Source of the DNA: Minisyncoccota bacterium
GTDB taxonomy: Bacteria > Patescibacteriota > Minisyncoccia > Phycocordibacterales > JACRKE01
Direction: 5' to 3'
Assembly: GCA_041660505.1 (NCBI GenBank)
Contig: JBAZWG010000001.1
Location: 307,979 to 371,978, forward strand
DNA length: 64,000 nucleotides
The notes beneath the pieces were generated by a model. It was not told the origin of the DNA. It worked only from the letters and a program-made list of their open reading frames with translations, and made no database searches. The translations under genes were made by a program, and so were the position numbers. This document shows positions 1 to 64,000 of this stretch, one piece after another (the first letter of the stretch is position 1; the number at the start of each line of letters is the position of its first letter).

Positions 1-308
1 AATGTGCCGTCGACAATTGCGTTCAGGCTTTTATGCAACACATAATCGTATAATGTATTGACTCCTTTGTTCGCCGCTCTTTGAAAAATATGAGCGTTCG
101 TACCATTGTAGCCCGGGCAGAGCTTTCTGATCTCGTCTGCATCAATCAGGATTGGCTTTTTGATAAACTTCTCGGCTAGTCGCCGAGCAACTTCGGTTTT
201 ACCCGCGCCCGGAGATCCGGCCATAAAAATCGTTATAAGCTTTACGTCGGTCTGATATTCATCGAGACTTGCGAACCGCCTGACAAGTTCTTTTGAGTGT
301 CGCTTAAT
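1..308 (-). CDS. Partial P-loop NTPase/kinase (zeta-toxin or AAA_33-like). The 3' end lies outside the window.
   Basis: The minus-strand translation reads ...VKLITIFMAGSPGAGKTEVARRLAEKFIKKPILIDADEIRKLCPGYNGTNAHIFQRAANKGVNTLYDYVLHKSLNAIVDGT. This is a Walker A motif (GSPGAGKT) preceded by a hydrophobic beta-strand. The ORF opens after an in-frame stop near 309-311, and the only ATG is inside the P-loop, so the true start is probably non-canonical. Confidence 0.4.
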   Translation of the reverse strand, partial: MKRHSKELVRRFASLDEYQTDVKLITIFMAGSPGAGKTEVARRLAEKFIKKPILIDADEIRKLCPGYNGTNAHIFQRAANKGVNTLYDYVLHKSLNAIVDGT

Positions 309-424
309 CTAGGTAAGAGCTTCCTCTGATTGTGTTTCCTCAATGTTCATTTTGATATTGTACCTCGTATACAAAGCAAACTCAATAAGTGGCGCAATCA
401 TGATTTTTGGGCTATAGTGGAGAG

Positions 425-2209
425 ATGAATATTGAAACCAAAACCTGCCAGAATTGCAAAAAGAGCTTTAATATTGAGCCGGAAGACTTTGAGTTTTACG
501 AAAAAATAAAAGTTCCTCCGCCTACTTTCTGTCCTGACTGCCGACTGAAAAGAAGACTGATCTGGAGAAATGAACGAGCTTTATTTAAAAGAAAGTGTGA
601 CGCCACAGGAAAGGAAATATTCTCCATGTTTCATCCTGACGCCCAAGTCAGAGTCTATGATCGCGATTATTGGTGGTCAGATTCATGGGATGCCACTGAT
701 TATGGCCGAGAATATGACTTTAATAGGCCATTTTTTGAACAATTCAAAGAACTTATCCGTGACGTGCCGTGGTTTAGCCGCTCGGTGAACGATACAGTGA
801 ACAGCGATTATTGTATGAATGCAGGGTGGCTCAAGAATTGCTACCTTCTTTTTTCTGCGGCTTATAACGAGAACTGCAACTATTCAGTAGACTTGGACAA
901 TTCGAGAGAATGTGCGGATTTGTTTTTCTGCAGTTATTGCGAACTTTGTTACACCTCTTGCGGCTGTTCAAATTGCTATAAGGTGTTCTATTCTGTAGAT
1001 TGTCGAAATTGCCAGGAAACATTTTACTCGAAAAATTGCACGAATTGTTCCAATATTTTCGGCTGTGTAAATTTAAACAATAAACAATATTGTATTTTTA
1101 ATCAGCAATATTCTGCCGAAGAATACAAAAATAAGCTGCTTGAATTAAATCCGTTCTCTTATGAAAATCTTGACGACAATGCTGAGAAATTCAAAGAGTT
1201 CGCTTACCGCTTCCCCGTTAGGTCTATGCACGGCAGGCAGAATGTTAATGTATCCGGAGATCATCTAAACAATTCAAAGAACGTCTCGAATTCTTATTAC
1301 TGCGGATCACTCGAAGACTCTCGTTTTTGCCAGTTCCTATTGACACCCCCTGGTTCGAGAGACTGTTACGACTTTACTGTTTTTGGCACAAATTCAGAAT
1401 TGGTATATGAAAACTGCCAATCGGGTATCGATGTTTCAAGACTAAAATTCTGCGCGTATATGTATCCGGCATCTCATGATGCTGAATATTCAATCACGTC
1501 TCCGTCTTCAAGCTATATCTTTGGCTGTGCCGGACTTAAAAGGAAACAATATTGCATCTTAAACAAGCAGTATAGTAAAGAAGAATACGAAGCGCTCGTA
1601 CCGAAGATAATTCAGCAGATGAATAATATGCCGTACATTGACGCGCAAAAGCGTGAATACAGATATGGGGAATTCTTTCCGATGGAACTTTCTCCCTTTG
1701 CCTACAACGAGACATTAATCTATGACTTGTTTCCGCTATCGCCAAACGAAGTGACGAGTAAAGGATATATCTGGCGAGAGCAGACCAAGAAGACTTATTC
1801 TATAACCAAACTGGCAAATGACTTGCCCGACAAAATCACAGATACTGATGATAGTATTGTAAACGAGGTAATTTCTTGTTTACATCAAGGTGATTGTCCT
1901 CATAATTGCGTTTCTGCATTCCGTATAACATCACAAGAACTTGATTTATTGCGAAGATTTAATCTTCCTCTCCCGCGTCTGTGTTTCGCTTGTCGACACA
2001 GTGAAAGACTTTCATACAGAAACCCGCTCAAGCTCTGGCACCGCCAGTGTCAGTGTGGAGGTTTAACCTCCACCAATAGTGTCTACCAAAATACCGTATC
2101 TCATACTCATGGCGTGAACCAATGCCAAAACACCTTTGAAACATCGTACGCTCCCGACCAGCCGGAGATTATCTATTGTGAATCTTGTTATCAGCAGGAA
2201 GTGGCCTAG
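425..2209 (+). CDS. Cysteine-rich protein, paralog 1 of a tandem triplet. It has zinc-ribbon-like N- and C-terminal domains. Family unknown.
   Basis: The track ORF is 407..2209; the start is chosen at MNIETKTCQNCKK by alignment with the paralog starts MNPETKxCQNC. The N-terminus has CxxC...CPxCRxxRR. An internal duplicated module ends FGCxNLNNKQYCIFNQQYSAEEY and again FGCAGLKRKQYCILNKQYSKEEYEAL. The C-terminus ends NTFETSYAPDQPEIIYCESCYQQEVA. Confidence 0.7.
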   Translation: MNIETKTCQNCKKSFNIEPEDFEFYEKIKVPPPTFCPDCRLKRRLIWRNERALFKRKCDATGKEIFSMFHPDAQVRVYDRDYWWSDSWDATDYGREYDFNRPFFEQFKELIRDVPWFSRSVNDTVNSDYCMNAGWLKNCYLLFSAAYNENCNYSVDLDNSRECADLFFCSYCELCYTSCGCSNCYKVFYSVDCRNCQETFYSKNCTNCSNIFGCVNLNNKQYCIFNQQYSAEEYKNKLLELNPFSYENLDDNAEKFKEFAYRFPVRSMHGRQNVNVSGDHLNNSKNVSNSYYCGSLEDSRFCQFLLTPPGSRDCYDFTVFGTNSELVYENCQSGIDVSRLKFCAYMYPASHDAEYSITSPSSSYIFGCAGLKRKQYCILNKQYSKEEYEALVPKIIQQMNNMPYIDAQKREYRYGEFFPMELSPFAYNETLIYDLFPLSPNEVTSKGYIWREQTKKTYSITKLANDLPDKITDTDDSIVNEVISCLHQGDCPHNCVSAFRITSQELDLLRRFNLPLPRLCFACRHSERLSYRNPLKLWHRQCQCGGLTSTNSVYQNTVSHTHGVNQCQNTFETSYAPDQPEIIYCESCYQQEVA

Positions 2210-2261
2210 TTTATAGATAACTTGACTACCTAGCGCAAAGGATATACAATATCGCTATCAC

Positions 2262-2310
2262 TACGAAGGAGACCCTTGTGTGTATCCGTACACATCGGGG
2301 GCTTTTTCTT
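2262..2310 (+). terminator. Candidate rho-independent terminator between convergent genes
   Basis: A GC stem (cccttgtgtgtatccgtacacatcggggg) is followed by ctttttctttt, downstream of the paralog-1 stop and opposite the NYN gene stop. Confidence 0.4.
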
Positions 2311-2311
2311 T

Positions 2312-2803
2312 TCAGACCCTCTTTCGTTGAAACTTATGGTATTGCTCATTCAAAAAAAGCAGGTTTATATTCTTGTTTTTGAGGAGGATAGAGCACTTGC
2401 CTTTATTGGGCGCAACAACTCCGCCGAGCGCTGATTCATTTTGTAAGAATTCCACCAGACAGCCGAAGTCGCCATCGCCGGTAACAAGCACGGCCGAATC
2501 ATACGCTTTAGTATAAAAATCAGAGACGGCCTTAAGCACCAATTCGGCATCGCAGTTCCCTTTCACTAGACCCTCAAATGTTATGGTTTGTTTGAAAATA
2601 AGAACAAAGCCACATATCTGCAAATATTCGTAAAATTTCGCTCGGTCAGGAACGAGTCCTATAAACAGATAGCAATGTGCGGGATTATACTTCTGCCGTA
2701 ACCAACCGCGAAATTTCTTATAATCGATCTCAAATCCCAGCTCTTTTGCTCCGCGATAGAGGTTATTCCCGTCAATATAAATATTTATTCTCTTCACAAC
2801 CAA
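2312..2803 (-). CDS. NYN-domain (LabA/DUF88-like) PIN-fold protein
   Basis: 163 aa. The sequence IYIDGNNLYRGAKELGFEIDYKKF...AVLVTGDGDF is typical of the NYN/LabA nuclease fold. Confidence 0.65.
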   Translation of the reverse strand: MVVKRINIYIDGNNLYRGAKELGFEIDYKKFRGWLRQKYNPAHCYLFIGLVPDRAKFYEYLQICGFVLIFKQTITFEGLVKGNCDAELVLKAVSDFYTKAYDSAVLVTGDGDFGCLVEFLQNESALGGVVAPNKGKCSILLKNKNINLLFLNEQYHKFQRKRV

Positions 2804-2896
2804 ATTCTAACATATTGCGCACAAAGATGTATAAAACAAGAAAACCCGCCGGGTGGACAGATTTTCTTGTCCCCCCTTTGCGGGCTTTAAAATGCG

Positions 2897-3220
2897 CTAT
2901 TCGACACTCACCTTCTCTCCCTCGGCTGTCAGATACGTCCGGGGATAGACTACTACCACCTCCTCCCCTTCGACCGGGTGGATTGCCCAGTCGCCGAGGC
3001 GACCCTCGGACTTGGCCTCGGTATCGGCGGGGAGAATCGTCACCTCTTCGATCTCCCAGAAGAGGGCAAGCAGGCAGAACACCACGCCTGCGACCAGCAG
3101 GCCGCAGGCGCCTGCCGCGATAGCCGGGTAGGCCATCGCGAAGAGGATCGCCCCGTATCCCGCGAGACACGAGATCTCGCAGAAGAGAGCAACTCGAAAA
3201 AAAGTCTTGAAAGAAATCAC
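2897..3220 (-). CDS. Small hypothetical membrane protein inside a GC-rich islet
   Basis: 107-aa ORF with two hydrophobic helices (AGYGAILFAMAYPAIAAGACGLLVAGVVFCLLALFW). Local GC is much higher than the flanks. The overlapping Arg-rich plus-strand ORFs look like GC artefacts. Confidence 0.3.
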   Translation of the reverse strand: MISFKTFFRVALFCEISCLAGYGAILFAMAYPAIAAGACGLLVAGVVFCLLALFWEIEEVTILPADTEAKSEGRLGDWAIHPVEGEEVVVVYPRTYLTAEGEKVSVE

Positions 3221-3351
3221 TGGGATTCCCTCCTGTCAAAAAGCGCTTTGCGTAGTGCTGCGCCGGAGATATTAAAACATATAAAAGAGAGAAAGTCCAG
3301 AGCGAATTATTCTGATGCGTTTGTTTGGATTTTAGGATATAATTACTCAAT

Positions 3352-5106
3352 ATGAACCCGGAAACAAAGGCTTGTCAGAATTGTAAAAAGCACTTCACTA
3401 TAGATTCTAGAGACTTTGAATTTTACGAAAAAATAAGTGTTCCCCAGCCGACTTGGTGCCCTTGGTGCCGGATGATTCGGCGCATGGCCTTCTGGAATGA
3501 GCGTAGCTTCTTTAGGCGCACAGGAGACGATGGCAAACCGGTGCTATCAACTTACCCTCAAGAGTCTCTCTTCAAAATTATAGACGAGGATAAGTGGTGG
3601 TCAGACAGCTTCGATACATTAAGCTATGGCAGGGATTACGATTTTTCTCGACCGTTTTTCGACCAACTTAAAGAATTAGCCTCTACTGTGCCCTTCCCCC
3701 ACCGCGCCGGGATGGAATTGATAGATAGCGAGTATTCCAATAACTCAAACCATCTGAAGAACTGCTACATGTGCTTTAATTCCGCCAAGTGCGAAGACTC
3801 TTTATATTGCGTATTTTCTGGCGCGGTAAAAAATTGCATCGACATACTAAGCGGGTCGGACTGCGAGCTGTGCTATAACCTCGAGACCGGGAGCAGATGT
3901 CATAAAGTCTTCTTTGCCAGCAACACCGACGGCTGTATCAACTCGTGGCTCATGTACAACTGCAACAACTGCAGTGACTGCTTAGGTTGTGTTAATCTGC
4001 ATAAAGCGCAATATCACATCTTCAATAAGCCGTATTCTAAAGAAGAATACTTTAAGAAATTAGGAGGGTTAAATCTTGGCTCGCACCGAGCGCTCGAAGA
4101 ACACAAGAACGTCTGGCATGAGCTAATGCTCAAGTCTCCGAGAAAGTACTATGTCGGGATACAGAATGTGAATTCTATCGGCGATCTTGTCGCCCACTCC
4201 AAAGACGCTAAATATTGTTACGAAGCCTATGGGTTGGAAAGTGTTGCTTATTCCCAAGCACTGGCGCCTACGGTCCGCGATAGTTACGACTTCACCAACT
4301 GGGGCGTTAATGCCGAGAGAGTTTATGAGGCGGTAGATTGCGGCATACACGCATATGATATTAAATTCTCCTTCGGCTGTTCGCCGAACTGTAAAAATAT
4401 ACAATATTCGCTTGGTATTTTCTCCTCATCAGACTGCTTCGGTTGTGTCGCTACTAAAAAGGCACAGTATTGCATCTTGAATAAGCAATATAGTAAAGAA
4501 GAATACGAGGCACTCATACCGAAGATCGTCGAGCACATGAATGCGATGCCATACATTGACGCGCTTGGCCGGAAATATACATACGGCGAATTTTTCCCGC
4601 CCGATATGGCGCCATACGCGGCGAACGAGACTGCTCTGCTCGACTTTACCGATTTAGATGAAGAAAAGTCAGAGGCCTTCGGTCTAATCTGGCGCGAGAC
4701 TAAAACAGCAGAATATAAAACGACTATACAAGCGAAAGATCTGCCGGACAATATCAAAGACGCCGGTGAGAATATTACGAAAGAGATTATCGCCTGTGCC
4801 GGGTGCGAGAGAGCTTACAGAATTATTCCCACAGAGTTCACTTTTTATAAAACATACTCTATTCCTATACCCCGCAAATGCCATAATTGCAGATTTAAAG
4901 ATAGAGTAGCCTTCCGCAATCTGCCCAAGTGGTACCCCGGCAAGTGTAAGTGCGGAGGTCTCGCCTCCGCCAATGGGATGTACCAAAACACCGCAGAACA
5001 CCCACACGGCGCAGAACCCTGCCCCAACACCTTCGAGACGACGTACGCACCCGACCGTCCAGAAATTATTTACTGCGAGAAGTGTTATCAGCAGGAAGTG
5101 GTATAA
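3352..5106 (+). CDS. Cysteine-rich protein, paralog 2 of the tandem triplet
   Basis: 584 aa. It shares MNPETKACQNCKKHFTIDSRDFEFYEKISVPQPTWCPWCRMIRRMAFWNE with the other paralogs, has the internal motif KAQYCILNKQYSKEEYEALIPKIVEHMNAMPYIDA, and ends NTFETTYAPDRPEIIYCEKCYQQEVV. Confidence 0.75.
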   Translation: MNPETKACQNCKKHFTIDSRDFEFYEKISVPQPTWCPWCRMIRRMAFWNERSFFRRTGDDGKPVLSTYPQESLFKIIDEDKWWSDSFDTLSYGRDYDFSRPFFDQLKELASTVPFPHRAGMELIDSEYSNNSNHLKNCYMCFNSAKCEDSLYCVFSGAVKNCIDILSGSDCELCYNLETGSRCHKVFFASNTDGCINSWLMYNCNNCSDCLGCVNLHKAQYHIFNKPYSKEEYFKKLGGLNLGSHRALEEHKNVWHELMLKSPRKYYVGIQNVNSIGDLVAHSKDAKYCYEAYGLESVAYSQALAPTVRDSYDFTNWGVNAERVYEAVDCGIHAYDIKFSFGCSPNCKNIQYSLGIFSSSDCFGCVATKKAQYCILNKQYSKEEYEALIPKIVEHMNAMPYIDALGRKYTYGEFFPPDMAPYAANETALLDFTDLDEEKSEAFGLIWRETKTAEYKTTIQAKDLPDNIKDAGENITKEIIACAGCERAYRIIPTEFTFYKTYSIPIPRKCHNCRFKDRVAFRNLPKWYPGKCKCGGLASANGMYQNTAEHPHGAEPCPNTFETTYAPDRPEIIYCEKCYQQEVV

Positions 5107-5114
5107 TGACTGGC

Positions 5115-5150
5115 AAGGTTCAACCTTGGGCATTCAAAAGGTTGAACCTT
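5115..5150. repeat. Paired palindromic element AAGGTTCAACCTT-N-AAGGTTGAACCTT (family 1)
   Basis: aaggttcaaccttgggcattcaaaaggttgaacctt lies between paralog 2 and paralog 3. It is the same unit found at nine other sites in the window. Confidence 0.8.
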
Positions 5151-5160
5151 AAGACAGACC

Positions 5161-6900
5161 ATGAACCCAGAAACTAAAAGTTGCCAAAACTGCCAAAACC
5201 CGTTCGTCATCGAGCCGGAGGATTTCGGGTTTTACCAAAAGATAAAAGTTCCCCCGCCGACTTGGTGTCCGGAGTGTCGAAATGTACGACGAATGGCGTG
5301 GAGGGAGTATATGACCCTGTATCGCGGCGTTTGTGCGATGTGCCAGAAACAAATCGTAACCATTCATGCCCCGGGCGGGCCATTCACCATCTATTGCCGA
5401 GAATGCTTCAGATCAGACAAATGGAGCCCTCTTGACTATGGTAGAGATTACGACTTCGACTCTCCGTTTTTTACACAATATCGTCGCTTGATGGAAGCAG
5501 TCCCCCGACCGGCGTTAACCGGCTCGAATCTTGTGAACAGCGATTACACTCACGCCTGCGAGAGCATTAAAAACTGCTACTACACTTTCTTTAGTTTCCA
5601 AACCCAAGATTCGGAAAATTGCTATGCGCTATTTCTGTCTCAAAATTGCTTCGACTGCTATGTGACTGACAATTCTAACCAGGCTTATGAATCATTGCAT
5701 TCAAACAGATTGTACAGAGTGAGTTTCGGCTACTTCGCTGATGAATGCCTAGAATCGTCTTTCTTGTATGACTGTGTCGGCTGTTCAGACTGCTTCGGTT
5801 GTATAAATTTGAGGAAACAAAAATACTGCATTTTTAACGAGCAATTTTCCAAGGAAGATTACAAAGAAAGGATAAAATATTGGGATATCGGCAGTTATGC
5901 CAAACTCAAAGAAGCAAAGAAAAAATTCAGGGAACTCTATCTTTCTACGCCCCACCGTTATGCCAACATCCATCATAGCCAAGATGTTACCGGCGATATC
6001 ATTCGAGACGCTAAAAACTGCCACGCGTGTTTTTCTGCACTTGATGGTGTGGAAAATTGCAAATACCTGTATTTGGGCGGCTTAAACTTGAAAGACAGCA
6101 TGGATGTGAGCGGTGTTGGGTTGTCATCTGCGCTCCTATATGAAGTTTTTGGGATTACCGGAAATGCGTTTCGATGCTTTTTTTCTGTAGGCGGCGGTAA
6201 TTCCCAGAATACCTGGTATAGCGATTGGGCTAATAATTCATCGGACATCTTCGGCTGTATCTCTGTTAAGAATGTTAAAAATTGTATTTTAAATAAAAAG
6301 TATTCAAAAGATGAGTATGAGGCAATGATCACGAAGATCAAGAAACAAATGGACGAAGTCCCGTATGTCGACAAAAAGGGCAGAATATATAAGTTCGGCG
6401 AGTTCTTTCCGACTGAACTATCCGCTTATGCGTACAATGAATGTTTCGGGTTCCCGTTCTATCCGAAGACAAAAGAAGCGGTATTGGCCGAAAACTGGCG
6501 ATGGCAAGAATCAGCTGTCAGATCATATAATATCACCAAGGAGCCGCTAGATTTACCGGACAATATTCGAGATACTCCAGATTCTATTTGCAATGAAATT
6601 GTCGGCTGTATCGATTCCGATTGTGGCCATCAGTGCACCACAGCCTTCAGGATAAGCAAAAATGAACTCAATTTTTACAGGAGCATGAATGTCGCCTTGC
6701 CGAGGAAATGCCCGACATGCCGCACAGATGAACGCTTCGCTTGGCGGAACCGATATACTCTCTGGGAAAGACAATGTATGTGCGCGGTTGAGAGTCATGG
6801 TCATGGCAAACAATGCATAAACCGCTTCGAAACTACCTTCTCACCTGAGAAACCGGAGATTATTTACTGCGATCAATGTTATAAAGCAGAATTTATCTAA
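5161..6900 (+). CDS. Cysteine-rich protein, paralog 3 of the tandem triplet
   Basis: 579 aa. It starts MNPETKSCQNCQNPFVIEPEDFGFYQKIKVPPPTWCPECRNVRRMAWRE, carries a second CxxC...CxxC ribbon (CAMCQK...YCRECF), and ends INRFETTFSPEKPEIIYCDQCYKAEFI. Confidence 0.75.
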   Translation: MNPETKSCQNCQNPFVIEPEDFGFYQKIKVPPPTWCPECRNVRRMAWREYMTLYRGVCAMCQKQIVTIHAPGGPFTIYCRECFRSDKWSPLDYGRDYDFDSPFFTQYRRLMEAVPRPALTGSNLVNSDYTHACESIKNCYYTFFSFQTQDSENCYALFLSQNCFDCYVTDNSNQAYESLHSNRLYRVSFGYFADECLESSFLYDCVGCSDCFGCINLRKQKYCIFNEQFSKEDYKERIKYWDIGSYAKLKEAKKKFRELYLSTPHRYANIHHSQDVTGDIIRDAKNCHACFSALDGVENCKYLYLGGLNLKDSMDVSGVGLSSALLYEVFGITGNAFRCFFSVGGGNSQNTWYSDWANNSSDIFGCISVKNVKNCILNKKYSKDEYEAMITKIKKQMDEVPYVDKKGRIYKFGEFFPTELSAYAYNECFGFPFYPKTKEAVLAENWRWQESAVRSYNITKEPLDLPDNIRDTPDSICNEIVGCIDSDCGHQCTTAFRISKNELNFYRSMNVALPRKCPTCRTDERFAWRNRYTLWERQCMCAVESHGHGKQCINRFETTFSPEKPEIIYCDQCYKAEFI

Positions 6901-7024
6901 TATGTTTTGGAAGTTGAAGAAATATCGTTACTTGTTTAACATACTATGGCAATCTATTGTATTTAAGATTAAGATATTTTGGTATAACTTGCTAAAATAA
7001 GATTAAAAGCTAATTATAAATCAT

Positions 7025-7591
7025 ATGGAGACACATCGTTCGAAGGTGCTTAAGTGGATTCTGACTATCGCCATTGTTATCGTGCTTAACCTGTTCTTCA
7101 CCTTCGCCATACGTCTCGGATATAAGGAGCCTTTGCGCGAAGCATTCTGCCCTGTCAACCAGGTCAACGAGCAGATTACTAGTAAAGACAAGTGCGTCAG
7201 TGCCGGCGGACAGTGGAACGAGTACGGTACGATGGTATCTCCGGACGGCTACAGCCAACCGGTTAAGGTGGCGCCGGCCGGGACGGTCGTGCTCACGGGC
7301 TCATGCTGGTTGGAGTACACTTGCCTTAAGAACTTCGATGCAGTGCTATCGGTTTATAACCGCAACGTGTTCGTGATACTTATAATCTTGGGAGTAATCT
7401 CGCTCGGCGTGGGCTATGCAGTCGGCGCGAGCTCGGCCGTATCACTCGGACTTTCGCTCGGCGGCATCTTGGCTCTTATCATCGCCTCGATGCGCTATTG
7501 GTCTGACATGGACGACATCGTGCGAGTCATCGTCCTCGCCATCGCTCTCGTCGCCCTCCTCTGGTTCGGGATTAAGAAATTCAAGGACTAA
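7025..7591 (+). CDS. Hypothetical integral membrane protein
   Basis: 188 aa. It has an N-terminal TM helix (ILTIAIVIVLNLFFTFAI) and C-terminal TM helices. The upstream region is AT-rich and promoter-like. Confidence 0.5.
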   Translation: METHRSKVLKWILTIAIVIVLNLFFTFAIRLGYKEPLREAFCPVNQVNEQITSKDKCVSAGGQWNEYGTMVSPDGYSQPVKVAPAGTVVLTGSCWLEYTCLKNFDAVLSVYNRNVFVILIILGVISLGVGYAVGASSAVSLGLSLGGILALIIASMRYWSDMDDIVRVIVLAIALVALLWFGIKKFKD

Positions 7592-7600
7592 ACGAACGAA

Positions 7601-7636
7601 AAGGTTCAACCTTTTGCTTGCTTAAGGTTGAACCTT
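7601..7636. repeat. Family-1 paired palindrome
   Basis: aaggttcaaccttttgcttgcttaaggttgaacctt sits in the convergent gap before rplE. A degenerate agaaggtttaaccttct follows at 7656-7672. Confidence 0.75.
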
Positions 7637-7669
7637 CCTGTGCTTTATTTTTTTAGAAGGTTTAACCTT

Positions 7670-8203
7670 CTATTTCTTGAACGGGACGCCGATGGCTCTT
7701 AAGAGCGCTTCGGTCTGCTTCTTGTCTTTGCTTGTAGTCGTGAAGGTGACGGCCATACCGAAGGCGTCTTTGATGTCTTCATCGGCTGACTCGGGGAAGA
7801 TGGTGTGTTCTTTAATACCCAGGGTATAGTTGCCCATCGCGTCGATACCTGTAACAGGATAGCCACGGAAGTCGCGGATACGAGGCAATGTGATGTTCAA
7901 AAGTTTATCGAGGAAGCCGTACATGCGGGCACCGCGGAGGGTCACCTTCATACCGACGATATCGCCCTGGCGAGATTTGAATGACGCGATAGCAATCTTG
8001 GCCGGGCGCGGAGACGGCTTCTGGCCGGTAATCTTAGCCAAGCGTTCCGAGACGAGCTCAAGGCGCTTCTTGTCGTGGTTCTTGCCGGTACCAACAGAGA
8101 CCACTACTTTCGTCAGTTTAGGCACAGCCATCACGTTCGTCAGCTTGAACTGCTCCTTGAGCTTGGGGGCTTCTGCTTTGTATTTTTCTTGTACGGATGC
8201 CAT
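7670..8203 (-). CDS. rplE: 50S ribosomal protein L5
   Basis: 177 aa. MASVQEKYKAEAPKLKEQFKLTNVMAVPKLTKVVVSVGTG... is a canonical L5 sequence. Confidence 0.95.
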   Translation of the reverse strand: MASVQEKYKAEAPKLKEQFKLTNVMAVPKLTKVVVSVGTGKNHDKKRLELVSERLAKITGQKPSPRPAKIAIASFKSRQGDIVGMKVTLRGARMYGFLDKLLNITLPRIRDFRGYPVTGIDAMGNYTLGIKEHTIFPESADEDIKDAFGMAVTFTTTSKDKKQTEALLRAIGVPFKK

Positions 8204-8217
8204 ATTTTTTGTCTATC

Positions 8218-8255
8218 TTAAGGTTCAACCTTTTGGATGCCTAAGGTTGAACCTT
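8218..8255. repeat. Family-1 paired palindrome
   Basis: ttaaggttcaaccttttggatgcctaaggttgaacctt lies between rplX and rplE. Confidence 0.8.
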
Positions 8256-8263
8256 GCTAGTCA

Positions 8264-8572
8264 TTATTCAAGTTCTGCTCCAGACTTCTTTGTTACGCGA
8301 GTCTTCTTCTCGCCAATCATCTTCACGCCCGTGCGGGTCGGCTTGTCGCTCTTCGGGTCTACGATCATCACGTTCGAGACGTGCATTGGCGCGGCTTGTT
8401 CCACAATCTGACCTTTCTGCCCTTGCTTGCGTGGCTTCTGGTGAGACTTCTTGATATTGACGCCCTCAACAAGCACCTTGTTGTCGGCAGGAAAGGCACG
8501 GAGTACTTTGGCCACTTTGCCACGATCCTTACCTTTTACCACCATTACTTTGTCGCCTTTTTTGATTTTCAT
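8264..8572 (-). CDS. rplX: 50S ribosomal protein L24
   Basis: MKIKKGDKVMVVKGKDRGKVAKVL... matches the KOW-domain L24 protein. Confidence 0.93.
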   Translation of the reverse strand: MKIKKGDKVMVVKGKDRGKVAKVLRAFPADNKVLVEGVNIKKSHQKPRKQGQKGQIVEQAAPMHVSNVMIVDPKSDKPTRTGVKMIGEKKTRVTKKSGAELE

Positions 8573-8645
8573 GATTTTGTTTTTGACTTTCTCCTCAACA
8601 CTCGGTGTTTAGTGCTCCCAACACCGAGTGTTTTCCCGAAAGTCT

Positions 8646-9026
8646 TTATACCACCTCTGGTGCGAGAGAAATAATCTTCTGATAACCGACCTCACCGAGC
8701 TCGCGCGGGATAGGACCGAATACGCGGCCGCCGATTGGCTCTTTCTTCTTCTTCGTATCTTTGTCGATAATAACCACCGCATTCTCGTCGAAGCGCAGGT
8801 AGGTACCGTCCTTGCGGCGGAAGGCCTTCTTCTGGCGCACCACAATAGCCTTTAAGACATCCTTCTTCTTGATCTGGCGGCGCGGTTCGGCAACCTGGAC
8901 GGACAGGATAACCATCTCGCCAATCTCGGCGTAGTGCTTCTTGGAACCGCCAAGCACCTTGAAGATGCGTCCGATACGGGCTCCGGTGTTGTCTGCGATC
9001 TTTACAATTGAGCGTGGTTGAATCAT
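8646..9026 (-). CDS. rplN: 50S ribosomal protein L14
   Basis: MIQPRSIVKIADNTGARIGRIFKVLGGS... matches L14. Confidence 0.95.
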   Translation of the reverse strand: MIQPRSIVKIADNTGARIGRIFKVLGGSKKHYAEIGEMVILSVQVAEPRRQIKKKDVLKAIVVRQKKAFRRKDGTYLRFDENAVVIIDKDTKKKKEPIGGRVFGPIPRELGEVGYQKIISLAPEVV

Positions 9027-9035
9027 GGTAGTTTT

Positions 9036-9098
9036 TGTACTTGGACGCTTGGCTTCTGGGAACAGGGCACGGAAGCCGAGCGTCCAAGTTCCTTATCT
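9036..9098. repeat. Family-2 hairpin element (TTGGACGCTYGGCTTC ... GAAGCCGAGCGTCCAA)
   Basis: 16-bp perfect inverted arms at 9041-9056 and 9072-9087, with loop tgggaacagggcacg. It lies between the rpsQ stop and the rplN start. Confidence 0.8.
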
Positions 9099-9359
9099 TA
9101 TCTTTTCGACAATAGTGAAGCGCTTCTCCTTTGACATCGGACGGCATGGCATCATGCGGACGACATCCCCTGCGGCGTACTCATTCTTCTCGTCATGTGC
9201 CTTAAACTTCTTATCGTGCACGATAAACTTGCCGTACTTCGGGTGTTTCTTATAGGTTGAGACGAGCACGACCGCAGTCTTGTCCATTTTGTGCGACAAG
9301 ATTTTACCTTGTAAGCCCTTGCCTATTTTCTGACCTGTTTTTTGTGTTTTTGTTTCCAT
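9093..9359 (-). CDS. rpsQ: 30S ribosomal protein S17
   Basis: METKTQKTGQKIGKGLQGKILSHKMDKTAVVLVSTYKKHPKYGKFIV... matches S17. The track ORF extends to 9386 through the family-1 repeat (MNLKEDKII prefix). The start is placed at the ATG at 9357-9359. Confidence 0.9.
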   Translation of the reverse strand: METKTQKTGQKIGKGLQGKILSHKMDKTAVVLVSTYKKHPKYGKFIVHDKKFKAHDEKNEYAAGDVVRMMPCRPMSKEKRFTIVEKIR

Positions 9360-9377
9360 AATAATTTTGTCTTCTTT

Positions 9378-9412
9378 AAGGTTCAACCTTTTGGATGCCT
9401 AGGGTTGAACCT
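9378..9412. repeat. Family-1 paired palindrome
   Basis: aaggttcaaccttttggatgcctagggttgaacctt lies between rpmC and rpsQ. Confidence 0.8.
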
Positions 9413-9422
9413 TTTCCAGTCT

Positions 9423-9629
9423 TTACTTTTTCTCGTTCAATTTAGTCAGAATTCGGGCGATATCGCGCTTCATAACACTTGATGCCTTCACGTTCTTCAC
9501 TCGCGCGCCGGAGACACCGAAGCGGAAGTTCTTTAACGCCTCGCGTTTCTCGCCGAGCATTTTCTTCAAGGCATCGGTGCCTGAGTCTTGAACTTCTTTG
9601 CGATGAGTTGTAGTGTGTTTCGTTGCCAT
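9423..9629 (-). CDS. rpmC: 50S ribosomal protein L29
   Basis: MATKHTTTHRKEVQDSGTDALKKMLGEKREALKNFRFGVSGARVKN... matches L29. The track ORF extends N-terminally through the family-2 hairpin. The start is placed at the ATG at 9627-9629. Confidence 0.85.
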   Translation of the reverse strand: MATKHTTTHRKEVQDSGTDALKKMLGEKREALKNFRFGVSGARVKNVKASSVMKRDIARILTKLNEKK

Positions 9630-9643
9630 ATTTTTTGTATTTT

Positions 9644-9702
9644 GTACTTGGACGCTCGGCTTCTGGGAACAGGGCACGGAAGCCGAGCGTCCAAGTTCCT
9701 TA
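9644..9702. repeat. Family-2 hairpin element
   Basis: Arms at 9648-9663 and 9679-9694 carry the same loop as the 9036 copy. It lies between the rplP stop and the rpmC start. Confidence 0.8.
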
Positions 9703-10116
9703 TCTTGCTATAATCCTTGTCTTAACGCCGAGCTTCGTGCCTGCTTTGCGGAGCGCCTCGCGCGCCGTTGCCTCATCGGTACCGTCGATCTCAAAGAGAA
9801 TACGACCCGGGTCCACCTGGACGCAGTAGCCTTGCGGATCGCCCTTGCCCTTACCCATCTTCACTTCTGCCGGCTTGGCGGTGAATGGTCGGTCGGGGAA
9901 GACGCGAATCCAGAGCTTACCCGTCTTCTTCAAGCATCGCATGATTGCTTTGCGGGATGCTTCAATCTCGTTCGAGCGGATGCGGTCGTGACCCTCGGTC
10001 TTGAGTCCGAATGAACCGAAGGCGAGCGTGGTACCGCGCGTCTCCATGCGCACTTTGCCTGTGTTTTTGCGGCCGGTCTGCCACTTTCTGAATTTTACTT
10101 TTTTCGGGAGTAACAT
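9700..10116 (-). CDS. rplP: 50S ribosomal protein L16
   Basis: [40 protein letters not shown]... matches L16. The track ORF start at 10143 lies in the family-1 repeat; the ATG at 10114-10116 is preferred. Confidence 0.92.
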
Positions 10117-10134
10117 AAATTTTTTGTCTTCTTT

Positions 10135-10170
10135 AAGGTTCAACCTTTTGGATGCCTAAGGTTGAACCTT
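10135..10170. repeat. Family-1 paired palindrome
   Basis: aaggttcaaccttttggatgcctaaggttgaacctt lies between rpsC and rplP. Confidence 0.8.
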
Positions 10171-10179
10171 TTCCAGTCT

Positions 10180-10872
10180 TTATTTCTTTGCTTCGTTCTG
10201 CGTCTGCGACTTCTTGGCGGCTTCGAAGATTTCTCCGCGATAAATCCATACTTTGATACCAATGTCGCCATATGACATGTGCGCCTTTTCGCGAGCGAAG
10301 TCGATATCGGCGCGGAGTGTCTGAAGCGGGAGACGTCCTTTCATCAGCGCTTCTCGGCGGCTCATATCAGCACCGCCCAAACGGCCGGACAGTACGACGC
10401 GCACGCCTTGCACGTCGCGGTTGGCGGACACTTTCTCGATTGCTTGCTTCATAACGCGACGGAATGTCAGGCGCTTCTCCAAGCTCTCGGCAATCTGCAT
10501 TGCGACGACTGCCGCATGCTTCTCCGGTACGCGGACCTCTTCAATCTCGAGACGCACATCCTTTGGTACCTCGATCTTCCAGCGTTTGAGCTGGGCCATG
10601 ATGTCGGTGCGGAGTTTGGTTACCCCTTCCCCACTTCTGCCGATAATCATACCCGGGCGGGCGGTCTTGATGATGATTTTATAGCTGTTGGCACCGCGCT
10701 CGAATTCAATACCGTCCAGAGAGTACGGGCGCAATTTCTTTTGTAAATATTCACGAAGAAGCACGTCGGCCTTCAAGAACGAACGGAATTTGCCGGCCTC
10801 GCCATACCAGCGCGAGCGCCAGTCTCGCAGAATTACCAATCTATGTGCATATGGATGGACTTTGTGTGACAT
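10180..10872 (-). CDS. rpsC: 30S ribosomal protein S3
   Basis: 230 aa. MSHKVHPYAHRLVILRDWRSRWYGEAGKFRSFL...KH domain...GIKVWIYRGE matches S3. Confidence 0.95.
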   Translation of the reverse strand: MSHKVHPYAHRLVILRDWRSRWYGEAGKFRSFLKADVLLREYLQKKLRPYSLDGIEFERGANSYKIIIKTARPGMIIGRSGEGVTKLRTDIMAQLKRWKIEVPKDVRLEIEEVRVPEKHAAVVAMQIAESLEKRLTFRRVMKQAIEKVSANRDVQGVRVVLSGRLGGADMSRREALMKGRLPLQTLRADIDFAREKAHMSYGDIGIKVWIYRGEIFEAAKKSQTQNEAKK

Positions 10873-10874
10873 AA

Positions 10875-11270
10875 TTATTTTTGAACTTGGACGCTTGGCT
10901 TCCGGGCCTTGTTTTGAGAAGCCGAGCGTCCAAGTTCCTTACCTTCATCGAGCGTAAGCGAGATGTGGCTGGTGCGCTTGTGGATCGGGTAGGCTCGGCC
11001 GAAGGCGCGGGGCATTGAGCGCTTCATTGTGACACCGGCGTTAACCGTTACATTCTTCACCATCAAGCTGTCTTTGTTCAATTTAAAATTATTCTCTGCG
11101 TTGGCAACAGCGGACATAAGCAATTTCTTCATTGGAGCCGCACCGCGCTTAACCATAAGGTCGAGCTGGGCCAAAGCGTCACTCACCTGCCTGCCGCGAA
11201 TAGCGTCGGCAATGAGACGGACTTTGCGGGGTGATTGTCTATAAGATTGTAATGATGCTTTGACTTCCAT
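10875..11270 (-). CDS. rplV: 50S ribosomal protein L22, with a repeat-encoded C-terminal extension
   Basis: MEVKASLQSYRQSPRKVRLIADAIRGRQVSDALAQLDLM... matches L22. The last ~19 aa (LGRSASQNKARKPSVQVQK) are encoded by the family-2 hairpin. The stop abuts the rpsC ATG. Confidence 0.9.
   Translation of the reverse strand: MEVKASLQSYRQSPRKVRLIADAIRGRQVSDALAQLDLMVKRGAAPMKKLLMSAVANAENNFKLNKDSLMVKNVTVNAGVTMKRSMPRAFGRAYPIHKRTSHISLTLDEGKELGRSASQNKARKPSVQVQK
10882..10942. repeat. Family-2 hairpin element, translated as the C-terminal tail of rplV
   Basis: Arms at 10887-10902 and 10919-10934 carry a different loop (cgggccttgttttgaga). No stop codon separates the conserved L22 body from the element. 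Confidence 0.75.
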
Positions 11271-11301
11271 ATTCTTAAATTCTCAAATTCTCTAATTCTG
11301 T

Positions 11302-11655
11302 TTATTTCTTCGCTCCCGTGGCTGCAGTCGTCGCCTCTTTGGCAGACTTAGCGGCGTTAAGCTCAGCCTCCTTCTTTTTGGCTTCAAGCTCCTTCTGCAT
11401 CTTACCACCATGGCGAAGGAATTTGCGGGTAACCGAGAATTCGCCCAATCGATGCCCCACCATGTCTTCGGTCACAAGGACCTCGATATGTGCACGGCCG
11501 TTGTGGACGCCAAACTTGAATCCGACCATCTCCGGCGCGATCTGGCAGGCGCGCGACCAAGTCTTAATAACCCCGGCTTGATCCGGCTTCTTACCCTCAA
11601 TCTTTTTCATGAGTCGCGGGTCGACGTATGGGCCTTTCTTGAGTGATCGTGACAT
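11302..11655 (-). CDS. rpsS: 30S ribosomal protein S19
   Basis: [57 protein letters not shown]... matches S19, with a Lys/Ala-rich C-terminal tail. Confidence 0.93.
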
Positions 11656-11731
11656 TGTTTTGAAAATAATGTCCCCAAAGGGACAATGCGCTATACTACC
11701 AGAAAACAGCCCCCTCTGTCAACGAAAATAT

Positions 11732-11762
11732 CCCATGTCCGAGGTCTCGCCTCGGACATGGG
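11732..11762. repeat. REP-like hairpin (family 3) immediately after the transposase stop
   Basis: cccatgtccgaggtctcgcctcggacatggg has a 13-bp stem and a 5-nt loop. Confidence 0.85.
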
Positions 11763-11763
11763 A

Positions 11764-12564
11764 TTATTCCTTAAATCCGAGCTCGGCTATGGCTGGGTCC
11801 TCCCCCTCAACCAGTTCTTCAGCATCTTCGAACAAGAAGTCTCGGTGCTCTTTTTTATCTTCGAAGATCTCCCAAAATAACTCGGGCGTAAGTAGTGAAG
11901 GAAAGTTTTTCGCTCCCAAATAGTCAGCACAGCTCGACCAGCGATAATTCTTCAAAAAAGCCTCTATTCTTCTATTGTCCGAGGCGAGACCTCGGACATC
12001 GTGTATTGGCATGAGATCGACGGGATTAAGGTGTATATATCGCGCCAATACCGGAAGATACTGCTCATTGGTCACTTCCTTGCTCTTGAATAGTCCTTGG
12101 TAAAGTGCGCCTGTGCGCTTGTGCTTTTTATTAAAAAACATCGTATGCCCTGTCAGAACTTTTTGCATGAACTTACTCAATCCCGTATCGGTCTTCGGCG
12201 AAAGTAGGAGGTGGATATGGTTCGGCATCAGCGCATAGGCCACAATGTCTACGAGCTTCTCCCGTTTATCGGGCTTTTCTGTCTTGTCCGAGGTCTCGCC
12301 TCGGACATTAGAATTTGAGGGGGTTTTACCTGCGTCGCCCTTCAGTTTACCTTCGTTGCGGATCTTTTCTATCGGTGCGGTGTCGTTACAGACATACAAA
12401 TAATGAATAAACCGCCTGTAGTCGCGATTGTCCAGAAAAATATCGCGCTTCTCCGTCCCCCGATTATAGATATGATAATAAGCTCCCGCCTCAAATGGTA
12501 TTCGTTCCATATAGCCTAGTATACCACGGATAATGGCGGAGGTTGAACCTCCGCCATATAACAA
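11764..12564 (-). mobile_element. tnpA: IS200/IS605-type HuH tyrosine transposase (REP-associated RAYT-like), inserted between rpsS and rplB
   Basis: It contains an HuH motif (ALMPNHIHLLL) and a downstream tyrosine region (ARYIHLNP). The likely real start is MERIPFEAGAYYHIYNRG at 12510. Two copies of the GTCCGAGG-N5-CCTCGGAC hairpin lie in-frame inside it, at 11976-11999 and 12285-12307, encoding VRGLASD and VRGETSD. A ggcggaggttgaacctccgcc hairpin at 12533-12553 sits just upstream. Confidence 0.75.
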
Positions 12565-12611
12565 AAAACACCATTCTTATTGAATAGTGTTTTTTAGTTT
12601 TGATTTTCTTT

Positions 12612-13451
12612 TTATCGAGCTTTGCGGCCGGGGCGTCTACTGACGACGAAGACGTTTGAATACTTCTTGGGTGTGCGGGTTTTGTGGCCTCCGGTGACCT
12701 TTCCAGTGCGGGTCTTTGGGCGCTTGGTGCCACGGCCTTGGCGGCCTTCTCCACCACCATATGGATGATCTACCGGGTTCATGGCCGTACCACGGACCTT
12801 CGGACGTCTACCGAGCCAGCGTGATTTGCCTGCCTTGCCTAATTGAACGAGTTGGTTCTCATCATTCGATACTGCGCCAATCGTGGCGTAACTGTTCTCG
12901 TTGACTTTGCGGACTTCGCCGGATGGGAGTTTGATACTCGTAAATCCTGCGTCGGATGCAAGCACTTCACAAAAATTACCGGCCGAGCGGGCGATCTTGG
13001 CGCCGCCACGGGGGTGAATTTCGATATTATAGACAAATGTTCCGGCCATCAGTTTCTTGAGCGGCAGTCTGTTGCCGGTTGCGACCGGTGCATTCTCGGA
13101 CACAATAAAGCTGTCGCCTACTTTCATGTTCTTCGGTGCCAAAATATAGCGACGTTCACCATCTTTATAGAGTACGAGCGCAATGAAGCCTGTGCGGTTC
13201 GGGTCATATTCAACAGACTCGACAGTCGCCGGAATATCAAATTTGTTGTACATGAAATCCACAAGGCGATACATGCGCTTGTGTCCGCCACCTTTGTGGA
13301 ACGAAGTAACACGACCCTTATTATTACGGCCAACATCGCGCTTACCACCCAAGGTAAGAGCCTTATGTGGTTCATTACGCGTAATAAACTCCCGGTAATT
13401 GATGCCGGTCATATTGCGTCTGGATTTGGATGTGGGAGAGTAGTGTTTCAT
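12612..13451 (-). CDS. rplB: 50S ribosomal protein L2
   Basis: 279 aa. It carries the ...GGGHKRMYR... and ...HPYGGGEGR... motifs of L2. Confidence 0.96.
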   Translation of the reverse strand: MKHYSPTSKSRRNMTGINYREFITRNEPHKALTLGGKRDVGRNNKGRVTSFHKGGGHKRMYRLVDFMYNKFDIPATVESVEYDPNRTGFIALVLYKDGERRYILAPKNMKVGDSFIVSENAPVATGNRLPLKKLMAGTFVYNIEIHPRGGAKIARSAGNFCEVLASDAGFTSIKLPSGEVRKVNENSYATIGAVSNDENQLVQLGKAGKSRWLGRRPKVRGTAMNPVDHPYGGGEGRQGRGTKRPKTRTGKVTGGHKTRTPKKYSNVFVVSRRPGRKAR

Positions 13452-13460
13452 ATTGGTTTT

Positions 13461-13499
13461 CCGAGGCGAGACCTCCGCCTTTGCCGGAGGTCTCGCCTC
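13461..13499. repeat. GC-rich hairpin related to family 3 (GAGGCGAGACCTCCG / CGGAGGTCTCGCCTC)
   Basis: 15-bp perfect inverted arms around loop cctttgc, between rplW and rplB. Confidence 0.8.
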
Positions 13500-13507
13500 T
13501 TCTATCG

Positions 13508-13804
13508 TTATGCAATTTCAATCTTATCGCCCTTTTTTAAATAGATTACCGCTTTCTTCACGCCTCCCTTGAAGCCGGCTTTACCGCGGACGACGACCGC
13601 CTTGCGCGGATTGGTCGTGATAGCCACCTTCTTCGGTGTGACACCGAACAGTTTCTTAACGGCATTAACCACTTCTGCCTTGTTGGCGCGCGCGTCAATC
13701 TCGAAGGTATATGTAGGAGTGTCCACGCGCTCGGCAAGCATCGTCGCCTTCTCTGTTATGCGCGGTCTTCGTAATACCGTAAATTGTGCGTGTAAATTTT
13801 TCAT
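13508..13804 (-). CDS. rplW: 50S ribosomal protein L23
   Basis: MKNLHAQFTVLRRPRITEKATMLAERVDTPTYTFEIDARANKAEVVNAVKKLFGV... matches L23. Confidence 0.92.
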   Translation of the reverse strand: MKNLHAQFTVLRRPRITEKATMLAERVDTPTYTFEIDARANKAEVVNAVKKLFGVTPKKVAITTNPRKAVVVRGKAGFKGGVKKAVIYLKKGDKIEIA

Positions 13805-13805
13805 A

Positions 13806-14468
13806 TTATGCGCGGTTGGCCAGCTTCTTTAAACTTTTTTCCGGATTCTCGATTACGATATATTTATACTGCAGTGCATCGACCGGGTTAATGTTGCGTG
13901 CCTCATCAATCTTGGCCGACTGGATATTGCGGAAGCTCTTGAAGAGTTCGGTATTGGCCTCGCCCATAAGGACAAGGGCGCGCGAACCATTCTTGTACGC
14001 GATCTTCTCGTAGCCGGAAATTTTCGAAAATGCAACAAGACTCTCGGCTGCTTTCTTGGTCTTGGGTGCGGCGCCAAAGTTGAAGCTGTCAACGAAAAGC
14101 AATTCGCCCTCCTTCATCTTTTGCGACAAGATAGCGAACAAGGCCTTGGTCTTCATCTGCTTGTTGACCTTGCGAACGTAGTTGCGCTCCTTTAATGGTC
14201 CGTGTGTGACTCCACCGTGGCGCCATAATGGCGAACGGATAGAGCCATGGCGTGCGCGGCCTGTCCCCTTCTGCTTCCACGGCTTGATACCGCCACCGGC
14301 CACTTCGGCGCGATCTTTGGCATCCGCCCACGGCTCACGAGCTGACGATTGCATCGAAGTAATCACTTGGTGCACCATGTCGCTATTCCACGGCGTCGAG
14401 AATACCGAACGTGGGAGTGTTACCTTGCCCGTCTCTTTGCCCTCTTGATTGTAGACTTTTGCTTCCAT
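13806..14468 (-). CDS. rplD: 50S ribosomal protein L4
   Basis: 220 aa. ...PWKQKGTGRARHGSIRSPLWRHGGVTHGP... matches L4. Confidence 0.94.
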   Translation of the reverse strand: MEAKVYNQEGKETGKVTLPRSVFSTPWNSDMVHQVITSMQSSAREPWADAKDRAEVAGGGIKPWKQKGTGRARHGSIRSPLWRHGGVTHGPLKERNYVRKVNKQMKTKALFAILSQKMKEGELLFVDSFNFGAAPKTKKAAESLVAFSKISGYEKIAYKNGSRALVLMGEANTELFKSFRNIQSAKIDEARNINPVDALQYKYIVIENPEKSLKKLANRA

Positions 14469-14498
14469 ATGTATTTTCTAAAAACTACAAACTAAAAA

Positions 14499-15110
14499 CT
14501 AGTTCTTGCTTCGTATTTCCAACAGTGTTCCCCGACGTCCCGGAACTGCGCCTTCGATAAATAATTTGCCTGCTTCTGAATCAACCCTGACGATTTTGAG
14601 ATTGCGAACGGTGACGCGGTCACTGCCCATGCGGCCGCCCATTTTCTTGCCGCGGAAGACGCGTTGGATACCGCCGGCACCGAGTGAGCCCGGGGCATGT
14701 TCCGAGTGCTTCTGACCATGCGAGCGCGGACCGCCATGGAAGCCGTGACGTTTGATAACACCTTGGAATCCTTTACCCTTAGACGTGCCCGAGACGTGTA
14801 CAACATCGCCCTCTTTGAACTGTGTTAGATCAAGGGCTGAACCGCGAGCAAGATCCGGAACGGTGCGCTTGAAGCGGAACTCTTTAATGGCTTTGGGCTT
14901 GCCTAACTCCTTAACATGTCCGGCAACGGACTTGGAAATATGCTTTCTTGTGCCATAAGCAACCTGCGCGGCATCATATCCATCCTTGGCTTTTGTCTTT
15001 ACTTGAGTGACGACATTGGCGGCGGCGTTAATAACCGTGACCGGATGCACCGTGCCTTTGTCATCGAAGATCTGACTCATGTATTCTTTTGTACCCAAAA
15101 TGAACTTCAT
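14499..15110 (-). CDS. rplC: 50S ribosomal protein L3
   Basis: 203 aa. MKFILGTKEYMSQIFDDKGTVHPVTVI...SGTSKGKGFQGVIKRHGF... matches L3. Confidence 0.95.
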   Translation of the reverse strand: MKFILGTKEYMSQIFDDKGTVHPVTVINAAANVVTQVKTKAKDGYDAAQVAYGTRKHISKSVAGHVKELGKPKAIKEFRFKRTVPDLARGSALDLTQFKEGDVVHVSGTSKGKGFQGVIKRHGFHGGPRSHGQKHSEHAPGSLGAGGIQRVFRGKKMGGRMGSDRVTVRNLKIVRVDSEAGKLFIEGAVPGRRGTLLEIRSKN

Positions 15111-15133
15111 AACGGAATTTTAGAATTTAGGAA

Positions 15134-15481
15134 TTACAGCATCTTTACGTCAATATTCACACCGGCTGGCAAACTTAAATTCGTGAGCGACTCGACAATC
15201 TTGGCCGATGGCGACAGGATGTCGATCAAGCGCTTGTGCGTACGCATCTCGAACTGTTCGCGGGAATTTTTGTCGATGAAGGCACCTCTATTGACCGTAT
15301 ACTTCTTGATATCGGTCGGGAGCGGAGTCGGACCTTCTACTGCCGCCTCGTTCCTCATCGCGGTATCTATAATCTGGCGAACACTCTGATCCAGGATCTT
15401 GTGTTCGTAAGCAGACACGCGAATGCGGAGCTTCGTCGGCTTGTCCTTGGCTGATTCAATTTTCTTGGTTTTTGTTGCCAT
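15134..15481 (-). CDS. rpsJ: 30S ribosomal protein S10
   Basis: ...[40 protein letters not shown]... matches S10. Confidence 0.94.
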
Positions 15482-15487
15482 AGTGTA

Positions 15488-15527
15488 ATCGGAGGTCCGA
15501 CCTCCCTCTGGAGGTCGGACCTCCGAT
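15488..15527. repeat. GC-rich double palindrome (CGGAGGTCCGACCTCC arms)
   Basis: atcggaggtccgacctcc-ctct-ggaggtcggacctccgat lies between tuf and rpsJ. It is related to the CGGAGGTC family. Confidence 0.8.
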
Positions 15528-15531
15528 TTCT

Positions 15532-16722
15532 TTACGCGTTGATTTTCGTTACAACTCCTGCACCCACCGTCTTGCCACCTTCACGGATAGCGAAGCGTTG
15601 CTTCTCTTCCAAAGCTACCGGGGCCACGAGCTTGACTGTGATGTTGACCGTATCACCAGGCATAACCATCTCTGTGCCGGCCGGCAATGTCACGTCGCCC
15701 GTCACGTCCGTCGTGCGGACGTAGAACTGCGGCTTGTAACCATTGAAAAACGGCGTGTGACGGCCTCCTTCTTCTTTCTTCAAAACGTAAATTTCTGCGG
15801 TGAAATCGGTGTGAGGAGTGACTGAACCAGTCTTACATAGGACCTGACCGCGGGTAACATCTTCTTTCTTGGTACCGCGGAGGAGAATACCGGCATTGTC
15901 GCCAGCGATACCCTCGTCAAGCTGTTTGTTGAACATTTCGATACCGGTAACGGTCGTCTTGGAAGTCGGGTGAATGCCGACAATTTCTACTTCTTCACCT
16001 ACCTTAATCTTCCCGCGTTCTACACGGCCGGTGACCACAGTACCGCGGCCTTCAATAGAGAACACGTCTTCGATAGGCATGAGGAATGGCTTGGCGACAT
16101 CGCGAACAGGCTCAGGAATATAAGTATCCAAGGCGTCTGTGAGCTCAAGAACTTTCTTGACCCACTCATCATTTACATCCTTGCCTTCCAGCGCCTTAAG
16201 GCCGGAGCCGCGGATAATCGGACAATCCTTATCGAAGCCCTGCTTGGCCAATAGGTCGCGTACCTCCTCTTCAACGAGGTCGATAAGCTCTTTGTCGTCA
16301 ACCATGTCGCATTTGTTCAAGAAGACAAGTACCTTTGGCACACCAATCTGCTTGGCCAAAAGAATGTGCTCGCGAGTCTGTGGCATCACGCCATCGGTTG
16401 CGGCAACAACGAGAATAGCCCCATCCATCTGGGCGGCACCGGTGATCATGTTCTTGATATAGTCGGCGTGTCCCGGAGCGTCGATGTGCGCGTAGTGGCG
16501 TTTATCTGTGGCGTATTCGTTGTGAGAAAGGGCGATAGTAATACCGCGCGCCTTTTCTTCCGGCGCAGAGTCAATCTGGTCTACCGACTTCATGCGCACA
16601 GTCTTACCCGCCAAGTTGAGCGAGTGGAGGATGGCCGCGGTCAAAGTGGTCTTGCCGTGGTCAACGTGACCGATGGTGCCGACATTTACGTGCGGCTTGG
16701 AACGATCAAATGCTTCTGCCAT
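15532..16722 (-). CDS. tuf: Elongation factor Tu
   Basis: 396 aa. It has [18 protein letters not shown] and NKCD, the canonical GTPase motifs of EF-Tu. Confidence 0.98.
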
Positions 16723-16807
16723 ATTTTTTAAATAAGATTATTAATACTAATTTTTTATAACGTCAGGAATCGCGCTCTACGAGGACGCAATACCTATTTA
16801 AAACAAA

Positions 16808-16845
16808 GCCACGCACATAATCATGCGTGGCTTGTATAGTAGCAG
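16808..16845 (-). terminator. Rho-independent terminator after the 1284-aa surface protein gene
   Basis: On the minus strand, gccacgca-tgattatgt-gcgtggc is followed by tttgtttt. Confidence 0.6.
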
Positions 16846-16867
16846 ATTCTAGGGCTATCCGTCAATA

Positions 16868-19800
16868 CTACTTGAGCGAGGCTTTCAAGGCTTGCAGAGC
16901 CTTAAGAATACTGGCAAGTTGTAGATTCATACTCTTCGTATTTAACGATGCTGCCGCCGCCGTAACCGTAAAGTTAGCGGTAGCCCTTCCACCATCAGGG
17001 TTTGTGACAACAACTTCCTTGCTTCCGGCTGCGGTAATGTTGCTACCGAGTACTTGAGCAACCATCCAAGTGCTAGATCGTGCCCTTCCACTGCCATCCG
17101 ACGATAGAACTTGATTTACCGGCACTCCACCAAAGGTGACGGTGGAATTGAGGGCAAAGTTGGTTCCATTAATAGTTAGCCAGAAATATGAGGGGTTTGA
17201 GCCGGCAACGAGTGTTGCCGGAGAGAGCGAGGTGATGGTGGGAGTAGTGGCGGCAGGCGTGACAACCGTGAATACTGATGGTAGTCTCACATAGCCACCT
17301 GCGGACTGATAGACTATTAAACCATAACTGCCGGGTAGGAAATTGGTTGGTATATCCCAAGTCACACTATTGCCAGTAATATTTTGGGCAATATAGATAT
17401 TGCTTGGCCCCTCTGTCGCTAACGTAATAGGGCCTGTAGAACCGGCGGGTACTCTTGTAAAACCAACTGTTACCCTAGAGCCTGGATTTATTATGCTACC
17501 TGATGCTGGTGTGACTGTGATACCGCTTACCGAGGTGGTGGGGATGGGGGTAGCGGAGACCACTGTGTAATCCACTGTCACTGTATTCCCTATCTGTGCG
17601 CCTGACCTCTGCAATTTCCACTGTCGACTGATTGCTCCGAGATTACTCGTACCTTCAGTGAGGAATGTCACGGTGTAGCTTCCATCGCTATTTCGCACCA
17701 CCGTACTGCAGTTTGAATTACTCTGCAAAGAGATAGAACTGCACACCTGACCTCCGTTAAACTCCGGTCCTCTGTATAGATTAACATCGTTACCCCACAC
17801 CGCCGTACCTGTGTTTTTCACAGTGATAGTCGGTCGGAATGTACTGTTTTGAACCACATTTTTGTTCGCCGGAACTCCACCTACTGTGAGAGTCGCTTGA
17901 TAGGTAGGTTCAGCGACAACTGGGGCTCCATACTGCACATCGGCCTGGTAGTACCAACCTGACACCTGCGTGTCACCGTTATATGCGACTACGACATAGT
18001 GATATTTTGTTCCAAGTACCAGAGTCCTGCCGTTACTACCTGTATCTACACAAGATGGCGCATTCGGGCTGAAGCCGATGGCACAGTCAGTGCTAACGTC
18101 AGACCAGAAATCCTTACGGTCAGAGAGACTCCCGTCTGTCGGGCTAACGACATAGCGCAAGAAAGCGTATCTGTTGTAATTTGGGTGCTTAGGCCAAGTG
18201 AAGGTTATCTTGCCGGCGGTTGTGTCTGCGACTGCTGTGGCGGTGGTCGGTACGGTCTGGGTAGCATCGATAATAATATTCCTTATAGAGGAACATGTGG
18301 TCAAATTCTTTTTACATACGCGTATCTGTAGATTTCCAACAGGAGTATCGCCGCCAGTACCCAGATTCAATGCACCAAGACCTAATTGGATATCGGCCAC
18401 AGAAGTGTTCCAATTTGTAGCACTTGCAGCTTTATATTGAACCGTGGCTAATTCAGTTGAAGAAATTTCGAGAAATGACCACGTTAGTGACACTGATTGA
18501 CCCATAGTGACATGAGCACCCTCAATAGGATTATTTATGGTAATAGACCCCATGATTGTTGGTGTCGTTCCATACACCACATCGGCTTGATATGAGTATT
18601 CACTTGTAGGAACTTGGCTTATGTAGCCGTTCCATGCATATACTTTGTATCGATATTTTGTTCCAAGCACTAGACCTGATTTGTCGACACAAGACGGTGA
18701 GTTACGATCGAAAGAGTTTGAACTGGTTGTGCTTGAACATTCACCAGTGTCTGACCATAAATATTTTTCCACGGCAGATTCCGTACCAGCTGAATTTACC
18801 GTCCTGCGAGAAACAACATATCTATTGTATGTCGGGTGCTTCGGCCAAGTGAATGTAACCTTACCGGCGGTTGTGTCTGCGACCGCGGAAGCCGTTAGGG
18901 TTGTTGGGTTGTTGATTGTAATACCGTCTGTTTTTGCCGTTGCGATTATTAAGCCTTCGGGATGGACCGTGGCATCAGCGAGGGCGATACTAAGCAGATA
19001 TTCACCTGCTGGGATTGCATTAGTATTCGGTAAAGTCCAGCTCATTGTCCCGGCTGATGCGATTGGATGAGCACTCAAACCGACGTCTTGCTGTGGTAGC
19101 CCGGTGTCGCTACCTACTGGATACAGCGATACCACCACAAATAGATTATGATTTGTCGGCAAATTTGTAGTCGTCCAATTTACTGCGTAAGTAGCACCTT
19201 TCTGTAAACGGTTGCCACCGCTCGGTCCAGTAATTGTGATTGTCGGGGAAACCGGCGCTGTCGCAGTCAGGCGGGTCCCTGTACCGTATACAGTCCCTGC
19301 GGAACGCAATTGAATCAAACCTGCATCTGCGCTGTCGATCTTTCCGTCATCGTTTACATCACACGACCTACTGGCCGGACATGAGAATCCGGGTTTATTT
19401 ATGGAAAGGTTGTACATAAACGACACATCCGTGCTGGTGAATGCGCCGTCGCCGTTCACATCAAATGTTGAATCGGGAACATTAATGACTCCATTGTCCA
19501 ATCTGGCTCCCTGACCAAACTTAGCTTGCGAAAGCCTCGATGCCATGAGTGCCGTATCGCTGTCGTCCACTTTTCCATCTCCATTCAAATCACACTTCTC
19601 TATCGTACAGACAGATGTTTTGCCGAGAGTGAAGTTGATTATATTCTGCTGATCTGAAGAATCTACTCTGCCGTTTGCATTTATATCGAGAGCACTGTCG
19701 AGAAGTTTGATGTCTCCGGTGTTTGTCGGGACAAAACGTGCACCGGTACCAAATATCATGTTGGTGCCCATAGTTCTGTAAACCATAAGCTGTGAGTCAA

Positions 19801-20722
19801 CTATGTCAACAACACCGTCTTTGTTTAGATCGCACTTATTGGGCGTGCAAGCAGACTGCGTGCCGGCAATATAATTCTCTAAGGTTTGTACATCACTAGG
19901 AGAGACTCTTCCGTCGTTGTTTAGATCCAAATTAGCATCCGGCACGAGAATCTGTGCCACAGGCAGAACAGGCGTCTTTCCCGCTATATAATTTTGAATT
20001 ACCTTCAGGTCAATTTGGTCTACTCTAGTATCACCGTTTAAATCACAAGAGAGAATTGGGCATGTCTCTTGTCCATTAATAACTTTCTTCATGAGGTCAA
20101 TACTGCGCTGGTCTGCATGCCCTGTACCGGCTAGGTCATAATTCTGAAGAAGGTAGAACTGCGGTACGGCGATACTGCCTGCAGATGTCTCGATGGTAAC
20201 CTGACATGCCGGCGGGGTACCGCCTGCCGTATTCGCGCGCGGACAATCCGGAGTCTCGTGCAATTCCGGAATGACGAATTGGAGTCTTGTGCCATTACCG
20301 GTCGAGGAGACGTTCTCTACCCGCTTGCCGCCTATGACTACCGTGTCGGTAGCGTCGAAGTTGCGTCCGGTGATTACCACTGTCATGCCCGGCTCGCCCA
20401 TATAAGGCGTTATTGCAAAAACGGTTGGTTTGGAAGTCAGTAATCCTTGCAATGACTGGATGGCACTATAGAGTGCGGAGCTGATGAGGTTTTCGTAGTT
20501 TATTCTCTGGGTGTTTGTAATCTCGGGCGAATTGCGGACAAGATCGAGTAGATCATAGCCAGTAGTAATACTATTACAGGCCGACCGCATGCCGGCAGAC
20601 GGATTGTTGGCCAGAATAGTTGTGCATTGGCTCCGCGCATCGGCAGACACGCTGTGCGGGAATACGGTAACAGACACGAAAACAAGACCTGCCAGAAGGA
20701 GGCCTCCTAAAAGTTTTTTCAT
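16868..20722 (-). CDS. Giant secreted surface protein with IPT/TIG-like, Ig/FN3-like and about seven dockerin-like Ca-binding repeats
   Basis: The true start MKKLLGGLLLAGLVFVSVTV is a signal peptide with its ATG at 20720-20722. The track ORF runs to 20905 through the upstream gene. It carries repeats of the form CDLNGDTRVDQIDLKVIQNYIAGK and CDLNKDGVVDIVDSQL. It ends ...QLASILKALQALKASLK. Confidence 0.8.
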   Translation of the reverse strand: MKKLLGGLLLAGLVFVSVTVFPHSVSADARSQCTTILANNPSAGMRSACNSITTGYDLLDLVRNSPEITNTQRINYENLISSALYSAIQSLQGLLTSKPTVFAITPYMGEPGMTVVITGRNFDATDTVVIGGKRVENVSSTGNGTRLQFVIPELHETPDCPRANTAGGTPPACQVTIETSAGSIAVPQFYLLQNYDLAGTGHADQRSIDLMKKVINGQETCPILSCDLNGDTRVDQIDLKVIQNYIAGKTPVLPVAQILVPDANLDLNNDGRVSPSDVQTLENYIAGTQSACTPNKCDLNKDGVVDIVDSQLMVYRTMGTNMIFGTGARFVPTNTGDIKLLDSALDINANGRVDSSDQQNIINFTLGKTSVCTIEKCDLNGDGKVDDSDTALMASRLSQAKFGQGARLDNGVINVPDSTFDVNGDGAFTSTDVSFMYNLSINKPGFSCPASRSCDVNDDGKIDSADAGLIQLRSAGTVYGTGTRLTATAPVSPTITITGPSGGNRLQKGATYAVNWTTTNLPTNHNLFVVVSLYPVGSDTGLPQQDVGLSAHPIASAGTMSWTLPNTNAIPAGEYLLSIALADATVHPEGLIIATAKTDGITINNPTTLTASAVADTTAGKVTFTWPKHPTYNRYVVSRRTVNSAGTESAVEKYLWSDTGECSSTTSSNSFDRNSPSCVDKSGLVLGTKYRYKVYAWNGYISQVPTSEYSYQADVVYGTTPTIMGSITINNPIEGAHVTMGQSVSLTWSFLEISSTELATVQYKAASATNWNTSVADIQLGLGALNLGTGGDTPVGNLQIRVCKKNLTTCSSIRNIIIDATQTVPTTATAVADTTAGKITFTWPKHPNYNRYAFLRYVVSPTDGSLSDRKDFWSDVSTDCAIGFSPNAPSCVDTGSNGRTLVLGTKYHYVVVAYNGDTQVSGWYYQADVQYGAPVVAEPTYQATLTVGGVPANKNVVQNSTFRPTITVKNTGTAVWGNDVNLYRGPEFNGGQVCSSISLQSNSNCSTVVRNSDGSYTVTFLTEGTSNLGAISRQWKLQRSGAQIGNTVTVDYTVVSATPIPTTSVSGITVTPASGSIINPGSRVTVGFTRVPAGSTGPITLATEGPSNIYIAQNITGNSVTWDIPTNFLPGSYGLIVYQSAGGYVRLPSVFTVVTPAATTPTITSLSPATLVAGSNPSYFWLTINGTNFALNSTVTFGGVPVNQVLSSDGSGRARSSTWMVAQVLGSNITAAGSKEVVVTNPDGGRATANFTVTAAAASLNTKSMNLQLASILKALQALKASLK

Positions 20723-20825
20723 AATATATTGTTGCCTCGATGGGCTAATTAATTGCACTAAATATAATAATAAAGAGACGAGGTAAGTGTACCTCGTCTC
20801 TTTAGATGTGACAAGTTGATAAAAA

Positions 20826-21239
20826 TTACAGCGTTGTTTCGATAATTTCAACAAATTCTTCGATATCTCGGTATCGCTTCGTGAGCACATCGTACAGAAT
20901 GTCATAATTCACTTTTACATAATCATGCGCTATCACATTTCGAAATCCGACCATTTTCACCAATCTTTCCGATAGGTCATGCGGAATAACGTTATTCTCA
21001 TCGAGAACATAGAATGTTTCGCTCAAGGTGGTCGGCTTCCTTAATCTCTTGTAAGCAACTACCGCCTCGGCAAGATCGATCGTACTCTGGGCCATGAGAT
21101 ACAAATACCGCTCCACGGCTCCGCGTATCGTTTCATCAGCTACAATTTCTTCTTGTGATAACGTTCGATATCGGGCAATGGCTGTCAGATACTTACGCAC
21201 AAAGCCGATCATATTTTCAAGCACTATTTTATTCGACAT
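20826..21239 (-). CDS. HEPN-domain toxin (HepT/DUF86-like)
   Basis: 137 aa. It has the R-x4-HxY motif (GFRNVIAHDYV) and overlaps the upstream MNT gene by 11 nt. Confidence 0.75.
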   Translation of the reverse strand: MSNKIVLENMIGFVRKYLTAIARYRTLSQEEIVADETIRGAVERYLYLMAQSTIDLAEAVVAYKRLRKPTTLSETFYVLDENNVIPHDLSERLVKMVGFRNVIAHDYVKVNYDILYDVLTKRYRDIEEFVEIIETTL

Positions 21240-21633
21240 ATACTTTTTTTGTTAAGCCATGGCGCAATAGTATCTTCCGAAAATCAAAATATTCATTTAA
21301 AATCTTTGGTTCTGTAAGTACACGGAACGGTTCACGCTCAAAGATAATCTCTCCTTCGGCAATAGCCGCATACTTGAGTTCTGGAGAAATAGCATCGTTC
21401 AAGATCACAAGGTCAACGGCGTCGACTTTTAGAATGTAAGATAGGTCGGCTAAGAGCTTGAGTTTGAGGTCGCTCCGTTCTAGCGAAGACAGTTTATCGA
21501 ACTGGACGGCGAAGTCATAATCGCTCATCGGCCCCGCGTCGCCGCGCGCGCGCGAGCCGAAGAAGTACGCAACAACTACTTGCGGGCAGGCGCTAAAGAC
21601 CTCTGTTATCTTACGTTTGGTGGCAGTATCCAT
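21229..21633 (-). CDS. Minimal nucleotidyltransferase (MntA-like antitoxin)
   Basis: It has VVAYFFGSRARGDAGPMSDYDFAV (GS-x9-DxD). The start is placed at MDTATK at 21633. Confidence 0.75.
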   Translation of the reverse strand: MDTATKRKITEVFSACPQVVVAYFFGSRARGDAGPMSDYDFAVQFDKLSSLERSDLKLKLLADLSYILKVDAVDLVILNDAISPELKYAAIAEGEIIFEREPFRVLTEPKILNEYFDFRKILLRHGLTKKVYVE

Positions 21634-21704
21634 AGTGTTAGTCCTAAAACAGACAAGGCCATTGTACCTTGTCTGTTTTGTTATCACAAGTTTATACTAC
21701 TTTC

Positions 21705-24575
21705 TTACTTCACCATTGCCTTGAGCGCCCGCAGCGCAGAGATGATACTCGCGAGTTGCGAGGATGCGGTGGCCGTACTAGATGGCGTAGCGCCTGCCTT
21801 GTTAGACCAGCCAGTGAGTGCTGTATCATTTTGCCAAGCGGAGACCGCATAGTAATAGGTAGTGCCATTGGTCAGACCCGTATCGGTATAGCTTGTCGCT
21901 CCGCCTTCTACCCAGATTACTTGAATAGGGTCAGTCCCCCAGCGCATCGTTGACACCGTACTTCGGTATAGCGAGTATTTCGTTGCGTTAGGATAAGTGC
22001 TCCAAGAAAGCGAGATTCTACCATTACCAACAGTCGGCACGTTCACAACCGGCGTACCGGATATTGCAGAATCGGCGAACGGGGCGGGCGCAAGAACAGT
22101 AAGAGCCGATTGTGCCGAAGCAACCGTTGTGGCAAGTGTACCCATACAATAGCCGAAACAGGCATTGCTTGGCGTGTACAATACTGCGCGTAACGATGTT
22201 TGCCCGGCAGACAGATTACACAAAGTTTCCACATCTGCAAGACACTGTCCGTTCAATGCAGGCACTTGCCAAGTACGCGTTCCGCTCGTAGACAATCCGT
22301 CACCGATAGATTGATGAAATGGCTGATTGCCAACCAAGAGCCTTACAGCACTGTCTGCTGGCGCATTGGTTGATTGCCAAGAAATAGTTACTGTATCGCC
22401 CGGACAAACGGACGTACTACTTAAGTTCGTAATTGCAATAGACGGTGTCGCAGCGGTTGGGGCCGTCATGCTCGCGATATTACTTGCAGAGTTCTGTGTC
22501 GAACGGTCTGGCCCAAGCGGGAATAATTTATAATAATATGTGCCTGTCCAACCGGCCGCACGATGATCGGTGAATGATGTGGCGGAGGGAGACAAACCGA
22601 ATGCCAGCGCCTTGGTGGCAGTGTTGTTGAGCGGAACCGAAGAATCTGATGAAATATAAAGGTCGTAACCCTGTGCGCCTGAAGCTGGCGACCATGCTAC
22701 CAGAACACTCGTACCATCACTTTGCACAGATGCATGCAGGTCGGTAACATAAGCGGGACGAACGGGCGTACCGGACGTGACGTTAAAGGTTACGCTCCAT
22801 GTGCCCGAGTTCGTATAACTGATAGAATTTACTGTAATGTTTACCGGCGTGAATCCGGAAGCCACGCCGATATTCTTCGTCTGTCCTTCATAGAGATAGT
22901 CTGAATCCGCGAGTAATGTACCCGCACTGGTATAGAACTTAAACTTCACTTCAATCGGTCCATCACCGCCCATAGAATCCGCACTGTCTGCGTAGAGAAC
23001 CAGGCCATTATTGAGGAGGAGCGAGTCCCAGCTATGCAGTGTCTTCGTACCCTCACCGGTAAAGGTTGGGGTAACTGTAAATGTTTTACAGAAGTCGGTA
23101 GGATTAGTGCTTGAGAAGTCAATTCGAGCGCACACAGTATTAGGACCGGGAAGTGTCAAGCCAGAGGTGGCGGTACGTTGCGTAGTCGCACCGGGCGCAA
23201 TAGTCGGAATCGTGTCGGTTGATCCATTCAAGGTAAAGCTCGTCGGCACAGACGCAGTTGTCCCGTTATTCTTTATGGTTGCCGTCCAGGTAGCAGTCAC
23301 CCCGCCCAAAATCGGGTTGGCACTGGCCGTAATGTCAATGACACTAAGACCCGAGCTCGATGTGCCGCCGGTGATAGTAAACGGTGCATCGCTCTTATCT
23401 TCCACAGTGCCCGTGCCATCGCTCTTGTAGCCGATGATATAAATCTTGAAGATTGCACCGTTGCCCAAGTCACTCGCGGAGATAAACTGCGAAGGAACCC
23501 ACGAAAGGCTCCCTTGTCCTCCTATGCCTCCCACAGAGATATCGCGTCCAATCCAGGCGTAGGATGCATCATTGCGATAGAGCGCAATGGATACGCTGGA
23601 AAGATTGTTTGGTGCGTATGTAATCGTCTGATTGCCGGACAACGAGAAAGACTCACCGCCATTCGGAGAGATTACCTTAATACTTGCAGGCTGATTGTTG
23701 ATAACTACACCAGCAGGGCCATTAACATAGTCGCCCGCGGTCCCTTCTACTGGACTGGATGAATTGCACCACAACGAGACACTATAGGTATTTGGAGTTA
23801 TGTGTAAGGTTCGACTTCCGGAGGATCCGACATTGTCGTATTGCACATATTCAGCATTTTGATTGCTGTTTACACTCATTGAACAGTTAGCGGCATTGGA
23901 TGACCACGTCGCAGATACATCACGGCCGGCTGCAGGGACACTCGTGATCGCATTGTGCGAACCGTCAAGACTCAAAGTTGCGTGGATCGTCCCGGTTGAA
24001 ACCAATCTAAACGGATTATTACTGCGATCGGTTTCGCCGGTCACCGTATTCACAAGGCGGACATAATAGCCATCGCCGGGAGTTGGTAGGTTACCATAGG
24101 TATCCAAATCGCCAGACCAGTGGATTGAGGCCTTGCCTGACTCGATAATCTTGCCGAGGGTTATAAAATTGCCGTTCACTCGCTTCTCAAGATAAGCGTT
24201 TACTTGTGAAATTGCCGGGTTGATACCATTGTCCGGATCATACGGTGTCCATAATATGGTGTGGGTGTCACCGAGTTGCCACTGTTCACCGCCGTTTGGC
24301 ACGGTCAGCCTAAGCGACGAACTCTGTCTCCAACCTCCGCCTCCTTGCCCTTGTGCAATGAGCTGATTAACTAATACCTGGAGTGCCAGCGCCTGCTTTA
24401 ACAAATTAACTTGGGCCTGGAGTTCTGCAACGGTGCCACCGGGCATACTGTACACTTCATTTATTAATGCTTGTACCTGCGCTTGCAACTCTGCTGCCGT
24501 CGCCGCGTGAACTGCCGGCGCGCCGGACACGAAAACAAGACCTGCCAAAAGGAGGCCTCCTAAAAGTTTTTTCAT
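21705..24575 (-). CDS. Giant secreted surface protein (paralog of the 16868 gene), rich in Ig/FN3-like beta domains
   Basis: True start MKKLLGGLLLAGLVFVSGAPAVHA at 24575. The signal peptide and 5' UTR are near-identical to the 20722 gene. An N-terminal coiled-coil region is present (AELQAQVQALINEV...). It ends SSQLASIISALRALKAMVK. Confidence 0.8.
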   Translation of the reverse strand: MKKLLGGLLLAGLVFVSGAPAVHAATAAELQAQVQALINEVYSMPGGTVAELQAQVNLLKQALALQVLVNQLIAQGQGGGGWRQSSSLRLTVPNGGEQWQLGDTHTILWTPYDPDNGINPAISQVNAYLEKRVNGNFITLGKIIESGKASIHWSGDLDTYGNLPTPGDGYYVRLVNTVTGETDRSNNPFRLVSTGTIHATLSLDGSHNAITSVPAAGRDVSATWSSNAANCSMSVNSNQNAEYVQYDNVGSSGSRTLHITPNTYSVSLWCNSSSPVEGTAGDYVNGPAGVVINNQPASIKVISPNGGESFSLSGNQTITYAPNNLSSVSIALYRNDASYAWIGRDISVGGIGGQGSLSWVPSQFISASDLGNGAIFKIYIIGYKSDGTGTVEDKSDAPFTITGGTSSSGLSVIDITASANPILGGVTATWTATIKNNGTTASVPTSFTLNGSTDTIPTIAPGATTQRTATSGLTLPGPNTVCARIDFSSTNPTDFCKTFTVTPTFTGEGTKTLHSWDSLLLNNGLVLYADSADSMGGDGPIEVKFKFYTSAGTLLADSDYLYEGQTKNIGVASGFTPVNITVNSISYTNSGTWSVTFNVTSGTPVRPAYVTDLHASVQSDGTSVLVAWSPASGAQGYDLYISSDSSVPLNNTATKALAFGLSPSATSFTDHRAAGWTGTYYYKLFPLGPDRSTQNSASNIASMTAPTAATPSIAITNLSSTSVCPGDTVTISWQSTNAPADSAVRLLVGNQPFHQSIGDGLSTSGTRTWQVPALNGQCLADVETLCNLSAGQTSLRAVLYTPSNACFGYCMGTLATTVASAQSALTVLAPAPFADSAISGTPVVNVPTVGNGRISLSWSTYPNATKYSLYRSTVSTMRWGTDPIQVIWVEGGATSYTDTGLTNGTTYYYAVSAWQNDTALTGWSNKAGATPSSTATASSQLASIISALRALKAMVK

Positions 24576-24621
24576 GATATGTTGTTGCCCTGAAGGGTAA
24601 TTAATTGACAATGTGCTTATA

Positions 24622-24649
24622 ATATCACCCCCCCCCCGGCGAGTCACAA
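24622..24649 (-). promoter_or_regulatory. Candidate promoter with a G10 homopolymer in the -35/-10 spacer (phase-variation candidate)
   Basis: The minus strand reads ttgtga-ctcgccgggggggggg-tgatattataag, about 50 nt upstream of the MKKLL start. The C10 run lies at plus-strand coordinates 24628-24637. Confidence 0.5.
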
Positions 24650-24784
24650 GGGGACAAATGCGAATTTCAGATCATTTTAAAGACAAAACTGCTGGTTTTA
24701 TCTCCCGCACATATCTCTCATATACCGGAATGATCGAGCAATGACAAATATTTCTCGGCATTCTCTCTGTGTATAATATTGATT

Positions 24785-25174
24785 TTATAGTGTTTGTAAA
24801 TACTGACGCCTTAATGCCAGCAACTTCTTTGATTCCCAATAAAGATCATACACGTACACGGCAAAACGGTCGAACCACCCGGGCTCGCGTTCATAGAGCA
24901 ATATCCCATCCTCTATAGCTCCTCGTTGATATATCGGCGACATTTGGGCTAGTTGTGCAACTTCGACATCTATAGCCATCTTTTGAGAGATTGCCGCCGC
25001 AATCTGACCGACTTCAATTGTGCTAAGTTCAGATTTTACAGCAATACCGATATCAATATCACTTAATCTATTCGCATCCCCTCTCGCTTGCGAACCGAAG
25101 AGAATCGCCGCCTGTAAATCATACTGCGGGGCTATTTCGGCGATAGTTTTCCGTAATAATTCCGTATCTATCAT
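24785..25174 (-). CDS. Minimal nucleotidyltransferase (MntA-like), with no intact HEPN partner
   Basis: It has AAILFGSQARGDANRLSDIDIGIAV. Downstream, 24660-24784 holds only a short remnant ORF. Confidence 0.7.
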   Translation of the reverse strand: MIDTELLRKTIAEIAPQYDLQAAILFGSQARGDANRLSDIDIGIAVKSELSTIEVGQIAAAISQKMAIDVEVAQLAQMSPIYQRGAIEDGILLYEREPGWFDRFAVYVYDLYWESKKLLALRRQYLQTL

Positions 25175-25219
25175 ATCTACCAGTATATTGCCTTTCTAGC
25201 CTTGGCGCAAGAAGAAATT

Positions 25220-26494
25220 CTAGTAGCTATAATACGCCGATGTCGTAAACGTATTGATCGGGCTGTAGACCGGTGTGCCGGTGCTAAGTGATGCGACTAG
25301 GCGGTATTGATACACAGTACCCGGCTGGAGATATGTGACCGGCGCGCTCACAGGTATTATGCCGGCCTGGAAGGTATTGTTGGTCTTGTTCGTGCGCATG
25401 ACGGTGTTTGCATTGGTCACATCGGTGCCATATTCGAACCATGTCCAGACGGTGTCACCGCTTGTGTTGGTGAGATTGACGGTGCCGTTAACAGTCGCGC
25501 TGTTTGGCGTGATGTTTGTTGCTTGGGTTGTCGCTGTAGAGCTAATCGCGCTCGTCACGACATTATTGTAGCCGTAGTTATATCCATACGCGTTGGTCGG
25601 TGTAGTTACAACAACCGGTGCCGACACCACAGAAACTTGCGAACAGTCGCTCGTAACACACGCGTAAACTACGTAGGTATGCGTACTGTTGGGAACCAAG
25701 TTACTAACCTGCAACGTTTTATTGGATGTAACTGATATCACACTAGACTGATTGTTCGGCAAGACCTCTACAACCTTGAACGAATAGATACCCGTCGTGT
25801 TATACCAAGTCAGCACAACGGAATTCGGCATAAGGGATGACGCCGTAAGGCTAAATGGTGCGCCAGCCGTTACCACTGACACGCCGTTATATCCGGTCGT
25901 CCCATTATCTACTTGGAAATAGAGCGTATTACTGCCGGTGCCGTCTGGCTTACGCAAGCGAACACCGTAGTTCCCCGGTGTGACCGGTGATGCGCAGGCG
26001 TTCTGATCTATCGAAGGATTGGAGCAAGGATATTTGATCGTCGTTGGGAAGATGAAGCCGAAGCCCGGGTCGACTACGTCGACAGTAACATAAGACTGCC
26101 CCGGCGGGATAATTTCTATCCTGTCATTCACGGTGATGTTACTGCCCTGGAAGTTGACTCGGACGCCGGCCATACCTGATGACGGCGAGAGCATTGAGAG
26201 ATACGGCGCCGGCAAAGAAATGACCGGCGGTGTCATCGGCGGGTAATTCGTGGTGCCAGACTGGGAGTTGGTATAGCTCGCGTTATTGACTTGAAGTTGT
26301 AACTGGAGCGCCTGTTGGAGGAGCTGAATCTTCTGGGTCAATTGTTCATTGGTGTCGCTAGGTAGTGACTGCACAAGATTCAAAATATACTGCACCTGCG
26401 CCTTCTGGCTGTCCATTGTAGGGTTATACATCTGGGCCGAGGCCGTAAGAGGCAAGAGCATCGCGCACAAAATATAAAGGGTGTATTTTTTCAT
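25220..26494 (-). CDS. Secreted protein with an N-terminal coiled coil and an IPT/TIG-like domain
   Basis: It has the signal peptide MKKYTLYILCAMLLPLTASA, then QVQYILNLVQSLPSDTNEQLTQKIQLLQQALQLQLQ and LSPSSGMAGVRVNFQGSNITVNDRIEI. Confidence 0.7.
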   Translation of the reverse strand: MKKYTLYILCAMLLPLTASAQMYNPTMDSQKAQVQYILNLVQSLPSDTNEQLTQKIQLLQQALQLQLQVNNASYTNSQSGTTNYPPMTPPVISLPAPYLSMLSPSSGMAGVRVNFQGSNITVNDRIEIIPPGQSYVTVDVVDPGFGFIFPTTIKYPCSNPSIDQNACASPVTPGNYGVRLRKPDGTGSNTLYFQVDNGTTGYNGVSVVTAGAPFSLTASSLMPNSVVLTWYNTTGIYSFKVVEVLPNNQSSVISVTSNKTLQVSNLVPNSTHTYVVYACVTSDCSQVSVVSAPVVVTTPTNAYGYNYGYNNVVTSAISSTATTQATNITPNSATVNGTVNLTNTSGDTVWTWFEYGTDVTNANTVMRTNKTNNTFQAGIIPVSAPVTYLQPGTVYQYRLVASLSTGTPVYSPINTFTTSAYYSY

Positions 26495-26573
26495 ACACAT
26501 AGTTTAGCGCTTTTGAGTACGCTCTGCAACCAGTTTCCCCTCTCCTTCGGGGAGGGGCGCAGGGGGAGGGGCT

Positions 26574-28721
26574 TTACTTCCTCGCTTCGATAATCTGGGC
26601 TTCGATATTCTTGGAGACAATCTGATATTCGCAGAATTCCATGGTGAAGCTGGCGCGGCCCTCGGTCATACTGCGGAGCTGAGTGACGTAGCCGAACATT
26701 TCCGATAGTGGCACTTTGGCATTGACCACTTTGTTCTGTCCGCGATTTTCCATACCTTCTATTTGGGCGCGGCGGGATGACAGGTTACCGGTCACGTCAC
26801 CCATAAACTTCTCGGGCGTCACCACCTCCACCTTCATTATCGGCTCGAGGATAACCGGGCCGGCGCGTTTGGCCGCTTCTTGGAAGGCGATGGAGCCCGC
26901 CATTTTGAACGCCATTTCGGACGAGTCCACGTCGTGAGATGAACCGAAGGTGAGCTCGACGGATACATCCACAACCGGGAAGCCGGCAAGAATACCGCGG
27001 CCAAGAGCTTCGCGCACGCCTTTCTCAACGGCCGGGATAAATTCATTCGGAATGACACCGCCCTTGATACTGTTGATGAACTCGAAGTGGTCCTCGCGCG
27101 TCGTATTCTTCGAGACTTTTTTATCAGGGTCAACAGCCTCAAGCGGTTTGACGGTAAGCACGCAGTGGCCGTACTGACCGCGACCGCCGGACTGCTTGAT
27201 GTGCTTGCCTTCCGCCTCGGCGCTCTTCGTGATGGTCTCCTTGTACGCCACCTGCGGTTTGCCGACGTTCGCCTCCACATTAAATTCGCGCTTCATGCGG
27301 TCAATGATAATTTCGAGGTGGAGCTCACCCATGCCGGAGATAATCGTCTCCATTGTCTCTTCATCGGTCGAGATTCTAAATGTTGGGTCTTCGTCCGAGA
27401 GGCGCTTCATGGCCAAGCCCATCTTCTCTTGGTCGGCCTTGGTCTTGGGCTCAATGCGCATAGACACGACCGACTCCGGGATCTTGATAGACTCGAGCAC
27501 GATAGGATGTGCCTCATCACAGAGCGTGTGGCCAGTCTTGGCTTCTTTAAGCCCTACCGCCGCCGCGATTTCACCGGCGAAGACTTTCTTAACCTCTTCG
27601 CGTTCATTCGCATGCATGCGGAGGATACGGCCAAGGCGTTCGCGCGAACCGGTACTGGCGTTATAAACATAAGAGCCAGACTCGATTGTGCCGGAGTAGA
27701 CGCGGAAGAAGGTGAGCTGGCCAACAAACGGATCTGATTGTAATTTGAAGGCAAGAGCCGAGAAAGGCTGGTCGTCAGAAGCCGGGCGAGTAATCTCCTC
27801 ACCCGTGTTCGGGTCAGTCCCCTTCGTGACCGGGATGTCTAGCGGCGATGGCAAGTAGTCAACGACAGCATCGAGCACAAGTTGGACGCCTTTGTTCTTA
27901 AGAGCCGAACCGCAGAGCACAGGGACTATCTTGTTGTCGATTACCGCTTTGCGGAGAATTTTCTTGAGGCGCGCGATATCGATCTCTTTACCTTCCAGAT
28001 ATTCATTCATCGCGGTGTCATCTTCGGCCACAATCTTCTCGATGAGTTCGTGATGGAATTTCTTGGCTGTCTCGAGCAAGTTTTCCGGAATTTCCGCCTC
28101 TTTTACCACACTGCCTTTGTCTCCTTCGAAGTAGAACGCCTTCATTTGGAGCAGGTCAATAACGCCTTCATGCTTATCCTCTTCGCCAATTGGGATTTGC
28201 ATTCTTACTGCGTCCTTCGTAAGCCGGTCTAATATTGTGGCGTAAGAATGTTCGAAGTTACCTCCCGTGCGATCGAGTTTGTTAATGAAGCAGATGCGCG
28301 GCACGTTGCCCTCGTCGGCATAACGCCAGTTGGTCTCGGATTGGGGCTCTACGCCGGCCACGCCGTCAAATACTACGACAGCGCCGTCCAAGACGCGCAA
28401 AGAACGACGCACTTCGATAGTGAAGTCAATGTGCCCCGGGGTGTCAATAATATTGAAGCGGAGCTTTTTACTGACGTCCTTCTTATCGGCAACGTAAGTC
28501 GGTGTCCAGAAGGCCGTGGTTGCAGCCGAGGTAATAGTAATACCGCGCTCGCGCTCTTGCTCCATCCAGTCCATGACGGTGTCGCCCTCGTGTACCTCGC
28601 CGATCTTGTGTGATACGCCGGTGTAGAAAAGGATGCGCTCCGAAGTGGTCGTCTTGCCCGCATCAATGTGGGCGATGACGCCGAAGTTACGTACTCTGTC
28701 CAAAGGATAATCTCGATTCAT
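26574..28721 (-). CDS. fusA: Elongation factor G
   Basis: 715 aa. It has [10 protein letters not shown] and DTPGHIDF, the canonical sequences of EF-G. Confidence 0.97.
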
Positions 28722-28848
28722 GAAAATAATTTCGAATTTCTAATTTTTAATTTCGAATGAAACAAAAAAGCACGAGTGCTTGTGTCGCCATACAATACAG
28801 TAAAATTGGGAAATAATCAACCCGCGCGAGTCCGCATTCCGAGGTTCG

Positions 28849-28879
28849 AAAGTGGTCAACACCCGATGTTGACCACTTT
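28849..28879. repeat. GGTCAACA-N-TGTTGACC hairpin (family 4)
   Basis: aaagtggtcaacacccgatgttgaccacttt is followed by ttgatt on the plus strand. A second copy is at 62727-62759. Confidence 0.7.
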
Positions 28880-28880
28880 T

Positions 28881-29024
28881 TGATTAACCAACCAAACTTC
28901 TTTTCTCCTCTTCGAATGCTTTCAGCTTGCTTAATTCTTTACTACTCCAGCGGCAGGAATGGCCGGTTTTGTTCGGCTTGCACAGTGCACAACTGCGCTT
29001 TTTATTTTTCAATCTTTTGCGCAT
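28881..29024 (-). CDS. Small basic Cys/His-containing ORF (47 aa), function unknown
   Basis: MRKRLKNKKRSCALCKPNKTGHSCRWSSKELSKLKAFEEEKRSLVG. It is below the 60-aa cutoff of the track and was found by manual translation. It lies between rpsG and fusA, where nothing is expected. Confidence 0.25.
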
Positions 29025-29177
29025 GATTAAATTTTACTTGATTTTTTATGTGTTCCATCATATACTTATCTCGTGCTTGGAGGGCTTCAGCCCTGTCACG
29101 GCTATCCATGCTGTAGCCAGGCACGCTAAAGGACATCGTTCAGAATATGGCGGTGTTTTTTAGTTTCTGGTACTTCT

Positions 29178-29693
29178 TTAATCATTCTCAGGGTCACCAC
29201 CATGCAGTATCCTACGTTTCGCCTCTTTGTTAATTTTCCAGAATGGAATGATGCTCCAGAAATACTTTTCTCCGCCAGCTACTTCTTTGACAATTACTTT
29301 GACGCGGACGTTATCCAAAACCGCGATGAATTCATAGAACGAAACATCTTTAAGAACATGCTCCCAGCGATTATTCGTCTTTTGTGATTCGAACCGTTTA
29401 GTATGGAATATGCCTTGTACCGTCCGCGAGAGTCTTAAGACTTCAGGTGCCAAATGTAATAATTTAAGCCGTGCATACTGGTCATGGTGCGGCCGCGCTT
29501 GTTGATCCGATTTGAATTTTAAATGTCGAATCCCCTTAGCATTGAATGCGATGTCTCCGGAAAAATACGGACAGCGCACAGATTTAATAGTTTCATAAAA
29601 TGCTTCTGCTCTATCGCGATGTGCCAGGAAGTCAGCTTCATCTTTCAAATTAAACTTTCCCATGTAGCCGTCATTATAGCGCAGTCGAAACAA
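29178..29693 (-). CDS. Hypothetical protein inserted between rpsG and fusA
   Basis: 171-aa ORF (MFRLRYNDGYMGKFNLKDEADFLAHRDRAEAFYETIK...). No family was recognised. Confidence 0.45.
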   Translation of the reverse strand: MFRLRYNDGYMGKFNLKDEADFLAHRDRAEAFYETIKSVRCPYFSGDIAFNAKGIRHLKFKSDQQARPHHDQYARLKLLHLAPEVLRLSRTVQGIFHTKRFESQKTNNRWEHVLKDVSFYEFIAVLDNVRVKVIVKEVAGGEKYFWSIIPFWKINKEAKRRILHGGDPEND

Positions 29694-29724
29694 ATCAGTT
29701 GTACCCGGAATGGGGACAACGCAA

Positions 29725-29760
29725 AAGGTTCGACCTTTTACTTGCTTAAGGTCGAACCTT
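29725..29760. repeat. Family-1 paired palindrome (tcgacc variant)
   Basis: aaggttcgaccttttacttgcttaaggtcgaacctt. Confidence 0.7.
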
Positions 29761-29785
29761 GGAAATACAAATTCGGGAAATCAAA

Positions 29786-30256
29786 CTACCAGGCGAAGTG
29801 GGCGAAGGCTCTGTTTGCCTCTGCCATCTTGTGAGTATTCTCGCGCTTCTTGACGCCCTCGCCTTCGTTCTTATTGGCGGACATTATTTCTTCTACCAGG
29901 CGCTTGTGCATAGGCTTGCCCTTTTTGGCGAAGGCGGCGTTGATGAGCCAGCGGAAGGCGAGTGACTGGCGGCGCTCCGGGCGCACTTCGCGAGGTACTT
30001 GGTAGGTCGCACCACCAATTCGACGTGAGCGGACCTCCATAAGCGGGGCGACGTTCTTGATGGCGTTCTCGAAGAGCTCGAGCGGAGCCTCGGTCTTGCC
30101 GGCGGTTTTAAGCTCGTCCAACATGCCGTAAACGATCTTCCTCGCTGCATTCTTCTTGCCGCGCTCCATTATATAGTTGGTGAACTTAGAAACCACTTCA
30201 GAATTATATTTGAAGTCTGGTGTAACTTTATTTCGGTTTTTTACTTTTCTGCGCAT
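29786..30256 (-). CDS. rpsG: 30S ribosomal protein S7
   Basis: 156 aa. ...KFTNYIMERGKKNAARKIVYGMLDELK... matches S7. Confidence 0.95.
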   Translation of the reverse strand: MRRKVKNRNKVTPDFKYNSEVVSKFTNYIMERGKKNAARKIVYGMLDELKTAGKTEAPLELFENAIKNVAPLMEVRSRRIGGATYQVPREVRPERRQSLAFRWLINAAFAKKGKPMHKRLVEEIMSANKNEGEGVKKRENTHKMAEANRAFAHFAW

Positions 30257-30273
30257 AATTTTTGTCTGTCTTT

Positions 30274-30309
30274 AAGGTTCAACCTTTTGGATGCCTAAGG
30301 TTGAACCTT
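30274..30309. repeat. Family-1 paired palindrome
   Basis: aaggttcaaccttttggatgcctaaggttgaacctt lies between rpsL and rpsG. Confidence 0.8.
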
Positions 30310-30326
30310 GGCCAGTCTTTATTTCT

Positions 30327-30749
30327 TTATTTCTTTCCTGCCTTCGGAGCCTTTGCACCGTACTTGCTGCGACCTTGGCCGCGCTTCTCTACCCCACCGG
30401 CGTCCAAGCGTCCACGCACAATATGGTAGCGCACACCGACAAGGTCCTTCACACGGCCGCCGCGAATCATCACGACAGAGTGCTCTTGCAGGTTGTGGCC
30501 GATGCCCGGGATGTAGGCGGTGACTTCCATACCGTTCGTCAAGCGTACGCGAGCAACTTTACGGAGAGCGGAGTTCGGCTTCTTCGGCGTTGTGGTCTTT
30601 ACCAATGTACAAACACCGCGCTTGAAGGGCGACGGGTAATAAATCGGCTTGTTTTTGATCGTGTTGAACCCGCGCGAAAGAGCGATCGTGCGGATCTTGC
30701 GCTTCTGAACTTTGCGCGGCTTGCGGACAAGTTGATTGATGGTTGACAT
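30327..30749 (-). CDS. rpsL: 30S ribosomal protein S12
   Basis: [70 protein letters not shown]... matches S12. Confidence 0.96.
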
Positions 30750-30832
30750 GTAAGTGAGTATGATAGCAGAAATTTGCCTATAATGTCAATTTGCCGTAGG
30801 CTTAACTAGGTTTTGGCGGGGAAAGGAAGGAT

Positions 30833-31216
30833 ATGATAATAATAAAGCCTGTGAGGCGGAAGCGGCGCCTCGATGACATCTTGGGAGAAATCCTAGCGTT
30901 CGAGAGCGACCTCGAACGCGACTTCAAGAATACAGCGGCGGCCATTGGCTCGCCGAACTTCGTTTATCACCTTCAGAAGACTCATGCGAATTGCTTCAGT
31001 CTTTTGGATTTGGTGAACACCAAGTTTCATAGACCAGCCGATTTGCCTCCAAGTGCAAAGAAGGAGAATTTGCTACCTCTTTGCGATTGGACAGTTCTAC
31101 TCCTCGAGCGGGTCATCGACACCTGCAAGAAGAGAAAGGACTCGCAAGTCCCATGGTCCTTGGAGCCAGGAGTCGAGAGACTCAAGGCTATCAGGGCGAA
31201 CATTTCCGTCATTTGA
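30833..31216 (+). CDS. Hypothetical small protein (cassette A)
   Basis: 127 aa. A ggcggggaaaggaagg RBS-like sequence precedes it, and a TATAAT at 30781-30786 lies about 50 nt upstream of the ATG. A conserved 3' box plus hairpin follows. Confidence 0.45.
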   Translation: MIIIKPVRRKRRLDDILGEILAFESDLERDFKNTAAAIGSPNFVYHLQKTHANCFSLLDLVNTKFHRPADLPPSAKKENLLPLCDWTVLLLERVIDTCKKRKDSQVPWSLEPGVERLKAIRANISVI

Positions 31217-31373
31217 ACGGCCGCGCGTGAATCCCGCCACACGCCGGCCCATTGCGACCCCTCCGCTCGACACAGAGCAGTGAGGGGTCGCTTCTTTTCC
31301 ACAGAAATTTGCCTTAAACGTCAAGATGTGTTACTCTAATTACAGTTTGATTGGCGGGAAAGGAAGAGAAGAA

Positions 31374-31700
31374 ATGAAATTCTTGACTAGAGGTGTGTTT
31401 CTCAAGGTCGAGGAGCTTGTCCATGCTCTTCGCGCTAAGAGCACACTCGAGGTGCACACCATGAGGTGGCACCTTTTCGTTTACCTCGGGGCCGGTGAAG
31501 CCGAGAAATTCGGGATCACTCGTCCCGAAAACACGGCCACGGATCTGAAAGTTGCCAGGGATTGGACCGAGGCAACCTTGAAGAGACTCTCGGCACTGAC
31601 CGGGTCGTGCTTTTTCGAGGAGCAACTCTCTCTCCTCGAGAGACCTCTGCCCCAGACGGCCAGTAAGGTCTCGGACGAGTTCGAGGAAATCACTGGCTGA
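31374..31700 (+). CDS. Hypothetical small protein (cassette B)
   Basis: The start MKFLTRG is preceded by ggcgggaaaggaag. The same 5' box (agaaatttgcct) and 3' box (cgtgaaycccgccacacgccggccca) as cassette A flank it. The ORF is unrelated to cassette A. Confidence 0.45.
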   Translation: MKFLTRGVFLKVEELVHALRAKSTLEVHTMRWHLFVYLGAGEAEKFGITRPENTATDLKVARDWTEATLKRLSALTGSCFFEEQLSLLERPLPQTASKVSDEFEEITG

Positions 31701-31801
31701 TCAGCCCGACCAACGGCCTGCGTGAACCCCGCCACACGCCGGCCCAATACAAAGCCTCCCTCGCATGGTGCGTCGGAGGCTTTGAACTTTCTATGAGATA
31801 C

Positions 31802-32431
31802 TTAAGCGCCAAGAATCAGCTTAATCAAAAAGTATTCGAAATTCACAAGCCATGTTACGCCGGACGAGTTCAAGAAAACAATGAGAATAAAAACCAAAAA
31901 GAGCTGATTGCGCGTCATAAACTCTTCTATATATCTTAAGTGATACGGCAAGAGGGCGAAGAGAAGCTTAGAGCCGTCCAGAGGCGCAACCGGCAAAAGA
32001 TTAAATATACCTAATGAAATATTAACAAATATGATTGTGAACAGTAATGTCTGCGCGGGAAGACTAAAATAACCAAAGAAGAAGCGCGAGATAAGCCCGA
32101 AGACAATAGCCAAGAAAAGATTAGATAAAGGCCCGGCGGCGGCAACTATTGCCGGCCCCCACTTCCCTGCCTTTAGATTATACGGATTATACGGCACCGG
32201 CTTGGCCCAGCCGAAGGGGAATCCGGCAAGCGAGGTTATTATCGGCACTAGAATTGACCCGACAGGATCAAGATGTTTAAGAGGGTTCAATGTCAGCCGA
32301 CCGGCGTATTTGGCCGTCGGGTCGCCGAGTATGTAAGCCACATAACCATGCGACACCTCGTGCACGATAACCGACATAATGAGTACGGCGAGCGAGAAAA
32401 TTATAGTGAGTAGGCCAGTATCTTGCGGCAT
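31802..32431 (-). CDS. Site-2 protease family (M50) zinc metalloprotease
   Basis: 209 aa and polytopic. It has HEVSHGYVA (HExxH) in the first TM region. Confidence 0.75.
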   Translation of the reverse strand: MPQDTGLLTIIFSLAVLIMSVIVHEVSHGYVAYILGDPTAKYAGRLTLNPLKHLDPVGSILVPIITSLAGFPFGWAKPVPYNPYNLKAGKWGPAIVAAAGPLSNLFLAIVFGLISRFFFGYFSLPAQTLLFTIIFVNISLGIFNLLPVAPLDGSKLLFALLPYHLRYIEEFMTRNQLFLVFILIVFLNSSGVTWLVNFEYFLIKLILGA

Positions 32432-32461
32432 AGTGATTTATATGATAACATAATGGCTCTT

Positions 32462-32665
32462 ATGGCAAAAGCATGTCCACTATGTGCGCGAACGTCAGCC
32501 TCGGGCGGAGGATACTCCAACCGTGTTCGTGCTACCAAATTTAACCCGACCGGCACGGTAGCCAAGAAGGTTAACCTCCAATGGGCCAAGATCAAAGACG
32601 GCAGTAGAATGAAGATCTGCACCCGCTGTATCAAGGGCAACAAGAATCTCACCGCTACGCGGTAG
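32462..32665 (+). CDS. rpmB: Probable 50S ribosomal protein L28 (zinc-ribbon form)
   Basis: MAKACPLCARTSASGGGYSNRVRATKFNPTGTVAKKVNLQWAKIKDGSRMKICTRCIK. It is small and basic with CxxC...CxxC and an SN..TK..NP core. The track ORF starts at TTG 32423. Confidence 0.5.
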   Translation: MAKACPLCARTSASGGGYSNRVRATKFNPTGTVAKKVNLQWAKIKDGSRMKICTRCIKGNKNLTATR

Positions 32666-32701
32666 TTGAAAGTTTTAAAGTTTAAAGTTGAAAGTTCGGG
32701 A

Positions 32702-34735
32702 TTACTTCCGAGCTTTTTTAGTTGCGGCTGCGCCTTCTACTGACAGCACTTTACTTGTCATTGTGTTCATGCCGTTTACAAATTGTGATGATGAGATAAG
32801 GGATGGTGAGCTCGTAGATACCGGCTCGAGACGAATCTCGTACTTGAGCGTGAAATCTTTTTTTGTAGAGATGTACGCGTAATCAGTTTTAGTAAATACG
32901 TCCTTCGGAATCTTGCTTATGACCGGCACATCGTCTCCCCATGGCGCGAAGTCGAAGCCGGCTTTAACGGTGGGCTTCTTCGCTGTCTGCGGATGTTCGA
33001 GACGAATCTGATTCGGCGTCTTCATCAGCTCGCTTAGCGACATTGGGAATTCGCCGGCCACAGTCTTGTAACTCCCGAGTGCATAGAAAATACTTGAGAC
33101 ATTAGTTTCTTGCTTGTGTTCGTAATATTGGTCCAGGGTCATCCCCGAGAGCGATGCATAGGCTTCGACTGCGGAGATAACATTACCGGGTGCGACTAAA
33201 CTGATCGGCGTATTAATATCAGAAAGAGTCAGTGATGATTCGGTAACCATCATTTTATCTTTCGTGGCAGGGTCACTTTCGTCATAAGCGATTTTGGAGA
33301 GCGCATGCACCTTGACTGGGAAGGCTGTCTGCGGGTCGATCCAAACCTGCATCGCCACATTCGGGTCTGTATCTAATTTAACATCGTATTTATATGTGCG
33401 CGTATCTCCAATATTCTCATTTGCGAGATAGGTGGCAGAAGCATGCGTATTCTGCATGGTTTCTATGGCACTTAATACTTGTGGCGCGCTCGAGGCCATA
33501 CTGCCGAGCGAGAAACCGAACTCGTCCGCCGTGGTTTTATCAAACTTAACCCACTTGCCTTCAACCTTCGAAAGATCGAAGAGCCCGAGCGACGGAAGTT
33601 TATTGAGTTGAGCATAAAACGTTTCTCCTATTTTCATGAAACTGGCTTCTGAAGTGAAGGAAACTCCCCCCACGGTGCCGGTGAGCGTACCGTGAAGTTG
33701 GCCATTCTTATTAAGCACCGAACTTGAATCGGTTATATCGGCAGAACCGGATATATCCGCGTGAATGGTCATATCAGCCGGCATTCCGTAACCTGACATA
33801 CCTGTAACGGCAGGAGTTGTAGAACCGGTGACGAGTGCCTTGGGTGGCCGAGGGACAGAATTATCATAAGGCTCTGTCTTAACATCGATAGAGGCGGAGT
33901 AACCGAATGTATTAATAGAAGAAAACTTACCGAGCATCGCCCCGAAGAGCTGATCCTTGGGATACCTCTCGAAGAACGAAGAAACGAATGGCAGTTTGCT
34001 AATCTGGTCAGACAAAGCCGGCGGCAACCACGAACCGGTCATAGCGAACGATACGCCCGAGCCGATACTGGCCAGCACAACAAGCACAAGGACAACCATC
34101 GCGAGCTTATAAAAGATTCCGTGCTTTTTCTTTGGCATTACGCTAATCACAGCACCTGGCGGAGTCTTTGGTGCAGGTGCAGGTATTGGAATCGCTTTCG
34201 GCACCACCTCCGCTTGCGGGACAGATGGGTGCATCAAGTCCATCGGCATTGTTGGAATACCCGTAAGTGTGGTACTCAAACTCTGGGCCAGATTTTCATG
34301 AGCTGCGGGTGTCGGAAGAGTCATTCCGCGAGGAGCGGCTACTGGTGCGGGTATCGGCGCATAAGCAACTGCGGGTGTTGAGGACGCAAATTCAATTTTA
34401 GTATCTTGTTTTATCGCGGCAGACAGATCGTTCATCAAGTCTTGATCCGCCGGATGCGTCATAAGAGGAACGTCAATAGGAGCAACTGGCGCCGGCGGTG
34501 TTACGGGCTTTGGTGCCACCGGTTCCGCTTTAGCGGTCGGGATGGGCATTGCTGGTTTCGTCACAAGCCTATCTTTTTTAATTTCGGCTATTGCATTCTC
34601 TATTGCTTGTACCGAGTAACCAACCTTGATCAAGTCGGCCTTAGTTACATCTTCTTTACCGTTTGTAACTTCGCCTTTTAGATATTCCCAAATGACTCCG
34701 CCTTTTGTAATGGTATCCATACATCTATTATACAA
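32702..34735 (-). CDS. Hypothetical single-pass membrane protein with a Pro-rich linker and a large extracytoplasmic domain
   Basis: 677 aa. It has a Pro/Ala-rich segment, then the TM helix FYKLAMVVLVLVVLASIGSG, then about 440 aa of Ser/Thr-rich domain. It lies upstream of comEC. Confidence 0.55.
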   Translation of the reverse strand: MYNRCMDTITKGGVIWEYLKGEVTNGKEDVTKADLIKVGYSVQAIENAIAEIKKDRLVTKPAMPIPTAKAEPVAPKPVTPPAPVAPIDVPLMTHPADQDLMNDLSAAIKQDTKIEFASSTPAVAYAPIPAPVAAPRGMTLPTPAAHENLAQSLSTTLTGIPTMPMDLMHPSVPQAEVVPKAIPIPAPAPKTPPGAVISVMPKKKHGIFYKLAMVVLVLVVLASIGSGVSFAMTGSWLPPALSDQISKLPFVSSFFERYPKDQLFGAMLGKFSSINTFGYSASIDVKTEPYDNSVPRPPKALVTGSTTPAVTGMSGYGMPADMTIHADISGSADITDSSSVLNKNGQLHGTLTGTVGGVSFTSEASFMKIGETFYAQLNKLPSLGLFDLSKVEGKWVKFDKTTADEFGFSLGSMASSAPQVLSAIETMQNTHASATYLANENIGDTRTYKYDVKLDTDPNVAMQVWIDPQTAFPVKVHALSKIAYDESDPATKDKMMVTESSLTLSDINTPISLVAPGNVISAVEAYASLSGMTLDQYYEHKQETNVSSIFYALGSYKTVAGEFPMSLSELMKTPNQIRLEHPQTAKKPTVKAGFDFAPWGDDVPVISKIPKDVFTKTDYAYISTKKDFTLKYEIRLEPVSTSSPSLISSSQFVNGMNTMTSKVLSVEGAAATKKARK

Positions 34736-34776
34736 TGCGCGGATATATAATGATATTGAAAACAGTGGAAAAGTTT

Positions 34777-35658
34777 TTATTTCTTTTGCGCGATAGTATT
34801 ACCGTCGGAGACGAAGGTTATTGTACCCTGCTCATCCGTGCGTAAGTACGGGACGCCGAATTTCGCGAGCTTATCCAACGTTTCTTTATTCGGATGACCG
34901 TATTTATTGTCTTTACCGACAGAAATAATAGCGAATGAGGGTTTAACATATCCAAGCAGTGCTTCGCCGGTTGCGGTCTTAGAACCGTGATGACCCAATT
35001 TTAAAATATCGGCCTTAAGATTATCGCCGTCTAGCGATGCGAGATAATTTTCGACCGCTTGCGGTTCGTCGGCGGTCATAAGCACGCGAGTTTTGCCGTA
35101 AATCAATTCTGACACAATGGATTTATCATTAGTGTCACCGCCTTCTATGTATCTGTCGGGGAATAATATTCGCAACGTTGCTCCCCCGCCGAGGTCAACT
35201 ACTTGCCCGCGTTTGGCGATAACGACCGGTATCTCCTCTGTCTTGGCAATTCGTTCAACGAGTTGTTCTTGTTTATTAAGAGAATTGCCGGGCGACACCA
35301 TCAAGGCGCCGACATCATCGCGCGACAGCACGCTTGGCATACCGCCGGAATGGTCTAAGTCGGGGTGCGTCTCCATCACGAAGTCGATACGGCGATCATA
35401 GAATGGCAATTCATTGCCAAGCCTGCGCAAGACGATACTACCCGGGCCGGCATCGATGAGCGCATGATTCCCCACCGGTGACTCAATATATATAGAGTCG
35501 CCTTGGCCGACGTCTAGGAACGAGATAGTCAGTTTGCCTTGTCTTAACTCGTGGGATAATACATAAGCAAAGAAAAATACCGATACGCAAAGCCCGAGAA
35601 GAAAAGCTAGTTTAGCGTAGTGCTTTTTTGTGAAGAATTTCAGGTAATTTCCTTTCAT
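34777..35658 (-). CDS. comEC: ComEC/Rec2 C-terminal metallo-beta-lactamase domain (3' part of a split comEC)
   Basis: It has ...ISFLDVGQGDSIYIE...HPDLDHSGG...LKLGHHGSKT. It overlaps the upstream ORF by 47 nt in another frame. Confidence 0.75.
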   Translation of the reverse strand: MKGNYLKFFTKKHYAKLAFLLGLCVSVFFFAYVLSHELRQGKLTISFLDVGQGDSIYIESPVGNHALIDAGPGSIVLRRLGNELPFYDRRIDFVMETHPDLDHSGGMPSVLSRDDVGALMVSPGNSLNKQEQLVERIAKTEEIPVVIAKRGQVVDLGGGATLRILFPDRYIEGGDTNDKSIVSELIYGKTRVLMTADEPQAVENYLASLDGDNLKADILKLGHHGSKTATGEALLGYVKPSFAIISVGKDNKYGHPNKETLDKLAKFGVPYLRTDEQGTITFVSDGNTIAQKK

Positions 35659-37072
35659 ACAATATCAAGCATAGCATGGCCAGATACCAGATAAGCATTA
35701 ATGCCGTAGGCAATGAAGCGATTTGCAAATACGCGAACGGCAGATGAGCGGCGAGCGACACAACTCGTAAAACGTACAAAAGCAAAATGTGAGTCGGCAC
35801 GAGCGCAATGAATGCGACCGGATATGCAATGAAGCCGAGCACGATCATTATTGCGCCCAAGAGCATTAATGTCGGGACGACAGGCAGGATAAGAATATTG
35901 GCGAGAAGCGAGATGAGAGACACTATCCCCGTCTTATATATAATGAGTGGCATTATCATAGCCTCGGCCGCAATTGTGCCCGTAAGAATTTCTTTGACTC
36001 CGTAGAGCGCTGGTGCGCGTACGAGCAAACGACCAACAACCGGCGAGAGCCAGATAATGCCGGCGGCAGCGAGGAAAGAGAGTTGGAATGAGAAATCATA
36101 AAGAGGCGTAAGCGGATTCCAAAGAGACATTAGCAGTGCCGTGACCACAAGTGCCGTGCCGGCATCATATGTCCTGCCTTCTTTTTGCGCGAGCAAAAGT
36201 ATCACAGACATCACTGCCGCACGCACAGCCGAGGCAGAAAGCCCGGTCATAATGACGAACAAAACAATCATTACCCCGCTTAGGCCGAGGCCGATAGCCG
36301 TGGGTATACCGAAATATAAAATGACTGCTCCGATAGCATTCGCAATTATCGTAATGTTGTAACCCGATATGGCGACCACATGCGAGACGCCTGTCTGATT
36401 GAATTCGGCAAGTACCTCTTTGCCTATCGTCGTACGCGCACCGATCAAGATGCCGGCGACGAGCGACGACTCCGGCTCCGGCAGAAGTTCTGATATTTTA
36501 TTTAGGAATGTATGCTTGATTCCGTAAAGAAAAGAAAATGCAGAATTGCCTGCACCGCTCTTTATTTTCGATACGCTCGCATATTTAAACTCATACTGAA
36601 TACCGCGGAGTTTTAAGTATTCCTTCCAATAATCCGTCACGTTGGTCGCCTCAACTGCAGTTAAATTACCTTTTATGGAGATCAGATCACCGTAAGTAAA
36701 TTCCTGCGGGCCGTTTAATGTCACCACGGCCTCTTTATTTTTAAACATAGAGTCGTCAGTAAACTTAAGCGTTAGCCGCATACCGGTGTCTTGCTCTACC
36801 GGTTCGTCATTAACTACTGCCTGTATATTCACACTTTGCGCCGGTAGAAGTGCGGGTTGATTCACCTGCCAGAATTCATAACGAAAGATACCGAGACTTG
36901 TGGCGATTAGAAATACTGCGGTAATAAGCACTGCTCGTTCGCGCGATACGAACGGTAATATGAGCGCAAGCAGAAGCAAGAAAATCCCCACAGACCAGCC
37001 GAGCGCGAGAAAATAGGCAACAAAAATACCTGCGACGAATCCGACGCAGGCAGTGTAAACGTAAACACGCAT
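35612..37072 (-). CDS. comEC: ComEC/Rec2 N-terminal membrane channel domain (5' part of a split comEC)
   Basis: 486 aa and polytopic (DUF4131 plus a competence-like domain). An A6 tract at 35624-35629 lies 10 nt before its stop. Confidence 0.75.
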   Translation of the reverse strand: MRVYVYTACVGFVAGIFVAYFLALGWSVGIFLLLLALILPFVSRERAVLITAVFLIATSLGIFRYEFWQVNQPALLPAQSVNIQAVVNDEPVEQDTGMRLTLKFTDDSMFKNKEAVVTLNGPQEFTYGDLISIKGNLTAVEATNVTDYWKEYLKLRGIQYEFKYASVSKIKSGAGNSAFSFLYGIKHTFLNKISELLPEPESSLVAGILIGARTTIGKEVLAEFNQTGVSHVVAISGYNITIIANAIGAVILYFGIPTAIGLGLSGVMIVLFVIMTGLSASAVRAAVMSVILLLAQKEGRTYDAGTALVVTALLMSLWNPLTPLYDFSFQLSFLAAAGIIWLSPVVGRLLVRAPALYGVKEILTGTIAAEAMIMPLIIYKTGIVSLISLLANILILPVVPTLMLLGAIMIVLGFIAYPVAFIALVPTHILLLYVLRVVSLAAHLPFAYLQIASLPTALMLIWYLAMLCLILYERKLPEILHKKALR

Positions 37073-37075
37073 AGC

Positions 37076-37519
37076 CTACGCCTTATGATTATCAATAGCC
37101 TCGTTCGAGAGCCGGTCGGCTTCTTTATTCTTTTCGCGCGGGACGTGGGTAAAGGTAATGTGCGGAAAGTGGCTGGCAATCGTCATCACGCGGTCGAACT
37201 GTTCACGCAAGACCGGATGCTTCACGCGATAGAGCCCATTCAACTGCCGCACAGCGAGCTCGGAGTCCATCCGCACATCCAGGTGCGTATCCTTCGCCGC
37301 AGCGCCTACGATCTTCTTAGCTTCAGTCAGCCCCAGAATAATAGCCTGATATTCGGCAAAATTATTCGTCTGGTTACCAAGATATTCTGTGCATTCTTTA
37401 AGTACCTTCCCGTCAGCATCAGTAATATAAGCCCCCGCCCCGGCAACGGCTTTATCTTTCACTTGATTATTCCGCGAAGCCCCGTCGGTATAGATAATTA
37501 ACTTTTGCACGACCATCAA
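37076..37519 (-). CDS. rnhA: Ribonuclease HI
   Basis: It has IYTDGASRNN...AGAGAY...NNFAEYQAIILGL...HVPREKNKEAD. Confidence 0.85.
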   Translation of the reverse strand: MMVVQKLIIYTDGASRNNQVKDKAVAGAGAYITDADGKVLKECTEYLGNQTNNFAEYQAIILGLTEAKKIVGAAAKDTHLDVRMDSELAVRQLNGLYRVKHPVLREQFDRVMTIASHFPHITFTHVPREKNKEADRLSNEAIDNHKA

Positions 37520-37521
37520 AC

Positions 37522-37932
37522 TTATTGTATCCTCGAAGAATCGTAGGCCGTGCGTACCTCAGTGCGGAGCCATGTTTTAGCATCTGTGTAACTAGCGAAA
37601 ACCGCCTCCTTTTGTGCGGTGCGCAACAGTTCACCGACTGGGCCATCAGGAAGTTCACCCTTAAAATCAACCACACAGTTATAGCCAGAAGTATGATCGG
37701 CACCCTTAACAATACGATATTCAACGTTTACTCCTTTAAGGATTGGATGAATTTCTGCGGCAGCATCATCAACGAACTCAGGCGCCACTCCGCCTTCCTT
37801 CGCCTTTTGTCGAGTAAGTTCTGCAAATCGCTCCGAAGAACCCGTGGGCAGTCTGTTTGCCTGCAAGGAATCCTGAATCTCAATGTCTTGCGCTTTTTCC
37901 TCTTCGTGGGTACCTGGTACTGATTCGCTCAT
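37522..37932 (-). CDS. Hypothetical protein
   Basis: 136-aa ORF, 3 nt upstream of rnhA. No family was recognised. Confidence 0.45.
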   Translation of the reverse strand: MSESVPGTHEEEKAQDIEIQDSLQANRLPTGSSERFAELTRQKAKEGGVAPEFVDDAAAEIHPILKGVNVEYRIVKGADHTSGYNCVVDFKGELPDGPVGELLRTAQKEAVFASYTDAKTWLRTEVRTAYDSSRIQ

Positions 37933-37999
37933 TTTATTGTTGTTTACTAAATAATGTTGTCATTATATCCTTCACGCGACATTTTGCAATCCACGCCCC

Positions 38000-39682
38000 T
38001 TATTCCACAAGACCGCCTTGTGCATAGGCCCAATCTACAATTCTAAGCCGTAACTCGTGCGGGTATTTGAAGGTGGATTTTTCTAGCGTTACTTGTAGAT
38101 CAAGCTTCGTATCTAGTTTGATATTTTTGAACTCGTCATAGGTGAAGAACTTAATAGCGCCTATACTACTGCGTGACTTTTTGAGAATTAATTCTGTATG
38201 TATCCCTTCTTTGCCGAAGAATCTTACTTCGCTCACCTCGACATTCTTTAAACTGAATACCGGCTTCTCGTTACCAACACCGAACGGCGCGAATTGATCT
38301 ACCTCTCTGTACATTTCCCAGGTTATGTCATTAACGTCAATCTCTATATATTCTGATTTTTCTATTTGAGCCTTATTATAGAGAGTTGAACTCTCTAAGT
38401 TAAGCTTCTTGTAAGCAGATATCAGTGCCGGTGCAAACAATTCTATTTTATCTTCGTAGATTGAGAAGCCGCCGGCGAGTTCGTGCCCGCCGAAGTCTAA
38501 GAATATTTCATTGGAAATTTCTTTCGTTTCTGTCATCAGCTCTACTATATTTACCGAACCGTCGGAACGGCACGAGCCTTTCAGATGTGTTGAAGTGTGT
38601 TTGCCCCAGACGAACGCTGGCTTCTCATATTTCTCTGCGAGCATATTGGCGGCGAGGCCTACTATCCCCGGCTTCCAGTCTCTATGGCCTATCACTATAA
38701 CGGGTAAATCGGTGTGTAAATGCATGAGCGCCTCGGCTTCTTGGATGATAATTTGCACTTCACTCTTCCTGTCTGCATTGTGATCCAGTAATTTTTGCAC
38801 GAGCTCCGCCGCCTCGCCGCCATCTTCGGTCGTGAGCAATTTGAAGGCATCATAGGGGTCGCCCATCCTACTCGCCGCGTTTATGTGCGGGCCGATGGTG
38901 AAGCCGACGTCATCTTCTGTTAGATTTTCCGGCCTAACATTTTTCTTTTTTAACAATTGCAAAATACCGACCCTAGGAGTTTTACGTAATACTTTGAGCC
39001 CGTAATAAGCCAAGACTCTATTCTCGCCGGTCAGAGAAACCATATCGGCAATAGTTGCAAGACCGGCCAGATCAAGCAACCATTTCTCCCAGCCTTTCGG
39101 TAGCTCGAACTTCCCCTCTTTCATCAAAGCCTGCACTAACTTAAACGCCGTGCCCGCACCGCAAATATTTTTATTTTTATACTTGTCACCTTTCTTTTGT
39201 GCGTTTATTATTGCGTAAGCTTTCGGTAGTTTATCCTGAACAATATGGTGATCTGTAATTATTACATCAATGCCAAATTTACTCGCCTCGTCAACCGCTT
39301 CTGTATCTGTGATACCGCAATCTACCGTGATAATTAATGAAGCGTGTTGTTTCTGGAGTTTGCGCACCGCTTCTACTGTCATGCCGTACCCCTCTGTATA
39401 TCTATGCGGAATATAGGCGCTGATTTTCTTGTACCCGATTTTTTTGAAAAATTCGTAAAGTAATGCCGTGCCCGGAATGCCATCGCAATCATAGTCGCCG
39501 AAGATGACTATCTGTTCTTGATTCGAAATTGCATGGAGAATTATTGCGACCGCTTTCTTCATCCCCGAAAACAGGAATGGATCGTGCAAGTCGCGCACAT
39601 AGTCCGGATGCAAGAATATTTCTGCCGCCTTTTTTGTTGTTATGCCGCGTGCTTTGAGCAGCTGTTGCGTAAGGCTGGCCAT
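38000..39682 (-). CDS. recJ: Single-stranded-DNA-specific exonuclease RecJ (DHH/DHHA1)
   Basis: 560 aa. It has the DHH-family motifs ...IFGDYDCDGI... and ITDHH. Confidence 0.85.
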   Translation of the reverse strand: MASLTQQLLKARGITTKKAAEIFLHPDYVRDLHDPFLFSGMKKAVAIILHAISNQEQIVIFGDYDCDGIPGTALLYEFFKKIGYKKISAYIPHRYTEGYGMTVEAVRKLQKQHASLIITVDCGITDTEAVDEASKFGIDVIITDHHIVQDKLPKAYAIINAQKKGDKYKNKNICGAGTAFKLVQALMKEGKFELPKGWEKWLLDLAGLATIADMVSLTGENRVLAYYGLKVLRKTPRVGILQLLKKKNVRPENLTEDDVGFTIGPHINAASRMGDPYDAFKLLTTEDGGEAAELVQKLLDHNADRKSEVQIIIQEAEALMHLHTDLPVIVIGHRDWKPGIVGLAANMLAEKYEKPAFVWGKHTSTHLKGSCRSDGSVNIVELMTETKEISNEIFLDFGGHELAGGFSIYEDKIELFAPALISAYKKLNLESSTLYNKAQIEKSEYIEIDVNDITWEMYREVDQFAPFGVGNEKPVFSLKNVEVSEVRFFGKEGIHTELILKKSRSSIGAIKFFTYDEFKNIKLDTKLDLQVTLEKSTFKYPHELRLRIVDWAYAQGGLVE

Positions 39683-39702
39683 ATGAGCTATGATTGTAGC
39701 AT

Positions 39703-40113
39703 ATGGATTGTATCTTCTGTAAAATCATCCGGGGCGAGATACCGTGCGAGAAAGTCTATGAAGATGAGTTCGTTTTATCGTTCTTGGATATCAACCCGGT
39801 AATGCCTGGACATACGTTGGTAATTACCAAAGAACATCATGCCAATATTTTGGAAGTAGCCGAAGGCACGCTCGAGCGCCTCGCAACCCGCGTGCAGAAA
39901 GTGGCGCGCGGAGTTAAAGACGGCACATTAGCGGACGGCATCTTCGTCTCAACCTTATCCGGCGAAGCCGCCGGCCAAAGCGTCTTCCACATCCACTTCC
40001 ACATAATCCCCCGTTATGAAAATGACGGCCTGGTAAACTGGCCGTACAAACCGTACGCCCCGGGCGAGAGAGAAGAAGTTGCCAAGAAAATTAAGACTGC
40101 TTTGAGTTCTTAA
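39703..40113 (+). CDS. HIT-family (histidine triad) hydrolase
   Basis: It has MDCIFCKIIRGEIP...VFHIHFHIIPR (HxHxHxx). Confidence 0.85.
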   Translation: MDCIFCKIIRGEIPCEKVYEDEFVLSFLDINPVMPGHTLVITKEHHANILEVAEGTLERLATRVQKVARGVKDGTLADGIFVSTLSGEAAGQSVFHIHFHIIPRYENDGLVNWPYKPYAPGEREEVAKKIKTALSS

Positions 40114-41221
40114 GGGCTTCGATGGCCGGCAGGGTGCCTTTGGCCAAGAAGTCTATCATGGCGCCGCCGCCTATTGAGACGAAGGTGAATTTGTCTAAGA
40201 GGCCGAGCTTTTTTATCGAGGCAATGGTGTCGCCACCGCCGACTATCGTTCCCGCCTTTGACTCCGCCAAGATTTTCGCCATGCTTTCCGTGCCTTCTTT
40301 ATAGCCTTTTTCATAGACCCCTAACGGCCCGTTCCATAGCACAAACCTCGCTTTCGCGATTTCTTTACCGAGCATTTGTATCGTGTCTAGTCCGACATCG
40401 AGCATATTCTCGTTCGTTTGTACCAAATCCGGATTTTTGGTTAAAGACTGTCCATCGCGATCTACAACAACATCTGCCGGCAACAAAACATTTTTATATC
40501 CCAAAATTTTCTTGGCTTCTTTAAGATCGCCGTCGACCAATGAAAGCCCTGTTTCATAGCCTTTTACTCTAAATAAAGTGTTGGCAAGCGAACCGCCGAC
40601 GAACACCGTGTCGGCCTTACCGGCGAACTGGTGCACTAAAGGAATTTTCGTATCTGCCTTGGCCCCGCCGAAGATGCAGAGGAATGGATGCGTCGGTTCG
40701 AAGGCGCCGGAGAGCTGGACGACCTCTTCGGCAAATTCAAGCCCGGCATAACTTGGTAAATATTCCGTAACGCCGACAACGGAGGCGTATGAACGATGAG
40801 CGTCCGGAAATGATTCGTTAACAAAAAAATCTGCGCAAGATGCAAGTTCTTTTGCAAAGATAGGATCGTTCTGCTCCTCGCGCGGATCGGTACGGATATT
40901 CTTGAGCACAACCCCTTCTCCGGGCAGAAGTGCGTCAACTTTTTCGTTAACAATCTTCGGATCAAGTGAGTCAACATATAAGAATCCGAAATATCGCGCG
41001 ATAGGTTCTGTACTCTCTTCCCCGTCGTGCCCGATGTGGCCGACCAGAATTATCTTCACCTTGTTCTCTTTAAGATATTCGATGGTCGGCTTAATGCGGT
41101 TGAGCCGAAAGTCTTCTGTTACTTCTCCATCGGTTATGGGCACGTCCATGCCGGCGACAACCAAGGCTCTTTTGCCCTCCAGGCTCGGTATGCTCCCAAT
41201 TTGTGGCAGATTGTTATGCAT
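40091..41221 (-). CDS. pgk: Phosphoglycerate kinase
   Basis: 376 aa. It has ...ESFPDAHRSYASVVGV... and GGGA/GGGDT. It lies directly upstream of tpiA. Confidence 0.8.
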   Translation of the reverse strand: MHNNLPQIGSIPSLEGKRALVVAGMDVPITDGEVTEDFRLNRIKPTIEYLKENKVKIILVGHIGHDGEESTEPIARYFGFLYVDSLDPKIVNEKVDALLPGEGVVLKNIRTDPREEQNDPIFAKELASCADFFVNESFPDAHRSYASVVGVTEYLPSYAGLEFAEEVVQLSGAFEPTHPFLCIFGGAKADTKIPLVHQFAGKADTVFVGGSLANTLFRVKGYETGLSLVDGDLKEAKKILGYKNVLLPADVVVDRDGQSLTKNPDLVQTNENMLDVGLDTIQMLGKEIAKARFVLWNGPLGVYEKGYKEGTESMAKILAESKAGTIVGGGDTIASIKKLGLLDKFTFVSIGGGAMIDFLAKGTLPAIEALKNSKQS

Positions 41222-41987
41222 GTGCGGCGTTACTTGCTATACGAATAATTTCAGAAAAGTTCTTGGGGTTCAAACTCTCTCGGCCGACAAGCAGACCGTC
41301 TACATGAGAAATAGAGAGTAGTGCGGTGGCGCCTTTCATATCGACAGATCCGCCGTAGAGCGTGCGCACTTTATTACCCGTCTTACTCAAGACGCTCGCC
41401 AGCACTTTGCGGATATAAAGCATCATCTGTTCAATCTCCTCCGGCTCGGCGGCGCGGGCCGCGTCTTTGCCTATCGCCCAGACCGGCTCGTAGGCTATGA
41501 CGATGCGGCCGGAATCTTTCTTCTGTACACCCTTAAGCCCAGCCGTTAGCTGGTCTTGAACGGCAGAGAGATAAAAGCCATGTTCATCACGCTGTTTCTC
41601 ACCGACGCAAAGAATAATAGTGAAGCCCAAAGCAAGAGCCATTTTAACTTTCTTATTAATCATTTCGTCGGTATCACCCGCCGCGCGCCGTTCCGAATGG
41701 CCAATAATGAGATATGAAGCGCCGGCACCACGTAACATAAGCGGAGAAATTTGACCCGTATAGGCGCCGACCTTCTCGAAGTAGGCGTCCTGCGCACCAA
41801 GCTTGAGCTTGTCCGAGCGAAACATTCTATTAATTTCAGAAAGATATATGTCCGGCGGACAGAGAACGGTCATAACATTTTTAGCAGTCAGAGCCTCTTT
41901 CTTTATGCTATTCACTATCCCCTTAGCCACCTTAAGCGACTCGGGATTCATCTTCCAATTCCCTATTATTAATTTTTTATATTCCAT
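41214..41987 (-). CDS. tpiA: Triosephosphate isomerase
   Basis: It has IIGNWKMN...IAYEPVWAIG...GGSV. Confidence 0.9.
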   Translation of the reverse strand: MEYKKLIIGNWKMNPESLKVAKGIVNSIKKEALTAKNVMTVLCPPDIYLSEINRMFRSDKLKLGAQDAYFEKVGAYTGQISPLMLRGAGASYLIIGHSERRAAGDTDEMINKKVKMALALGFTIILCVGEKQRDEHGFYLSAVQDQLTAGLKGVQKKDSGRIVIAYEPVWAIGKDAARAAEPEEIEQMMLYIRKVLASVLSKTGNKVRTLYGGSVDMKGATALLSISHVDGLLVGRESLNPKNFSEIIRIASNAAHA

Positions 41988-41996
41988 GTCGTAATA

Positions 41997-43469
41997 CTAC
42001 TGTATTTCGCGCCACTTTAACAGTGCGTAGTTGGAGGAGACCAGCGGGAAAGATGGAGGCGGACTATAAAACAAGTTCTGATCATAGACATAAGTGCGCG
42101 TTTGGTAGCCGGTACCGTCGGCGTAGGCAAAGCCGGGACGGTCGAATGAAGTCATTGAACCGTAGAGATATAGGGACGCACGCGTATCATAGGGCGAGCA
42201 CTTATCATCATCCCCTTCTTTTTTATCAAATTTGAAACGTTGGACTGACCCGTCCTTCGCAATAAGCGCCGCATCGATGCGCAAGTTATCATCGCTCTGC
42301 CAACCGATATTGATGTTATTCTGGCCGAAAATTCCGATAACATCGGTACCGTCATAGTTGGTATATCGGATGCCGTGATTTATCGTTATATTTTTCTCTT
42401 GCCCGCTGAAACTTCCGGCAGCGAGCGTTACTCGCGTGTTGTTAACCTGTCCATCAATCCACAAGTCATCTTCAACGAAGATTATGCCGTTGGCGGGATA
42501 ATTGTTGGTACTCAATTTAGTTTCCGTATCTATTGCGCCCAATTCCCAGCCACTCTGCCCGCCGTTCGACGGACAGCTACCTCTGGGGACAAGTTTGTCT
42601 ACGTTATACACGTCGAAAGTACCGTTGATCTTAAGCACAATATGGTAACCGGCAGAATTCCCACCAGCTTTTGATAAGTGGAAGCCGCTTGAGGTTAATG
42701 ACTTTGTTTTCAAATCAAGCATAGTTGCCGTCAAGCTGGCGAAGCTTACCGCCGGAACAGTATAAAATGGCGGGAACTGTCGGCCGGCCAGGAAGACATC
42801 CGGCCGTGACGGAATAGACTGCACCGGCGGAACAGGGTCCACGGGAGAAACGTTGGTATTTACTCCTATCCTCTCCGTGTGTCCGTCGTCATCATAGGTA
42901 TCAATTGCGGCACTGACGATATTGTGGGCGACACCGTTGAATTGGATGCCGTGATTGCTGTGGACGAGACCATATGACTGTGCTCCGGTGCCCATCACCA
43001 TGCTCGAGTCGGTAAGAATTGCATACTTTGCGAACGAAGCCAGAGCGAGCGTTGCTTGAACCTTGCGCGTAATGCTCGAATCTTCTGCAACAGAACCGAT
43101 AGAAGTTATCACGACAGTCGTGGCACCTAGAGGCGGCGGCGTGATGGTTAAGGAATAACTTCCGATAGTATTCCCCAGTTTATCTTGATAAGTGTGCACA
43201 TAAGGCCCGACATGACCGGTGCCATCTTGATAATCGTTCTGGAAATGGGCAAGGTGCCAGCGATAGTATTCAATACCCGCCTCGGCAATATGGAATGCTT
43301 GTTCGCGTAAAACAGCCTTGCGAGTTGCATTCAGTGACGCTACTCCCCACAAAGCCAAGGCGCCAAGAAGAACGCTGCCTACGGTAGCAAAGACAAGGAC
43401 TTGGACGAGGAGAGCACCTCCGGAAGTTTTTAGTTTGTAGTTTTTAGTTTTTAGTAAAAACAAGATCAT
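41997..43469 (-). CDS. PilX-like type IV pilus assembly protein (N-terminal PilX domain)
   Basis: The N-terminus SGGALLVQVLVFATVGSVLLGALALWGVASLNATRKAVLREQAFHIAEAGIEYY matches the PilX_N pattern. Confidence 0.6.
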   Translation of the reverse strand: MILFLLKTKNYKLKTSGGALLVQVLVFATVGSVLLGALALWGVASLNATRKAVLREQAFHIAEAGIEYYRWHLAHFQNDYQDGTGHVGPYVHTYQDKLGNTIGSYSLTITPPPLGATTVVITSIGSVAEDSSITRKVQATLALASFAKYAILTDSSMVMGTGAQSYGLVHSNHGIQFNGVAHNIVSAAIDTYDDDGHTERIGVNTNVSPVDPVPPVQSIPSRPDVFLAGRQFPPFYTVPAVSFASLTATMLDLKTKSLTSSGFHLSKAGGNSAGYHIVLKINGTFDVYNVDKLVPRGSCPSNGGQSGWELGAIDTETKLSTNNYPANGIIFVEDDLWIDGQVNNTRVTLAAGSFSGQEKNITINHGIRYTNYDGTDVIGIFGQNNINIGWQSDDNLRIDAALIAKDGSVQRFKFDKKEGDDDKCSPYDTRASLYLYGSMTSFDRPGFAYADGTGYQTRTYVYDQNLFYSPPPSFPLVSSNYALLKWREIQ

Positions 43470-44077
43470 AGATTATCTTTCAAATTACGAATCGTCACTT
43501 GAGTACCGTCGACTATCGGAGCCGGTGAACGGTTCGGGTCAGGATCGACGCTCACGTTAACTTTTACCAAGCGCACTTGATCTATCGGTACAGGCTGGGT
43601 AAACGGCGCGCTATTACCGGTATAGGTGTCCGGATAATATGAAAATATTGCACTGCCGTTTGTGACGGTGTGCACCAGCTCTATAATTTTCTCGTTCGCA
43701 AGATTATATGTCGGCGGAGAGCCCAGTGTCGGCGAGATTATCCCCCTCTTTAATATATTGCCGCTCATATAATATCTGACCTTCTCGTGCGTACCATCGC
43801 CGTTTACATCGGAGAAAAAAGTAATGGCCGAACTTGATGCGACTATAAACAAGTAATCGCCGGCATCGGAGGGTTCGGCGGTTCGCAACTCTGCCGTGAA
43901 TTGCTTGAGTCCGCGACGCAATTCGTCTGATGCGATAAGCCGTTCTTGGTTGTAGGCGTTCAACGAGAAAACATCCCTGCTGAATGAGCTTACGGCAATA
44001 GCCAAGATTGCAAGAATAGCGATTGAAACCAGAAGCTCGGTCAACACAAATCCTTTATTATCATGTAGCCTCTCCAT
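43466..44077 (-). CDS. Type IV prepilin-like protein (minor pilin/pseudopilin)
   Basis: It has the class III signal MERLHDNKG|FVLTELLVSIAILAILAIAV, with Gly-Phe cleavage and Glu at +5. Confidence 0.75.
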   Translation of the reverse strand: MERLHDNKGFVLTELLVSIAILAILAIAVSSFSRDVFSLNAYNQERLIASDELRRGLKQFTAELRTAEPSDAGDYLFIVASSSAITFFSDVNGDGTHEKVRYYMSGNILKRGIISPTLGSPPTYNLANEKIIELVHTVTNGSAIFSYYPDTYTGNSAPFTQPVPIDQVRLVKVNVSVDPDPNRSPAPIVDGTQVTIRNLKDNL

Positions 44078-44080
44078 AAA

Positions 44081-45865
44081 TTATTGATGCGTAATATAAA
44101 CCAGGCGCTGCTGCCAGTCATCACTTACTAATATGTCATTTGCTATGGCCGTTGTATAGCCCGGAGCACTAATGGTGGCGGTGTAATAATTAGGAGAGCT
44201 ATATTTGGTCAGACCTTGGAACAACACTTCCCCCGACGGCGTGCAGGCAGTGGTGTACTGAAATTGCACGTCTGTTACGGACGGCGTCAAAGTAGACGAC
44301 GCGGTTTGTAAGAGTACTTTATACCTGAAGTAGCGATTGTTCGCGAGCTCACTGCCGATGGAATTTTGTGCCAGCGTGTAATACGTGCTTGCAGTACCGT
44401 CCGGGCCGATATAGTTCCAGGTGGTATTGTCGGTGTTGGCGGCAATTTGCATGCGCACCGCATTCGCCCCGACACCTGCCGGCACATCGACGGGGTTCCA
44501 TTTTACATTATAGAGCGACGCGACTATGCCAAGGTCGAAGCTAGATGATGTTAACCAACCGGACGGTGCGTAGGTCGAAAAAGTTTTGAGCAGACTGATT
44601 TGCCCAGCTGGCGTGATAGATATGTTGCCGTCAGAGTCATAAAATTTAGTTTGGTCGGTATAGTTCGCCTGCCCTGCTCCGCCGGACCAGTCTGTCTGTT
44701 CCAATACTCCAACGCCAGTCGACTTAGAAAGATTAACACTGTTCCCCGTCAGCGTGACGGTCGCGCCGGAAACAGGAAGTTTAGTGGCCGTGTCTTTTAT
44801 ATCCAAGAGCAACGCCGCCGCTTGTCTGGTATAAACTGTGAGGTTTATCGTCGCCGTCGAGGCAGGGGCGATAGCTATCGGCATTATCGGCAAAGCGCCG
44901 CCCAAATCATATGTTGTGCTGGATGATGTTATCGTGTAGTTGTCCCATTCGAGATTCGGGACAGTAATACTCCCTGTCGCACCGGTATTCTGTCGAACAA
45001 AGTATTTATAAACCGGCAAACCACTCTTGGTGCCTATTGTTTTATTGCCTCGGAGCATGAATGGGAAGTTCGGTTGTGGAACGCAAGATGTATTAACACT
45101 CTGGAATACTGGCGAGGCGGTCCGGTCTATATAAAACGAGAGACCGGTAGTCTGCCCTGCCGAGACTGTCGCATCGCGCACGGTTGGTGTCGGATTATCG
45201 CTTGTCACTTTATACGTTTTATCTGTGGAATAATTATCTTTAGTCGTGCTTAGCGCGTACGAAAGACTTGACGGTTTGACGTCATAAATAGTAAGCACCC
45301 CCTGCGCGTTAGTAACATCGAAGAAATTCAGATTGGGTGATACTGCGGTGTTGACGATCGTTACTTGCGCGCCTTGCACCGGCTGGGCAGAAGCATCGCG
45401 GACAGTAATCTTTAACGCACCGTTGTTGGTGGTGGTCTCAAGATTCTTCGGTGCTATCGTGGTTGTGAGCGCGATTGGCGTAAATTTTTTACACATACTG
45501 CAATCGACTGATATCTGCGCGAGCTTGTAATCTGCCTCGGCAGGGTCCGTCGGAAAGATACCATCCGACGGGTCATCGACATTACGGATGGTCGTCGTCA
45601 CCCGAAAGGTGTTGCCATCGCGAACGGTAGTAGTCGACTCCGTAACGACACCAGCCGGGATGCCGCCGATAATGCCGACGCTCTGATAAGGCAGATTGTG
45701 CAAAATTTCTATCTGCTCGTTCGCAAGCTCGATAGCATCAAGCTTGTCCCCCGCTCCGCGAGTAACGATCATCACGCTCGCGTAAGACTGATACATGGCG
45801 ATAGAGACGATAGCAAGCAATGCCGCCCCAACGACAATCTCAACCAGTGAAAATCCGCGCTTCAT
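44081..45865 (-). CDS. Large (594 aa) prepilin-type protein
   Basis: It has MKRG|FSLVEIVVGAALLAIVSIAM, a prepilin N-terminus, followed by a large beta-rich domain. Confidence 0.7.
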   Translation of the reverse strand: MKRGFSLVEIVVGAALLAIVSIAMYQSYASVMIVTRGAGDKLDAIELANEQIEILHNLPYQSVGIIGGIPAGVVTESTTTVRDGNTFRVTTTIRNVDDPSDGIFPTDPAEADYKLAQISVDCSMCKKFTPIALTTTIAPKNLETTTNNGALKITVRDASAQPVQGAQVTIVNTAVSPNLNFFDVTNAQGVLTIYDVKPSSLSYALSTTKDNYSTDKTYKVTSDNPTPTVRDATVSAGQTTGLSFYIDRTASPVFQSVNTSCVPQPNFPFMLRGNKTIGTKSGLPVYKYFVRQNTGATGSITVPNLEWDNYTITSSSTTYDLGGALPIMPIAIAPASTATINLTVYTRQAAALLLDIKDTATKLPVSGATVTLTGNSVNLSKSTGVGVLEQTDWSGGAGQANYTDQTKFYDSDGNISITPAGQISLLKTFSTYAPSGWLTSSSFDLGIVASLYNVKWNPVDVPAGVGANAVRMQIAANTDNTTWNYIGPDGTASTYYTLAQNSIGSELANNRYFRYKVLLQTASSTLTPSVTDVQFQYTTACTPSGEVLFQGLTKYSSPNYYTATISAPGYTTAIANDILVSDDWQQRLVYITHQ

Positions 45866-45867
45866 AG

Positions 45868-47085
45868 CTAGCTTATCGAGTTACCAATAGAATAGATGGG
45901 TTGAATGATAGAAATGGCGAAAAATCCGACGGCACCTCCGATAAGGAGCATCATGAGAGGCTCGATGATCGTCGACATATCTTTGGTCGCTGAGTCTACC
46001 TCCTCTTCATAAAAAACTGCGGTCTTCATCAGCATTCCGGCCAAGTCTCCTGTCTCCTCTCCCACTTCTATCATCTCACCCACAAGTATCGGGTAGAGCT
46101 TCTCGTTGGCTTGGAAGACGGCAGAAAGCGGCTTGCCTTTTTGAACAGCGCTGACAGCTTCATCCAAAACTTGCTTATATAAGTCGTTCTGCATTACGCC
46201 CTTGGTTGTCTCCAAGGCTTGCACCATATCCACACCGGAGGAGATAAGCGACGAGAGCGTGCGTGCGGTCTGTGCGGCGTTGGATTGTTTTATTATATTA
46301 CCAATAACCGGCGCATGCAGGGATATAAAGGTAACTGCACGCTTACCAAACACCGTCTTAAAGAACCAAGTAAGCAGTGCGACAGTGGCGATAAGCACGA
46401 ATAGCGCGATAAAATAATGATTGACCAGAAAAGAGCTCGTCCCGATAATGAGCTGGGTCTGCCACGGCAGGGCCACATGCATCGAGGTGAACGTCTTGGT
46501 CAATGTCGGCACGACGAATATCATCATCAGGACACTGATAATAATCATTATACCGATAATGACTGCGGGGTATATCATCGCCCCCTTGACCTTGCGCTGG
46601 ATGGTGTAAGTCTTCGTCATCTGTTCGGCGAGCATCTTAAGAGAGCTTGGGAGATTACCCGACTGCTCCCCCGCTTTAACCATCGCCGAGAAAACCGGCG
46701 GGAATATCTTGCTCTCCTTCGCCAACGCATCACTCAAGCTCCCGCCGGCGTCTATCTCGGCAGTAATCTCTTTGGCCACTTTCTTTAATTTTTGATTGCT
46801 TGTCTGACGATCCAGAATTTTAAGCGCGCGCGAAAGCGATAAGCCGGCCGTGAGCATCGAGCTTAAGTTGTTGGCGAAGGTGATCTTGTGCTTAAGAGGC
46901 ACCGAGACAACCATCTCGTTCAAGCCTTTGAAATAGTCGGCAAAAGCCTTGGTCTCGGCAGTCGCCGAGACGATAGAAAGTCCCTCCTTACGCAACTCGT
47001 GCGCCAGCTCGAACTTATCCCGCGCCTCGCGGACGCCAGTCGCACTCGCGCCACTAGCATTTTTCGCAGTGTACTTGAACTTCAT
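45868..47085 (-). CDS. pilC: Type IV pilus assembly platform protein PilC (GspF family)
   Basis: 405 aa. It has two T2SSF repeats and 3 TM helices. Confidence 0.85.
   Translation of the reverse strand: MKFKYTAKNASGASATGVREARDKFELAHELRKEGLSIVSATAETKAFADYFKGLNEMVVSVPLKHKITFANNLSSMLTAGLSLSRALKILDRQTSNQKLKKVAKEITAEIDAGGSLSDALAKESKIFPPVFSAMVKAGEQSGNLPSSLKMLAEQMTKTYTIQRKVKGAMIYPAVIIGIMIIISVLMMIFVVPTLTKTFTSMHVALPWQTQLIIGTSSFLVNHYFIALFVLIATVALLTWFFKTVFGKRAVTFISLHAPVIGNIIKQSNAAQTARTLSSLISSGVDMVQALETTKGVMQNDLYKQVLDEAVSAVQKGKPLSAVFQANEKLYPILVGEMIEVGEETGDLAGMLMKTAVFYEEEVDSATKDMSTIIEPLMMLLIGGAVGFFAISIIQPIYSIGNSIS
47045..47085. repeat. 41-bp direct repeat, copy 1 (the pilC 5' end)
   Basis: ctcgcgccactagcatttttcgcagtgtacttgaacttcat is repeated at 48317-48357 with 3 mismatches. 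Confidence 0.85.
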
Positions 47086-47106
47086 ATGTTTATAGTATAG
47101 CGCACC

Positions 47107-48228
47107 TTAGCCAGAGATAAAATCAGAAAAGTTTTCTTTATTCACAGTTATATAGCTACCTTGGTATGTCTCGATAAAGTTCTTTGGTGGACGGGCGTGC
47201 TTCTCTCCCCATTTGAATTCATAACCATGGATTGCTCCATCATACTCTTCAACATAATCAACTTCCCCACTACGGCGGTCTCTCCAAAAGAAATGATTTC
47301 GATACATCATGGAGTTTCCCAGGGACTTCATTCTTTCAACGATGCAAAAGTTCTCCCAAAGTGCCCCAATATCATCTCTTACCGGAAGCTGATTGAAACG
47401 ACTAATAATAGCGTTACGCATTCCAAGATCGTAGAAGTATATCTTGTTTTTTTTGCCGATTTCATTTCTTGGATTCCGTGATAGAGGATAGAGCGTGAAA
47501 ATAACAAAAGACTTCTCGAGCAAATCAAGATATCGAGAAATAGTGACTCTGCCTGTTTCAAGTTTCGTCGCTAATTCATTCAATGAAACTTCGTTCCCCA
47601 CTTGCAGCGCTAATAATTGCAATAGATTTGTGAGTAGCTTTGGTTTTTTTACTTGTTCAAATTCGAGTACATCTCGGAAAAGGTAGTTGGAGGATATATT
47701 TTGCAGAAATAGTTCTGCGTCATGCCACCCGCGCTGAGTGAGCTCGGGATAACTTCCATAACGCAACATTGAGTCCAAGACGTTTGCCATCTCCCATGGC
47801 TCCTTCATTGCCGCAATTTCCCCATACGAAAATGGATAGAGATGGAATTCAACCGATCTGCCTGTTAGCGGTTCGCTAATCTTATTTGCCAAATCAAATG
47901 ATGACGACCCTGTAGCCAGTAGTTGTAGTTCAGGAAATGTATCTTTGAGCAACTTCAGTGCTAAACCAATGTTTTCTACTCTTTGAGCTTCATCGAGAAC
48001 AAAAAATGTGCCCTCCCCAAGGTATGCCCGCAATTGCGCAGCATTCTGTGATTCAAGCGCTTGACGCGTTTCCAGATTCTCGCAATTAATATACTTCCCC
48101 TTGCGGTCTTTCAGAATCTCTTTTGCCAGCGTGGTTTTGCCAACCTGACGAGGGCCATAAAGTATCGCTATTTTACCCTGCTCTAGCCAATGTTCAATTT
48201 GGGCCTTAATAGTACGTTTTATGAACAT
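47107..48228 (-). CDS. AAA+ ATPase of the DUF4143/COG1373 type
   Basis: 373 aa. It has Walker A (ILYGPRQVGKTTLA) and Walker B (FFVLDEAQ). It is flanked by a duplicated pilC start segment. Confidence 0.7.
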   Translation of the reverse strand: MFIKRTIKAQIEHWLEQGKIAILYGPRQVGKTTLAKEILKDRKGKYINCENLETRQALESQNAAQLRAYLGEGTFFVLDEAQRVENIGLALKLLKDTFPELQLLATGSSSFDLANKISEPLTGRSVEFHLYPFSYGEIAAMKEPWEMANVLDSMLRYGSYPELTQRGWHDAELFLQNISSNYLFRDVLEFEQVKKPKLLTNLLQLLALQVGNEVSLNELATKLETGRVTISRYLDLLEKSFVIFTLYPLSRNPRNEIGKKNKIYFYDLGMRNAIISRFNQLPVRDDIGALWENFCIVERMKSLGNSMMYRNHFFWRDRRSGEVDYVEEYDGAIHGYEFKWGEKHARPPKNFIETYQGSYITVNKENFSDFISG

Positions 48229-48316
48229 AATGTATGTATATATTACAATATAATCAGTTAATATGTAACTTACATGTACATTATATACACACAGAGATGA
48301 ATGTCAAGTGTGTGCT

Positions 48317-48357
48317 TTCGCGCCACTAGCATTTTTCGCAGTGTAATGAAACTTCAT
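48317..48357. repeat. 41-bp direct repeat, copy 2 (a duplicated pilC start fragment encoding MKFHYTAKNASGAKAH*)
   Basis: ttcgcgccactagcatttttcgcagtgtaatgaaacttcat. Confidence 0.85.
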
Positions 48358-48361
48358 TATA

Positions 48362-51300
48362 CTAATCTTTCATACAGGTATAAAGAGTACCCGCAGAACC
48401 TGAACCACCACTTCCGAATGGAAACCCGACGCGCGTGTAGCCAGCAGGACAACCACTATTATAAATATTTACGACAGTCTTGCATGCCCGCGAACCTCCA
48501 GACAACGGAGCTCCAGTACTACTTATCAATGCCGAGCCACACCAAGATCCAACTGGGGCAGCATTACTGTCGACATAATCCTTGGTTGTGACTGTGGAGC
48601 CGGTGTCACCAGAAACCGTGCTTCGAGATGAAATCTTCCCCGCGGTGCCAATGTCAGTATTAGCAACAATACCGCCCAAAACAGTCACGCTACCGTTAAG
48701 ATAAGATGCTCCGCTTACTCTCATTATTCCGTTAACTTCAAGCTTGTAAGACGGTGTTGTGTTCCCGATACCGACATTCCCCTGATACGTCGTAATCGTT
48801 TCTGTGTTATTAGAATAGAGATGCAATTTACTGCCAGCTCCTGAATTATAACCGATGTACATGTCTTTATCGATAGCGCTGTTCGTATTTTGCAGTACGC
48901 GCATGTTGGCATATTGATCGGCCGAGGAAAGATCGATTCCTTGCGCCGCACCAGTACCGCTTATAACAAGCTTAGCTGTAGTTGGTGAGTTTGTACCAAT
49001 GCCTACATTCCCCGTACTTGTCACGAGAGCTGGTCCTTGGTCGGAGGAGAAATACCCTCCGTAACCACCTACCCCAGTCGCTTTGGCGTAAATTCCATAT
49101 GTAGCTCCATTACTGATAACACCGTAGGAACCGGTATTTAGAACTCGAATTCCAACGGTGCCACTGCTGGATACTTCTAGCTTGGCATTAGAAAGTGTTT
49201 GTGTGCCAATACCGACATTGCCACCAAAATATGATTGACCATTGCCGTAGAAATCGTACCCGCCGCTACCCCCACCTTGCCCCATAACACCGTTGCCCGT
49301 ACCGATACCTACTCCAAATACCCCGCTTACATTACTCATCGCATACACACCGTAGCTGTTACCACCCCTTACATCAAGCTTCGCAACTGGTCCGGGTGTC
49401 CCAATTCCAATATTTGTACCATCGTCATAGATGTTAGAATTAGCAATAGCGCTGGCAGAGCTGAATTTGGAAATGTATCCAGCAGAACCGCTTCCTGTTA
49501 CAGTTCCTCCTCCACCGCCACCTGCCGGCGTCTGCCATGTGGCAAGACCCGCCGCATCGGAAGTCAAAACTTTGCCCGCGCCCGGGGTGCCACCAGTAAT
49601 CTTGACTTGTCCTGCAACCTCAAGCTTCGCACCAGGTGTAATTGTGCCTATACCGACATTTCCGGTCGAGCCTTGCATTGTCGCAAAACTTTTACCTGCA
49701 CCAGAAGCGTTAGCCGAACGGAAAATGATGTTGCCGGTTGCGCTCGGTGCGTTCACATAAGTGTTTGTCCCATCTGTAAGCATCGAATAGTCTACACCGC
49801 TTCTCCACCATGCAGAGTAGGAGCTCGGATATGATGGATGCGTACCCATAAAAGTGTTGCCGGCTGCACTAACATTACCCGTAGCCGTAATGTTACTACT
49901 TGAATTGATTGCACCGGAGACATCGAGTTTTGCGCCCGGTGAAGCGGTGCCGATACCGACATTTCCTCCCGTATCTGCTATCACCGTAGTGCCGCGCAGA
50001 TAATTAATACCGTTGCCGAGATAATTGAAAGATGTTAAACCTGCCGTGGAATCTTTACCAGCCGGTAGTCTGACCTCGCCATAAGCAACTTCAAACTTTG
50101 CGTTTGGTGTCTGTGTGCCTATACCAACACCGCTTCCGTTGTCAAATATTATAGAATTGGTGAGTGCGCTTGTGCCCCATTTCGACAAGAAGTTGGTCGT
50201 GAGAGATCCGACTTTCGGATCAGTTTCTGACACGACACTGGCCCATGATGTCCTACAATCAGCATTTATACATAAACCGGTGCCGTTTATCGAACCGCCA
50301 ACATTAAGTTTATGGGTTGAGAAGGGTGCGGATACTGCCGCATTGCCAGTGTTCGTATCTAACCTAAATCCATAATTCCCGCTTGTGTCGGTCAACCCTA
50401 CTTGTGTAGTACCGAGCATACCTATATATGCTTGATCTGTAGTGTTGTTATTGAAGTAAAGCCCGGCCGCAGTACTGGCTCCTTTGCGTATACGCGACCA
50501 ACCATAAACATCAAGCTTCGCCGTAGAGGGAGTTGTGCCGATGCCAATATTGTCGAGATAATAAGCTCCGCCGCTAATTGATACGAATGGTGATGAACCA
50601 GCAGGCCCTGTTGGGCCTGTCGCACCAGTCGGCCCGGTTGACCCTGCAGGACCGGTGGCACCTTGGGGACCGGTCGGCCCGGATGCCCATGTACCGTCTC
50701 CGCGAAGGAAGGTCGCCGCCGTAGCACCTGCGGGAAGTTTGGCGACAGTTACGGCGTTTGGAGCGATCTTAGCAGTAGTCACGCCACTATCTGCGAGAGA
50801 GAGCGCTGTCGCCACAGAAGACCCGTTTCCTGTGATTGGTGAGTTAGCAAACACAGTCGCAACTGGTGCTGACCAGCTACCGTCATAACCGAGAAATGTT
50901 CCTGCATTCTTTACGCCGGCCAGCTTTGCGATAGTAACGCTACCGTCTGCTATTTGCGCAGTTCCCACTCCGCTGTTTGCGATTCCGATTGTACCGGTTG
51001 TTGTAATAGTTCCGCCCGATAATCCTGTGCCGGCGGTTATACTTGTCACTCCGCTTGAAGCCGGCGTCTGCCAAGTCGCAAGTCCTGCGCCGTTGGATGT
51101 AAGCACCTTATTATTCCCCGGAGTACCGCCGTCAATTTTAATCTGTCCGGCAATTTCAACAATTCCGCTATTGTTATTCGTGATATTATTCCCCGATGTC
51201 GTCCATTGAGTTGTTGGAGTTGCCCAAGTACTATCACCTCGGAGAAAAGTTGTGTTGTTTGCTGTGCCACTGCCTAGGCGGGCAGTGGCCATAGTACCTG

Positions 51301-52090
51301 TTGTAATCTTGCTGGCGGGCAGTGCACCGACATAATATGGGACGAGAACACCGTTTCCGACTATTGTAGTTCCGTCGACAGCGACACTTGCGTATGGCCA
51401 AGCAGTGCGACAGTCGGTACCGAGGCACATTCTCGATGTAGATGCCGTACCTTTAACTTCGAAGCTGCCGGTCGTTGTGGCATTACCGGCTAGCATTGTA
51501 TTGCCCGTAAACCACGAGTCACCGGAGACCAGGAACTTTTTACCGCCGTTATTACTGGTGCCGATACTCACATTGCCGGTAGTATTGTCAGAGTACAAGC
51601 CGGCAACAGGTCCGAGCATGACCACTGACCCATCTTCACTCACCGCACTGTCTGTCAGGCTTGTGCTTAGTGCGTCCCATTTGGCTAATTTATTCTGCGT
51701 CCCAGACCCGCCGACCGAGCCGGCGCCAACGGTTGAGAAACACGTACTGGCAGAACCCAAACAGATCTTGTTTGCGAGAATATCTCCGAAGACATCAAGC
51801 TTGAGATTCTGATTTATCTGTAGATCGGCAGCCGCATCGCGGGGTGCGTATACACTCGGCAGGCCTATAGTAGAAAGTCCGTTGTCAACCGACAAGCCGA
51901 CAGGAACACCGGAGTCTGTTCCCACGCGGAGTCCGCCCTGCTTGGTCTGATCTGACGCGCCGCTAGAAATAGGTGCGTCTTTATCCGCGCCCGGCGGAGT
52001 TTGAGTAGGGCCAGTCCAAGCGAGCGCGGACGGAATTAGAGAATTAAAGAATATAAGAATTATTGGGAAAATTTTTAGGGCTTTAGTCAT
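48362..52090 (-). CDS. Giant secreted fibre-like protein with collagen-like G-X-Y repeats and phage tail-fibre-like Gly-rich repeats
   Basis: 1242 aa. It has the signal MTKALKIFPIILIFFNSLIPSALA-WTGPTQTPPG, the collagen-like tract GPTGPQGATGPAGSTGPTGATGPTGPAGS, and many GNVGIGTxxPxAKL(E/D)V units. It ends in a Cys-containing globular tail. Confidence 0.75.
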   Translation of the reverse strand: MTKALKIFPIILIFFNSLIPSALAWTGPTQTPPGADKDAPISSGASDQTKQGGLRVGTDSGVPVGLSVDNGLSTIGLPSVYAPRDAAADLQINQNLKLDVFGDILANKICLGSASTCFSTVGAGSVGGSGTQNKLAKWDALSTSLTDSAVSEDGSVVMLGPVAGLYSDNTTGNVSIGTSNNGGKKFLVSGDSWFTGNTMLAGNATTTGSFEVKGTASTSRMCLGTDCRTAWPYASVAVDGTTIVGNGVLVPYYVGALPASKITTGTMATARLGSGTANNTTFLRGDSTWATPTTQWTTSGNNITNNNSGIVEIAGQIKIDGGTPGNNKVLTSNGAGLATWQTPASSGVTSITAGTGLSGGTITTTGTIGIANSGVGTAQIADGSVTIAKLAGVKNAGTFLGYDGSWSAPVATVFANSPITGNGSSVATALSLADSGVTTAKIAPNAVTVAKLPAGATAATFLRGDGTWASGPTGPQGATGPAGSTGPTGATGPTGPAGSSPFVSISGGAYYLDNIGIGTTPSTAKLDVYGWSRIRKGASTAAGLYFNNNTTDQAYIGMLGTTQVGLTDTSGNYGFRLDTNTGNAAVSAPFSTHKLNVGGSINGTGLCINADCRTSWASVVSETDPKVGSLTTNFLSKWGTSALTNSIIFDNGSGVGIGTQTPNAKFEVAYGEVRLPAGKDSTAGLTSFNYLGNGINYLRGTTVIADTGGNVGIGTASPGAKLDVSGAINSSSNITATGNVSAAGNTFMGTHPSYPSSYSAWWRSGVDYSMLTDGTNTYVNAPSATGNIIFRSANASGAGKSFATMQGSTGNVGIGTITPGAKLEVAGQVKITGGTPGAGKVLTSDAAGLATWQTPAGGGGGGTVTGSGSAGYISKFSSASAIANSNIYDDGTNIGIGTPGPVAKLDVRGGNSYGVYAMSNVSGVFGVGIGTGNGVMGQGGGSGGYDFYGNGQSYFGGNVGIGTQTLSNAKLEVSSSGTVGIRVLNTGSYGVISNGATYGIYAKATGVGGYGGYFSSDQGPALVTSTGNVGIGTNSPTTAKLVISGTGAAQGIDLSSADQYANMRVLQNTNSAIDKDMYIGYNSGAGSKLHLYSNNTETITTYQGNVGIGNTTPSYKLEVNGIMRVSGASYLNGSVTVLGGIVANTDIGTAGKISSRSTVSGDTGSTVTTKDYVDSNAAPVGSWCGSALISSTGAPLSGGSRACKTVVNIYNSGCPAGYTRVGFPFGSGGSGSAGTLYTCMKD

Positions 52091-52160
52091 GAATTTATAT
52101 ATTATTGTAATTACTCTATTATATTCCTAAATTCTAAAATTCTTTAATTCTGTCTGTGTA

Positions 52161-53972
52161 TTACTCATTCGCTACACGCAAGACTTCCTCTATGCTCGTT
52201 ACGCCTTGTGCGGCTTTAAATATGCCATCTTCGAACATCGTAAGCATGCCGGCCGCACGGGCAGTGCGCTCCAAGTCGGCATCGCTCGCGTTCTTGATGA
52301 TTAATTCTTTAATCGCCGGTGTCATCTTCATAATCTCGTGAATACCGACACGACTCTTATAGCCATCCGGGCAGTCTGGCGATGGCTTGGGGCGACAGAA
52401 TTGGATTTTTGAAAAGTCATCGGTCGGGCCGACTATTTTCTCTTCTCGTAATTTTTGCAGTACGACATCGAGATTAATATGCTTCTTTAGTGACTCTATC
52501 TCGCCCGCCGTCAGCGTGTATTTCTCGTTGACGTGGTGCAAACGCCGCACCAAGCGCTGAGCGATGACCACGTTAAGGGTTGAGACGAGCAAGAACGGCT
52601 CCACCCCCATATCAATAAGCCTCGGCACCGCACCGGCAGCCGAGTTGGTGTGCAAAGTAGAAAGCACAAGATGGCCGGTCAACGCCGCATTGATGGCAAG
52701 AGATGCTGTCTCTTTGTCGCGAATCTCCCCCACCATTATAATATTCGGATCTTGGCGCATCAGGGCACGCAAACCGGCACCGAAGGTCAGGCCGATGTCG
52801 GGCTTAACCTGCGTCTGATTAACACGACCCATCTGATATTCGATCGGATCCTCTATTGTAGAAATATTTACGTCCGGTGTATTTAGCGTGTCTATCATCG
52901 TATAGAGCGTCGTCGTCTTGCCCGAGCCGGTCGGGCCGGTGGCCAGGATTATCCCCGTCGTTTGTCTCATTGCGTCGTGAATAGCTTCGAGCCCGGCGCC
53001 ATGGAAGCCGAGCACCTCGAGAGTGAATCCCTTTGCTGTATCGGGAAGCAAGCGCATCACCACCTTCTCGCCGAAGTATGTCGGCAAGAGCGAAACGCGG
53101 AATGACACCTTCTGCCCAGTCTCGGCATTGTCGATTTTAAATCGTCCGTCTTGAGGCAAGCGCTTTTCATCTAGGCGCAGGTGCGAAAGCACTTTGATGC
53201 GCGCCACGATGCCGGAAGCGGCGGCGATTGGCAATATCATTGCGTCATGCAAGATACCGTCGATGCGATAGCGGATTACGAGCTGGCCCTCGAAAGGTTC
53301 GATATGAATATCCGACGCCTGCTGGAGAATGGCGTGCTCGAGCAAAGCGTCCACAATGCGCACCACCGGCACATCTTCTGCCAGCTTAGCCAGATCAGGA
53401 TCAACTTCAGGGCCAGAGGTGAGTCCTCTGACATTTTCAGCGGCCGAGGTGAGTCCTCCGGTTTCAGCGGAGGTCTCTCCTCGGCCACCTATCTTCCTCG
53501 CCTCTGAACTTATAATACTGCCAAACTCGTCGCGCAAGCTTTTCTGATATTGGATAAGACCTCCTTTTATAGATTCTGTGTCTGTGAGCCGCGGTAAAAT
53601 GCGCACACCCGTGCGCTTGGCGATGAACTCGATAGCCTCCACGTCTTGCGGATCAAGCATCGCTACCTCGATATTGTTGTCTTTATCTCTCGCGTAAGCG
53701 AGCACATTGTGTTTGCGCGCAATCGGTTCCGGGATTATTGCAAGCAGTTTCGGGTCTATCTTCTGACCCTTTAAAGATATGAATGGAATGCCGAAGAGGT
53801 ACGCCTGCACACGGCGGAATTCGTCTTCGGTAATCTTACCTTCAGAAACTAAAACGTCGCCGACCGTTCTATCCTTCTCCTTTGCAAGTTTATCTGCCGC
53901 GTCGAAGTCGGCACCAGAGATCAAGCCGGCATCGAGCACGAATTGCTTGAGCTGTTTGGTGTCGAGTTGCAT
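52161..53972 (-). CDS. pilB: Type IV pilus assembly ATPase PilB (GspE family), with an in-frame repeat-derived insertion in the linker
   Basis: It has an N-terminal GSPII_E_N domain and Walker A GPTGSGKTTTL. The start is placed at MQLDTKQL (53972), because the track start 53993 lies in a family-1 repeat. Nucleotides 53413-53486 encode RGETSAETGGLTSAAENVRGLTSG. Confidence 0.85.
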   Translation of the reverse strand: MQLDTKQLKQFVLDAGLISGADFDAADKLAKEKDRTVGDVLVSEGKITEDEFRRVQAYLFGIPFISLKGQKIDPKLLAIIPEPIARKHNVLAYARDKDNNIEVAMLDPQDVEAIEFIAKRTGVRILPRLTDTESIKGGLIQYQKSLRDEFGSIISSEARKIGGRGETSAETGGLTSAAENVRGLTSGPEVDPDLAKLAEDVPVVRIVDALLEHAILQQASDIHIEPFEGQLVIRYRIDGILHDAMILPIAAASGIVARIKVLSHLRLDEKRLPQDGRFKIDNAETGQKVSFRVSLLPTYFGEKVVMRLLPDTAKGFTLEVLGFHGAGLEAIHDAMRQTTGIILATGPTGSGKTTTLYTMIDTLNTPDVNISTIEDPIEYQMGRVNQTQVKPDIGLTFGAGLRALMRQDPNIIMVGEIRDKETASLAINAALTGHLVLSTLHTNSAAGAVPRLIDMGVEPFLLVSTLNVVIAQRLVRRLHHVNEKYTLTAGEIESLKKHINLDVVLQKLREEKIVGPTDDFSKIQFCRPKPSPDCPDGYKSRVGIHEIMKMTPAIKELIIKNASDADLERTARAAGMLTMFEDGIFKAAQGVTSIEEVLRVANE

Positions 53973-53983
53973 GAGATCGACAC

Positions 53984-54024
53984 CGAGGTTCAACCTTTTT
54001 GATGCCTAAGGTTGAACCTCGGTG
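53984..54024. repeat. Family-1 paired palindrome, extended variant (ccgaggttcaacc...ggttgaacctcgg)
   Basis: accgaggttcaacctttttgatgcctaaggttgaacctcggtgg. Confidence 0.8.
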
Positions 54025-54027
54025 GCA

Positions 54028-54504
54028 TTATTTGATAAGTACGATACGTTTCGCGCTAAATGAAGTGCTCGTGATATCCGCTCCGGCCTCCGCCGACACA
54101 TTCATCCCCGCCTTCAAGTCAGCCAGTTTGATATTCTTCTCTAGAAACGGATTGAACTGCTCCCCCGCCTTCGGCACCGCTTGCAGATTTAGCTCTCTGC
54201 TTATCAGAACAGTTGCGCCGGAGACCTCAACTGTATAGGCCGTCGAAGCTACCTTCCCCGCCGTCGGGTCATAAGGAGGCTGTACGTCGAGCGTTAGTGA
54301 GTTGCCGGAAACCGCTATTATTTTACCCGAGACACTGGTAATACGAGTCGGTGCTGGCGGGATGACCCCAGATTGCTGTAAGTTCGCGCGCACCTCTTGC
54401 CGGGCATTGCCAGCCCCGTTTTCGTAGCCCATGGTATATCCCGCGACTCCGCCGAGTATCAACCCGACAATAACTCCTATTATTATTTCTTTTGTTGTAT
54501 TCAT
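54028..54504 (-). CDS. Hypothetical membrane-anchored protein
   Basis: 158 aa. It has the N-terminal TM helix IIIGVIVGLILGGVAGY. It lies between the second fibre gene and pilB. Confidence 0.5.
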   Translation of the reverse strand: MNTTKEIIIGVIVGLILGGVAGYTMGYENGAGNARQEVRANLQQSGVIPPAPTRITSVSGKIIAVSGNSLTLDVQPPYDPTAGKVASTAYTVEVSGATVLISRELNLQAVPKAGEQFNPFLEKNIKLADLKAGMNVSAEAGADITSTSFSAKRIVLIK

Positions 54505-54513
54505 GATTATTAT

Positions 54514-57500
54514 TTATCGCTTGATGCAAGAAAATGCATAAGTTCTGGCCTCGTTGGCAAGCTGGGCATTATCTTTAATATTAAAGCTGATGGCTCCGGT
54601 AGTAACAATCTTCCAACCTGCTTCACACCCCTTCCCCGACATCGGTGCGATAAACGATGTCATGAAATCCCCGCTCGCAACCTTGGCCGCAATAACTGAA
54701 TCAGGAATTTCACATGAAGTGGGTGTGCAGTATGTCTGCGGTTGTATAAATGCTGAAACCCCATACCCTGCAATCGAACCGGCAGGAAGTGAGTTGTAGT
54801 TAGCTATTGTTGCACCGGTGCCTGCAGGACCTTGCGGTCCGGCAGGACCAGCCGGGCCCATTGGCCCAACTGTACCGCCAGTTCCTCCTCCAGTGATCCC
54901 TAAATCGGTTAGCGACTTCCAGCTCGCCGTACCATCACCAAATGAAGCAAGGATTTTTGATGTTTGTCCGGTACTCAAACCTTCCGTACCATCAGCAATA
55001 CGCACCTTGCCGCCGACTTCGAGCATGAGTTGAGGGGCGGTTTGCGCTTGTGCGGTTCCGATAAGAGAACTTACGGAAGCTGTTTGTTTTTGTGATTGCT
55101 GTTCATCTCCTCCAAATAGCGACGAGAACCATGAGCCGACCGAAGCCAACAATCCCTTCTTCTCGACATTGGCAATTGTTTTGCTTGCCGAAGCATTGAT
55201 TGAGAATATATTACTCTCGCTAGCCGGAACAAGAGGATAACACACCCCCTTATACAGAAGGGTATCTAGACTGGTAGACACTCCCGGCACAAAACTAAAG
55301 ATTGTGCCTGCGTCCAGTTGACCGCGACCCAATCCCATTGACCCCGGATTGTTGGTATATCCGGCAAAACATTTTGCATGGAGACCTGCAACCGCCGCAT
55401 ACCCATAGACTGAAGTGTTTGGCGCGACGACAGCGGGACCTTCTTGTGTAACAGGCGTATTGGTGTATGAGTGAACCGATGTGTACCAATCTTCAAACTT
55501 AGTATCATTTGGGGCGTGACAAATAGCGAGGGCTTTATGAGGTATTAAATCCCCGCCCGTATCTCGCATTTGGTCGAGAGTGGTCCAACCGGATGGACAC
55601 GTTGCCCGCTCTTCTTGAACTCCACTGGCCCCTTTAACAACAACCATGCCCACGCCTCCGGGGACGTCCGCCCAAGTTGTAAGTCGGTGATTATTCGGTT
55701 CACAAATAGCATGCAGGTTACTGATATGCGCAGTGAAACTATCGAGTTTAGTCATTCCGGATGGGCACGCACTGGTAGAACTCATAAAGCCGAGGCCGGA
55801 TGGAAGTGTCATCGTCTTTGGAGTCGGTGGTGCGTCAGTTGCCGTCATAGGTGGTAACACTGCCGGCGGGACCCCAGCCACTCCTGGCGACTTGCCGGTG
55901 GCAGATATAAGAACCTTGGCCCTAGCAATCACAGCCGTTCCATCTTTATCGCTTGCGGAGAAGTCTCCCCCGACACCACCAGGGCCACCACCTCTTCCAA
56001 CGACACCAGCACCGCCAAGATTGTTATAACCCATGACACCGTAAGTATTGCCATGTCCCACTATGCCATAGTTTCCAGTACTTTCACCGCGTATAGCAGC
56101 GCCCTTATCCGCAGACACCTCCAAGCGTGCGTCCTTCGGCTTTCTGACACCAACACCGATCCTTCCGTCTACATAGAGGTTGGCTGGGTCGGTCGGCGCG
56201 TCTGCCACTTCCGCTCCATAAGCGCCATGGGCTTTCCTTACGGCTTCGGCTTTTGTTATGCCGATACTTATATAGACACACATGGCATAATCGTCTTGCG
56301 TTATGCGATTGTCACCGTCTACATCAAGCTCTGCGAATTCCACAGTAGTTGGAGTATACGTGCCAAGCAGGTAGTTAGTTACTTTTTGCTGACTTGTCGC
56401 CGCTCCTCCTCTGCAATTCCCCCCACCGCCACCTCCTCCGCCAAGTTCACTTAAGCTCTTCCAACTAGCATTCCCCGTCGCGTCAGATGCGAGTACTTTT
56501 TTATCGCCTTCGTTAATACCTGTAAATTTGAGCGGACCGCTTGTTACAAGAGCCATGGAACCGGGATATCCAGTGAAAGAACCAGCGGTTGAACCATTCC
56601 CACTGCTTACGCCTGAAATTGCGATGGAACCCTGTCCTGTTACCGTCGCATCAACGCCTCTGGCGTCCACACCGTTCGTTTCTGTAATAATTCCGGTAGC
56701 ACTGCGAACATTACCGGTGTGTCTGATAGAAATACCAAGCGGTGATTTTACTCTGACTGAAGTGCCGATTTCTATCGCCCCCGGGTTTCCGGGAAAACTG
56801 TCGTATTGTCTCACCATCGAATCTCCAAGGACGCTACCGCCAACCCACTTAGGAAGATACCCTGGTGTACCACCGCCCGTAACGCCTGGTGGTGGCGGGG
56901 GGCAGTTGGTGCCTACACACTGTATTTTCGGTACGCAGATAGGCCTCCTTGTCGTCTGGTCGAAACCTTGAATCACTTTATCGACACCGCAATCGCCTAT
57001 CGCAGTTAAGATGGTCGGTGTGTCCGCACTGATAGTGCCACTTGTTGTAATTTTGTTAGGATCGGCGCCGTTGCCAGTGAAGACGATACCGTTGCCTTTA
57101 TTAAGTTCGCTGATGCCCGTATCGATAAAATCTCGCGTAACAAGATCAGACCATTTATTGATACAGTGCTGGTCGTCCGGCAAGCAGAGGCCAAGTGTCT
57201 TTATATTGCCTGCGACGTTGAAGAGCTGGGTGAAGAAGTTATTGTTATTATTGCCGACACCAGGATGGACAACTCCGTTATTGTCAGTAAATTCATAAAA
57301 TAACGAATCACCGAGGTTTGTAGCACCGAACCATCTGGCAAGCCTGCCTGGTGTGCCTTGGCCGGTTAGGCCACTACCCCCTGGCGTAATGATAATACAG
57401 TCAGCTGTCTGACCTGTTGCGATTTGCTCGGGGGTACAGATATTGGTGTTCGTAATATGATTGCTAATCTGCGTCCAGTCATATTGAGTAAAGCTATTCG

Positions 57501-57822
57501 TGATGTTAGTTCCACCGCCACCGCCAGAAGGCCAATTGGGACCCGTAACACAATTTCCGATATGGTCCGCTCTGGTAACATCAAAAAAACAAAATTGACC
57601 ACCAACCACTTTACTTGGCGTCAAAACACCGAATGGGTCGGTATTCATGTTCCCCACAATAACTCGCCCTTGTTTAACTTGTCCGGCAGGGCTAACATTA
57701 AGGGGTGCATCACAGCCCGAGTCGCCAGAAAGACAGCCCGGTGGCGTACGTAGTGGGCCAGTCCATGCCAAGACGACAATTGGGGCGACTAGTAGTATAA
57801 ATAGAGCGAAAGTTTTTTTCAT
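54514..57822 (-). CDS. Giant secreted fibre-like protein, paralog of the 48362 gene, with collagen-like repeats
   Basis: 1102 aa. Its N-terminus MKKTFALFILLVAPIVVLA-WTGPLRTPPG matches the other fibre protein. It has the collagen-like tract GPMGPAGPAGPQGPAGTG and a Cys-containing C-terminal domain. Confidence 0.75.
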   Translation of the reverse strand: MKKTFALFILLVAPIVVLAWTGPLRTPPGCLSGDSGCDAPLNVSPAGQVKQGRVIVGNMNTDPFGVLTPSKVVGGQFCFFDVTRADHIGNCVTGPNWPSGGGGGTNITNSFTQYDWTQISNHITNTNICTPEQIATGQTADCIIITPGGSGLTGQGTPGRLARWFGATNLGDSLFYEFTDNNGVVHPGVGNNNNNFFTQLFNVAGNIKTLGLCLPDDQHCINKWSDLVTRDFIDTGISELNKGNGIVFTGNGADPNKITTSGTISADTPTILTAIGDCGVDKVIQGFDQTTRRPICVPKIQCVGTNCPPPPPGVTGGGTPGYLPKWVGGSVLGDSMVRQYDSFPGNPGAIEIGTSVRVKSPLGISIRHTGNVRSATGIITETNGVDARGVDATVTGQGSIAISGVSSGNGSTAGSFTGYPGSMALVTSGPLKFTGINEGDKKVLASDATGNASWKSLSELGGGGGGGGNCRGGAATSQQKVTNYLLGTYTPTTVEFAELDVDGDNRITQDDYAMCVYISIGITKAEAVRKAHGAYGAEVADAPTDPANLYVDGRIGVGVRKPKDARLEVSADKGAAIRGESTGNYGIVGHGNTYGVMGYNNLGGAGVVGRGGGPGGVGGDFSASDKDGTAVIARAKVLISATGKSPGVAGVPPAVLPPMTATDAPPTPKTMTLPSGLGFMSSTSACPSGMTKLDSFTAHISNLHAICEPNNHRLTTWADVPGGVGMVVVKGASGVQEERATCPSGWTTLDQMRDTGGDLIPHKALAICHAPNDTKFEDWYTSVHSYTNTPVTQEGPAVVAPNTSVYGYAAVAGLHAKCFAGYTNNPGSMGLGRGQLDAGTIFSFVPGVSTSLDTLLYKGVCYPLVPASESNIFSINASASKTIANVEKKGLLASVGSWFSSLFGGDEQQSQKQTASVSSLIGTAQAQTAPQLMLEVGGKVRIADGTEGLSTGQTSKILASFGDGTASWKSLTDLGITGGGTGGTVGPMGPAGPAGPQGPAGTGATIANYNSLPAGSIAGYGVSAFIQPQTYCTPTSCEIPDSVIAAKVASGDFMTSFIAPMSGKGCEAGWKIVTTGAISFNIKDNAQLANEARTYAFSCIKR

Positions 57823-57829
57823 AAAAAAA

Positions 57830-58144
57830 TTATTTATTATTTTTTAAAAGATTTTGTACTTGTTTAAGACTTAGGACGGGGTGGCTACTGGTATCGATAT
57901 TAGAAGTTAATAGTTTTTTGCTCTCGGTTTCGCTTAAAATCGGCCCTTGTGTTTTGTTTTTAATATTGGTTCCTGCTTCCGGTGCGAAAGTAAGCTCATT
58001 ATCTACCGCTTTTGGCGGGTTAAGGTATACATAAAGCCCGGTACTGCCGAGAAGCAGTAAGACGGTGATGCTTAATGCGACAAGCGGCCATCTTTTGTGA
58101 GTTGGCACCGACGGTTCATAAAGTTGTTCGAGTTCTTGACGCAT
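57830..58144 (-). CDS. Hypothetical small membrane-anchored protein
   Basis: The start is placed at MRQELEQLYEP..., which has a TM helix (LVALSITVLLLLGSTGLYVYL). The track ORF is 57830..58213. Confidence 0.4.
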   Translation of the reverse strand: MRQELEQLYEPSVPTHKRWPLVALSITVLLLLGSTGLYVYLNPPKAVDNELTFAPEAGTNIKNKTQGPILSETESKKLLTSNIDTSSHPVLSLKQVQNLLKNNK

Positions 58145-58145
58145 T

Positions 58146-58394
58146 TTATTTACGATTTCGAGAATTAAACATCGCATCCATATTGTTGCGATATTTGGCG
58201 ATAGTCTGCTCAAGCTGGGCCGCAGAGGCAGGGCTCCCCGGCTGATATGTCATCGTATTAGACGCGGGCACAGTATTCGCAGGCGCCGATTGTTTTAAAA
58301 GAACCATGGCGAAGATGCCAATTGTGCCAAGCACAAGTAAAACCAACGCACACACGATAAAAATAATTTTCGCTCGCGTACTCACGCTATTCAT
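58146..58394 (-). CDS. Hypothetical small membrane-anchored protein
   Basis: 82 aa. It has the TM helix IIFIVCALVLLVLGTIGIFAMVLL. Confidence 0.4.
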   Translation of the reverse strand: MNSVSTRAKIIFIVCALVLLVLGTIGIFAMVLLKQSAPANTVPASNTMTYQPGSPASAAQLEQTIAKYRNNMDAMFNSRNRK

Positions 58395-58510
58395 TATACT
58401 AGAGGTGCGCTGTTTAAAACAGGTATTTGACTGTTGATAACTTTGTATGGTAGTATATTATGTCTGTCCGTCGGTATCCGAACGGACATTTCTTTTATAA
58501 AATAATGAAT

Positions 58511-58552
58511 ACCGAGGTTCAACCTTGAGCATCTTAAAGGTTGAACCTCGGT
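58511..58552. repeat. Family-1 paired palindrome, extended variant
   Basis: accgaggttcaaccttgagcatcttaaaggttgaacctcggt lies directly upstream of nusA. Confidence 0.8.
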
Positions 58553-58563
58553 ACCCACAAATT

Positions 58564-59718
58564 ATGTTCGACATGAAAGCAATGACGGGTGCGCTAACAC
58601 AGCTCGAAGAAGAGCGCGGCATCCCTAAGGAGAAGATTATAGAGGCTATCGAGCTGGCCCTAGCCGCCGCGTACAAGAAAGATTACGGCAAGAAGAACCA
58701 GATAATCCGCGCGCACTTCGATATCACGACCGGCGCCCTGCAATTCGAGCAGGTCAAGAAAGTGGTGGATGAGTCGGTGCTAAAAGGCGAAGATGAAGAA
58801 GACGAGGAAGAGACGGAGGGTGATTCGCCAGCCGGCGAAAAGAAAGTCCGCTTCAATGAAGACCATCACATCATGCTCGCCGATGCGAAAATTATGAAGA
58901 AAGACGCCCAAGTTGGCGATGAATTGGTCTTCCCCTTGGACGACAAAGAAGACTTCGGCCGTATTGCCGCCCAGACAGCCAAGCAAGTCATCATTCAGCG
59001 TATTCGTGAAGCAGAGAGAGTCTCTATATTAGGAGAGTATGCCACCAAGGCCGGCGACATAGTCCAAGGCAAGGTCCAACAGATGGAGCGTGGCAACGTC
59101 TTCGTCGACCTCGGCCGAGCCGTCGGCATCCTCCCCTATGACGAGCAGATACCGGGCGAGCATTATCGCCAAGGCGAAAGAATAAAAGCATATCTTGTTC
59201 GCGTCGAGGAAGGCCCGCGCGGTGTTACCCTTCGCCTTTCTCGCTCGCATCCGCAATTTATTACTAAACTTTTCGAAATGGAGGCGCCAGAGATCGCAAG
59301 CGGTACCGTGCTTATTACAAACGTCGCCCGTGAAGCCGGTTCCCGCTCCAAGATTGCCGTTAAGGCGACAGACCCGCACATTGACCCTGTCGGCTCGTGC
59401 GTCGGCCAGCGCGGCGTCCGCGTCTCAACGGTCATCAGCGAACTCGGTGGCGAGAAGCTAGACATTATAGAGTGGTCGCCGATACCGGAGCAGTTCATCA
59501 GCAACGCCCTCTCCCCCGCAACTGCATCGAGCATTCAATTATTCCCAGAGACTAATGAGGCGAAAGTAGAAGTCGCCGCCGACCAGTTCTCCCTTGCTAT
59601 CGGCCGCGGAGGCCAGAACGTGCGCCTCGCCGCCAAGCTTACCGGCTGGAAGATAGACATCAGCTCGCCGGATATGCCGAAGCCGGAAGCCGTCGAAGCG
59701 CCTGCAGTTGCAGAATAA
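58564..59718 (+). CDS. nusA: Transcription termination/antitermination factor NusA
   Basis: It has an N-terminal domain, an S1 domain ([20 protein letters not shown]) and two KH domains (...[23 protein letters not shown]). The track ORF starts at 58525 inside the repeat. Confidence 0.88.
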
Positions 59719-59800
59719 AAAAACGGAATTTAAGAATTTTGGAATTAAAGAATATTCTGAAATTCTCAAATTCCTTAATTCTAAAATTCTGTCAAAAGCC

Positions 59801-59986
59801 ATGAATCAAAAAACTCCCGTTGGTCCAATAATTGGTTCCGGCATAGTTGTATTGGTGCTCGTCTTCGGCGCGGCGAGTCTCATAAGCAAAGTCTTCGCCG
59901 AGCGTGCGCACCCGACCGTTTTGCCCACCATCACAGAATACCAGCGCATAGATGAGACAGCCTCCACCTCACCGGCGAGACGGTAG
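59801..59986 (+). CDS. Hypothetical small membrane protein
   Basis: MNQKTPVGPIIGSGIVVLVLVFGAASLISKVFAE... has one TM helix. Confidence 0.3.
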   Translation: MNQKTPVGPIIGSGIVVLVLVFGAASLISKVFAERAHPTVLPTITEYQRIDETASTSPARR

Positions 59987-60027
59987 CAATTCTGGAACAG
60001 GGTGACGATTTGTGGTAAGATCGGGAC

Positions 60028-60897
60028 ATGAAAGCGCCGGATGAAACCTTACAAAAATTAAGAGAATATTTTGAAAAGCGTGATGACGTTGTTTTAGCTT
60101 ACCTCTTCGGTTCGCAGGCAAAGGGGACAGCGACACCTCATCGGTCGGACTATGACATCGCCGTTTATTTCGCGACCCCGTCCGGGACATTCGAATATGA
60201 AGCTGAAACTGGTGAATACCAGACCGAGAGTGCGATCTGGAGCGACTTGGAATCAATTACACATGAAGATATTGATCTTGTGGTTCTTAATCGGGCGCCT
60301 GCCTCTGTGGTCTTTTCCGCTATAAACGGGACCGAGGTTCTTGCAGAAAAAGATCGCGACCTTTTTATGAAGTTACTTCTCAAGAGCAGTGCCGATGCTG
60401 AAGACTACGCCGAGATGGTGCGCGATTACGCCGAGATAGCCGCAAGGTCCAGATCGCTAAGCCCGCAAGACATTCTCCGTTTAGAAAAAATCATGACATT
60501 CATGGGCAACGAAATGATCTTGCTCGAACAATATGGCGCAATCAGCCAGATCGAATTTCAACAGGATCCGCGGGCTAGGCGAGTGCTTGAACGCTCCGTC
60601 GAAATGCTCGTCAACGCAGGGCTTGATATTGCCAAAATATTGCTCGCTTCCGGCCGAAGAAACATTCCGGACAAGTATGCCGAAGTAATGAAGAATCTTG
60701 GATATCTGGATAATTTTGACAATGACACCGCCTTGTGGCTGTCACGTTCCGCAACGCTCCGCAACATTGTCGCGCATGAATATCTCGATCTTGAATATAC
60801 AAAGATAACCACCTTCCTGACGGGGAAAGAAAAGTATTTTACTTACTTAATGCAATACGCGAAAGAGGCGGTCCGAAAACAGAGAGAAGAAAAGTAG
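60028..60897 (+). CDS. Fused nucleotidyltransferase (MNT)-HEPN protein
   Basis: The N-terminus has LAYLFGSQAKGTATPHRSDYDIAV (NTase). The C-terminus has LRNIVAHEYLDLEY (the HEPN R-x4-HxY motif). Confidence 0.75.
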   Translation: MKAPDETLQKLREYFEKRDDVVLAYLFGSQAKGTATPHRSDYDIAVYFATPSGTFEYEAETGEYQTESAIWSDLESITHEDIDLVVLNRAPASVVFSAINGTEVLAEKDRDLFMKLLLKSSADAEDYAEMVRDYAEIAARSRSLSPQDILRLEKIMTFMGNEMILLEQYGAISQIEFQQDPRARRVLERSVEMLVNAGLDIAKILLASGRRNIPDKYAEVMKNLGYLDNFDNDTALWLSRSATLRNIVAHEYLDLEYTKITTFLTGKEKYFTYLMQYAKEAVRKQREEK

Positions 60898-60908
60898 CGC
60901 GTAGCCAT

Positions 60909-60936
60909 TTGCAAATTTGGCGGGGGGGGGTAGAAT
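60909..60936 (+). promoter_or_regulatory. Candidate sigma70-like promoter with a G9 homopolymer in the spacer (phase-variation candidate)
   Basis: TTGCAA-atttggcggggggggg-TAGAAT has a 16-nt spacer, about 30 nt upstream of the MKKYLAG start. Confidence 0.5.
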
Positions 60937-60964
60937 GGATGTATTAATGCGTAATAAATTTTCT

Positions 60965-62695
60965 ATGAAAAAATATTTGGCGGGTCTGTTAATGACAGGC
61001 CTTGTTTTTGTTGCCGGTGCCGGTCTGGCGCAAGCCTCGACGTTAACTGACATGCAGGCACAAGTATCTAACATTTTGACTCAAGTCCAACAGTTACCGA
61101 GCGACACGATTGCCCAACTTCAGCTCAAAGTTTCGCTTCTCACTGGCGCGCTTGGACTCCAGCGACAGGTGAACACGTTGATCCAACATGAATCTTCCAC
61201 GATCAGCGCACAGACAGCGCAACAATCCGTTGATTGGAGATCACAGAATGCTTCACAAAATATCCCCATACTTTCATCTTTATCACCTACTTCAGGGGTA
61301 GTTGGAACAAGTGTCGCCATACAAGGGGAAAATATTGCCGTGTATGATCGTATTATTCTTCTTGGCGGACAAGCCGGATTGTCTTATGGAGTAGCGAGAT
61401 ACCGAGGTGAAGCGACTATATACAGGGGTGTTGCGGGCGGAATGGGTCAAGGTGCAAGTGGATCATTTTTTTACTTCATTATACCGACACAAGGTACTAT
61501 CGGGGGTTGTACCGGCTGTGCACCCGCACCGATAGTTACTCTTCCGGCTGGTGTATATGATGTGAGGGTTGAAAAGTCGGGATATACCGGCTCCGGGCCA
61601 ACAAGCAATTCTATGCAATTTCAGCTAATTGATACCGTAGCACCGACACCAAATGTGGTTATCTCGCCAGCCAATCCTTCAATTTCTATTTCATCCCCTG
61701 TCGCCGGCCAGACTTATTACAACGGTGAGAAAGATGTTATCTCAAACATTCAGTGGTCAACGTCGAACTTCGGTGGCATGAGTGTTTCTATTGTGTTAGA
61801 TGGACCGGCAATTCATAAAGTTCTCGCCGACACTATTCCAAACACGGGAAACTATACTTGGCATTCAGACACAACACTACCTAGTGGAAATTACACGATT
61901 CGCATCATAGGCGTTGTGCCGGGGTCAGAAAAGGGTCCGTTCGGTGAGGCCACAACTGCATTCTACTTAAACACCTATGTGCCCGCACCAACAATTTCTG
62001 TTATTTCGCCAACAACTGGAAATGTATTAAGTAATGGTGAAAAAGCTGTCATTACGCATGTCCAATGGACGACATCTAATTTCAATGGGTTAAACGTCAG
62101 TATTGTTTTGGAAGGAAGTGGTAACGGAATCTATAAAACCATCGCGAACACTGTTCCAAACACTGGCACTTACGCGTGGGCAACAGACTCGACAGTTCCC
62201 AGTGGCATTTATAGACTACGCCTCATGGGTGTAGTTCCCAACTCGGAGAAAGGCCCATTCGGCGAGGCCTACAGCGGATATTTTACAATCACCACACAAA
62301 CAGCGAGTATCCAGCCAACCCCGCTAGTTAACTATGATTTCAATGTTTCTATGGATGGTACTCCTAACTATGGCGGAATAATAGAAGTCGAAGCAGGAAA
62401 AAGTATTCATAAACAAGTTCGGTTTACAGTCGCCGGCAATCGTTCGCAGATAGTTGTTCCGACAGACAGCATACACACTACCTATATAAACGAAACAATG
62501 CCTAGGATTTCGTGGGACAGGAGCGAGTACAGCACGACTGAAGGAGGTGATATCGGAACGCTTACAATATCGACCGCGGGGGTCATTCCGGGACTTTCAG
62601 TAAGTGTTACGCATTCATTTAACGGGCGAGTATCAGGATCTAAGCAGATTTGGTATACACTTCGAGTGAAGAGTCCGTCTGCCACGATCCAATAG
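60965..62695 (+). CDS. Secreted protein with an N-terminal coiled coil and IPT/TIG- and Ig-like repeats
   Basis: It has the signal MKKYLAGLLMTGLVFVAGAGLAQA, then TDMQAQVSNILTQVQQLPSDTIAQLQLKV, then LSPTSGVVGTSVAIQGENIAVYDRI, and repeated ~110-aa Ig-like units (SNGEKxVIxxxQWTTSNF). Confidence 0.75.
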   Translation: MKKYLAGLLMTGLVFVAGAGLAQASTLTDMQAQVSNILTQVQQLPSDTIAQLQLKVSLLTGALGLQRQVNTLIQHESSTISAQTAQQSVDWRSQNASQNIPILSSLSPTSGVVGTSVAIQGENIAVYDRIILLGGQAGLSYGVARYRGEATIYRGVAGGMGQGASGSFFYFIIPTQGTIGGCTGCAPAPIVTLPAGVYDVRVEKSGYTGSGPTSNSMQFQLIDTVAPTPNVVISPANPSISISSPVAGQTYYNGEKDVISNIQWSTSNFGGMSVSIVLDGPAIHKVLADTIPNTGNYTWHSDTTLPSGNYTIRIIGVVPGSEKGPFGEATTAFYLNTYVPAPTISVISPTTGNVLSNGEKAVITHVQWTTSNFNGLNVSIVLEGSGNGIYKTIANTVPNTGTYAWATDSTVPSGIYRLRLMGVVPNSEKGPFGEAYSGYFTITTQTASIQPTPLVNYDFNVSMDGTPNYGGIIEVEAGKSIHKQVRFTVAGNRSQIVVPTDSIHTTYINETMPRISWDRSEYSTTEGGDIGTLTISTAGVIPGLSVSVTHSFNGRVSGSKQIWYTLRVKSPSATIQ

Positions 62696-62726
62696 GGCGG
62701 TTTGCTACCCTATTAATGGTTGTGGT

Positions 62727-62783
62727 AAATCTGGTCAACATCGGATGTTGACCAGATTTCAGTCCCCTCTCCTTCGGAGAGGG
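62727..62783. repeat. Two adjacent hairpins: a GGTCAACA-N-TGTTGACC element (family 4) and a CCCCTCTCC-TTCG-GAGAGGG element
   Basis: aaatctggtcaacatcggatgttgaccagattt is followed by cccctctccttcggagaggg. They lie in a convergent intergenic region and are probably bidirectional terminators. Related copies lie at 28849-28879 and 26537-26557. Confidence 0.65.
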
Positions 62784-63902
62784 TTAGGGTGAGGTGGTAT
62801 TGGATGTCAGCGCGAAGTTATTTTTCGCGTAATTGTACAAATTGCGAATGTCTGTGCCTACGTCCGGTGAACCTAACGCTATTATTGCTATTGGATGAGA
62901 GACACCGTTGTTTTGCAGATTAAACAATGCCACCATCGTCTCCTCCGCTGCGATAGTTTTACCGATTTTGCCACCAATGAAGGCCGGGTCGCCGGCGAAG
63001 ATGTTGAAGTTCTGCAGATCACCGAAGTCTGGCGCATCATAGGCGGTCGTCTTAAGTGTACCAGCCGATAATTTCAAAACAAAGCTTCTATTCGTATACA
63101 AGAATTTAGAAAGCTGGAAGAGATCTTCTGCGCTCGAAGTGTTGCCAGAGTCTCCACCGAACGGGTCGGTGAAGTGAGTGTGCGTCATGCCAATAGCCAA
63201 TGCCTTTCTGTTCATATTATTCACGAAGCTATTACCTGGCATTAGGTGTGCGAGCGCGACTGCCGCCTCATTCGATGACTCTTGCAAGAGCGGATAGAGA
63301 AGCTCGTAAGTGGTGTACTCCCTGCCGGCTTCAAGACGCGGGATAGAAGTCGTCGCCAGCATCTCTTTTGTGATTTCTACTTTTTTATCAAGATTTATAT
63401 ATTCTGCGGCGGTAAGCGCGGTTACAAGCTTTACTACAGAGGCTATCGGCACGACTTCTGTTTTCCCTTTCTCGGTAAAGACGAAGTTGTTGGTCAGATC
63501 GGCGACGAGGTACTGTCGCGCCTTCACCTGCGGCGGGCGGAAAGCGTAGCTTGAGTTATCGCCAGAGAACGACGCTTCATACACCAAAACCGGCATATTC
63601 ACTTTTACCAAGTCATAAACTTTCTTGGCGTCATCAGTGTTGAGACGGATACAACCGCCGGAATAGGTCGAGGCGACCGGCGTGCCGTCCTCATGATACG
63701 GCCAGCCGTGGATGAAGAAGTTGCCTTGGAAGACCATGCTCCATGGCTGATAAACACTGCCGAATGTCGAGAAATGATTCTTCTCTTTCGTTTCTATTTT
63801 ATAAATCCCTGCCGGCGTCTCCCACCAAGAACCGGGCTTGCCTTTGGTCAAAATTGGCACTTCCAGAACAGCTACGCCGTCTTGATAGACGTCGAGCTTC
63901 AT
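62784..63902 (-). CDS. Fused L,D-transpeptidase (YkuD) / D-alanyl-D-alanine carboxypeptidase (S11) cell-wall enzyme
   Basis: The N-terminus has ...FIHGWPYHEDGTPVASTYSGGCIRLN (the LDT catalytic Cys). The C-terminus has ...IASVVKLVT (SxxK) and SSNEAA (SxN). Confidence 0.7.
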   Translation of the reverse strand: MKLDVYQDGVAVLEVPILTKGKPGSWWETPAGIYKIETKEKNHFSTFGSVYQPWSMVFQGNFFIHGWPYHEDGTPVASTYSGGCIRLNTDDAKKVYDLVKVNMPVLVYEASFSGDNSSYAFRPPQVKARQYLVADLTNNFVFTEKGKTEVVPIASVVKLVTALTAAEYINLDKKVEITKEMLATTSIPRLEAGREYTTYELLYPLLQESSNEAAVALAHLMPGNSFVNNMNRKALAIGMTHTHFTDPFGGDSGNTSSAEDLFQLSKFLYTNRSFVLKLSAGTLKTTAYDAPDFGDLQNFNIFAGDPAFIGGKIGKTIAAEETMVALFNLQNNGVSHPIAIIALGSPDVGTDIRNLYNYAKNNFALTSNTTSP

Positions 63903-64000
63903 TGTCGTTAAATTCGCCTCAATAAAGCTGGTCTTGGCGTCTACGAAAGCTTTACGCGCATCGTCGAAATATTTGGCATTGCCAAGCGCAGAATATGAGC

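Follow-up and report, generated by a model that had tools for sequence, protein, structure and literature searches.

A single-gene AAA_14-DUF4143 unit bracketed by copies of the pilC start in a Candidatus Paceibacterota type IV pilus operon

In a Candidatus Paceibacterota genome, the type IV pilus operon was found to contain a 1,232-bp unit with a single ATPase gene, bracketed by two direct copies of the start of pilC. The window referred to throughout is the whole 64-kb stretch of DNA analysed, and all features given with coordinates lie on its minus strand. The repeat, the insertion relative to relatives that lack the unit, the discreteness of the unit and the enrichment of flanking repeats across the gene family are shown. 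The account as a whole, in which the unit was inserted with a target-type duplication of the pilC start, is favoured by a modest margin.

The downstream copy of the repeat (47046..47085) is the live pilC start (MKFKYTAKNASGA...) and the upstream copy (48318..48357) is a relic of it. Pairwise comparison gave 37/40 nt identity on the minus strand, with an exact core of 28 nt. Allowing up to 3 mismatches, this 28-mer occurred exactly twice in the window (0 expected from 100 shuffles), and blastn-short returned no further copy of the repeat beyond the two in the window. The three differences all fall within 4 nt of the 40, and comprise one synonymous change (TTT/TTC) and a replacement of codon 4 (CAT/AAG, H/K), a residue that is K, H or R among relatives. 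Clustered differences of this kind (synonymous, or at the variable residue 4) resemble those between two functional alleles more than the decay of a relic, an observation that speaks against the favoured account. A dead-end ORF of 17 codons (MKFHYTAKNASGAKAHT-stop; 48304..48357) starts in the upstream copy, and its stop codon lies inside the -35 hexamer of the insert. Since run SRR18595301, as assembled separately in Logan (L001, 9,334 bp), was 100% identical across both repeat copies, an assembly artefact is unlikely to underlie the pair, although raw reads were not inspected. Assembly k-mers usually exceed the length of the 28-nt exact core.

The sequence-only reading that preceded this analysis had described a repeat of 41 nt with 3 mismatches. 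This held in part; the repeat is 40 nt with 3 mismatches or 41 nt with 4, the mismatch at base 41 (47045 C vs 48317 T) having gone uncounted. Its spacing of 1272 nt between the copies held, as did its dead-end peptide, but the final T had been omitted. Its statement that only the AAA+ ATPase gene lies between the copies also held, this being the sole ORF of at least 100 aa in the operon orientation. Two outcomes had been named that would refute it: an assembly artefact, which the Logan assembly did not bear out, and a repeat found genome-wide. In the 64-kb window the repeat occurs only as the pair.

The inserted unit (47086..48317), as bounded by the repeat copies, comprises a 5' region with a promoter, the ATPase gene and a 21-nt 3' tail. 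It is AT-richer than its surroundings, with a GC content of 0.37-0.44 against a window mean of 0.486. A consensus scan identified a promoter-like, sigma-70-type TTGACA-16 nt-TATAAT site (48280..48307) matching the consensus at 12/12 positions, for which no transcription data are available. This site begins 10 nt in from the unit's left end and lies approximately 50 nt upstream of the ATPase ATG. No terminator was found in the 21-nt tail between the ATPase stop and the pilC ATG (GGTGCGCTATACTATAAACAT; 47086..47106), and pilC is therefore probably transcribed from the promoter of the unit and/or by read-through, as inferred from sequence alone. Over 19 nt covering the ATPase stop and tail, 15/19 positions matched the region upstream of pilC in relatives L005/6, a score reached by 12/2000 shuffles. 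This resemblance, over a short and promoter-like stretch, is taken only as a hint.

No inverted repeats were found at the insert ends, and neither a transposase or integrase nor inverted terminal repeats or conserved ends were detected in the unit or its vicinity. It encodes no DDE, HUH, serine or tyrosine transposase, the domains found being AAA+, wHTH and DUF4143 only. Among ORFs scanned for approximately 15 kb on each side, no integrase or recombinase gene was identified; the scanned ORFs included several large ones without a Pfam match. Rfam, used without a dedicated attC model, gave no significant matches in the region, no tRNA genes were present between 40000 and 56000, and the window contained no paralogues of the ATPase gene.

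The gene downstream of the unit is a full-length pilC (45868..47085), encoding a T2SSF platform protein of 405 aa (Pfam T2SSF, 1.5e-61) that aligns without gaps to its closest relative, P0121, at 81% identity. Upstream of the unit lies a gene (48362..52090) whose 1,242-aa product is a secreted repeat protein that includes a collagen-like run. It had been labelled the fibre gene; its product is not a pilin, gave no Pfam or NCBIfam hits, and shows weak homology to its positional counterparts in L007 and L002. Next is pilB (52161..53993), an assembly ATPase with T2SSE and MshEN domains (Pfam) and 81% identity to its L007 homologue. ComEC and pilus genes are present in the window.

The unit is absent at the syntenic loci of L002-4 and L007. 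In three relatives without the ATPase, pilC starts 1-4 nt past the stop of the preceding large gene (3 nt in L002-4, 1 nt in L007), and the relic copy in the window, 4 nt past the stop of its preceding gene, matches the position of pilC in these empty relatives. The junction reads CMKD-stop, TAG TATA ATG in the window versus CMKD-stop, TAA T ATG in L007. Gene order in L007 (orf158-pilB-fibre-pilC-pseudopilins-orf490-TIM-PGK) is identical across nine genes apart from the absent ATPase. The closest empty relatives share only 70-81% identity in PilC. A metagenome contig scan for a junction of fibre end, pilC start and pilC continuation gave 0 matches, and no empty site was obtained at the nucleotide level. 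A 261-nt spacer in L005/6 was considered as a decayed ATPase unit and rejected, there being no significant similarity. The proposal made at the outset, that an insertion duplicated its target inside the pilus operon, is thus supported by comparison with relatives, and the suggested search for an empty site found pilC directly after the fibre-position gene in L002-4 and L007. The duplication may have arisen by staggered cutting or by homology-assisted integration.

The ATPase gene (47107..48228) is intact and encodes 373 aa (Pfam, PADLOC). AAA_14 (PF13173) was matched over residues 18-138 (8.5e-30, 103.8 bits, cut-off 27) and DUF4143 (PF13635) over residues 185-341 (2.4e-36, 125.3 bits, cut-off 28.1), satisfying the COG1373-type order of an N-terminal ATPase followed by a C-terminal DUF4143, both above Pfam gathering thresholds. 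The PADLOC profile PDLC04789 for PDC-S01, a single-gene system whose COG1373 description is 'predicted AAA+ ATPase', was matched over residues 1-371 of 373 (profile 1-373 of 375, E=1.8e-138). A winged-helix region is present alongside the AAA_14 P-loop ATPase and DUF4143. The Walker-type motifs GPRQVGKTT and FVLDEAQ are present, and residues E298, D324, E337 and K339 (E/D/ExK motif) are invariant across 30 homologues. An AF2 model had a pLDDT of 88.6 for the whole protein and 87.5 for the C-terminal domain, whose modelled topology is H-E-E-E-H-E (alpha-beta-beta-beta-alpha-beta). Fold matches of this domain were mostly to PD-(D/E)XK proteins (Can2/Cdn1, R2 endonuclease domain, RecU, Hjc, McrC and Cas4) but were weak, none reaching E<=0.001. 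DUF4143 has been placed in the PD-(D/E)XK superfamily (PMC3424549). From the modelled topology, the conserved residues, the weak fold matches and this listing, the domain is tentatively inferred to be a PD-(D/E)XK-type nuclease; nuclease activity is likewise an inference. Matches to the AAA+ fold were generic (RuvB, Orc1/Cdc6, RFC and PABY2304, with MuB also among them). No PDB sequence relatives were found beyond the P-loop, and by sequence there is no solved structure for the family.

The closest ATPase homologue found was 68% identical. A typical phage gene was rejected as an identity for the ATPase gene because only 7 relatives were present in 2.9 million viral contigs. PDC-S01 has an ATPase plus PD-(D/E)XK architecture and is a candidate without experimental validation (PMC12988326); candidates of this type were nominated for being embedded in defence systems (PMC12988326). 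It is reported to rank fourth in abundance among prokaryotic "defence systems", with copies numbering in the tens of thousands and without experimental validation (PMC12988326, PMC13356809). The literature searched made no mention of mobility or flanking duplications for DUF4143, COG1373 or PDC-S01. An initial remark that DUF4143 ATPases occur in mobile or defence contexts held, given the full-length PDC-S01 match, with phage protection unvalidated.

Flanking repeats were scanned for in homologues from many phyla. Direct repeats of at least 40 bits bracketed 19/100 full-length homologues versus 1/110 control ORFs at the same loci (Fisher p=4e-6); these controls were mostly core genes rather than recently acquired ones. 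With 600-nt flanks, 28/120 homologues were bracketed, and approximately 80% of homologues had no detectable flanking repeat. Scores in the inverted-orientation control were at background. The repeats were 24-190 nt long, 79-100% identical and of different sequence at each locus. Exactly two copies per locus were seen for 11/15 repeat pairs, and in a further three the query copy alone satisfied the length filter. All consist of host sequence, unrelated between loci; some are terminators, and others take in the ends of neighbouring core genes, such as an ilvN-type 3' end (L013) or the 3' end of HMG-CoA reductase (L037). The cleanest other case was L013, with a 40-nt perfect repeat. No motif was shared at the inner ends of 12 bracketed units. 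The flanking repeats at L008, L064 and probably L066 are explained by tandem paralogues and were excluded from the clean cases. The search for the ATPase elsewhere with flanking repeats, also proposed at the outset, was thus positive family-wide. Long, variable, locus-specific bracketing repeats are a recurrent feature of the family across phyla.

Related units of 80-87% nucleotide identity were found in non-homologous contexts (L068/L077, L119/L120, L125/L129 and Rhizobium H82, where the unit stands alone in another context). Homology between them was confined to the gene, approximately 40-155 nt upstream and at most approximately 20 nt downstream. L119 and L120 each have their own, different flanking repeat, that around the L120 unit being a two-block duplication of 556 nt or more. 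At L027 one 30-nt repeat (R) brackets the ATPase and also a neighbouring Fic gene, forming the array R-ATPase-R-Fic-R, so that such repeats do not belong to the ATPase alone. No empty site was obtained for L013, whose flanking gene had no relative above 48% identity. A search of plasmid records for occupied/empty pairs gave no clean indel for Rhizobium, whose locus borders a larger variable region. At a Bacteroides CTn locus homology ended after rteC, and no occupied/empty pair was obtained. Because bracketing repeats recur across the family and across phyla, the gene is likely to behave as a discrete, compact mobile unit.

In the account favoured here, the 1,232-bp single-gene unit would have entered the pilus operon at pilC codon 14, leaving the first 40 nt of pilC on both sides. 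The downstream copy would run into the complete pilC, and the upstream copy would be the 17-codon relic left at the ancestral position. The duplication is inferred to have arisen at insertion, through breaks in the two strands of the target approximately 40 nt apart, or an equivalent template switch. The unit would then have been joined and the gaps filled, following the logic of target-site duplication by analogy with IS1634/IS1549. In this way the duplication probably made insertion into a tightly packed operon harmless, with pilC kept whole. The ATPase-nuclease of the unit may cut the target and host repair may do the joining; this is the weakest step. PD-(D/E)XK nucleases cut DNA but do not join it. 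Because of this, and because no transposase or integrase was found, self-mobilisation would lack a joining activity.

The strongest competitor, considered possible but less likely than the favoured account, is homology-assisted import. Here the unit would have been transformed in from a related Paceibacterota donor already carrying it just upstream of pilC, either as a circle, through one Campbell-type crossover within the 28-40 nt of pilC start common to both, or as a linear molecule anchored by homology in pilC and joined illegitimately on its left side at pilC +40 (homology-facilitated illegitimate recombination). The pilC copies would then represent donor and recipient alleles and not a filled-in staggered cut. 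The nature of their differences, synonymous and at the naturally variable codon 4, fits this, and by hand calculation three changes this clustered would arise in approximately 1% of random placements. It is further supported by the 15/19 likeness to L005/6 upstream of the live pilC (12/2000 shuffles), with the reservation that these 19 nt form a short, promoter-like match. DNA uptake is plausible given ComEC and the pilus genes, every detected flanking repeat is at least 24 nt and so long enough for homologous pairing, and the L027 array fits R-bearing circles integrating at R. Against it, such import moves a unit between homologous sites only, so that first arrival at a new site needs a non-homologous event. 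Related units occupy unrelated sites and have a separate repeat at each. A donor-like relative carrying the ATPase beside pilC was not found, the closest ATPase being 68% identical and the examined contexts different. Identity profiles of pilC showed no clear mosaic, which is uninformative.

A trans-acting cassette system, in which the ATPase is passive cargo inserted at the repeat in integron-like fashion by an unlinked recombinase or repair pathway, is considered unlikely. It would account for a unit without a joining enzyme and for the 30-nt repeat that follows both the ATPase and the Fic gene in L027. However, the repeats are unrelated and host-derived (pilC start, ilvN 3' end, terminators), which leaves no common recombination site, and the ORFs within approximately 15 kb on each side include no recognised recombinase, with the caveat of the large ORFs lacking Pfam matches. 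Still less credible is a local tandem duplication of the pilC region, with foreign DNA then captured at the junction and one copy trimmed by deletion to 40 nt. This had been offered from the start as duplication followed by gene capture, and is kept as a rival on the strength of the two-block duplication at L120. It is disfavoured by event count and by recurrence: three events are required, with a deletion ending exactly at the insert edge, and sharp repeat edges recurring at many loci favour a single-step process. An assembly artefact or chance repeat is practically ruled out. The source is a metagenome-assembled genome whose reads were not inspected; against this, the second assembly matches at 100% identity across 9.3 kb, the two copies are told apart by 3 mismatches and by unique flanks, 0 matches were expected by shuffling, and the junctions are biologically sensible, with an intact pilC and a relic at the ancestral position.

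Under the insertion account, the duplication explains how this genome holds a foreign gene within a packed pilus operon without loss of pilC, which is placed downstream of a foreign promoter that is strong by consensus match only. If the gene is a compact mobile unit that duplicates its target on insertion, its embedding and abundance are due partly to mobility and not to function, which bears on the counting of candidate defence genes. It would also provide a route of gene insertion without a recognised recombinase that leaves operons intact, of interest for mobile-element research and for understanding how small genomes, such as those of Patescibacteria, evolve. A bolder reading, no more than possible, is that DUF4143/PDC-S01 genes are self-inserting, autonomous single-gene mobile elements of a new class. 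The AAA+ ATPase-PD-(D/E)XK fusion would open the target by widely spaced breaks without a DDE, HUH, serine or tyrosine recombinase, and long variable target duplications would preserve neighbouring genes. High copy number and operon embedding would then reflect, at least in part, selfish and non-disruptive spread.

The unit was compared with known systems. Classical IS share its flanking direct duplication and occurrence at different sites (no nucleotide-level empty site having been obtained), but the transposase and the terminal inverted repeats or conserved ends of such elements were not found. Nor does the unit fit an integron cassette, which has a structurally conserved attC site at its 3' end and intI/attI nearby; repeats of the present family are host-derived and differ by locus, and no integrase was identified among the ORFs scanned within approximately 15 kb on each side. 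A tRNA att-site element does not fit either, with no tRNA between 40000 and 56000. Campbell-type integration and homology-facilitated illegitimate recombination leave short shared repeats or one homologous anchor. The direct repeats bracketing the insert, in a host with ComEC and type IV pilus genes, resemble their products, but these are generic host processes that leave the family-specific enrichment and the unrelated sites unexplained.

Tn7 TnsA is a PD-(D/E)XK-type endonuclease, and TnsC and MuB are AAA+ target-DNA ATPases. The unit has these domain types in common with Tn7 and Mu (AAA+ ATPase and restriction-like nuclease, with MuB among the fold matches). In those systems, however, such proteins only assist a DDE transposase (TnsB, MuA), with 5-bp duplications and defined ends, and a DDE transposase is absent from the unit. 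IS1634/IS1549 elements make long target duplications that are very variable (8-514 bp) and have no mechanistic model (PMC2266710). They are likewise single-ORF elements of 1-2 kb with variable-length repeats, those of PDC-S01 units being 24 to about 190 nt and at least 556 nt in L120. Their DDE transposase and terminal inverted repeats set them apart from the present unit, in which neither was found.

Free-standing homing endonuclease genes (seg/mob of T-even phages) are single nuclease genes located in the spaces separating host genes or at gene ends. They are spread by horizontal transfer, are expressed from a promoter of their own and leave adjacent genes functional. The unit is similarly a single gene of inferred nuclease type with its own promoter-like site and intact neighbours. 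Unlike the repeat-bracketed unit, homing copies the gene into a cut allele via homologous repair, with no flanking duplication. The homing families are GIY-YIG, HNH and LAGLIDADG and have no AAA+ domain. The full-length profile match and the ATPase plus inferred PD-(D/E)XK architecture are shared with PDC-S01 (PADLOC), but PDC-S01 candidates were nominated inside defence systems and the gene in the window lies instead inside a pilus operon.

The pilC gene (45868-47085; Pfam T2SSF) lies on the minus strand, as do all genes of the window discussed here unless stated otherwise, and opens with ATGAAGTTCAAGTACACTGCGAAAAATGCTAGTGGCGCGA. Its first 40 nt (47046-47085) were found again at 48357-48318 with three changes (TTC AAG to TTT CAT), where the translation reads MKFHYTAKNASGAKAHT followed by a stop. 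The sequence-only reading had described a 41-nt duplication with three mismatches; this held in part, as base 41 differs: the match is 37/40 over 40 nt, of which 28 nt form an exact core. A search of the window that permitted three mismatches still recovered this core exactly twice, none was expected from shuffled sequences, and blastn-short returned no further copy of the repeat. A false duplication had been named as a possible refutation. A separate Logan assembly of run SRR18595301 was 100% identical over 9,334 bp including both copies, and usual assembly k-mers are longer than the exact core. An assembly artefact is therefore unlikely; reads were not inspected.

The 1,232 bp between the copies (47086-48317) comprise a promoter-like site, an ORF and a tail. 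The promoter-like site (TTGACA-16-TATAAT, a perfect consensus match) begins 10 nt from the insert's left edge, the intact ORF (47107-48228, minus strand) encodes a 373-aa protein with AAA_14 and DUF4143 domains and a winged-helix region in between, and the unit closes with a 21-nt tail without a terminator. Insert GC was 0.37-0.44 vs 0.486 for the window. The protein matched the PADLOC candidate phage-defence profile PDC-S01 over its full length (E=1.8e-138), and the gene belongs to the Pfam AAA_14/DUF4143 families and to PDC-S01. Walker A (GPRQVGKTT) and Walker B (FVLDEAQ) motifs were present, and E298, D324, E337 and K339 were unchanged in 30 homologues. The AF2 model was confident (pLDDT 88.6) and as a whole resembled RuvB, Orc1/Cdc6, the Pyrococcus ATPase PABY2304, RFC and MuB in fold. 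Modelled alone, the C-terminal domain adopted an alpha-beta-beta-beta-alpha-beta topology whose best fold matches were mostly PD-(D/E)XK nucleases, all weak (E>=0.03); a listing of that superfamily includes DUF4143 (PMC3424549). No solved structure of a family member was found by sequence.

The source organism is a Candidatus Paceibacterota MAG (contig 719 kb). In its closest PilC relatives, pilC lies directly 3' of the preceding large gene, with a gap of 3 nt in three loci (L002-L004; PilC 81% identical) and 1 nt in a fourth (L007; 70%). L007 and the window share the ...CMKD end of that preceding gene, and the upstream repeat copy (48318-48357) begins 4 nt past its stop. By this comparison, the upstream copy occupies the ancestral position of the pilC start. 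L007 also has the window's gene order (orf158-pilB-fibre-pilC-pseudopilin-pseudopilin-orf490-TIM-PGK), the ATPase being the sole difference. On comparative evidence only, there is thus little doubt that the ATPase unit was inserted into the pilus operon; the earlier claim of an insertion held, the empty state being seen in these four relatives, which lack the ATPase. These empty sites rest on relatives only 70-81% identical in PilC, and no nucleotide-level empty site was found for pilC or the other loci looked at. Two further relatives (L005/L006; PilC 75% identical) have a 261-nt non-coding spacer instead, which was rejected as kin of the insert, being unrelated in sequence.

Homologues were collected from 80 loci of species-representative genomes and 56 metagenomic loci, spanning Patescibacteria, Bacteroidota, Spirochaetota, Chloroflexota, Nitrospirota, Proteobacteria and others. 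Identities of the fetched relatives ranged over 30-60%, narrowing to 38-60% in almost every full-length match. For every full-length homologue, 400 nt upstream were compared with 400 nt downstream. A direct repeat of >=40 bits flanked 19/100 homologues vs 1/110 control ORFs (Fisher p=4e-6), the controls being ORFs of 250-600 aa, mostly core genes, from the same loci. Flanking direct repeats are thus a family-wide pattern by comparison, and the proposed search for the ATPase elsewhere with flanking repeats was positive, with repeats unrelated between loci. Flanks of 600 nt gave 28/120, a count that takes in a few redundant contigs and three tandem-paralogue cases. About 80% of homologues had no detectable repeat; their repeats may have decayed, the duplications may have been short, or the genes may have arrived in another way.

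The repeats were 24-190 nt long at 79-100% identity, and 11/15 pairs had exactly two copies in their own locus; in 3 more the query copy alone passed the length filter. Clean examples were L013 (40 nt, 100%), L063 (120 nt, 99%), L120 (188 nt, 94%), L032 (56 nt, 91%), L037 (74 nt, 89%) and L124 (116 nt, 84%). Placement was consistent: the downstream copy often begins a few nucleotides from the ATPase stop codon, the ORF terminating within the repeat in L013, L037, L043 and L081, and the upstream copy stops 5-430 nt ahead of the ATG. As with pilC in the window, repeats often hold the end of a neighbouring core gene (acetolactate-synthase small subunit in L013, HMG-CoA reductase in L037, both 3' ends) or a terminator-like hairpin.

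Several loci showed additional features. A relative of the ATPase, 65% identical (L145:2971-5253), sits behind rplE, where a ribosomal-protein run (S3-L16-L29-S17-L14-L24-L5) ends, and is bracketed by a hairpin-like repeat of 46 nt (80% identity). In L120 the duplication around the unit (2303-2858 and 4147-4734) covers 556 nt or more and comes as two blocks, one of 182 nt at 91% and one of 188 nt at 94%; judged by eye and unscanned, the outer block seems to encode the 3' end of another DUF4143 paralogue lying upstream. DUF4143 genes stand in tandem in L008, L064, L092 and L146 as well; in L146, the stop of each gene is followed after about 8 nt by a promoter-like TTGACA-17-TATAAT sequence (1667-1697 and 2880-2910; 31 nt, 77% identical), a weak match (E=0.02).

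The ATPase unit is discrete. In three pairs of loci (L068/L077, L119/L120, L125/L129) units were 80-87% identical at the nucleotide level in contexts otherwise without likeness, even when translated. L119/L120 homology begins at the end of the L120 upstream repeat and ends exactly at the stop codon, and each has a different flanking repeat. Among Rhizobium plasmids, one record shares the gene, 40 nt upstream and 17 nt downstream, and nothing more. This unit, in R. etli CIAT 652 pC (L149:2461-3717) and Rhizobium sp. 32-5/1 (hit H82), encodes a distant family member, 31% identical; a Neorhizobium plasmid has only its last 155 nt. No common motif or inverted repeats were found at the inner ends of bracketed units. 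ATPase relatives were scarce in viral contigs (7 in 2.9 million).

The end product is a promoter-plus-gene unit bracketed by duplicated host sequence, with neighbouring genes kept; all evidence on the unit is comparative. In the simplest single-step route, the two target strands would be broken 40 nt apart (elsewhere 24 to >500 nt), the unit joined in, and the gaps filled to leave a direct repeat, following target-site-duplication logic; template switching in the course of repair would lead to an identical product. We rank this staggered-break or template-switch reading first, as more likely than not, ahead of homology-assisted integration. That the unit's own ATPase-nuclease made the breaks is tempting and possible, but its nuclease activity is inferred and no evidence here shows it. 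The protein has no known joining activity, and self-mobilisation by it is unlikely.

The chief alternative, which we rank second and hold to be less likely, is integration assisted by homology, the incoming DNA being a circle or transforming DNA that already carried a pilC start. In its favour at this locus, one of the three copy differences is synonymous and the others alter residue 4, a position taken by K, H or R among relatives; all are confined to 4 nt (about 1% of random placements are so clustered, by hand calculation). Immediately before the live pilC start, a 19-nt stretch across the ATPase stop codon and 21-nt tail resembles the L005/6 pilC-upstream sequence (15/19; 12/2000 shuffles reach the score). 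ComEC and pilus genes are present in the window, and in L027 one 30-nt repeat brackets the ATPase and then a Fic gene. As a general explanation, however, it leaves arrival at unrelated sites unaccounted for. The L027 array (57-2560; Ca. Delongbacteria MAG SLFX01000183.1) carries TTAGCRCATCTCACACCCCATATTCTGCAT three times at spacings of 1231 and 1243 nt, as R-ATPase-R-Fic-R, two cassettes of which the second is a Fic/DOC gene, so such repeats are not confined to the ATPase.

Published accounts place PDC-S01 fourth in frequency among prokaryotic defence systems, call it unvalidated, and describe PDC candidates as a group as nominated by "guilt by embedding" (PMC12988326, PMC13356809). The literature searched gave nothing on mobility or flanking duplications for DUF4143, COG1373 or PDC-S01. 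A classical IS was rejected (no transposase or inverted ends in the unit), as were an integron cassette and a tRNA-targeting island, whose features were tested for and found lacking. IS1634 and IS1549 produce duplications of 8-514 bp, also without a mechanistic model (PMC2266710), compared with 24 to >500 nt here. The locus is best regarded, on comparative grounds, as a long-target-duplication insertion known in kind; because the unit fits none of these classes and the literature is silent on mobility, what is probably new is that it was made by or for a gene without a recognised recombinase. A categorically new element class remains conceivable and is not excluded by the evidence.

The ORFs scanned from about 15 kb to either side included no identified recombinase or transposase gene, several large ones being without a Pfam match, and no tRNA or known RNA was found at the insert junctions. 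Identified neighbours were pilus genes, TIM, PGK, RecJ, ComEC, NusA and an MNT-HepT fusion. The product of the "fibre" gene (48362-52090, minus strand), so labelled in the earlier reading, is not a pilin. The N-terminus of this 1,242-aa protein resembles a signal peptide, a run of GXY triplets is collagen-like, and the motif GNVGIGT..P..AKL[ED]V is repeated many times; neither Pfam nor NCBIfam gave a match. The corresponding genes of relatives have diverged strongly (32-37% across short segments). In L002 (2969-3757), L003 and L004 the operon carries a further small insertion: a dCMP-deaminase gene and a 23S_rRNA_IVP/bAvd-like gene separate pilC from the large pseudopilin gene, and both are missing from the window, L005 and L007. 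ComEC is represented by two adjacent ORFs (34777-37072, minus strand; Competence+DUF4131 and Lactamase_B); its distance to the pilus operon is about 9 kb, consistent with the pilus serving in DNA uptake. On the plus strand, an MNT-type nucleotidyltransferase and a HepT-like RNase are joined in a single ORF (60028-60897), placing toxin and antitoxin domains within one protein.

Follow-up and report, generated by a model that had tools for sequence, protein, structure and literature searches.

Palindromes in the PilB inter-domain linker of a Paceibacteria genome as a probable in-frame relic of the genome's own REP family

The closest described counterparts of the repeats analyzed here are the REP/REPIN-RAYT systems (Nunvar 2010; Bertels & Rainey 2011; Ton-Hoang 2012), as outlined in the summary in PMC5581495, and the intragenic, or codogenic, REPs, which lie in-frame in intact genes, often as dimers, and encode ~20 to 30 residues (Di Nocera et al. 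2013, PMC3733652). Our literature search found no paper linking RAYT or REPIN with Patescibacteria. Small hairpin-loop inversions, in which the loop flips between complementary arms, are well known in plastid non-coding DNA. In the window, as we call the entire 64-kb stretch of DNA analyzed here, one segment of the pilB gene is, with an estimated probability of roughly 0.8, a relic of the genome's own REP family, made up of an inverted doublet and one further copy lodged in the PilB linker. Because intragenic REPs have already been described (Di Nocera et al. 2013; the Rickettsia RPEs), pilB constitutes a new example of a known phenomenon.

The pilB ORF is intact (Table 1), and the length of a database homolog of its product (P0001; 603 aa) places the annotated start near 53972. 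An identical protein (100%) is encoded by a Candidatus Paceibacterota MAG, on a contig of 719 kb. Pfam searches located the MshEN domain (PF05157, GSPII_E_N) at residues 67 to 152 (56.1 bits) and the T2SSE domain (PF00437) at residues 205 to 606 (402.5 bits), and every column that is 100% conserved in a 50-sequence alignment is retained. The score against the TIGR02538 PilB model (518.9 bits) lies under the equivalog cut-off of 675.65, so that the assignment is firm for the PilB/GspE family but not for the exact subtype. The repeat-coded residues (171 to 196 in the 610-codon numbering) sit between the two domains, and over residues 166 to 189 of the 603-aa numbering the AlphaFold2 model has pLDDT < 50 and is coil, with no secondary structure, in agreement with the preliminary description of this locus, which had placed the repeats in a tolerant inter-domain linker. 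The location of the segment is accordingly compatible with the fold of PilB as predicted by this model.

The same description had reported three palindromes within 53410 to 53490, and both their positions and the translation of the segment proved to be exact. All three palindromes conform to GAGG-N5-CCTC, start 30 and 24 nt apart and, in coding order, contribute RGETS…GGLTS…RGLTS to the peptide; the spacer motif TTCAG recurs three times in the array. Because the spacings are multiples of three and the frame is free of stops, the pilB ORF stayed open. The three copies had been characterized as tandem units, but units 1 and 2 have opposite orientations, and the arrangement is that of an inverted doublet, predicted to fold in the mRNA as a single long hairpin, accompanied by a singlet. 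The latter, unit 3, shares its orientation with unit 2, with which it forms a 23-nt direct repeat (87% identity, 30-nt spacing); it may therefore have arisen by local duplication of 30 nt instead of inserting separately. All units are degenerate, matching the consensus at 15 to 16 of 21 positions in the better orientation, and in the stem of unit 3 an A-T pair stands in place of the C-G pair of the consensus, owing to two synonymous codon exchanges (CGA to AGA and TCG to TCT).

Across the window, the core GAGG-N5-CCTC occurs 13 times against an expectation of 0.53, a count reached in none of 100 shuffles, and three of these cores fall within 70 nt in pilB; the copy counts cover the 64-kb window only. 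Six of the 13 lie in the ~7% of the window that is non-coding, which amounts to an about 6-fold enrichment, and seven lie inside ORFs, which make up ~93%. The 21-mer GTCCGAGGTCTCGCCTCGGAC is found exactly at 11737, 11977, and 12286 and, with three mismatches, at 13459; non-coding copies of the pilB-type REP occupy 11730-11764 and 13463-13499, and the consensus, (A/T)TGTCCGAGGTCTCGCCTCGGACA(T/A), contains neither a GTAG nor a CGTC tag. Within the window, the pilB doublet finds its best non-self match in the intergenic doublet (alignment over 13461-13499), to which it aligns without gaps at 31 of 39 positions (79%) with the same 24-nt core spacing and a score of 23, compared with a null of 6.6 +/- 1.4 and a maximum of 13 among 3,000 shuffled tiles. 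This alignment, the exact core in the orthologs P0002 and P0003, and the REPs on the flanks of the Y1 gene bear out the kinship proposed earlier: the pilB segment is a relative of the REPs located around and within the neighboring Y1 transposase gene. Inverted doublets of the REPIN kind are present at 13463-13499, at 15487-15528, in pilB, and on metagenome contig L002 (6474/6498), the hairpin type at 15487-15528 being the cognate REP of the transposase at locus L043. A resemblance to Shine-Dalgarno and anti-Shine-Dalgarno sequences is apparent in the GGAGG/CCTCC stems, and a GGTCTC (BsaI-type) site lies within the REP.

The preliminary description regarded pilB as the second gene colonized in-frame. 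Although pilB does carry in-frame palindromes, it is the fourth such gene in the window, the transposase included, with ORFs 407..2209 and 3352..5106 also carrying one. At one and the same site, these two paralogs hold perfect palindromes that differ from each other and include a compensatory exchange of a T-A pair for C-G. A 34-nt perfect palindrome at 20771-20804, within ORF 16868..20905, was considered as a further in-frame case and rejected, since the likely true start of this ORF (MKKLLGG…, a signal peptide) lies downstream and the palindrome is therefore probably intergenic.

Table 1. Features of the window bearing on the pilB repeat segment (REP units of pilB numbered in coding order)
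Feature	Positions	Strand	Sequence or reading	Remarks
pilB / GspE-family type IV pilus assembly ATPase	52161..53993	minus		intact ORF, 610 codons from TTG start
Probable REP-derived in-frame linker segment	53409..53490	minus	encodes GGRGETSAETGGLTSAAENVRGLTSGP	
REP unit 1 in pilB	53467..53485		gcggaggTCTCTcctcggc; forward strand gcggaggtctctcctcggc; read RGETS	16/21 vs 21-mer REP consensus
REP unit 2 in pilB	53443..53461		gccgaggTGAGTcctccgg; forward strand gccgaggtgagtcctccgg; read GGLTS	orientation opposite to unit 1; consensus 15/21
REP unit 3 in pilB	53413..53430		ccagaggTGAGTcctctg; forward strand ccagaggtgagtcctctg; read RGLTS	6-bp perfect stem
REPIN-like inverted doublet, units 1 + 2	53442..53486			19-nt arms, 89% complementary; cores 24 nt apart start to start
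Y1 (IS200-like / RAYT-like) transposase gene	11764..12510	minus		248 aa; between rplB and rpsS; two in-frame REPs
REP in transposase ORF	11976..11998		read DVRGLASDN	5-nt loop inverted in L029 ortholog (VRGETSD)
REP in transposase ORF	12285..12307		read NVRGETSDK	at family-wide conserved hairpin position
Reference REP	11730..11764		atcccatgtccgaggTCTCGcctcggacatgggat	35-nt perfect palindrome, directly downstream of transposase gene
Intergenic REP doublet (REPIN)	13463..13499			between rplW and rplB; 15-nt perfect arms, cores 24 nt apart
Variant REP doublet	15487..15528		GGAGGT-CCG/CGG-ACCTCC	between tuf and rpsJ; 19-nt perfect arms
REP core	4952..4970		gcggaggTCTCGcctccgc; read CGGLASA	in-frame in ORF 3352..5106

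The transposase scores 39.6 bits against Pfam Y1_Tnp (PF01797; cut-off 23), and its translation contains the HUH motif (HIH) and YIHLNP. Its match to the NCBIfam model REP_Tyr_transpos (NF047646) reaches 48.3 bits, below the cut-off of 80, and covers model positions 42-132 only, and a search of PDB sequences returned no match at E <= 1. A variant REP (12533-12557) lies 23 nt upstream of the transposase ATG. On a syntenic metagenome contig (L029), a 90% identical ortholog occupies the same operon position, with exact REP copies on both sides of the gene (4073 and 4871); between 11977-11997 of the window and position 4631 of this contig the REP loop is inverted, which swaps Leu-Ala for Glu-Thr. 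At three distant homolog loci (L043, L044, and L045), a hairpin specific to the lineage in question flanks the transposase gene. At all five loci examined as DNA, a lineage-specific REP is found in-frame at one conserved position of the transposase ORF, and a matching peptide motif is present in nearly all of the transposase homologs displayed from a 40-sequence alignment. A universal rule for the reading frame of REPs was discarded, the cognate REP of L044 being read in a different frame (MYEVRPRTF); use of a single frame, x-G-[L/E]-[A/T]-S, is a pattern of the observed type-A REP copies alone, at about six independent sites, and the conserved genes carrying type-A REPs are those for PilB, PolA, Cys-rich proteins, and the transposase itself. 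What had been taken for a casual colonization of the transposase gene is instead a conserved feature of that protein family.

Alignment of PilB orthologs upholds the proposal that, compared with its relatives, this PilB has gained the segment by insertion; the segment is absent from P0004, P0005, and most homologs and present in P0002 and P0003. Most PilB homologs are ~583 aa long, with a short acidic linker, and are ~20 residues shorter than the window PilB; about 110 further homologs are likewise roughly 583 aa. In P0002 and P0003 (84-87% identity), the exact 13-nt REP core GAGGTCTCGCCTC lies at the orthologous site, which reads GGAGGCGAGACCTCC-N9-GGAGGTCTCGCCTCG in P0003 and GGCGGAGGTCTCGCCTCGGAC in P0002, where the stems have been lost in two of the three units. 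P0004 and P0005 (82-84% identity) contain neither the segment nor a palindrome at this linker site, and the segment thus varies in presence among close orthologs. In an NJ bootstrap analysis, P0004 branches below the other four of P0001-P0005 in 99.6% of replicates, and absence of the array is accordingly ancestral; the group of P0001, P0002, and P0003 appears in only 28%, and P0005, which is without the array, is not clearly outside it, so that the distribution requires either a loss or repeated gain. Divergence of the linker among the orthologs prevents the exact insertion boundaries and the target site from being defined.

In the 68% identical PilB of Vogelbacteria (P0010), the same linker contains a perfect 37-nt palindrome with a 16-bp stem, which reads KSDVRGLASDIAL, has an identical REP core, and includes the exact 23-nt REP; this copy is most simply explained as an independent insertion. 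P0007 retains only a decayed trace, CGGGGAGGCGAGAATTCCGCT, identical at 16 of 21 positions to unit 2 of P0003, and P0006 has no clear REP relic in the linker. The orientation of the REP units differs among the pilB orthologs. A member of this REP family is also found in PolA of the Vogelbacteria MAG, and the inter-domain linkers of PilB and PolA appear to be recurrent REP landing sites. We scanned the GTDB species-representative genomes, a set that does not include the source genome, for the 19-mer TCCGAGGTCTCGCCTCGGA; several copies were found in one genome only, Vogelbacteria GCA_016215335.1, the other nine matches being single, eight of them in lineages outside the CPR and the ninth in an archaeon of the Thermoplasmatota. 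A metagenome scan with the same 19-mer yielded 21 loci, about 14 of them low-GC and CPR-like, in which most copies are intergenic. Two high-GC metagenome matches, located in long ORFs encoding K[I/L]RGETSEGM, perhaps PheT, were dismissed as apparent coincidences with a conserved protein motif.

Given that units 2 and 3 form a direct repeat and that the TTCAG spacer recurs, the segment might be thought to result from ordinary low-complexity growth of the linker, by tandem duplication of a 24-30-nt unit, with the likeness to REPs being coincidental. Linker length does vary in unrelated PilBs without palindromes, as in P0012 and P0056 and in P0040, whose linker is 14 aa longer and of Gly/Ser/Pro composition; the possibility that the latter represents another REP type was rejected, no palindrome being present in its DNA, and PilB linkers therefore also differ in length for other reasons. 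The preliminary description had named a Gly/Ser/Thr linker lacking palindromic DNA in unrelated PilBs as an observation that would speak against an insertion, and P0040 provides a weak instance of it, but the REP identity of the segment in this clade stands. The exact 13-nt REP core in the orthologous arrays and the exact 23-nt REP in P0010 largely refute coincidental growth; the doublet architecture and 24-nt spacing, moreover, match those of the intergenic REPIN, and three cores lie within 70 nt where 0.53 would be expected in 64 kb. We regard this origin as highly improbable. Selection for a function in cis, which would make the hairpins a structural element rather than a passenger, for instance an mRNA structure slowing ribosomes between the PilB domains or a site in pilB bound or cleaved by the Y1 transposase, would fit the very stable fold predicted for the mRNA of the segment (-51.9 kcal/mol, z = -4.36), the preservation of stems next to diverged loops, and the synonymous pair exchange in unit 3, as well as the differing yet perfect palindromes of the two paralogs with their compensatory pair and the in-frame hairpin kept at one position across lineages of the transposase family. 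However, no such structure exists in P0004, P0005, and >100 other PilBs, stems have been lost in two of the three units of P0002 and only a decayed trace is left in P0007, and compensatory changes in quasi-palindromes can arise without selection, through intrastrand template switching. Cis function as a whole is improbable, although the better preservation of stems than of loops, together with the compensatory pair of unit 3, could reflect some constraint on the hairpins rather than pure decay.

A REP origin could also be reconciled with a single insertion in the ancestor of P0001-P0010, followed by refreshment through gene conversion or by loss, with no independent insertions. REP traces occur in the same linker in both clades, perfect in P0010 and decayed in P0007, and the differing unit orientations agree with such a history. 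We nevertheless consider it unlikely, with P0004, P0005, and P0006 lacking a clear relic and the perfect 37-nt palindrome of P0010 being more simply a recent insertion.

The pilB array is best read as a tolerated, slowly decaying REP doublet plus a singlet. By analogy with the route proposed for REPINs, the copies would have arrived via transposase-mediated single-strand hairpin transposition, and the transposase of the window may have mobilized the pilB hairpins. With little non-coding space in the window, such elements end up inside genes. The hairpins would then have been translated into about 24-27 extra disordered, Gly/Ser/Thr-rich residues and carried as neutral or nearly neutral passengers, their loops presumably decaying by A/T-biased substitutions, and the array would be undergoing remodeling as units duplicate or drop out and loops flip; such flips may explain the orientation differences among the pilB units. 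For PilB itself the insertion is a curiosity that accounts for its excess length over relatives. For annotation, it is a warning that the extra Gly/Ser/Thr stretch is repeat-derived and not a functional motif. The locus also shows that ultra-small CPR genomes harbor a putatively active system of REPs and a Y1 transposase. It is conceivable, if doubtful, that the REP family in Paceibacteria is coding-competent rather than extragenic, a suggestion prompted by the REP inside the transposase ORF, the single frame of the REPs in conserved genes, the LA/ET toggle, and the perfect palindromes of the paralogs. If so, REPs would be a regular source of linker insertions and of two-state peptide polymorphism, and the REP in the transposase ORF could be autoregulatory or a cleavage site of the transposase. 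Should the transposase family always keep its cognate hairpin in its own ORF, this would bear on self-recognition or self-regulation in RAYT-type transposases.

Unlike the plastid loop inversions, the flip of the transposase REP lies in coding DNA and swaps two residues. RPE-1 of Rickettsia is about 100-150 bp long and unrelated in sequence to the pilB-type REP, the units of which measure about 21-25 nt here, and to our knowledge it has no cognate transposase. The likeness to the Rickettsia RPEs, as presented in PMC3733652 (citing Ogata et al. 2000), is that selfish palindromic DNA has entered conserved protein genes in-frame, at sites that fit the protein fold, in a host-dependent bacterium with a small genome. 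The codogenic REPs (PMC3733652), like the pilB segment, are absent from shorter homologs, and they decorate DNA polymerase I among other proteins, just as the pilB-type REP is found in Vogelbacteria PolA. They end, however, in a GTAG or CGTC tag, neither of which is present in the pilB-type REP, TGTCCGAGG-TCTCG-CCTCGGACA, and have been catalogued in Proteobacteria, Opitutus, Thauera, Rickettsia, and others, whereas the present case comes from Paceibacteria (CPR). From the REP/REPIN-RAYT systems, as far as the summary in PMC5581495 portrays them, the locus differs in a transposase that falls below the NCBIfam RAYT cut-off (48 vs 80 bits) and carries its cognate REP inside its own ORF, in the 7 of 13 REP cores placed inside genes of a 93%-coding window, and in a mobility that is here putative. 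It shares with them, within the same outline, a repeated short palindrome, inverted doublets that form a long hairpin, and copies flanking a Y1 HUH transposase.

The linker-coding DNA of pilB carries, in-frame, a doublet and a singlet of short palindromic repeats (REPs). The segment at 53410-53490 lies within a 610-codon minus-strand ORF (52161..53993), the product of which matches a GspE/PulE-family protein from a Candidatus Paceibacterota MAG (719-kb contig) at 100% identity and comprises, by Pfam, an MshEN domain (formerly GSPII_E_N; residues 67-152) and a T2SSE ATPase core (205-606). All three palindromes quoted in the preliminary description are present in the gene (see table), and the coding-strand translation of the repeat segment is GGRGETSAETGGLTSAAENVRGLTSGP. 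However, they are not three direct tandem copies: according to a repeat finder, units 1 and 2 (numbered in coding order) are oppositely oriented and pair as an inverted repeat (arms of 19 nt, 89% complementary), and unit 3 repeats unit 2 directly over 23 nt (87% identity, 30 nt apart). The segment is predicted to fold, as RNA, with an energy of -51.9 kcal/mol (z = -4.36) into one long hairpin (units 1 and 2) and, for unit 3, a hairpin of 8 bp.

The GAGG-N5-CCTC core common to the pilB units occurs 13 times in the 64 kb of source-genome DNA covered (relatives were represented by short loci, and all copy numbers and frame counts refer to these sequences), against 0.53 expected, a count reached in 0 of 100 dinucleotide-preserving shuffles; the ten further matches define a REP-like family. 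Taken singly, the pilB units match only 15-16 of the 21 positions of the consensus in the better orientation and are thus truly degenerate. Aligned without gaps, the pilB doublet and the intergenic doublet between rplW and rplB are identical at 31 of 39 positions, with a core spacing of 24 nt in both; the pilB doublet is the best nonself match to the intergenic one across the whole window (score 23; shuffled 60-nt tiles, 6.6 +/- 1.4, maximum 13 in 3000). The stronger argument for family membership comes from orthologous sequences. P0003 (84-86% identical to the window PilB, depending on the method) has, at the equivalent linker site, GGAGGCGAGACCTCC-N9-GGAGGTCTCGCCTCG and a third degenerate unit, and P0002 (85-87%) has GGCGGAGGTCTCGCCTCGGAC and two decayed units, with the exact 13-nt REP core in both. 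The doublet match and these cores bear out the suggested kinship with the REP of the transposase.

Palindromic elements in the window and in relatives (positions refer to the window unless a locus is named)
Element	Position	Sequence	Peptide	Setting
pilB unit 3	53413-53430	ccagaggtgagtcctctg	RGLTS	PilB linker
pilB unit 2	53443-53461	gccgaggtgagtcctccgg	GGLTS	PilB linker
pilB unit 1	53467-53485	gcggaggtctctcctcggc	RGETS	PilB linker
REP	11730-11764	exact 21-mer GTCCGAGGTCTCGCCTCGGAC		inside 35-nt perfect palindrome directly downstream of Y1 transposase gene
Second internal REP	11976-11998	exact 21-mer GTCCGAGGTCTCGCCTCGGAC	VRGLASD	within transposase gene
First internal REP	12285-12307	exact 21-mer GTCCGAGGTCTCGCCTCGGAC	VRGETSD	within transposase gene
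Variant hairpin	12533-12557			23 nt upstream of transposase ATG
Perfect inverted REP doublet	13463-13499	core spacing 24 nt		between rplW and rplB
Variant REP doublet	15487-15528			between tuf and rpsJ
In-frame REP copy	4952-4970		CGGLASA	ORF 3352..5106
In-frame REP copy	2055-2073		CGGLTST	ORF 407..2209
Hairpin	L043, 6161-6185	cggaggtCCGacctccg	GGPTS	transposase locus of distant homolog
Hairpin	L044, 6190-6214 and 6718-6742	atgtacgaggtTCGacctcgtacat	MYEVRPRTF (twice)	transposase locus of distant homolog
Hairpin	L045, 6162-6184	tatagaggTTTCGcctctata	RGFAS	transposase locus of distant homolog

Two in-frame copies fall in Cys-rich paralogs without a Pfam match (407..2209 and 3352..5106), which have in common an 11-residue insertion that is missing at the corresponding site of a third paralog (5161..6900). 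In both, the insertion starts with a perfect palindrome, and the two palindromes, gtggaggtTTAacctccac and gcggaggTCTCGcctccgc, differ in sequence at a stem pair changed in a compensatory manner (T-A to C-G). Coding copies of the type-A REP were all in one reading frame at about six independent sites (pilB of the window, pilB and PolA of Vogelbacteria, the two transposase sites, and ORF 3352..5106), for which we calculate a chance probability of about (1/3)^5 = 0.004; a single frame as a universal rule is countered by L044, with its MYEVRPRTF reading. Other palindromes in the window include an intergenic hairpin family, AAGGT-N3-ACCTT (5114-5128, 7599-7615, 7654-7672, and 29723-29739), and intergenic hairpins with a 13-15-bp stem and GGTCAACA…TGTTGACC (28849-28879 and 62727-62759), all of which could be terminators or REPs of another type. 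A perfect palindrome of 34 nt at 20771-20804, taaagagacgaggtaAGTGtacctcgtctcttta, in the longest ORF (16868..20905) encoding a dockerin-repeat protein, was rejected as an in-frame copy; it is probably intergenic, because the likely true start (MKKLLGG…) is located downstream of it.

A Y1 transposase gene (11764-12510, minus strand) is associated with the REP family; it is located in the S10 ribosomal-protein operon with rplB and rpsS on either side. The translation contains an HUH motif (HIH) and YIHLNP and scores 39.6 bits against Pfam Y1_Tnp (cutoff, 23); its score against the NCBIfam model of RAYTs (REP-associated tyrosine transposases), 48.3 bits, is under the 80-bit cutoff, and a PDB sequence search found no relative. 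The syntenic metagenome contig L029 encodes a 90% identical transposase (4117-4863) at the same operon position, between rplB and rpsS, with exact REPs at both flanks and two inside the gene. The two loci share the arrangement of REPs and a tyrosine transposase gene described for RAYTs (PMC5581495; PMC3733652). The second internal REP reads VRGETSD in the L029 ortholog (4631-4649) instead of VRGLASD, with only the 5-nt loop changed, to its exact reverse complement (TCTCG/CGAGA); it is a hairpin-loop inversion within coding DNA that swapped two residues.

The first internal REP (4322-4340 in L029) is positioned after the N-terminal YHIYNRG block and before the HUH motif. We aligned 40 transposase homologs (40-67% identical, many annotated as CPR/Patescibacteria); nearly all of the 26 displayed have a [RG]-G-x-[TA]-S-type motif at this column, and a few have VRPRT or VSPRP, which another reading frame of such a GAGG…CCTC hairpin would encode. 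In each of the distant homologs of L043, L044, and L045, a hairpin specific to the lineage flanks the gene and recurs in-frame at the position of the first internal REP; with the window and L029, an in-frame cognate hairpin is found in the transposase ORF at five of five loci at the DNA level. Given this covariation with the flanking REPs, the internal hairpin is a conserved feature of the transposase family and not a chance insertion. A keyword search of the literature returned no description of it, which does not in itself prove novelty.

The pilB segment is missing in near relatives. Among 60 aligned PilB homologs, the linker is typically short and acidic and the protein typically ~583 aa long, versus 603 aa from the annotated start in the window, and the linkers of two orthologs that are 82-84% identical, P0004 and P0005, contain neither a palindrome nor extra residues, so that the segment is indeed an insertion relative to relatives. 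Neighbor-joining bootstrap analysis (562 gap-free columns, linker left out) placed P0004 basal to the other four orthologs in 99.6% of replicates, which makes absence of the segment the ancestral state. P0005 grouped with P0003 in 56% of replicates, and the three array-bearing proteins P0001 (the database homolog of the window PilB), P0002, and P0003 formed a group of their own in 28%, so that the segment may have been lost once or gained a second time. The sister clade, P0006-P0010 (100% support), includes the Vogelbacteria protein P0010, only 68% identical, which has in the same linker a perfect 37-nt palindrome, aaagcgatgtccgagg-TCTCG-cctcggacatcgcttt, read as KSDVRGLASDIAL, the core of which is identical to the window REP core; the P0007 linker shows a decayed trace, CGGGGAGGCGAGAATTCCGCT, and the P0006 linker no REP trace. 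Thus, with copies in both clades, the PilB linker is a recurrent site for the REP family, either because REPs inserted there more than once independently or because conversion has refreshed a single old insertion. The Vogelbacteria MAG (GCA_016215335.1; PilB copy at about 6806-6842 of L005/L009) also has an exact in-frame REP in DNA polymerase I (L019, 6167), in the stretch that separates the 5'-3' exonuclease domain from the polymerase domain; outer stem bases vary by copy, with complementarity kept. A long linker without palindromic DNA, the case that had been named as counting against a REP origin, does exist in another lineage: that of P0040 (L046, 1361-3154) is 14 residues longer and Gly/Ser/Pro-rich, and linker length thus varies by non-REP means too, but the exact REP cores of P0002 and P0003 stand.

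In an AlphaFold2 model of PilB built from a 50-sequence alignment (mean pLDDT, 80.4), the REP-coded residues 166-189 of the 603-aa protein have predicted pLDDT values below 50 and no secondary structure, one long helix ending at 167 and the next starting at 188. This predicted disorder supports the proposal of a tolerant interdomain linker, and all invariant columns of the alignment are kept in the window PilB. On either side of pilB are very large minus-strand ORFs (48362-52090 and 54514-57822; 1242 and 1102 aa), both containing stretches that are Gly-rich and collagen-like (GPxG); no Pfam family matches the first, and similar large ORFs occur in the same pilus gene neighborhood of relatives.

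The pilB copies would have arrived by single-strand hairpin transposition, as proposed for REPINs (inverted REP doublets), and would be tolerated passengers. All three units have coding-strand substitutions to A at loop-closing positions (GGC/GGT to GGA, GCC to ACC), in agreement with A/T-biased decay, and the stems have been lost in two P0002 units. Among array-bearing orthologs, unit order and orientation vary (E-L-L in the window, L/E-E-L in P0003, E-E-L in P0002), which fits duplication or deletion of units together with loop inversion. Alternatively, the hairpins could be under constraint as functional structures, a reading favored by the better preservation of stems than of loops, by a C-G stem pair of unit 3 that is now A-T via two synonymous changes, and by the perfect yet different palindromes at the same site of the paralogs 407..2209 and 3352..5106, with their compensatory pair. 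Template switching within quasi-palindromes, however, can yield compensatory changes without selection, and because it could explain those seen here, we consider functional constraint improbable.

Intragenic REPs have already been described. Di Nocera et al. (2013) reported REPs inside genes, tagged with GTAG or CGTC and over half of them present as dimers or groups that encode 20-30 amino acids, with DNA polymerase I among the genes carrying them and some equated with Rickettsia RPEs (PMC3733652). The pilB case works in the same way. In the literature library searched, no paper connected RAYTs or REPINs with Paceibacteria. The pilB case departs from the described ones in that the REP has neither the GTAG nor the CGTC tag, the transposase is a divergent Y1 protein scoring under the RAYT model cutoff, and the source is a member of Paceibacteria.
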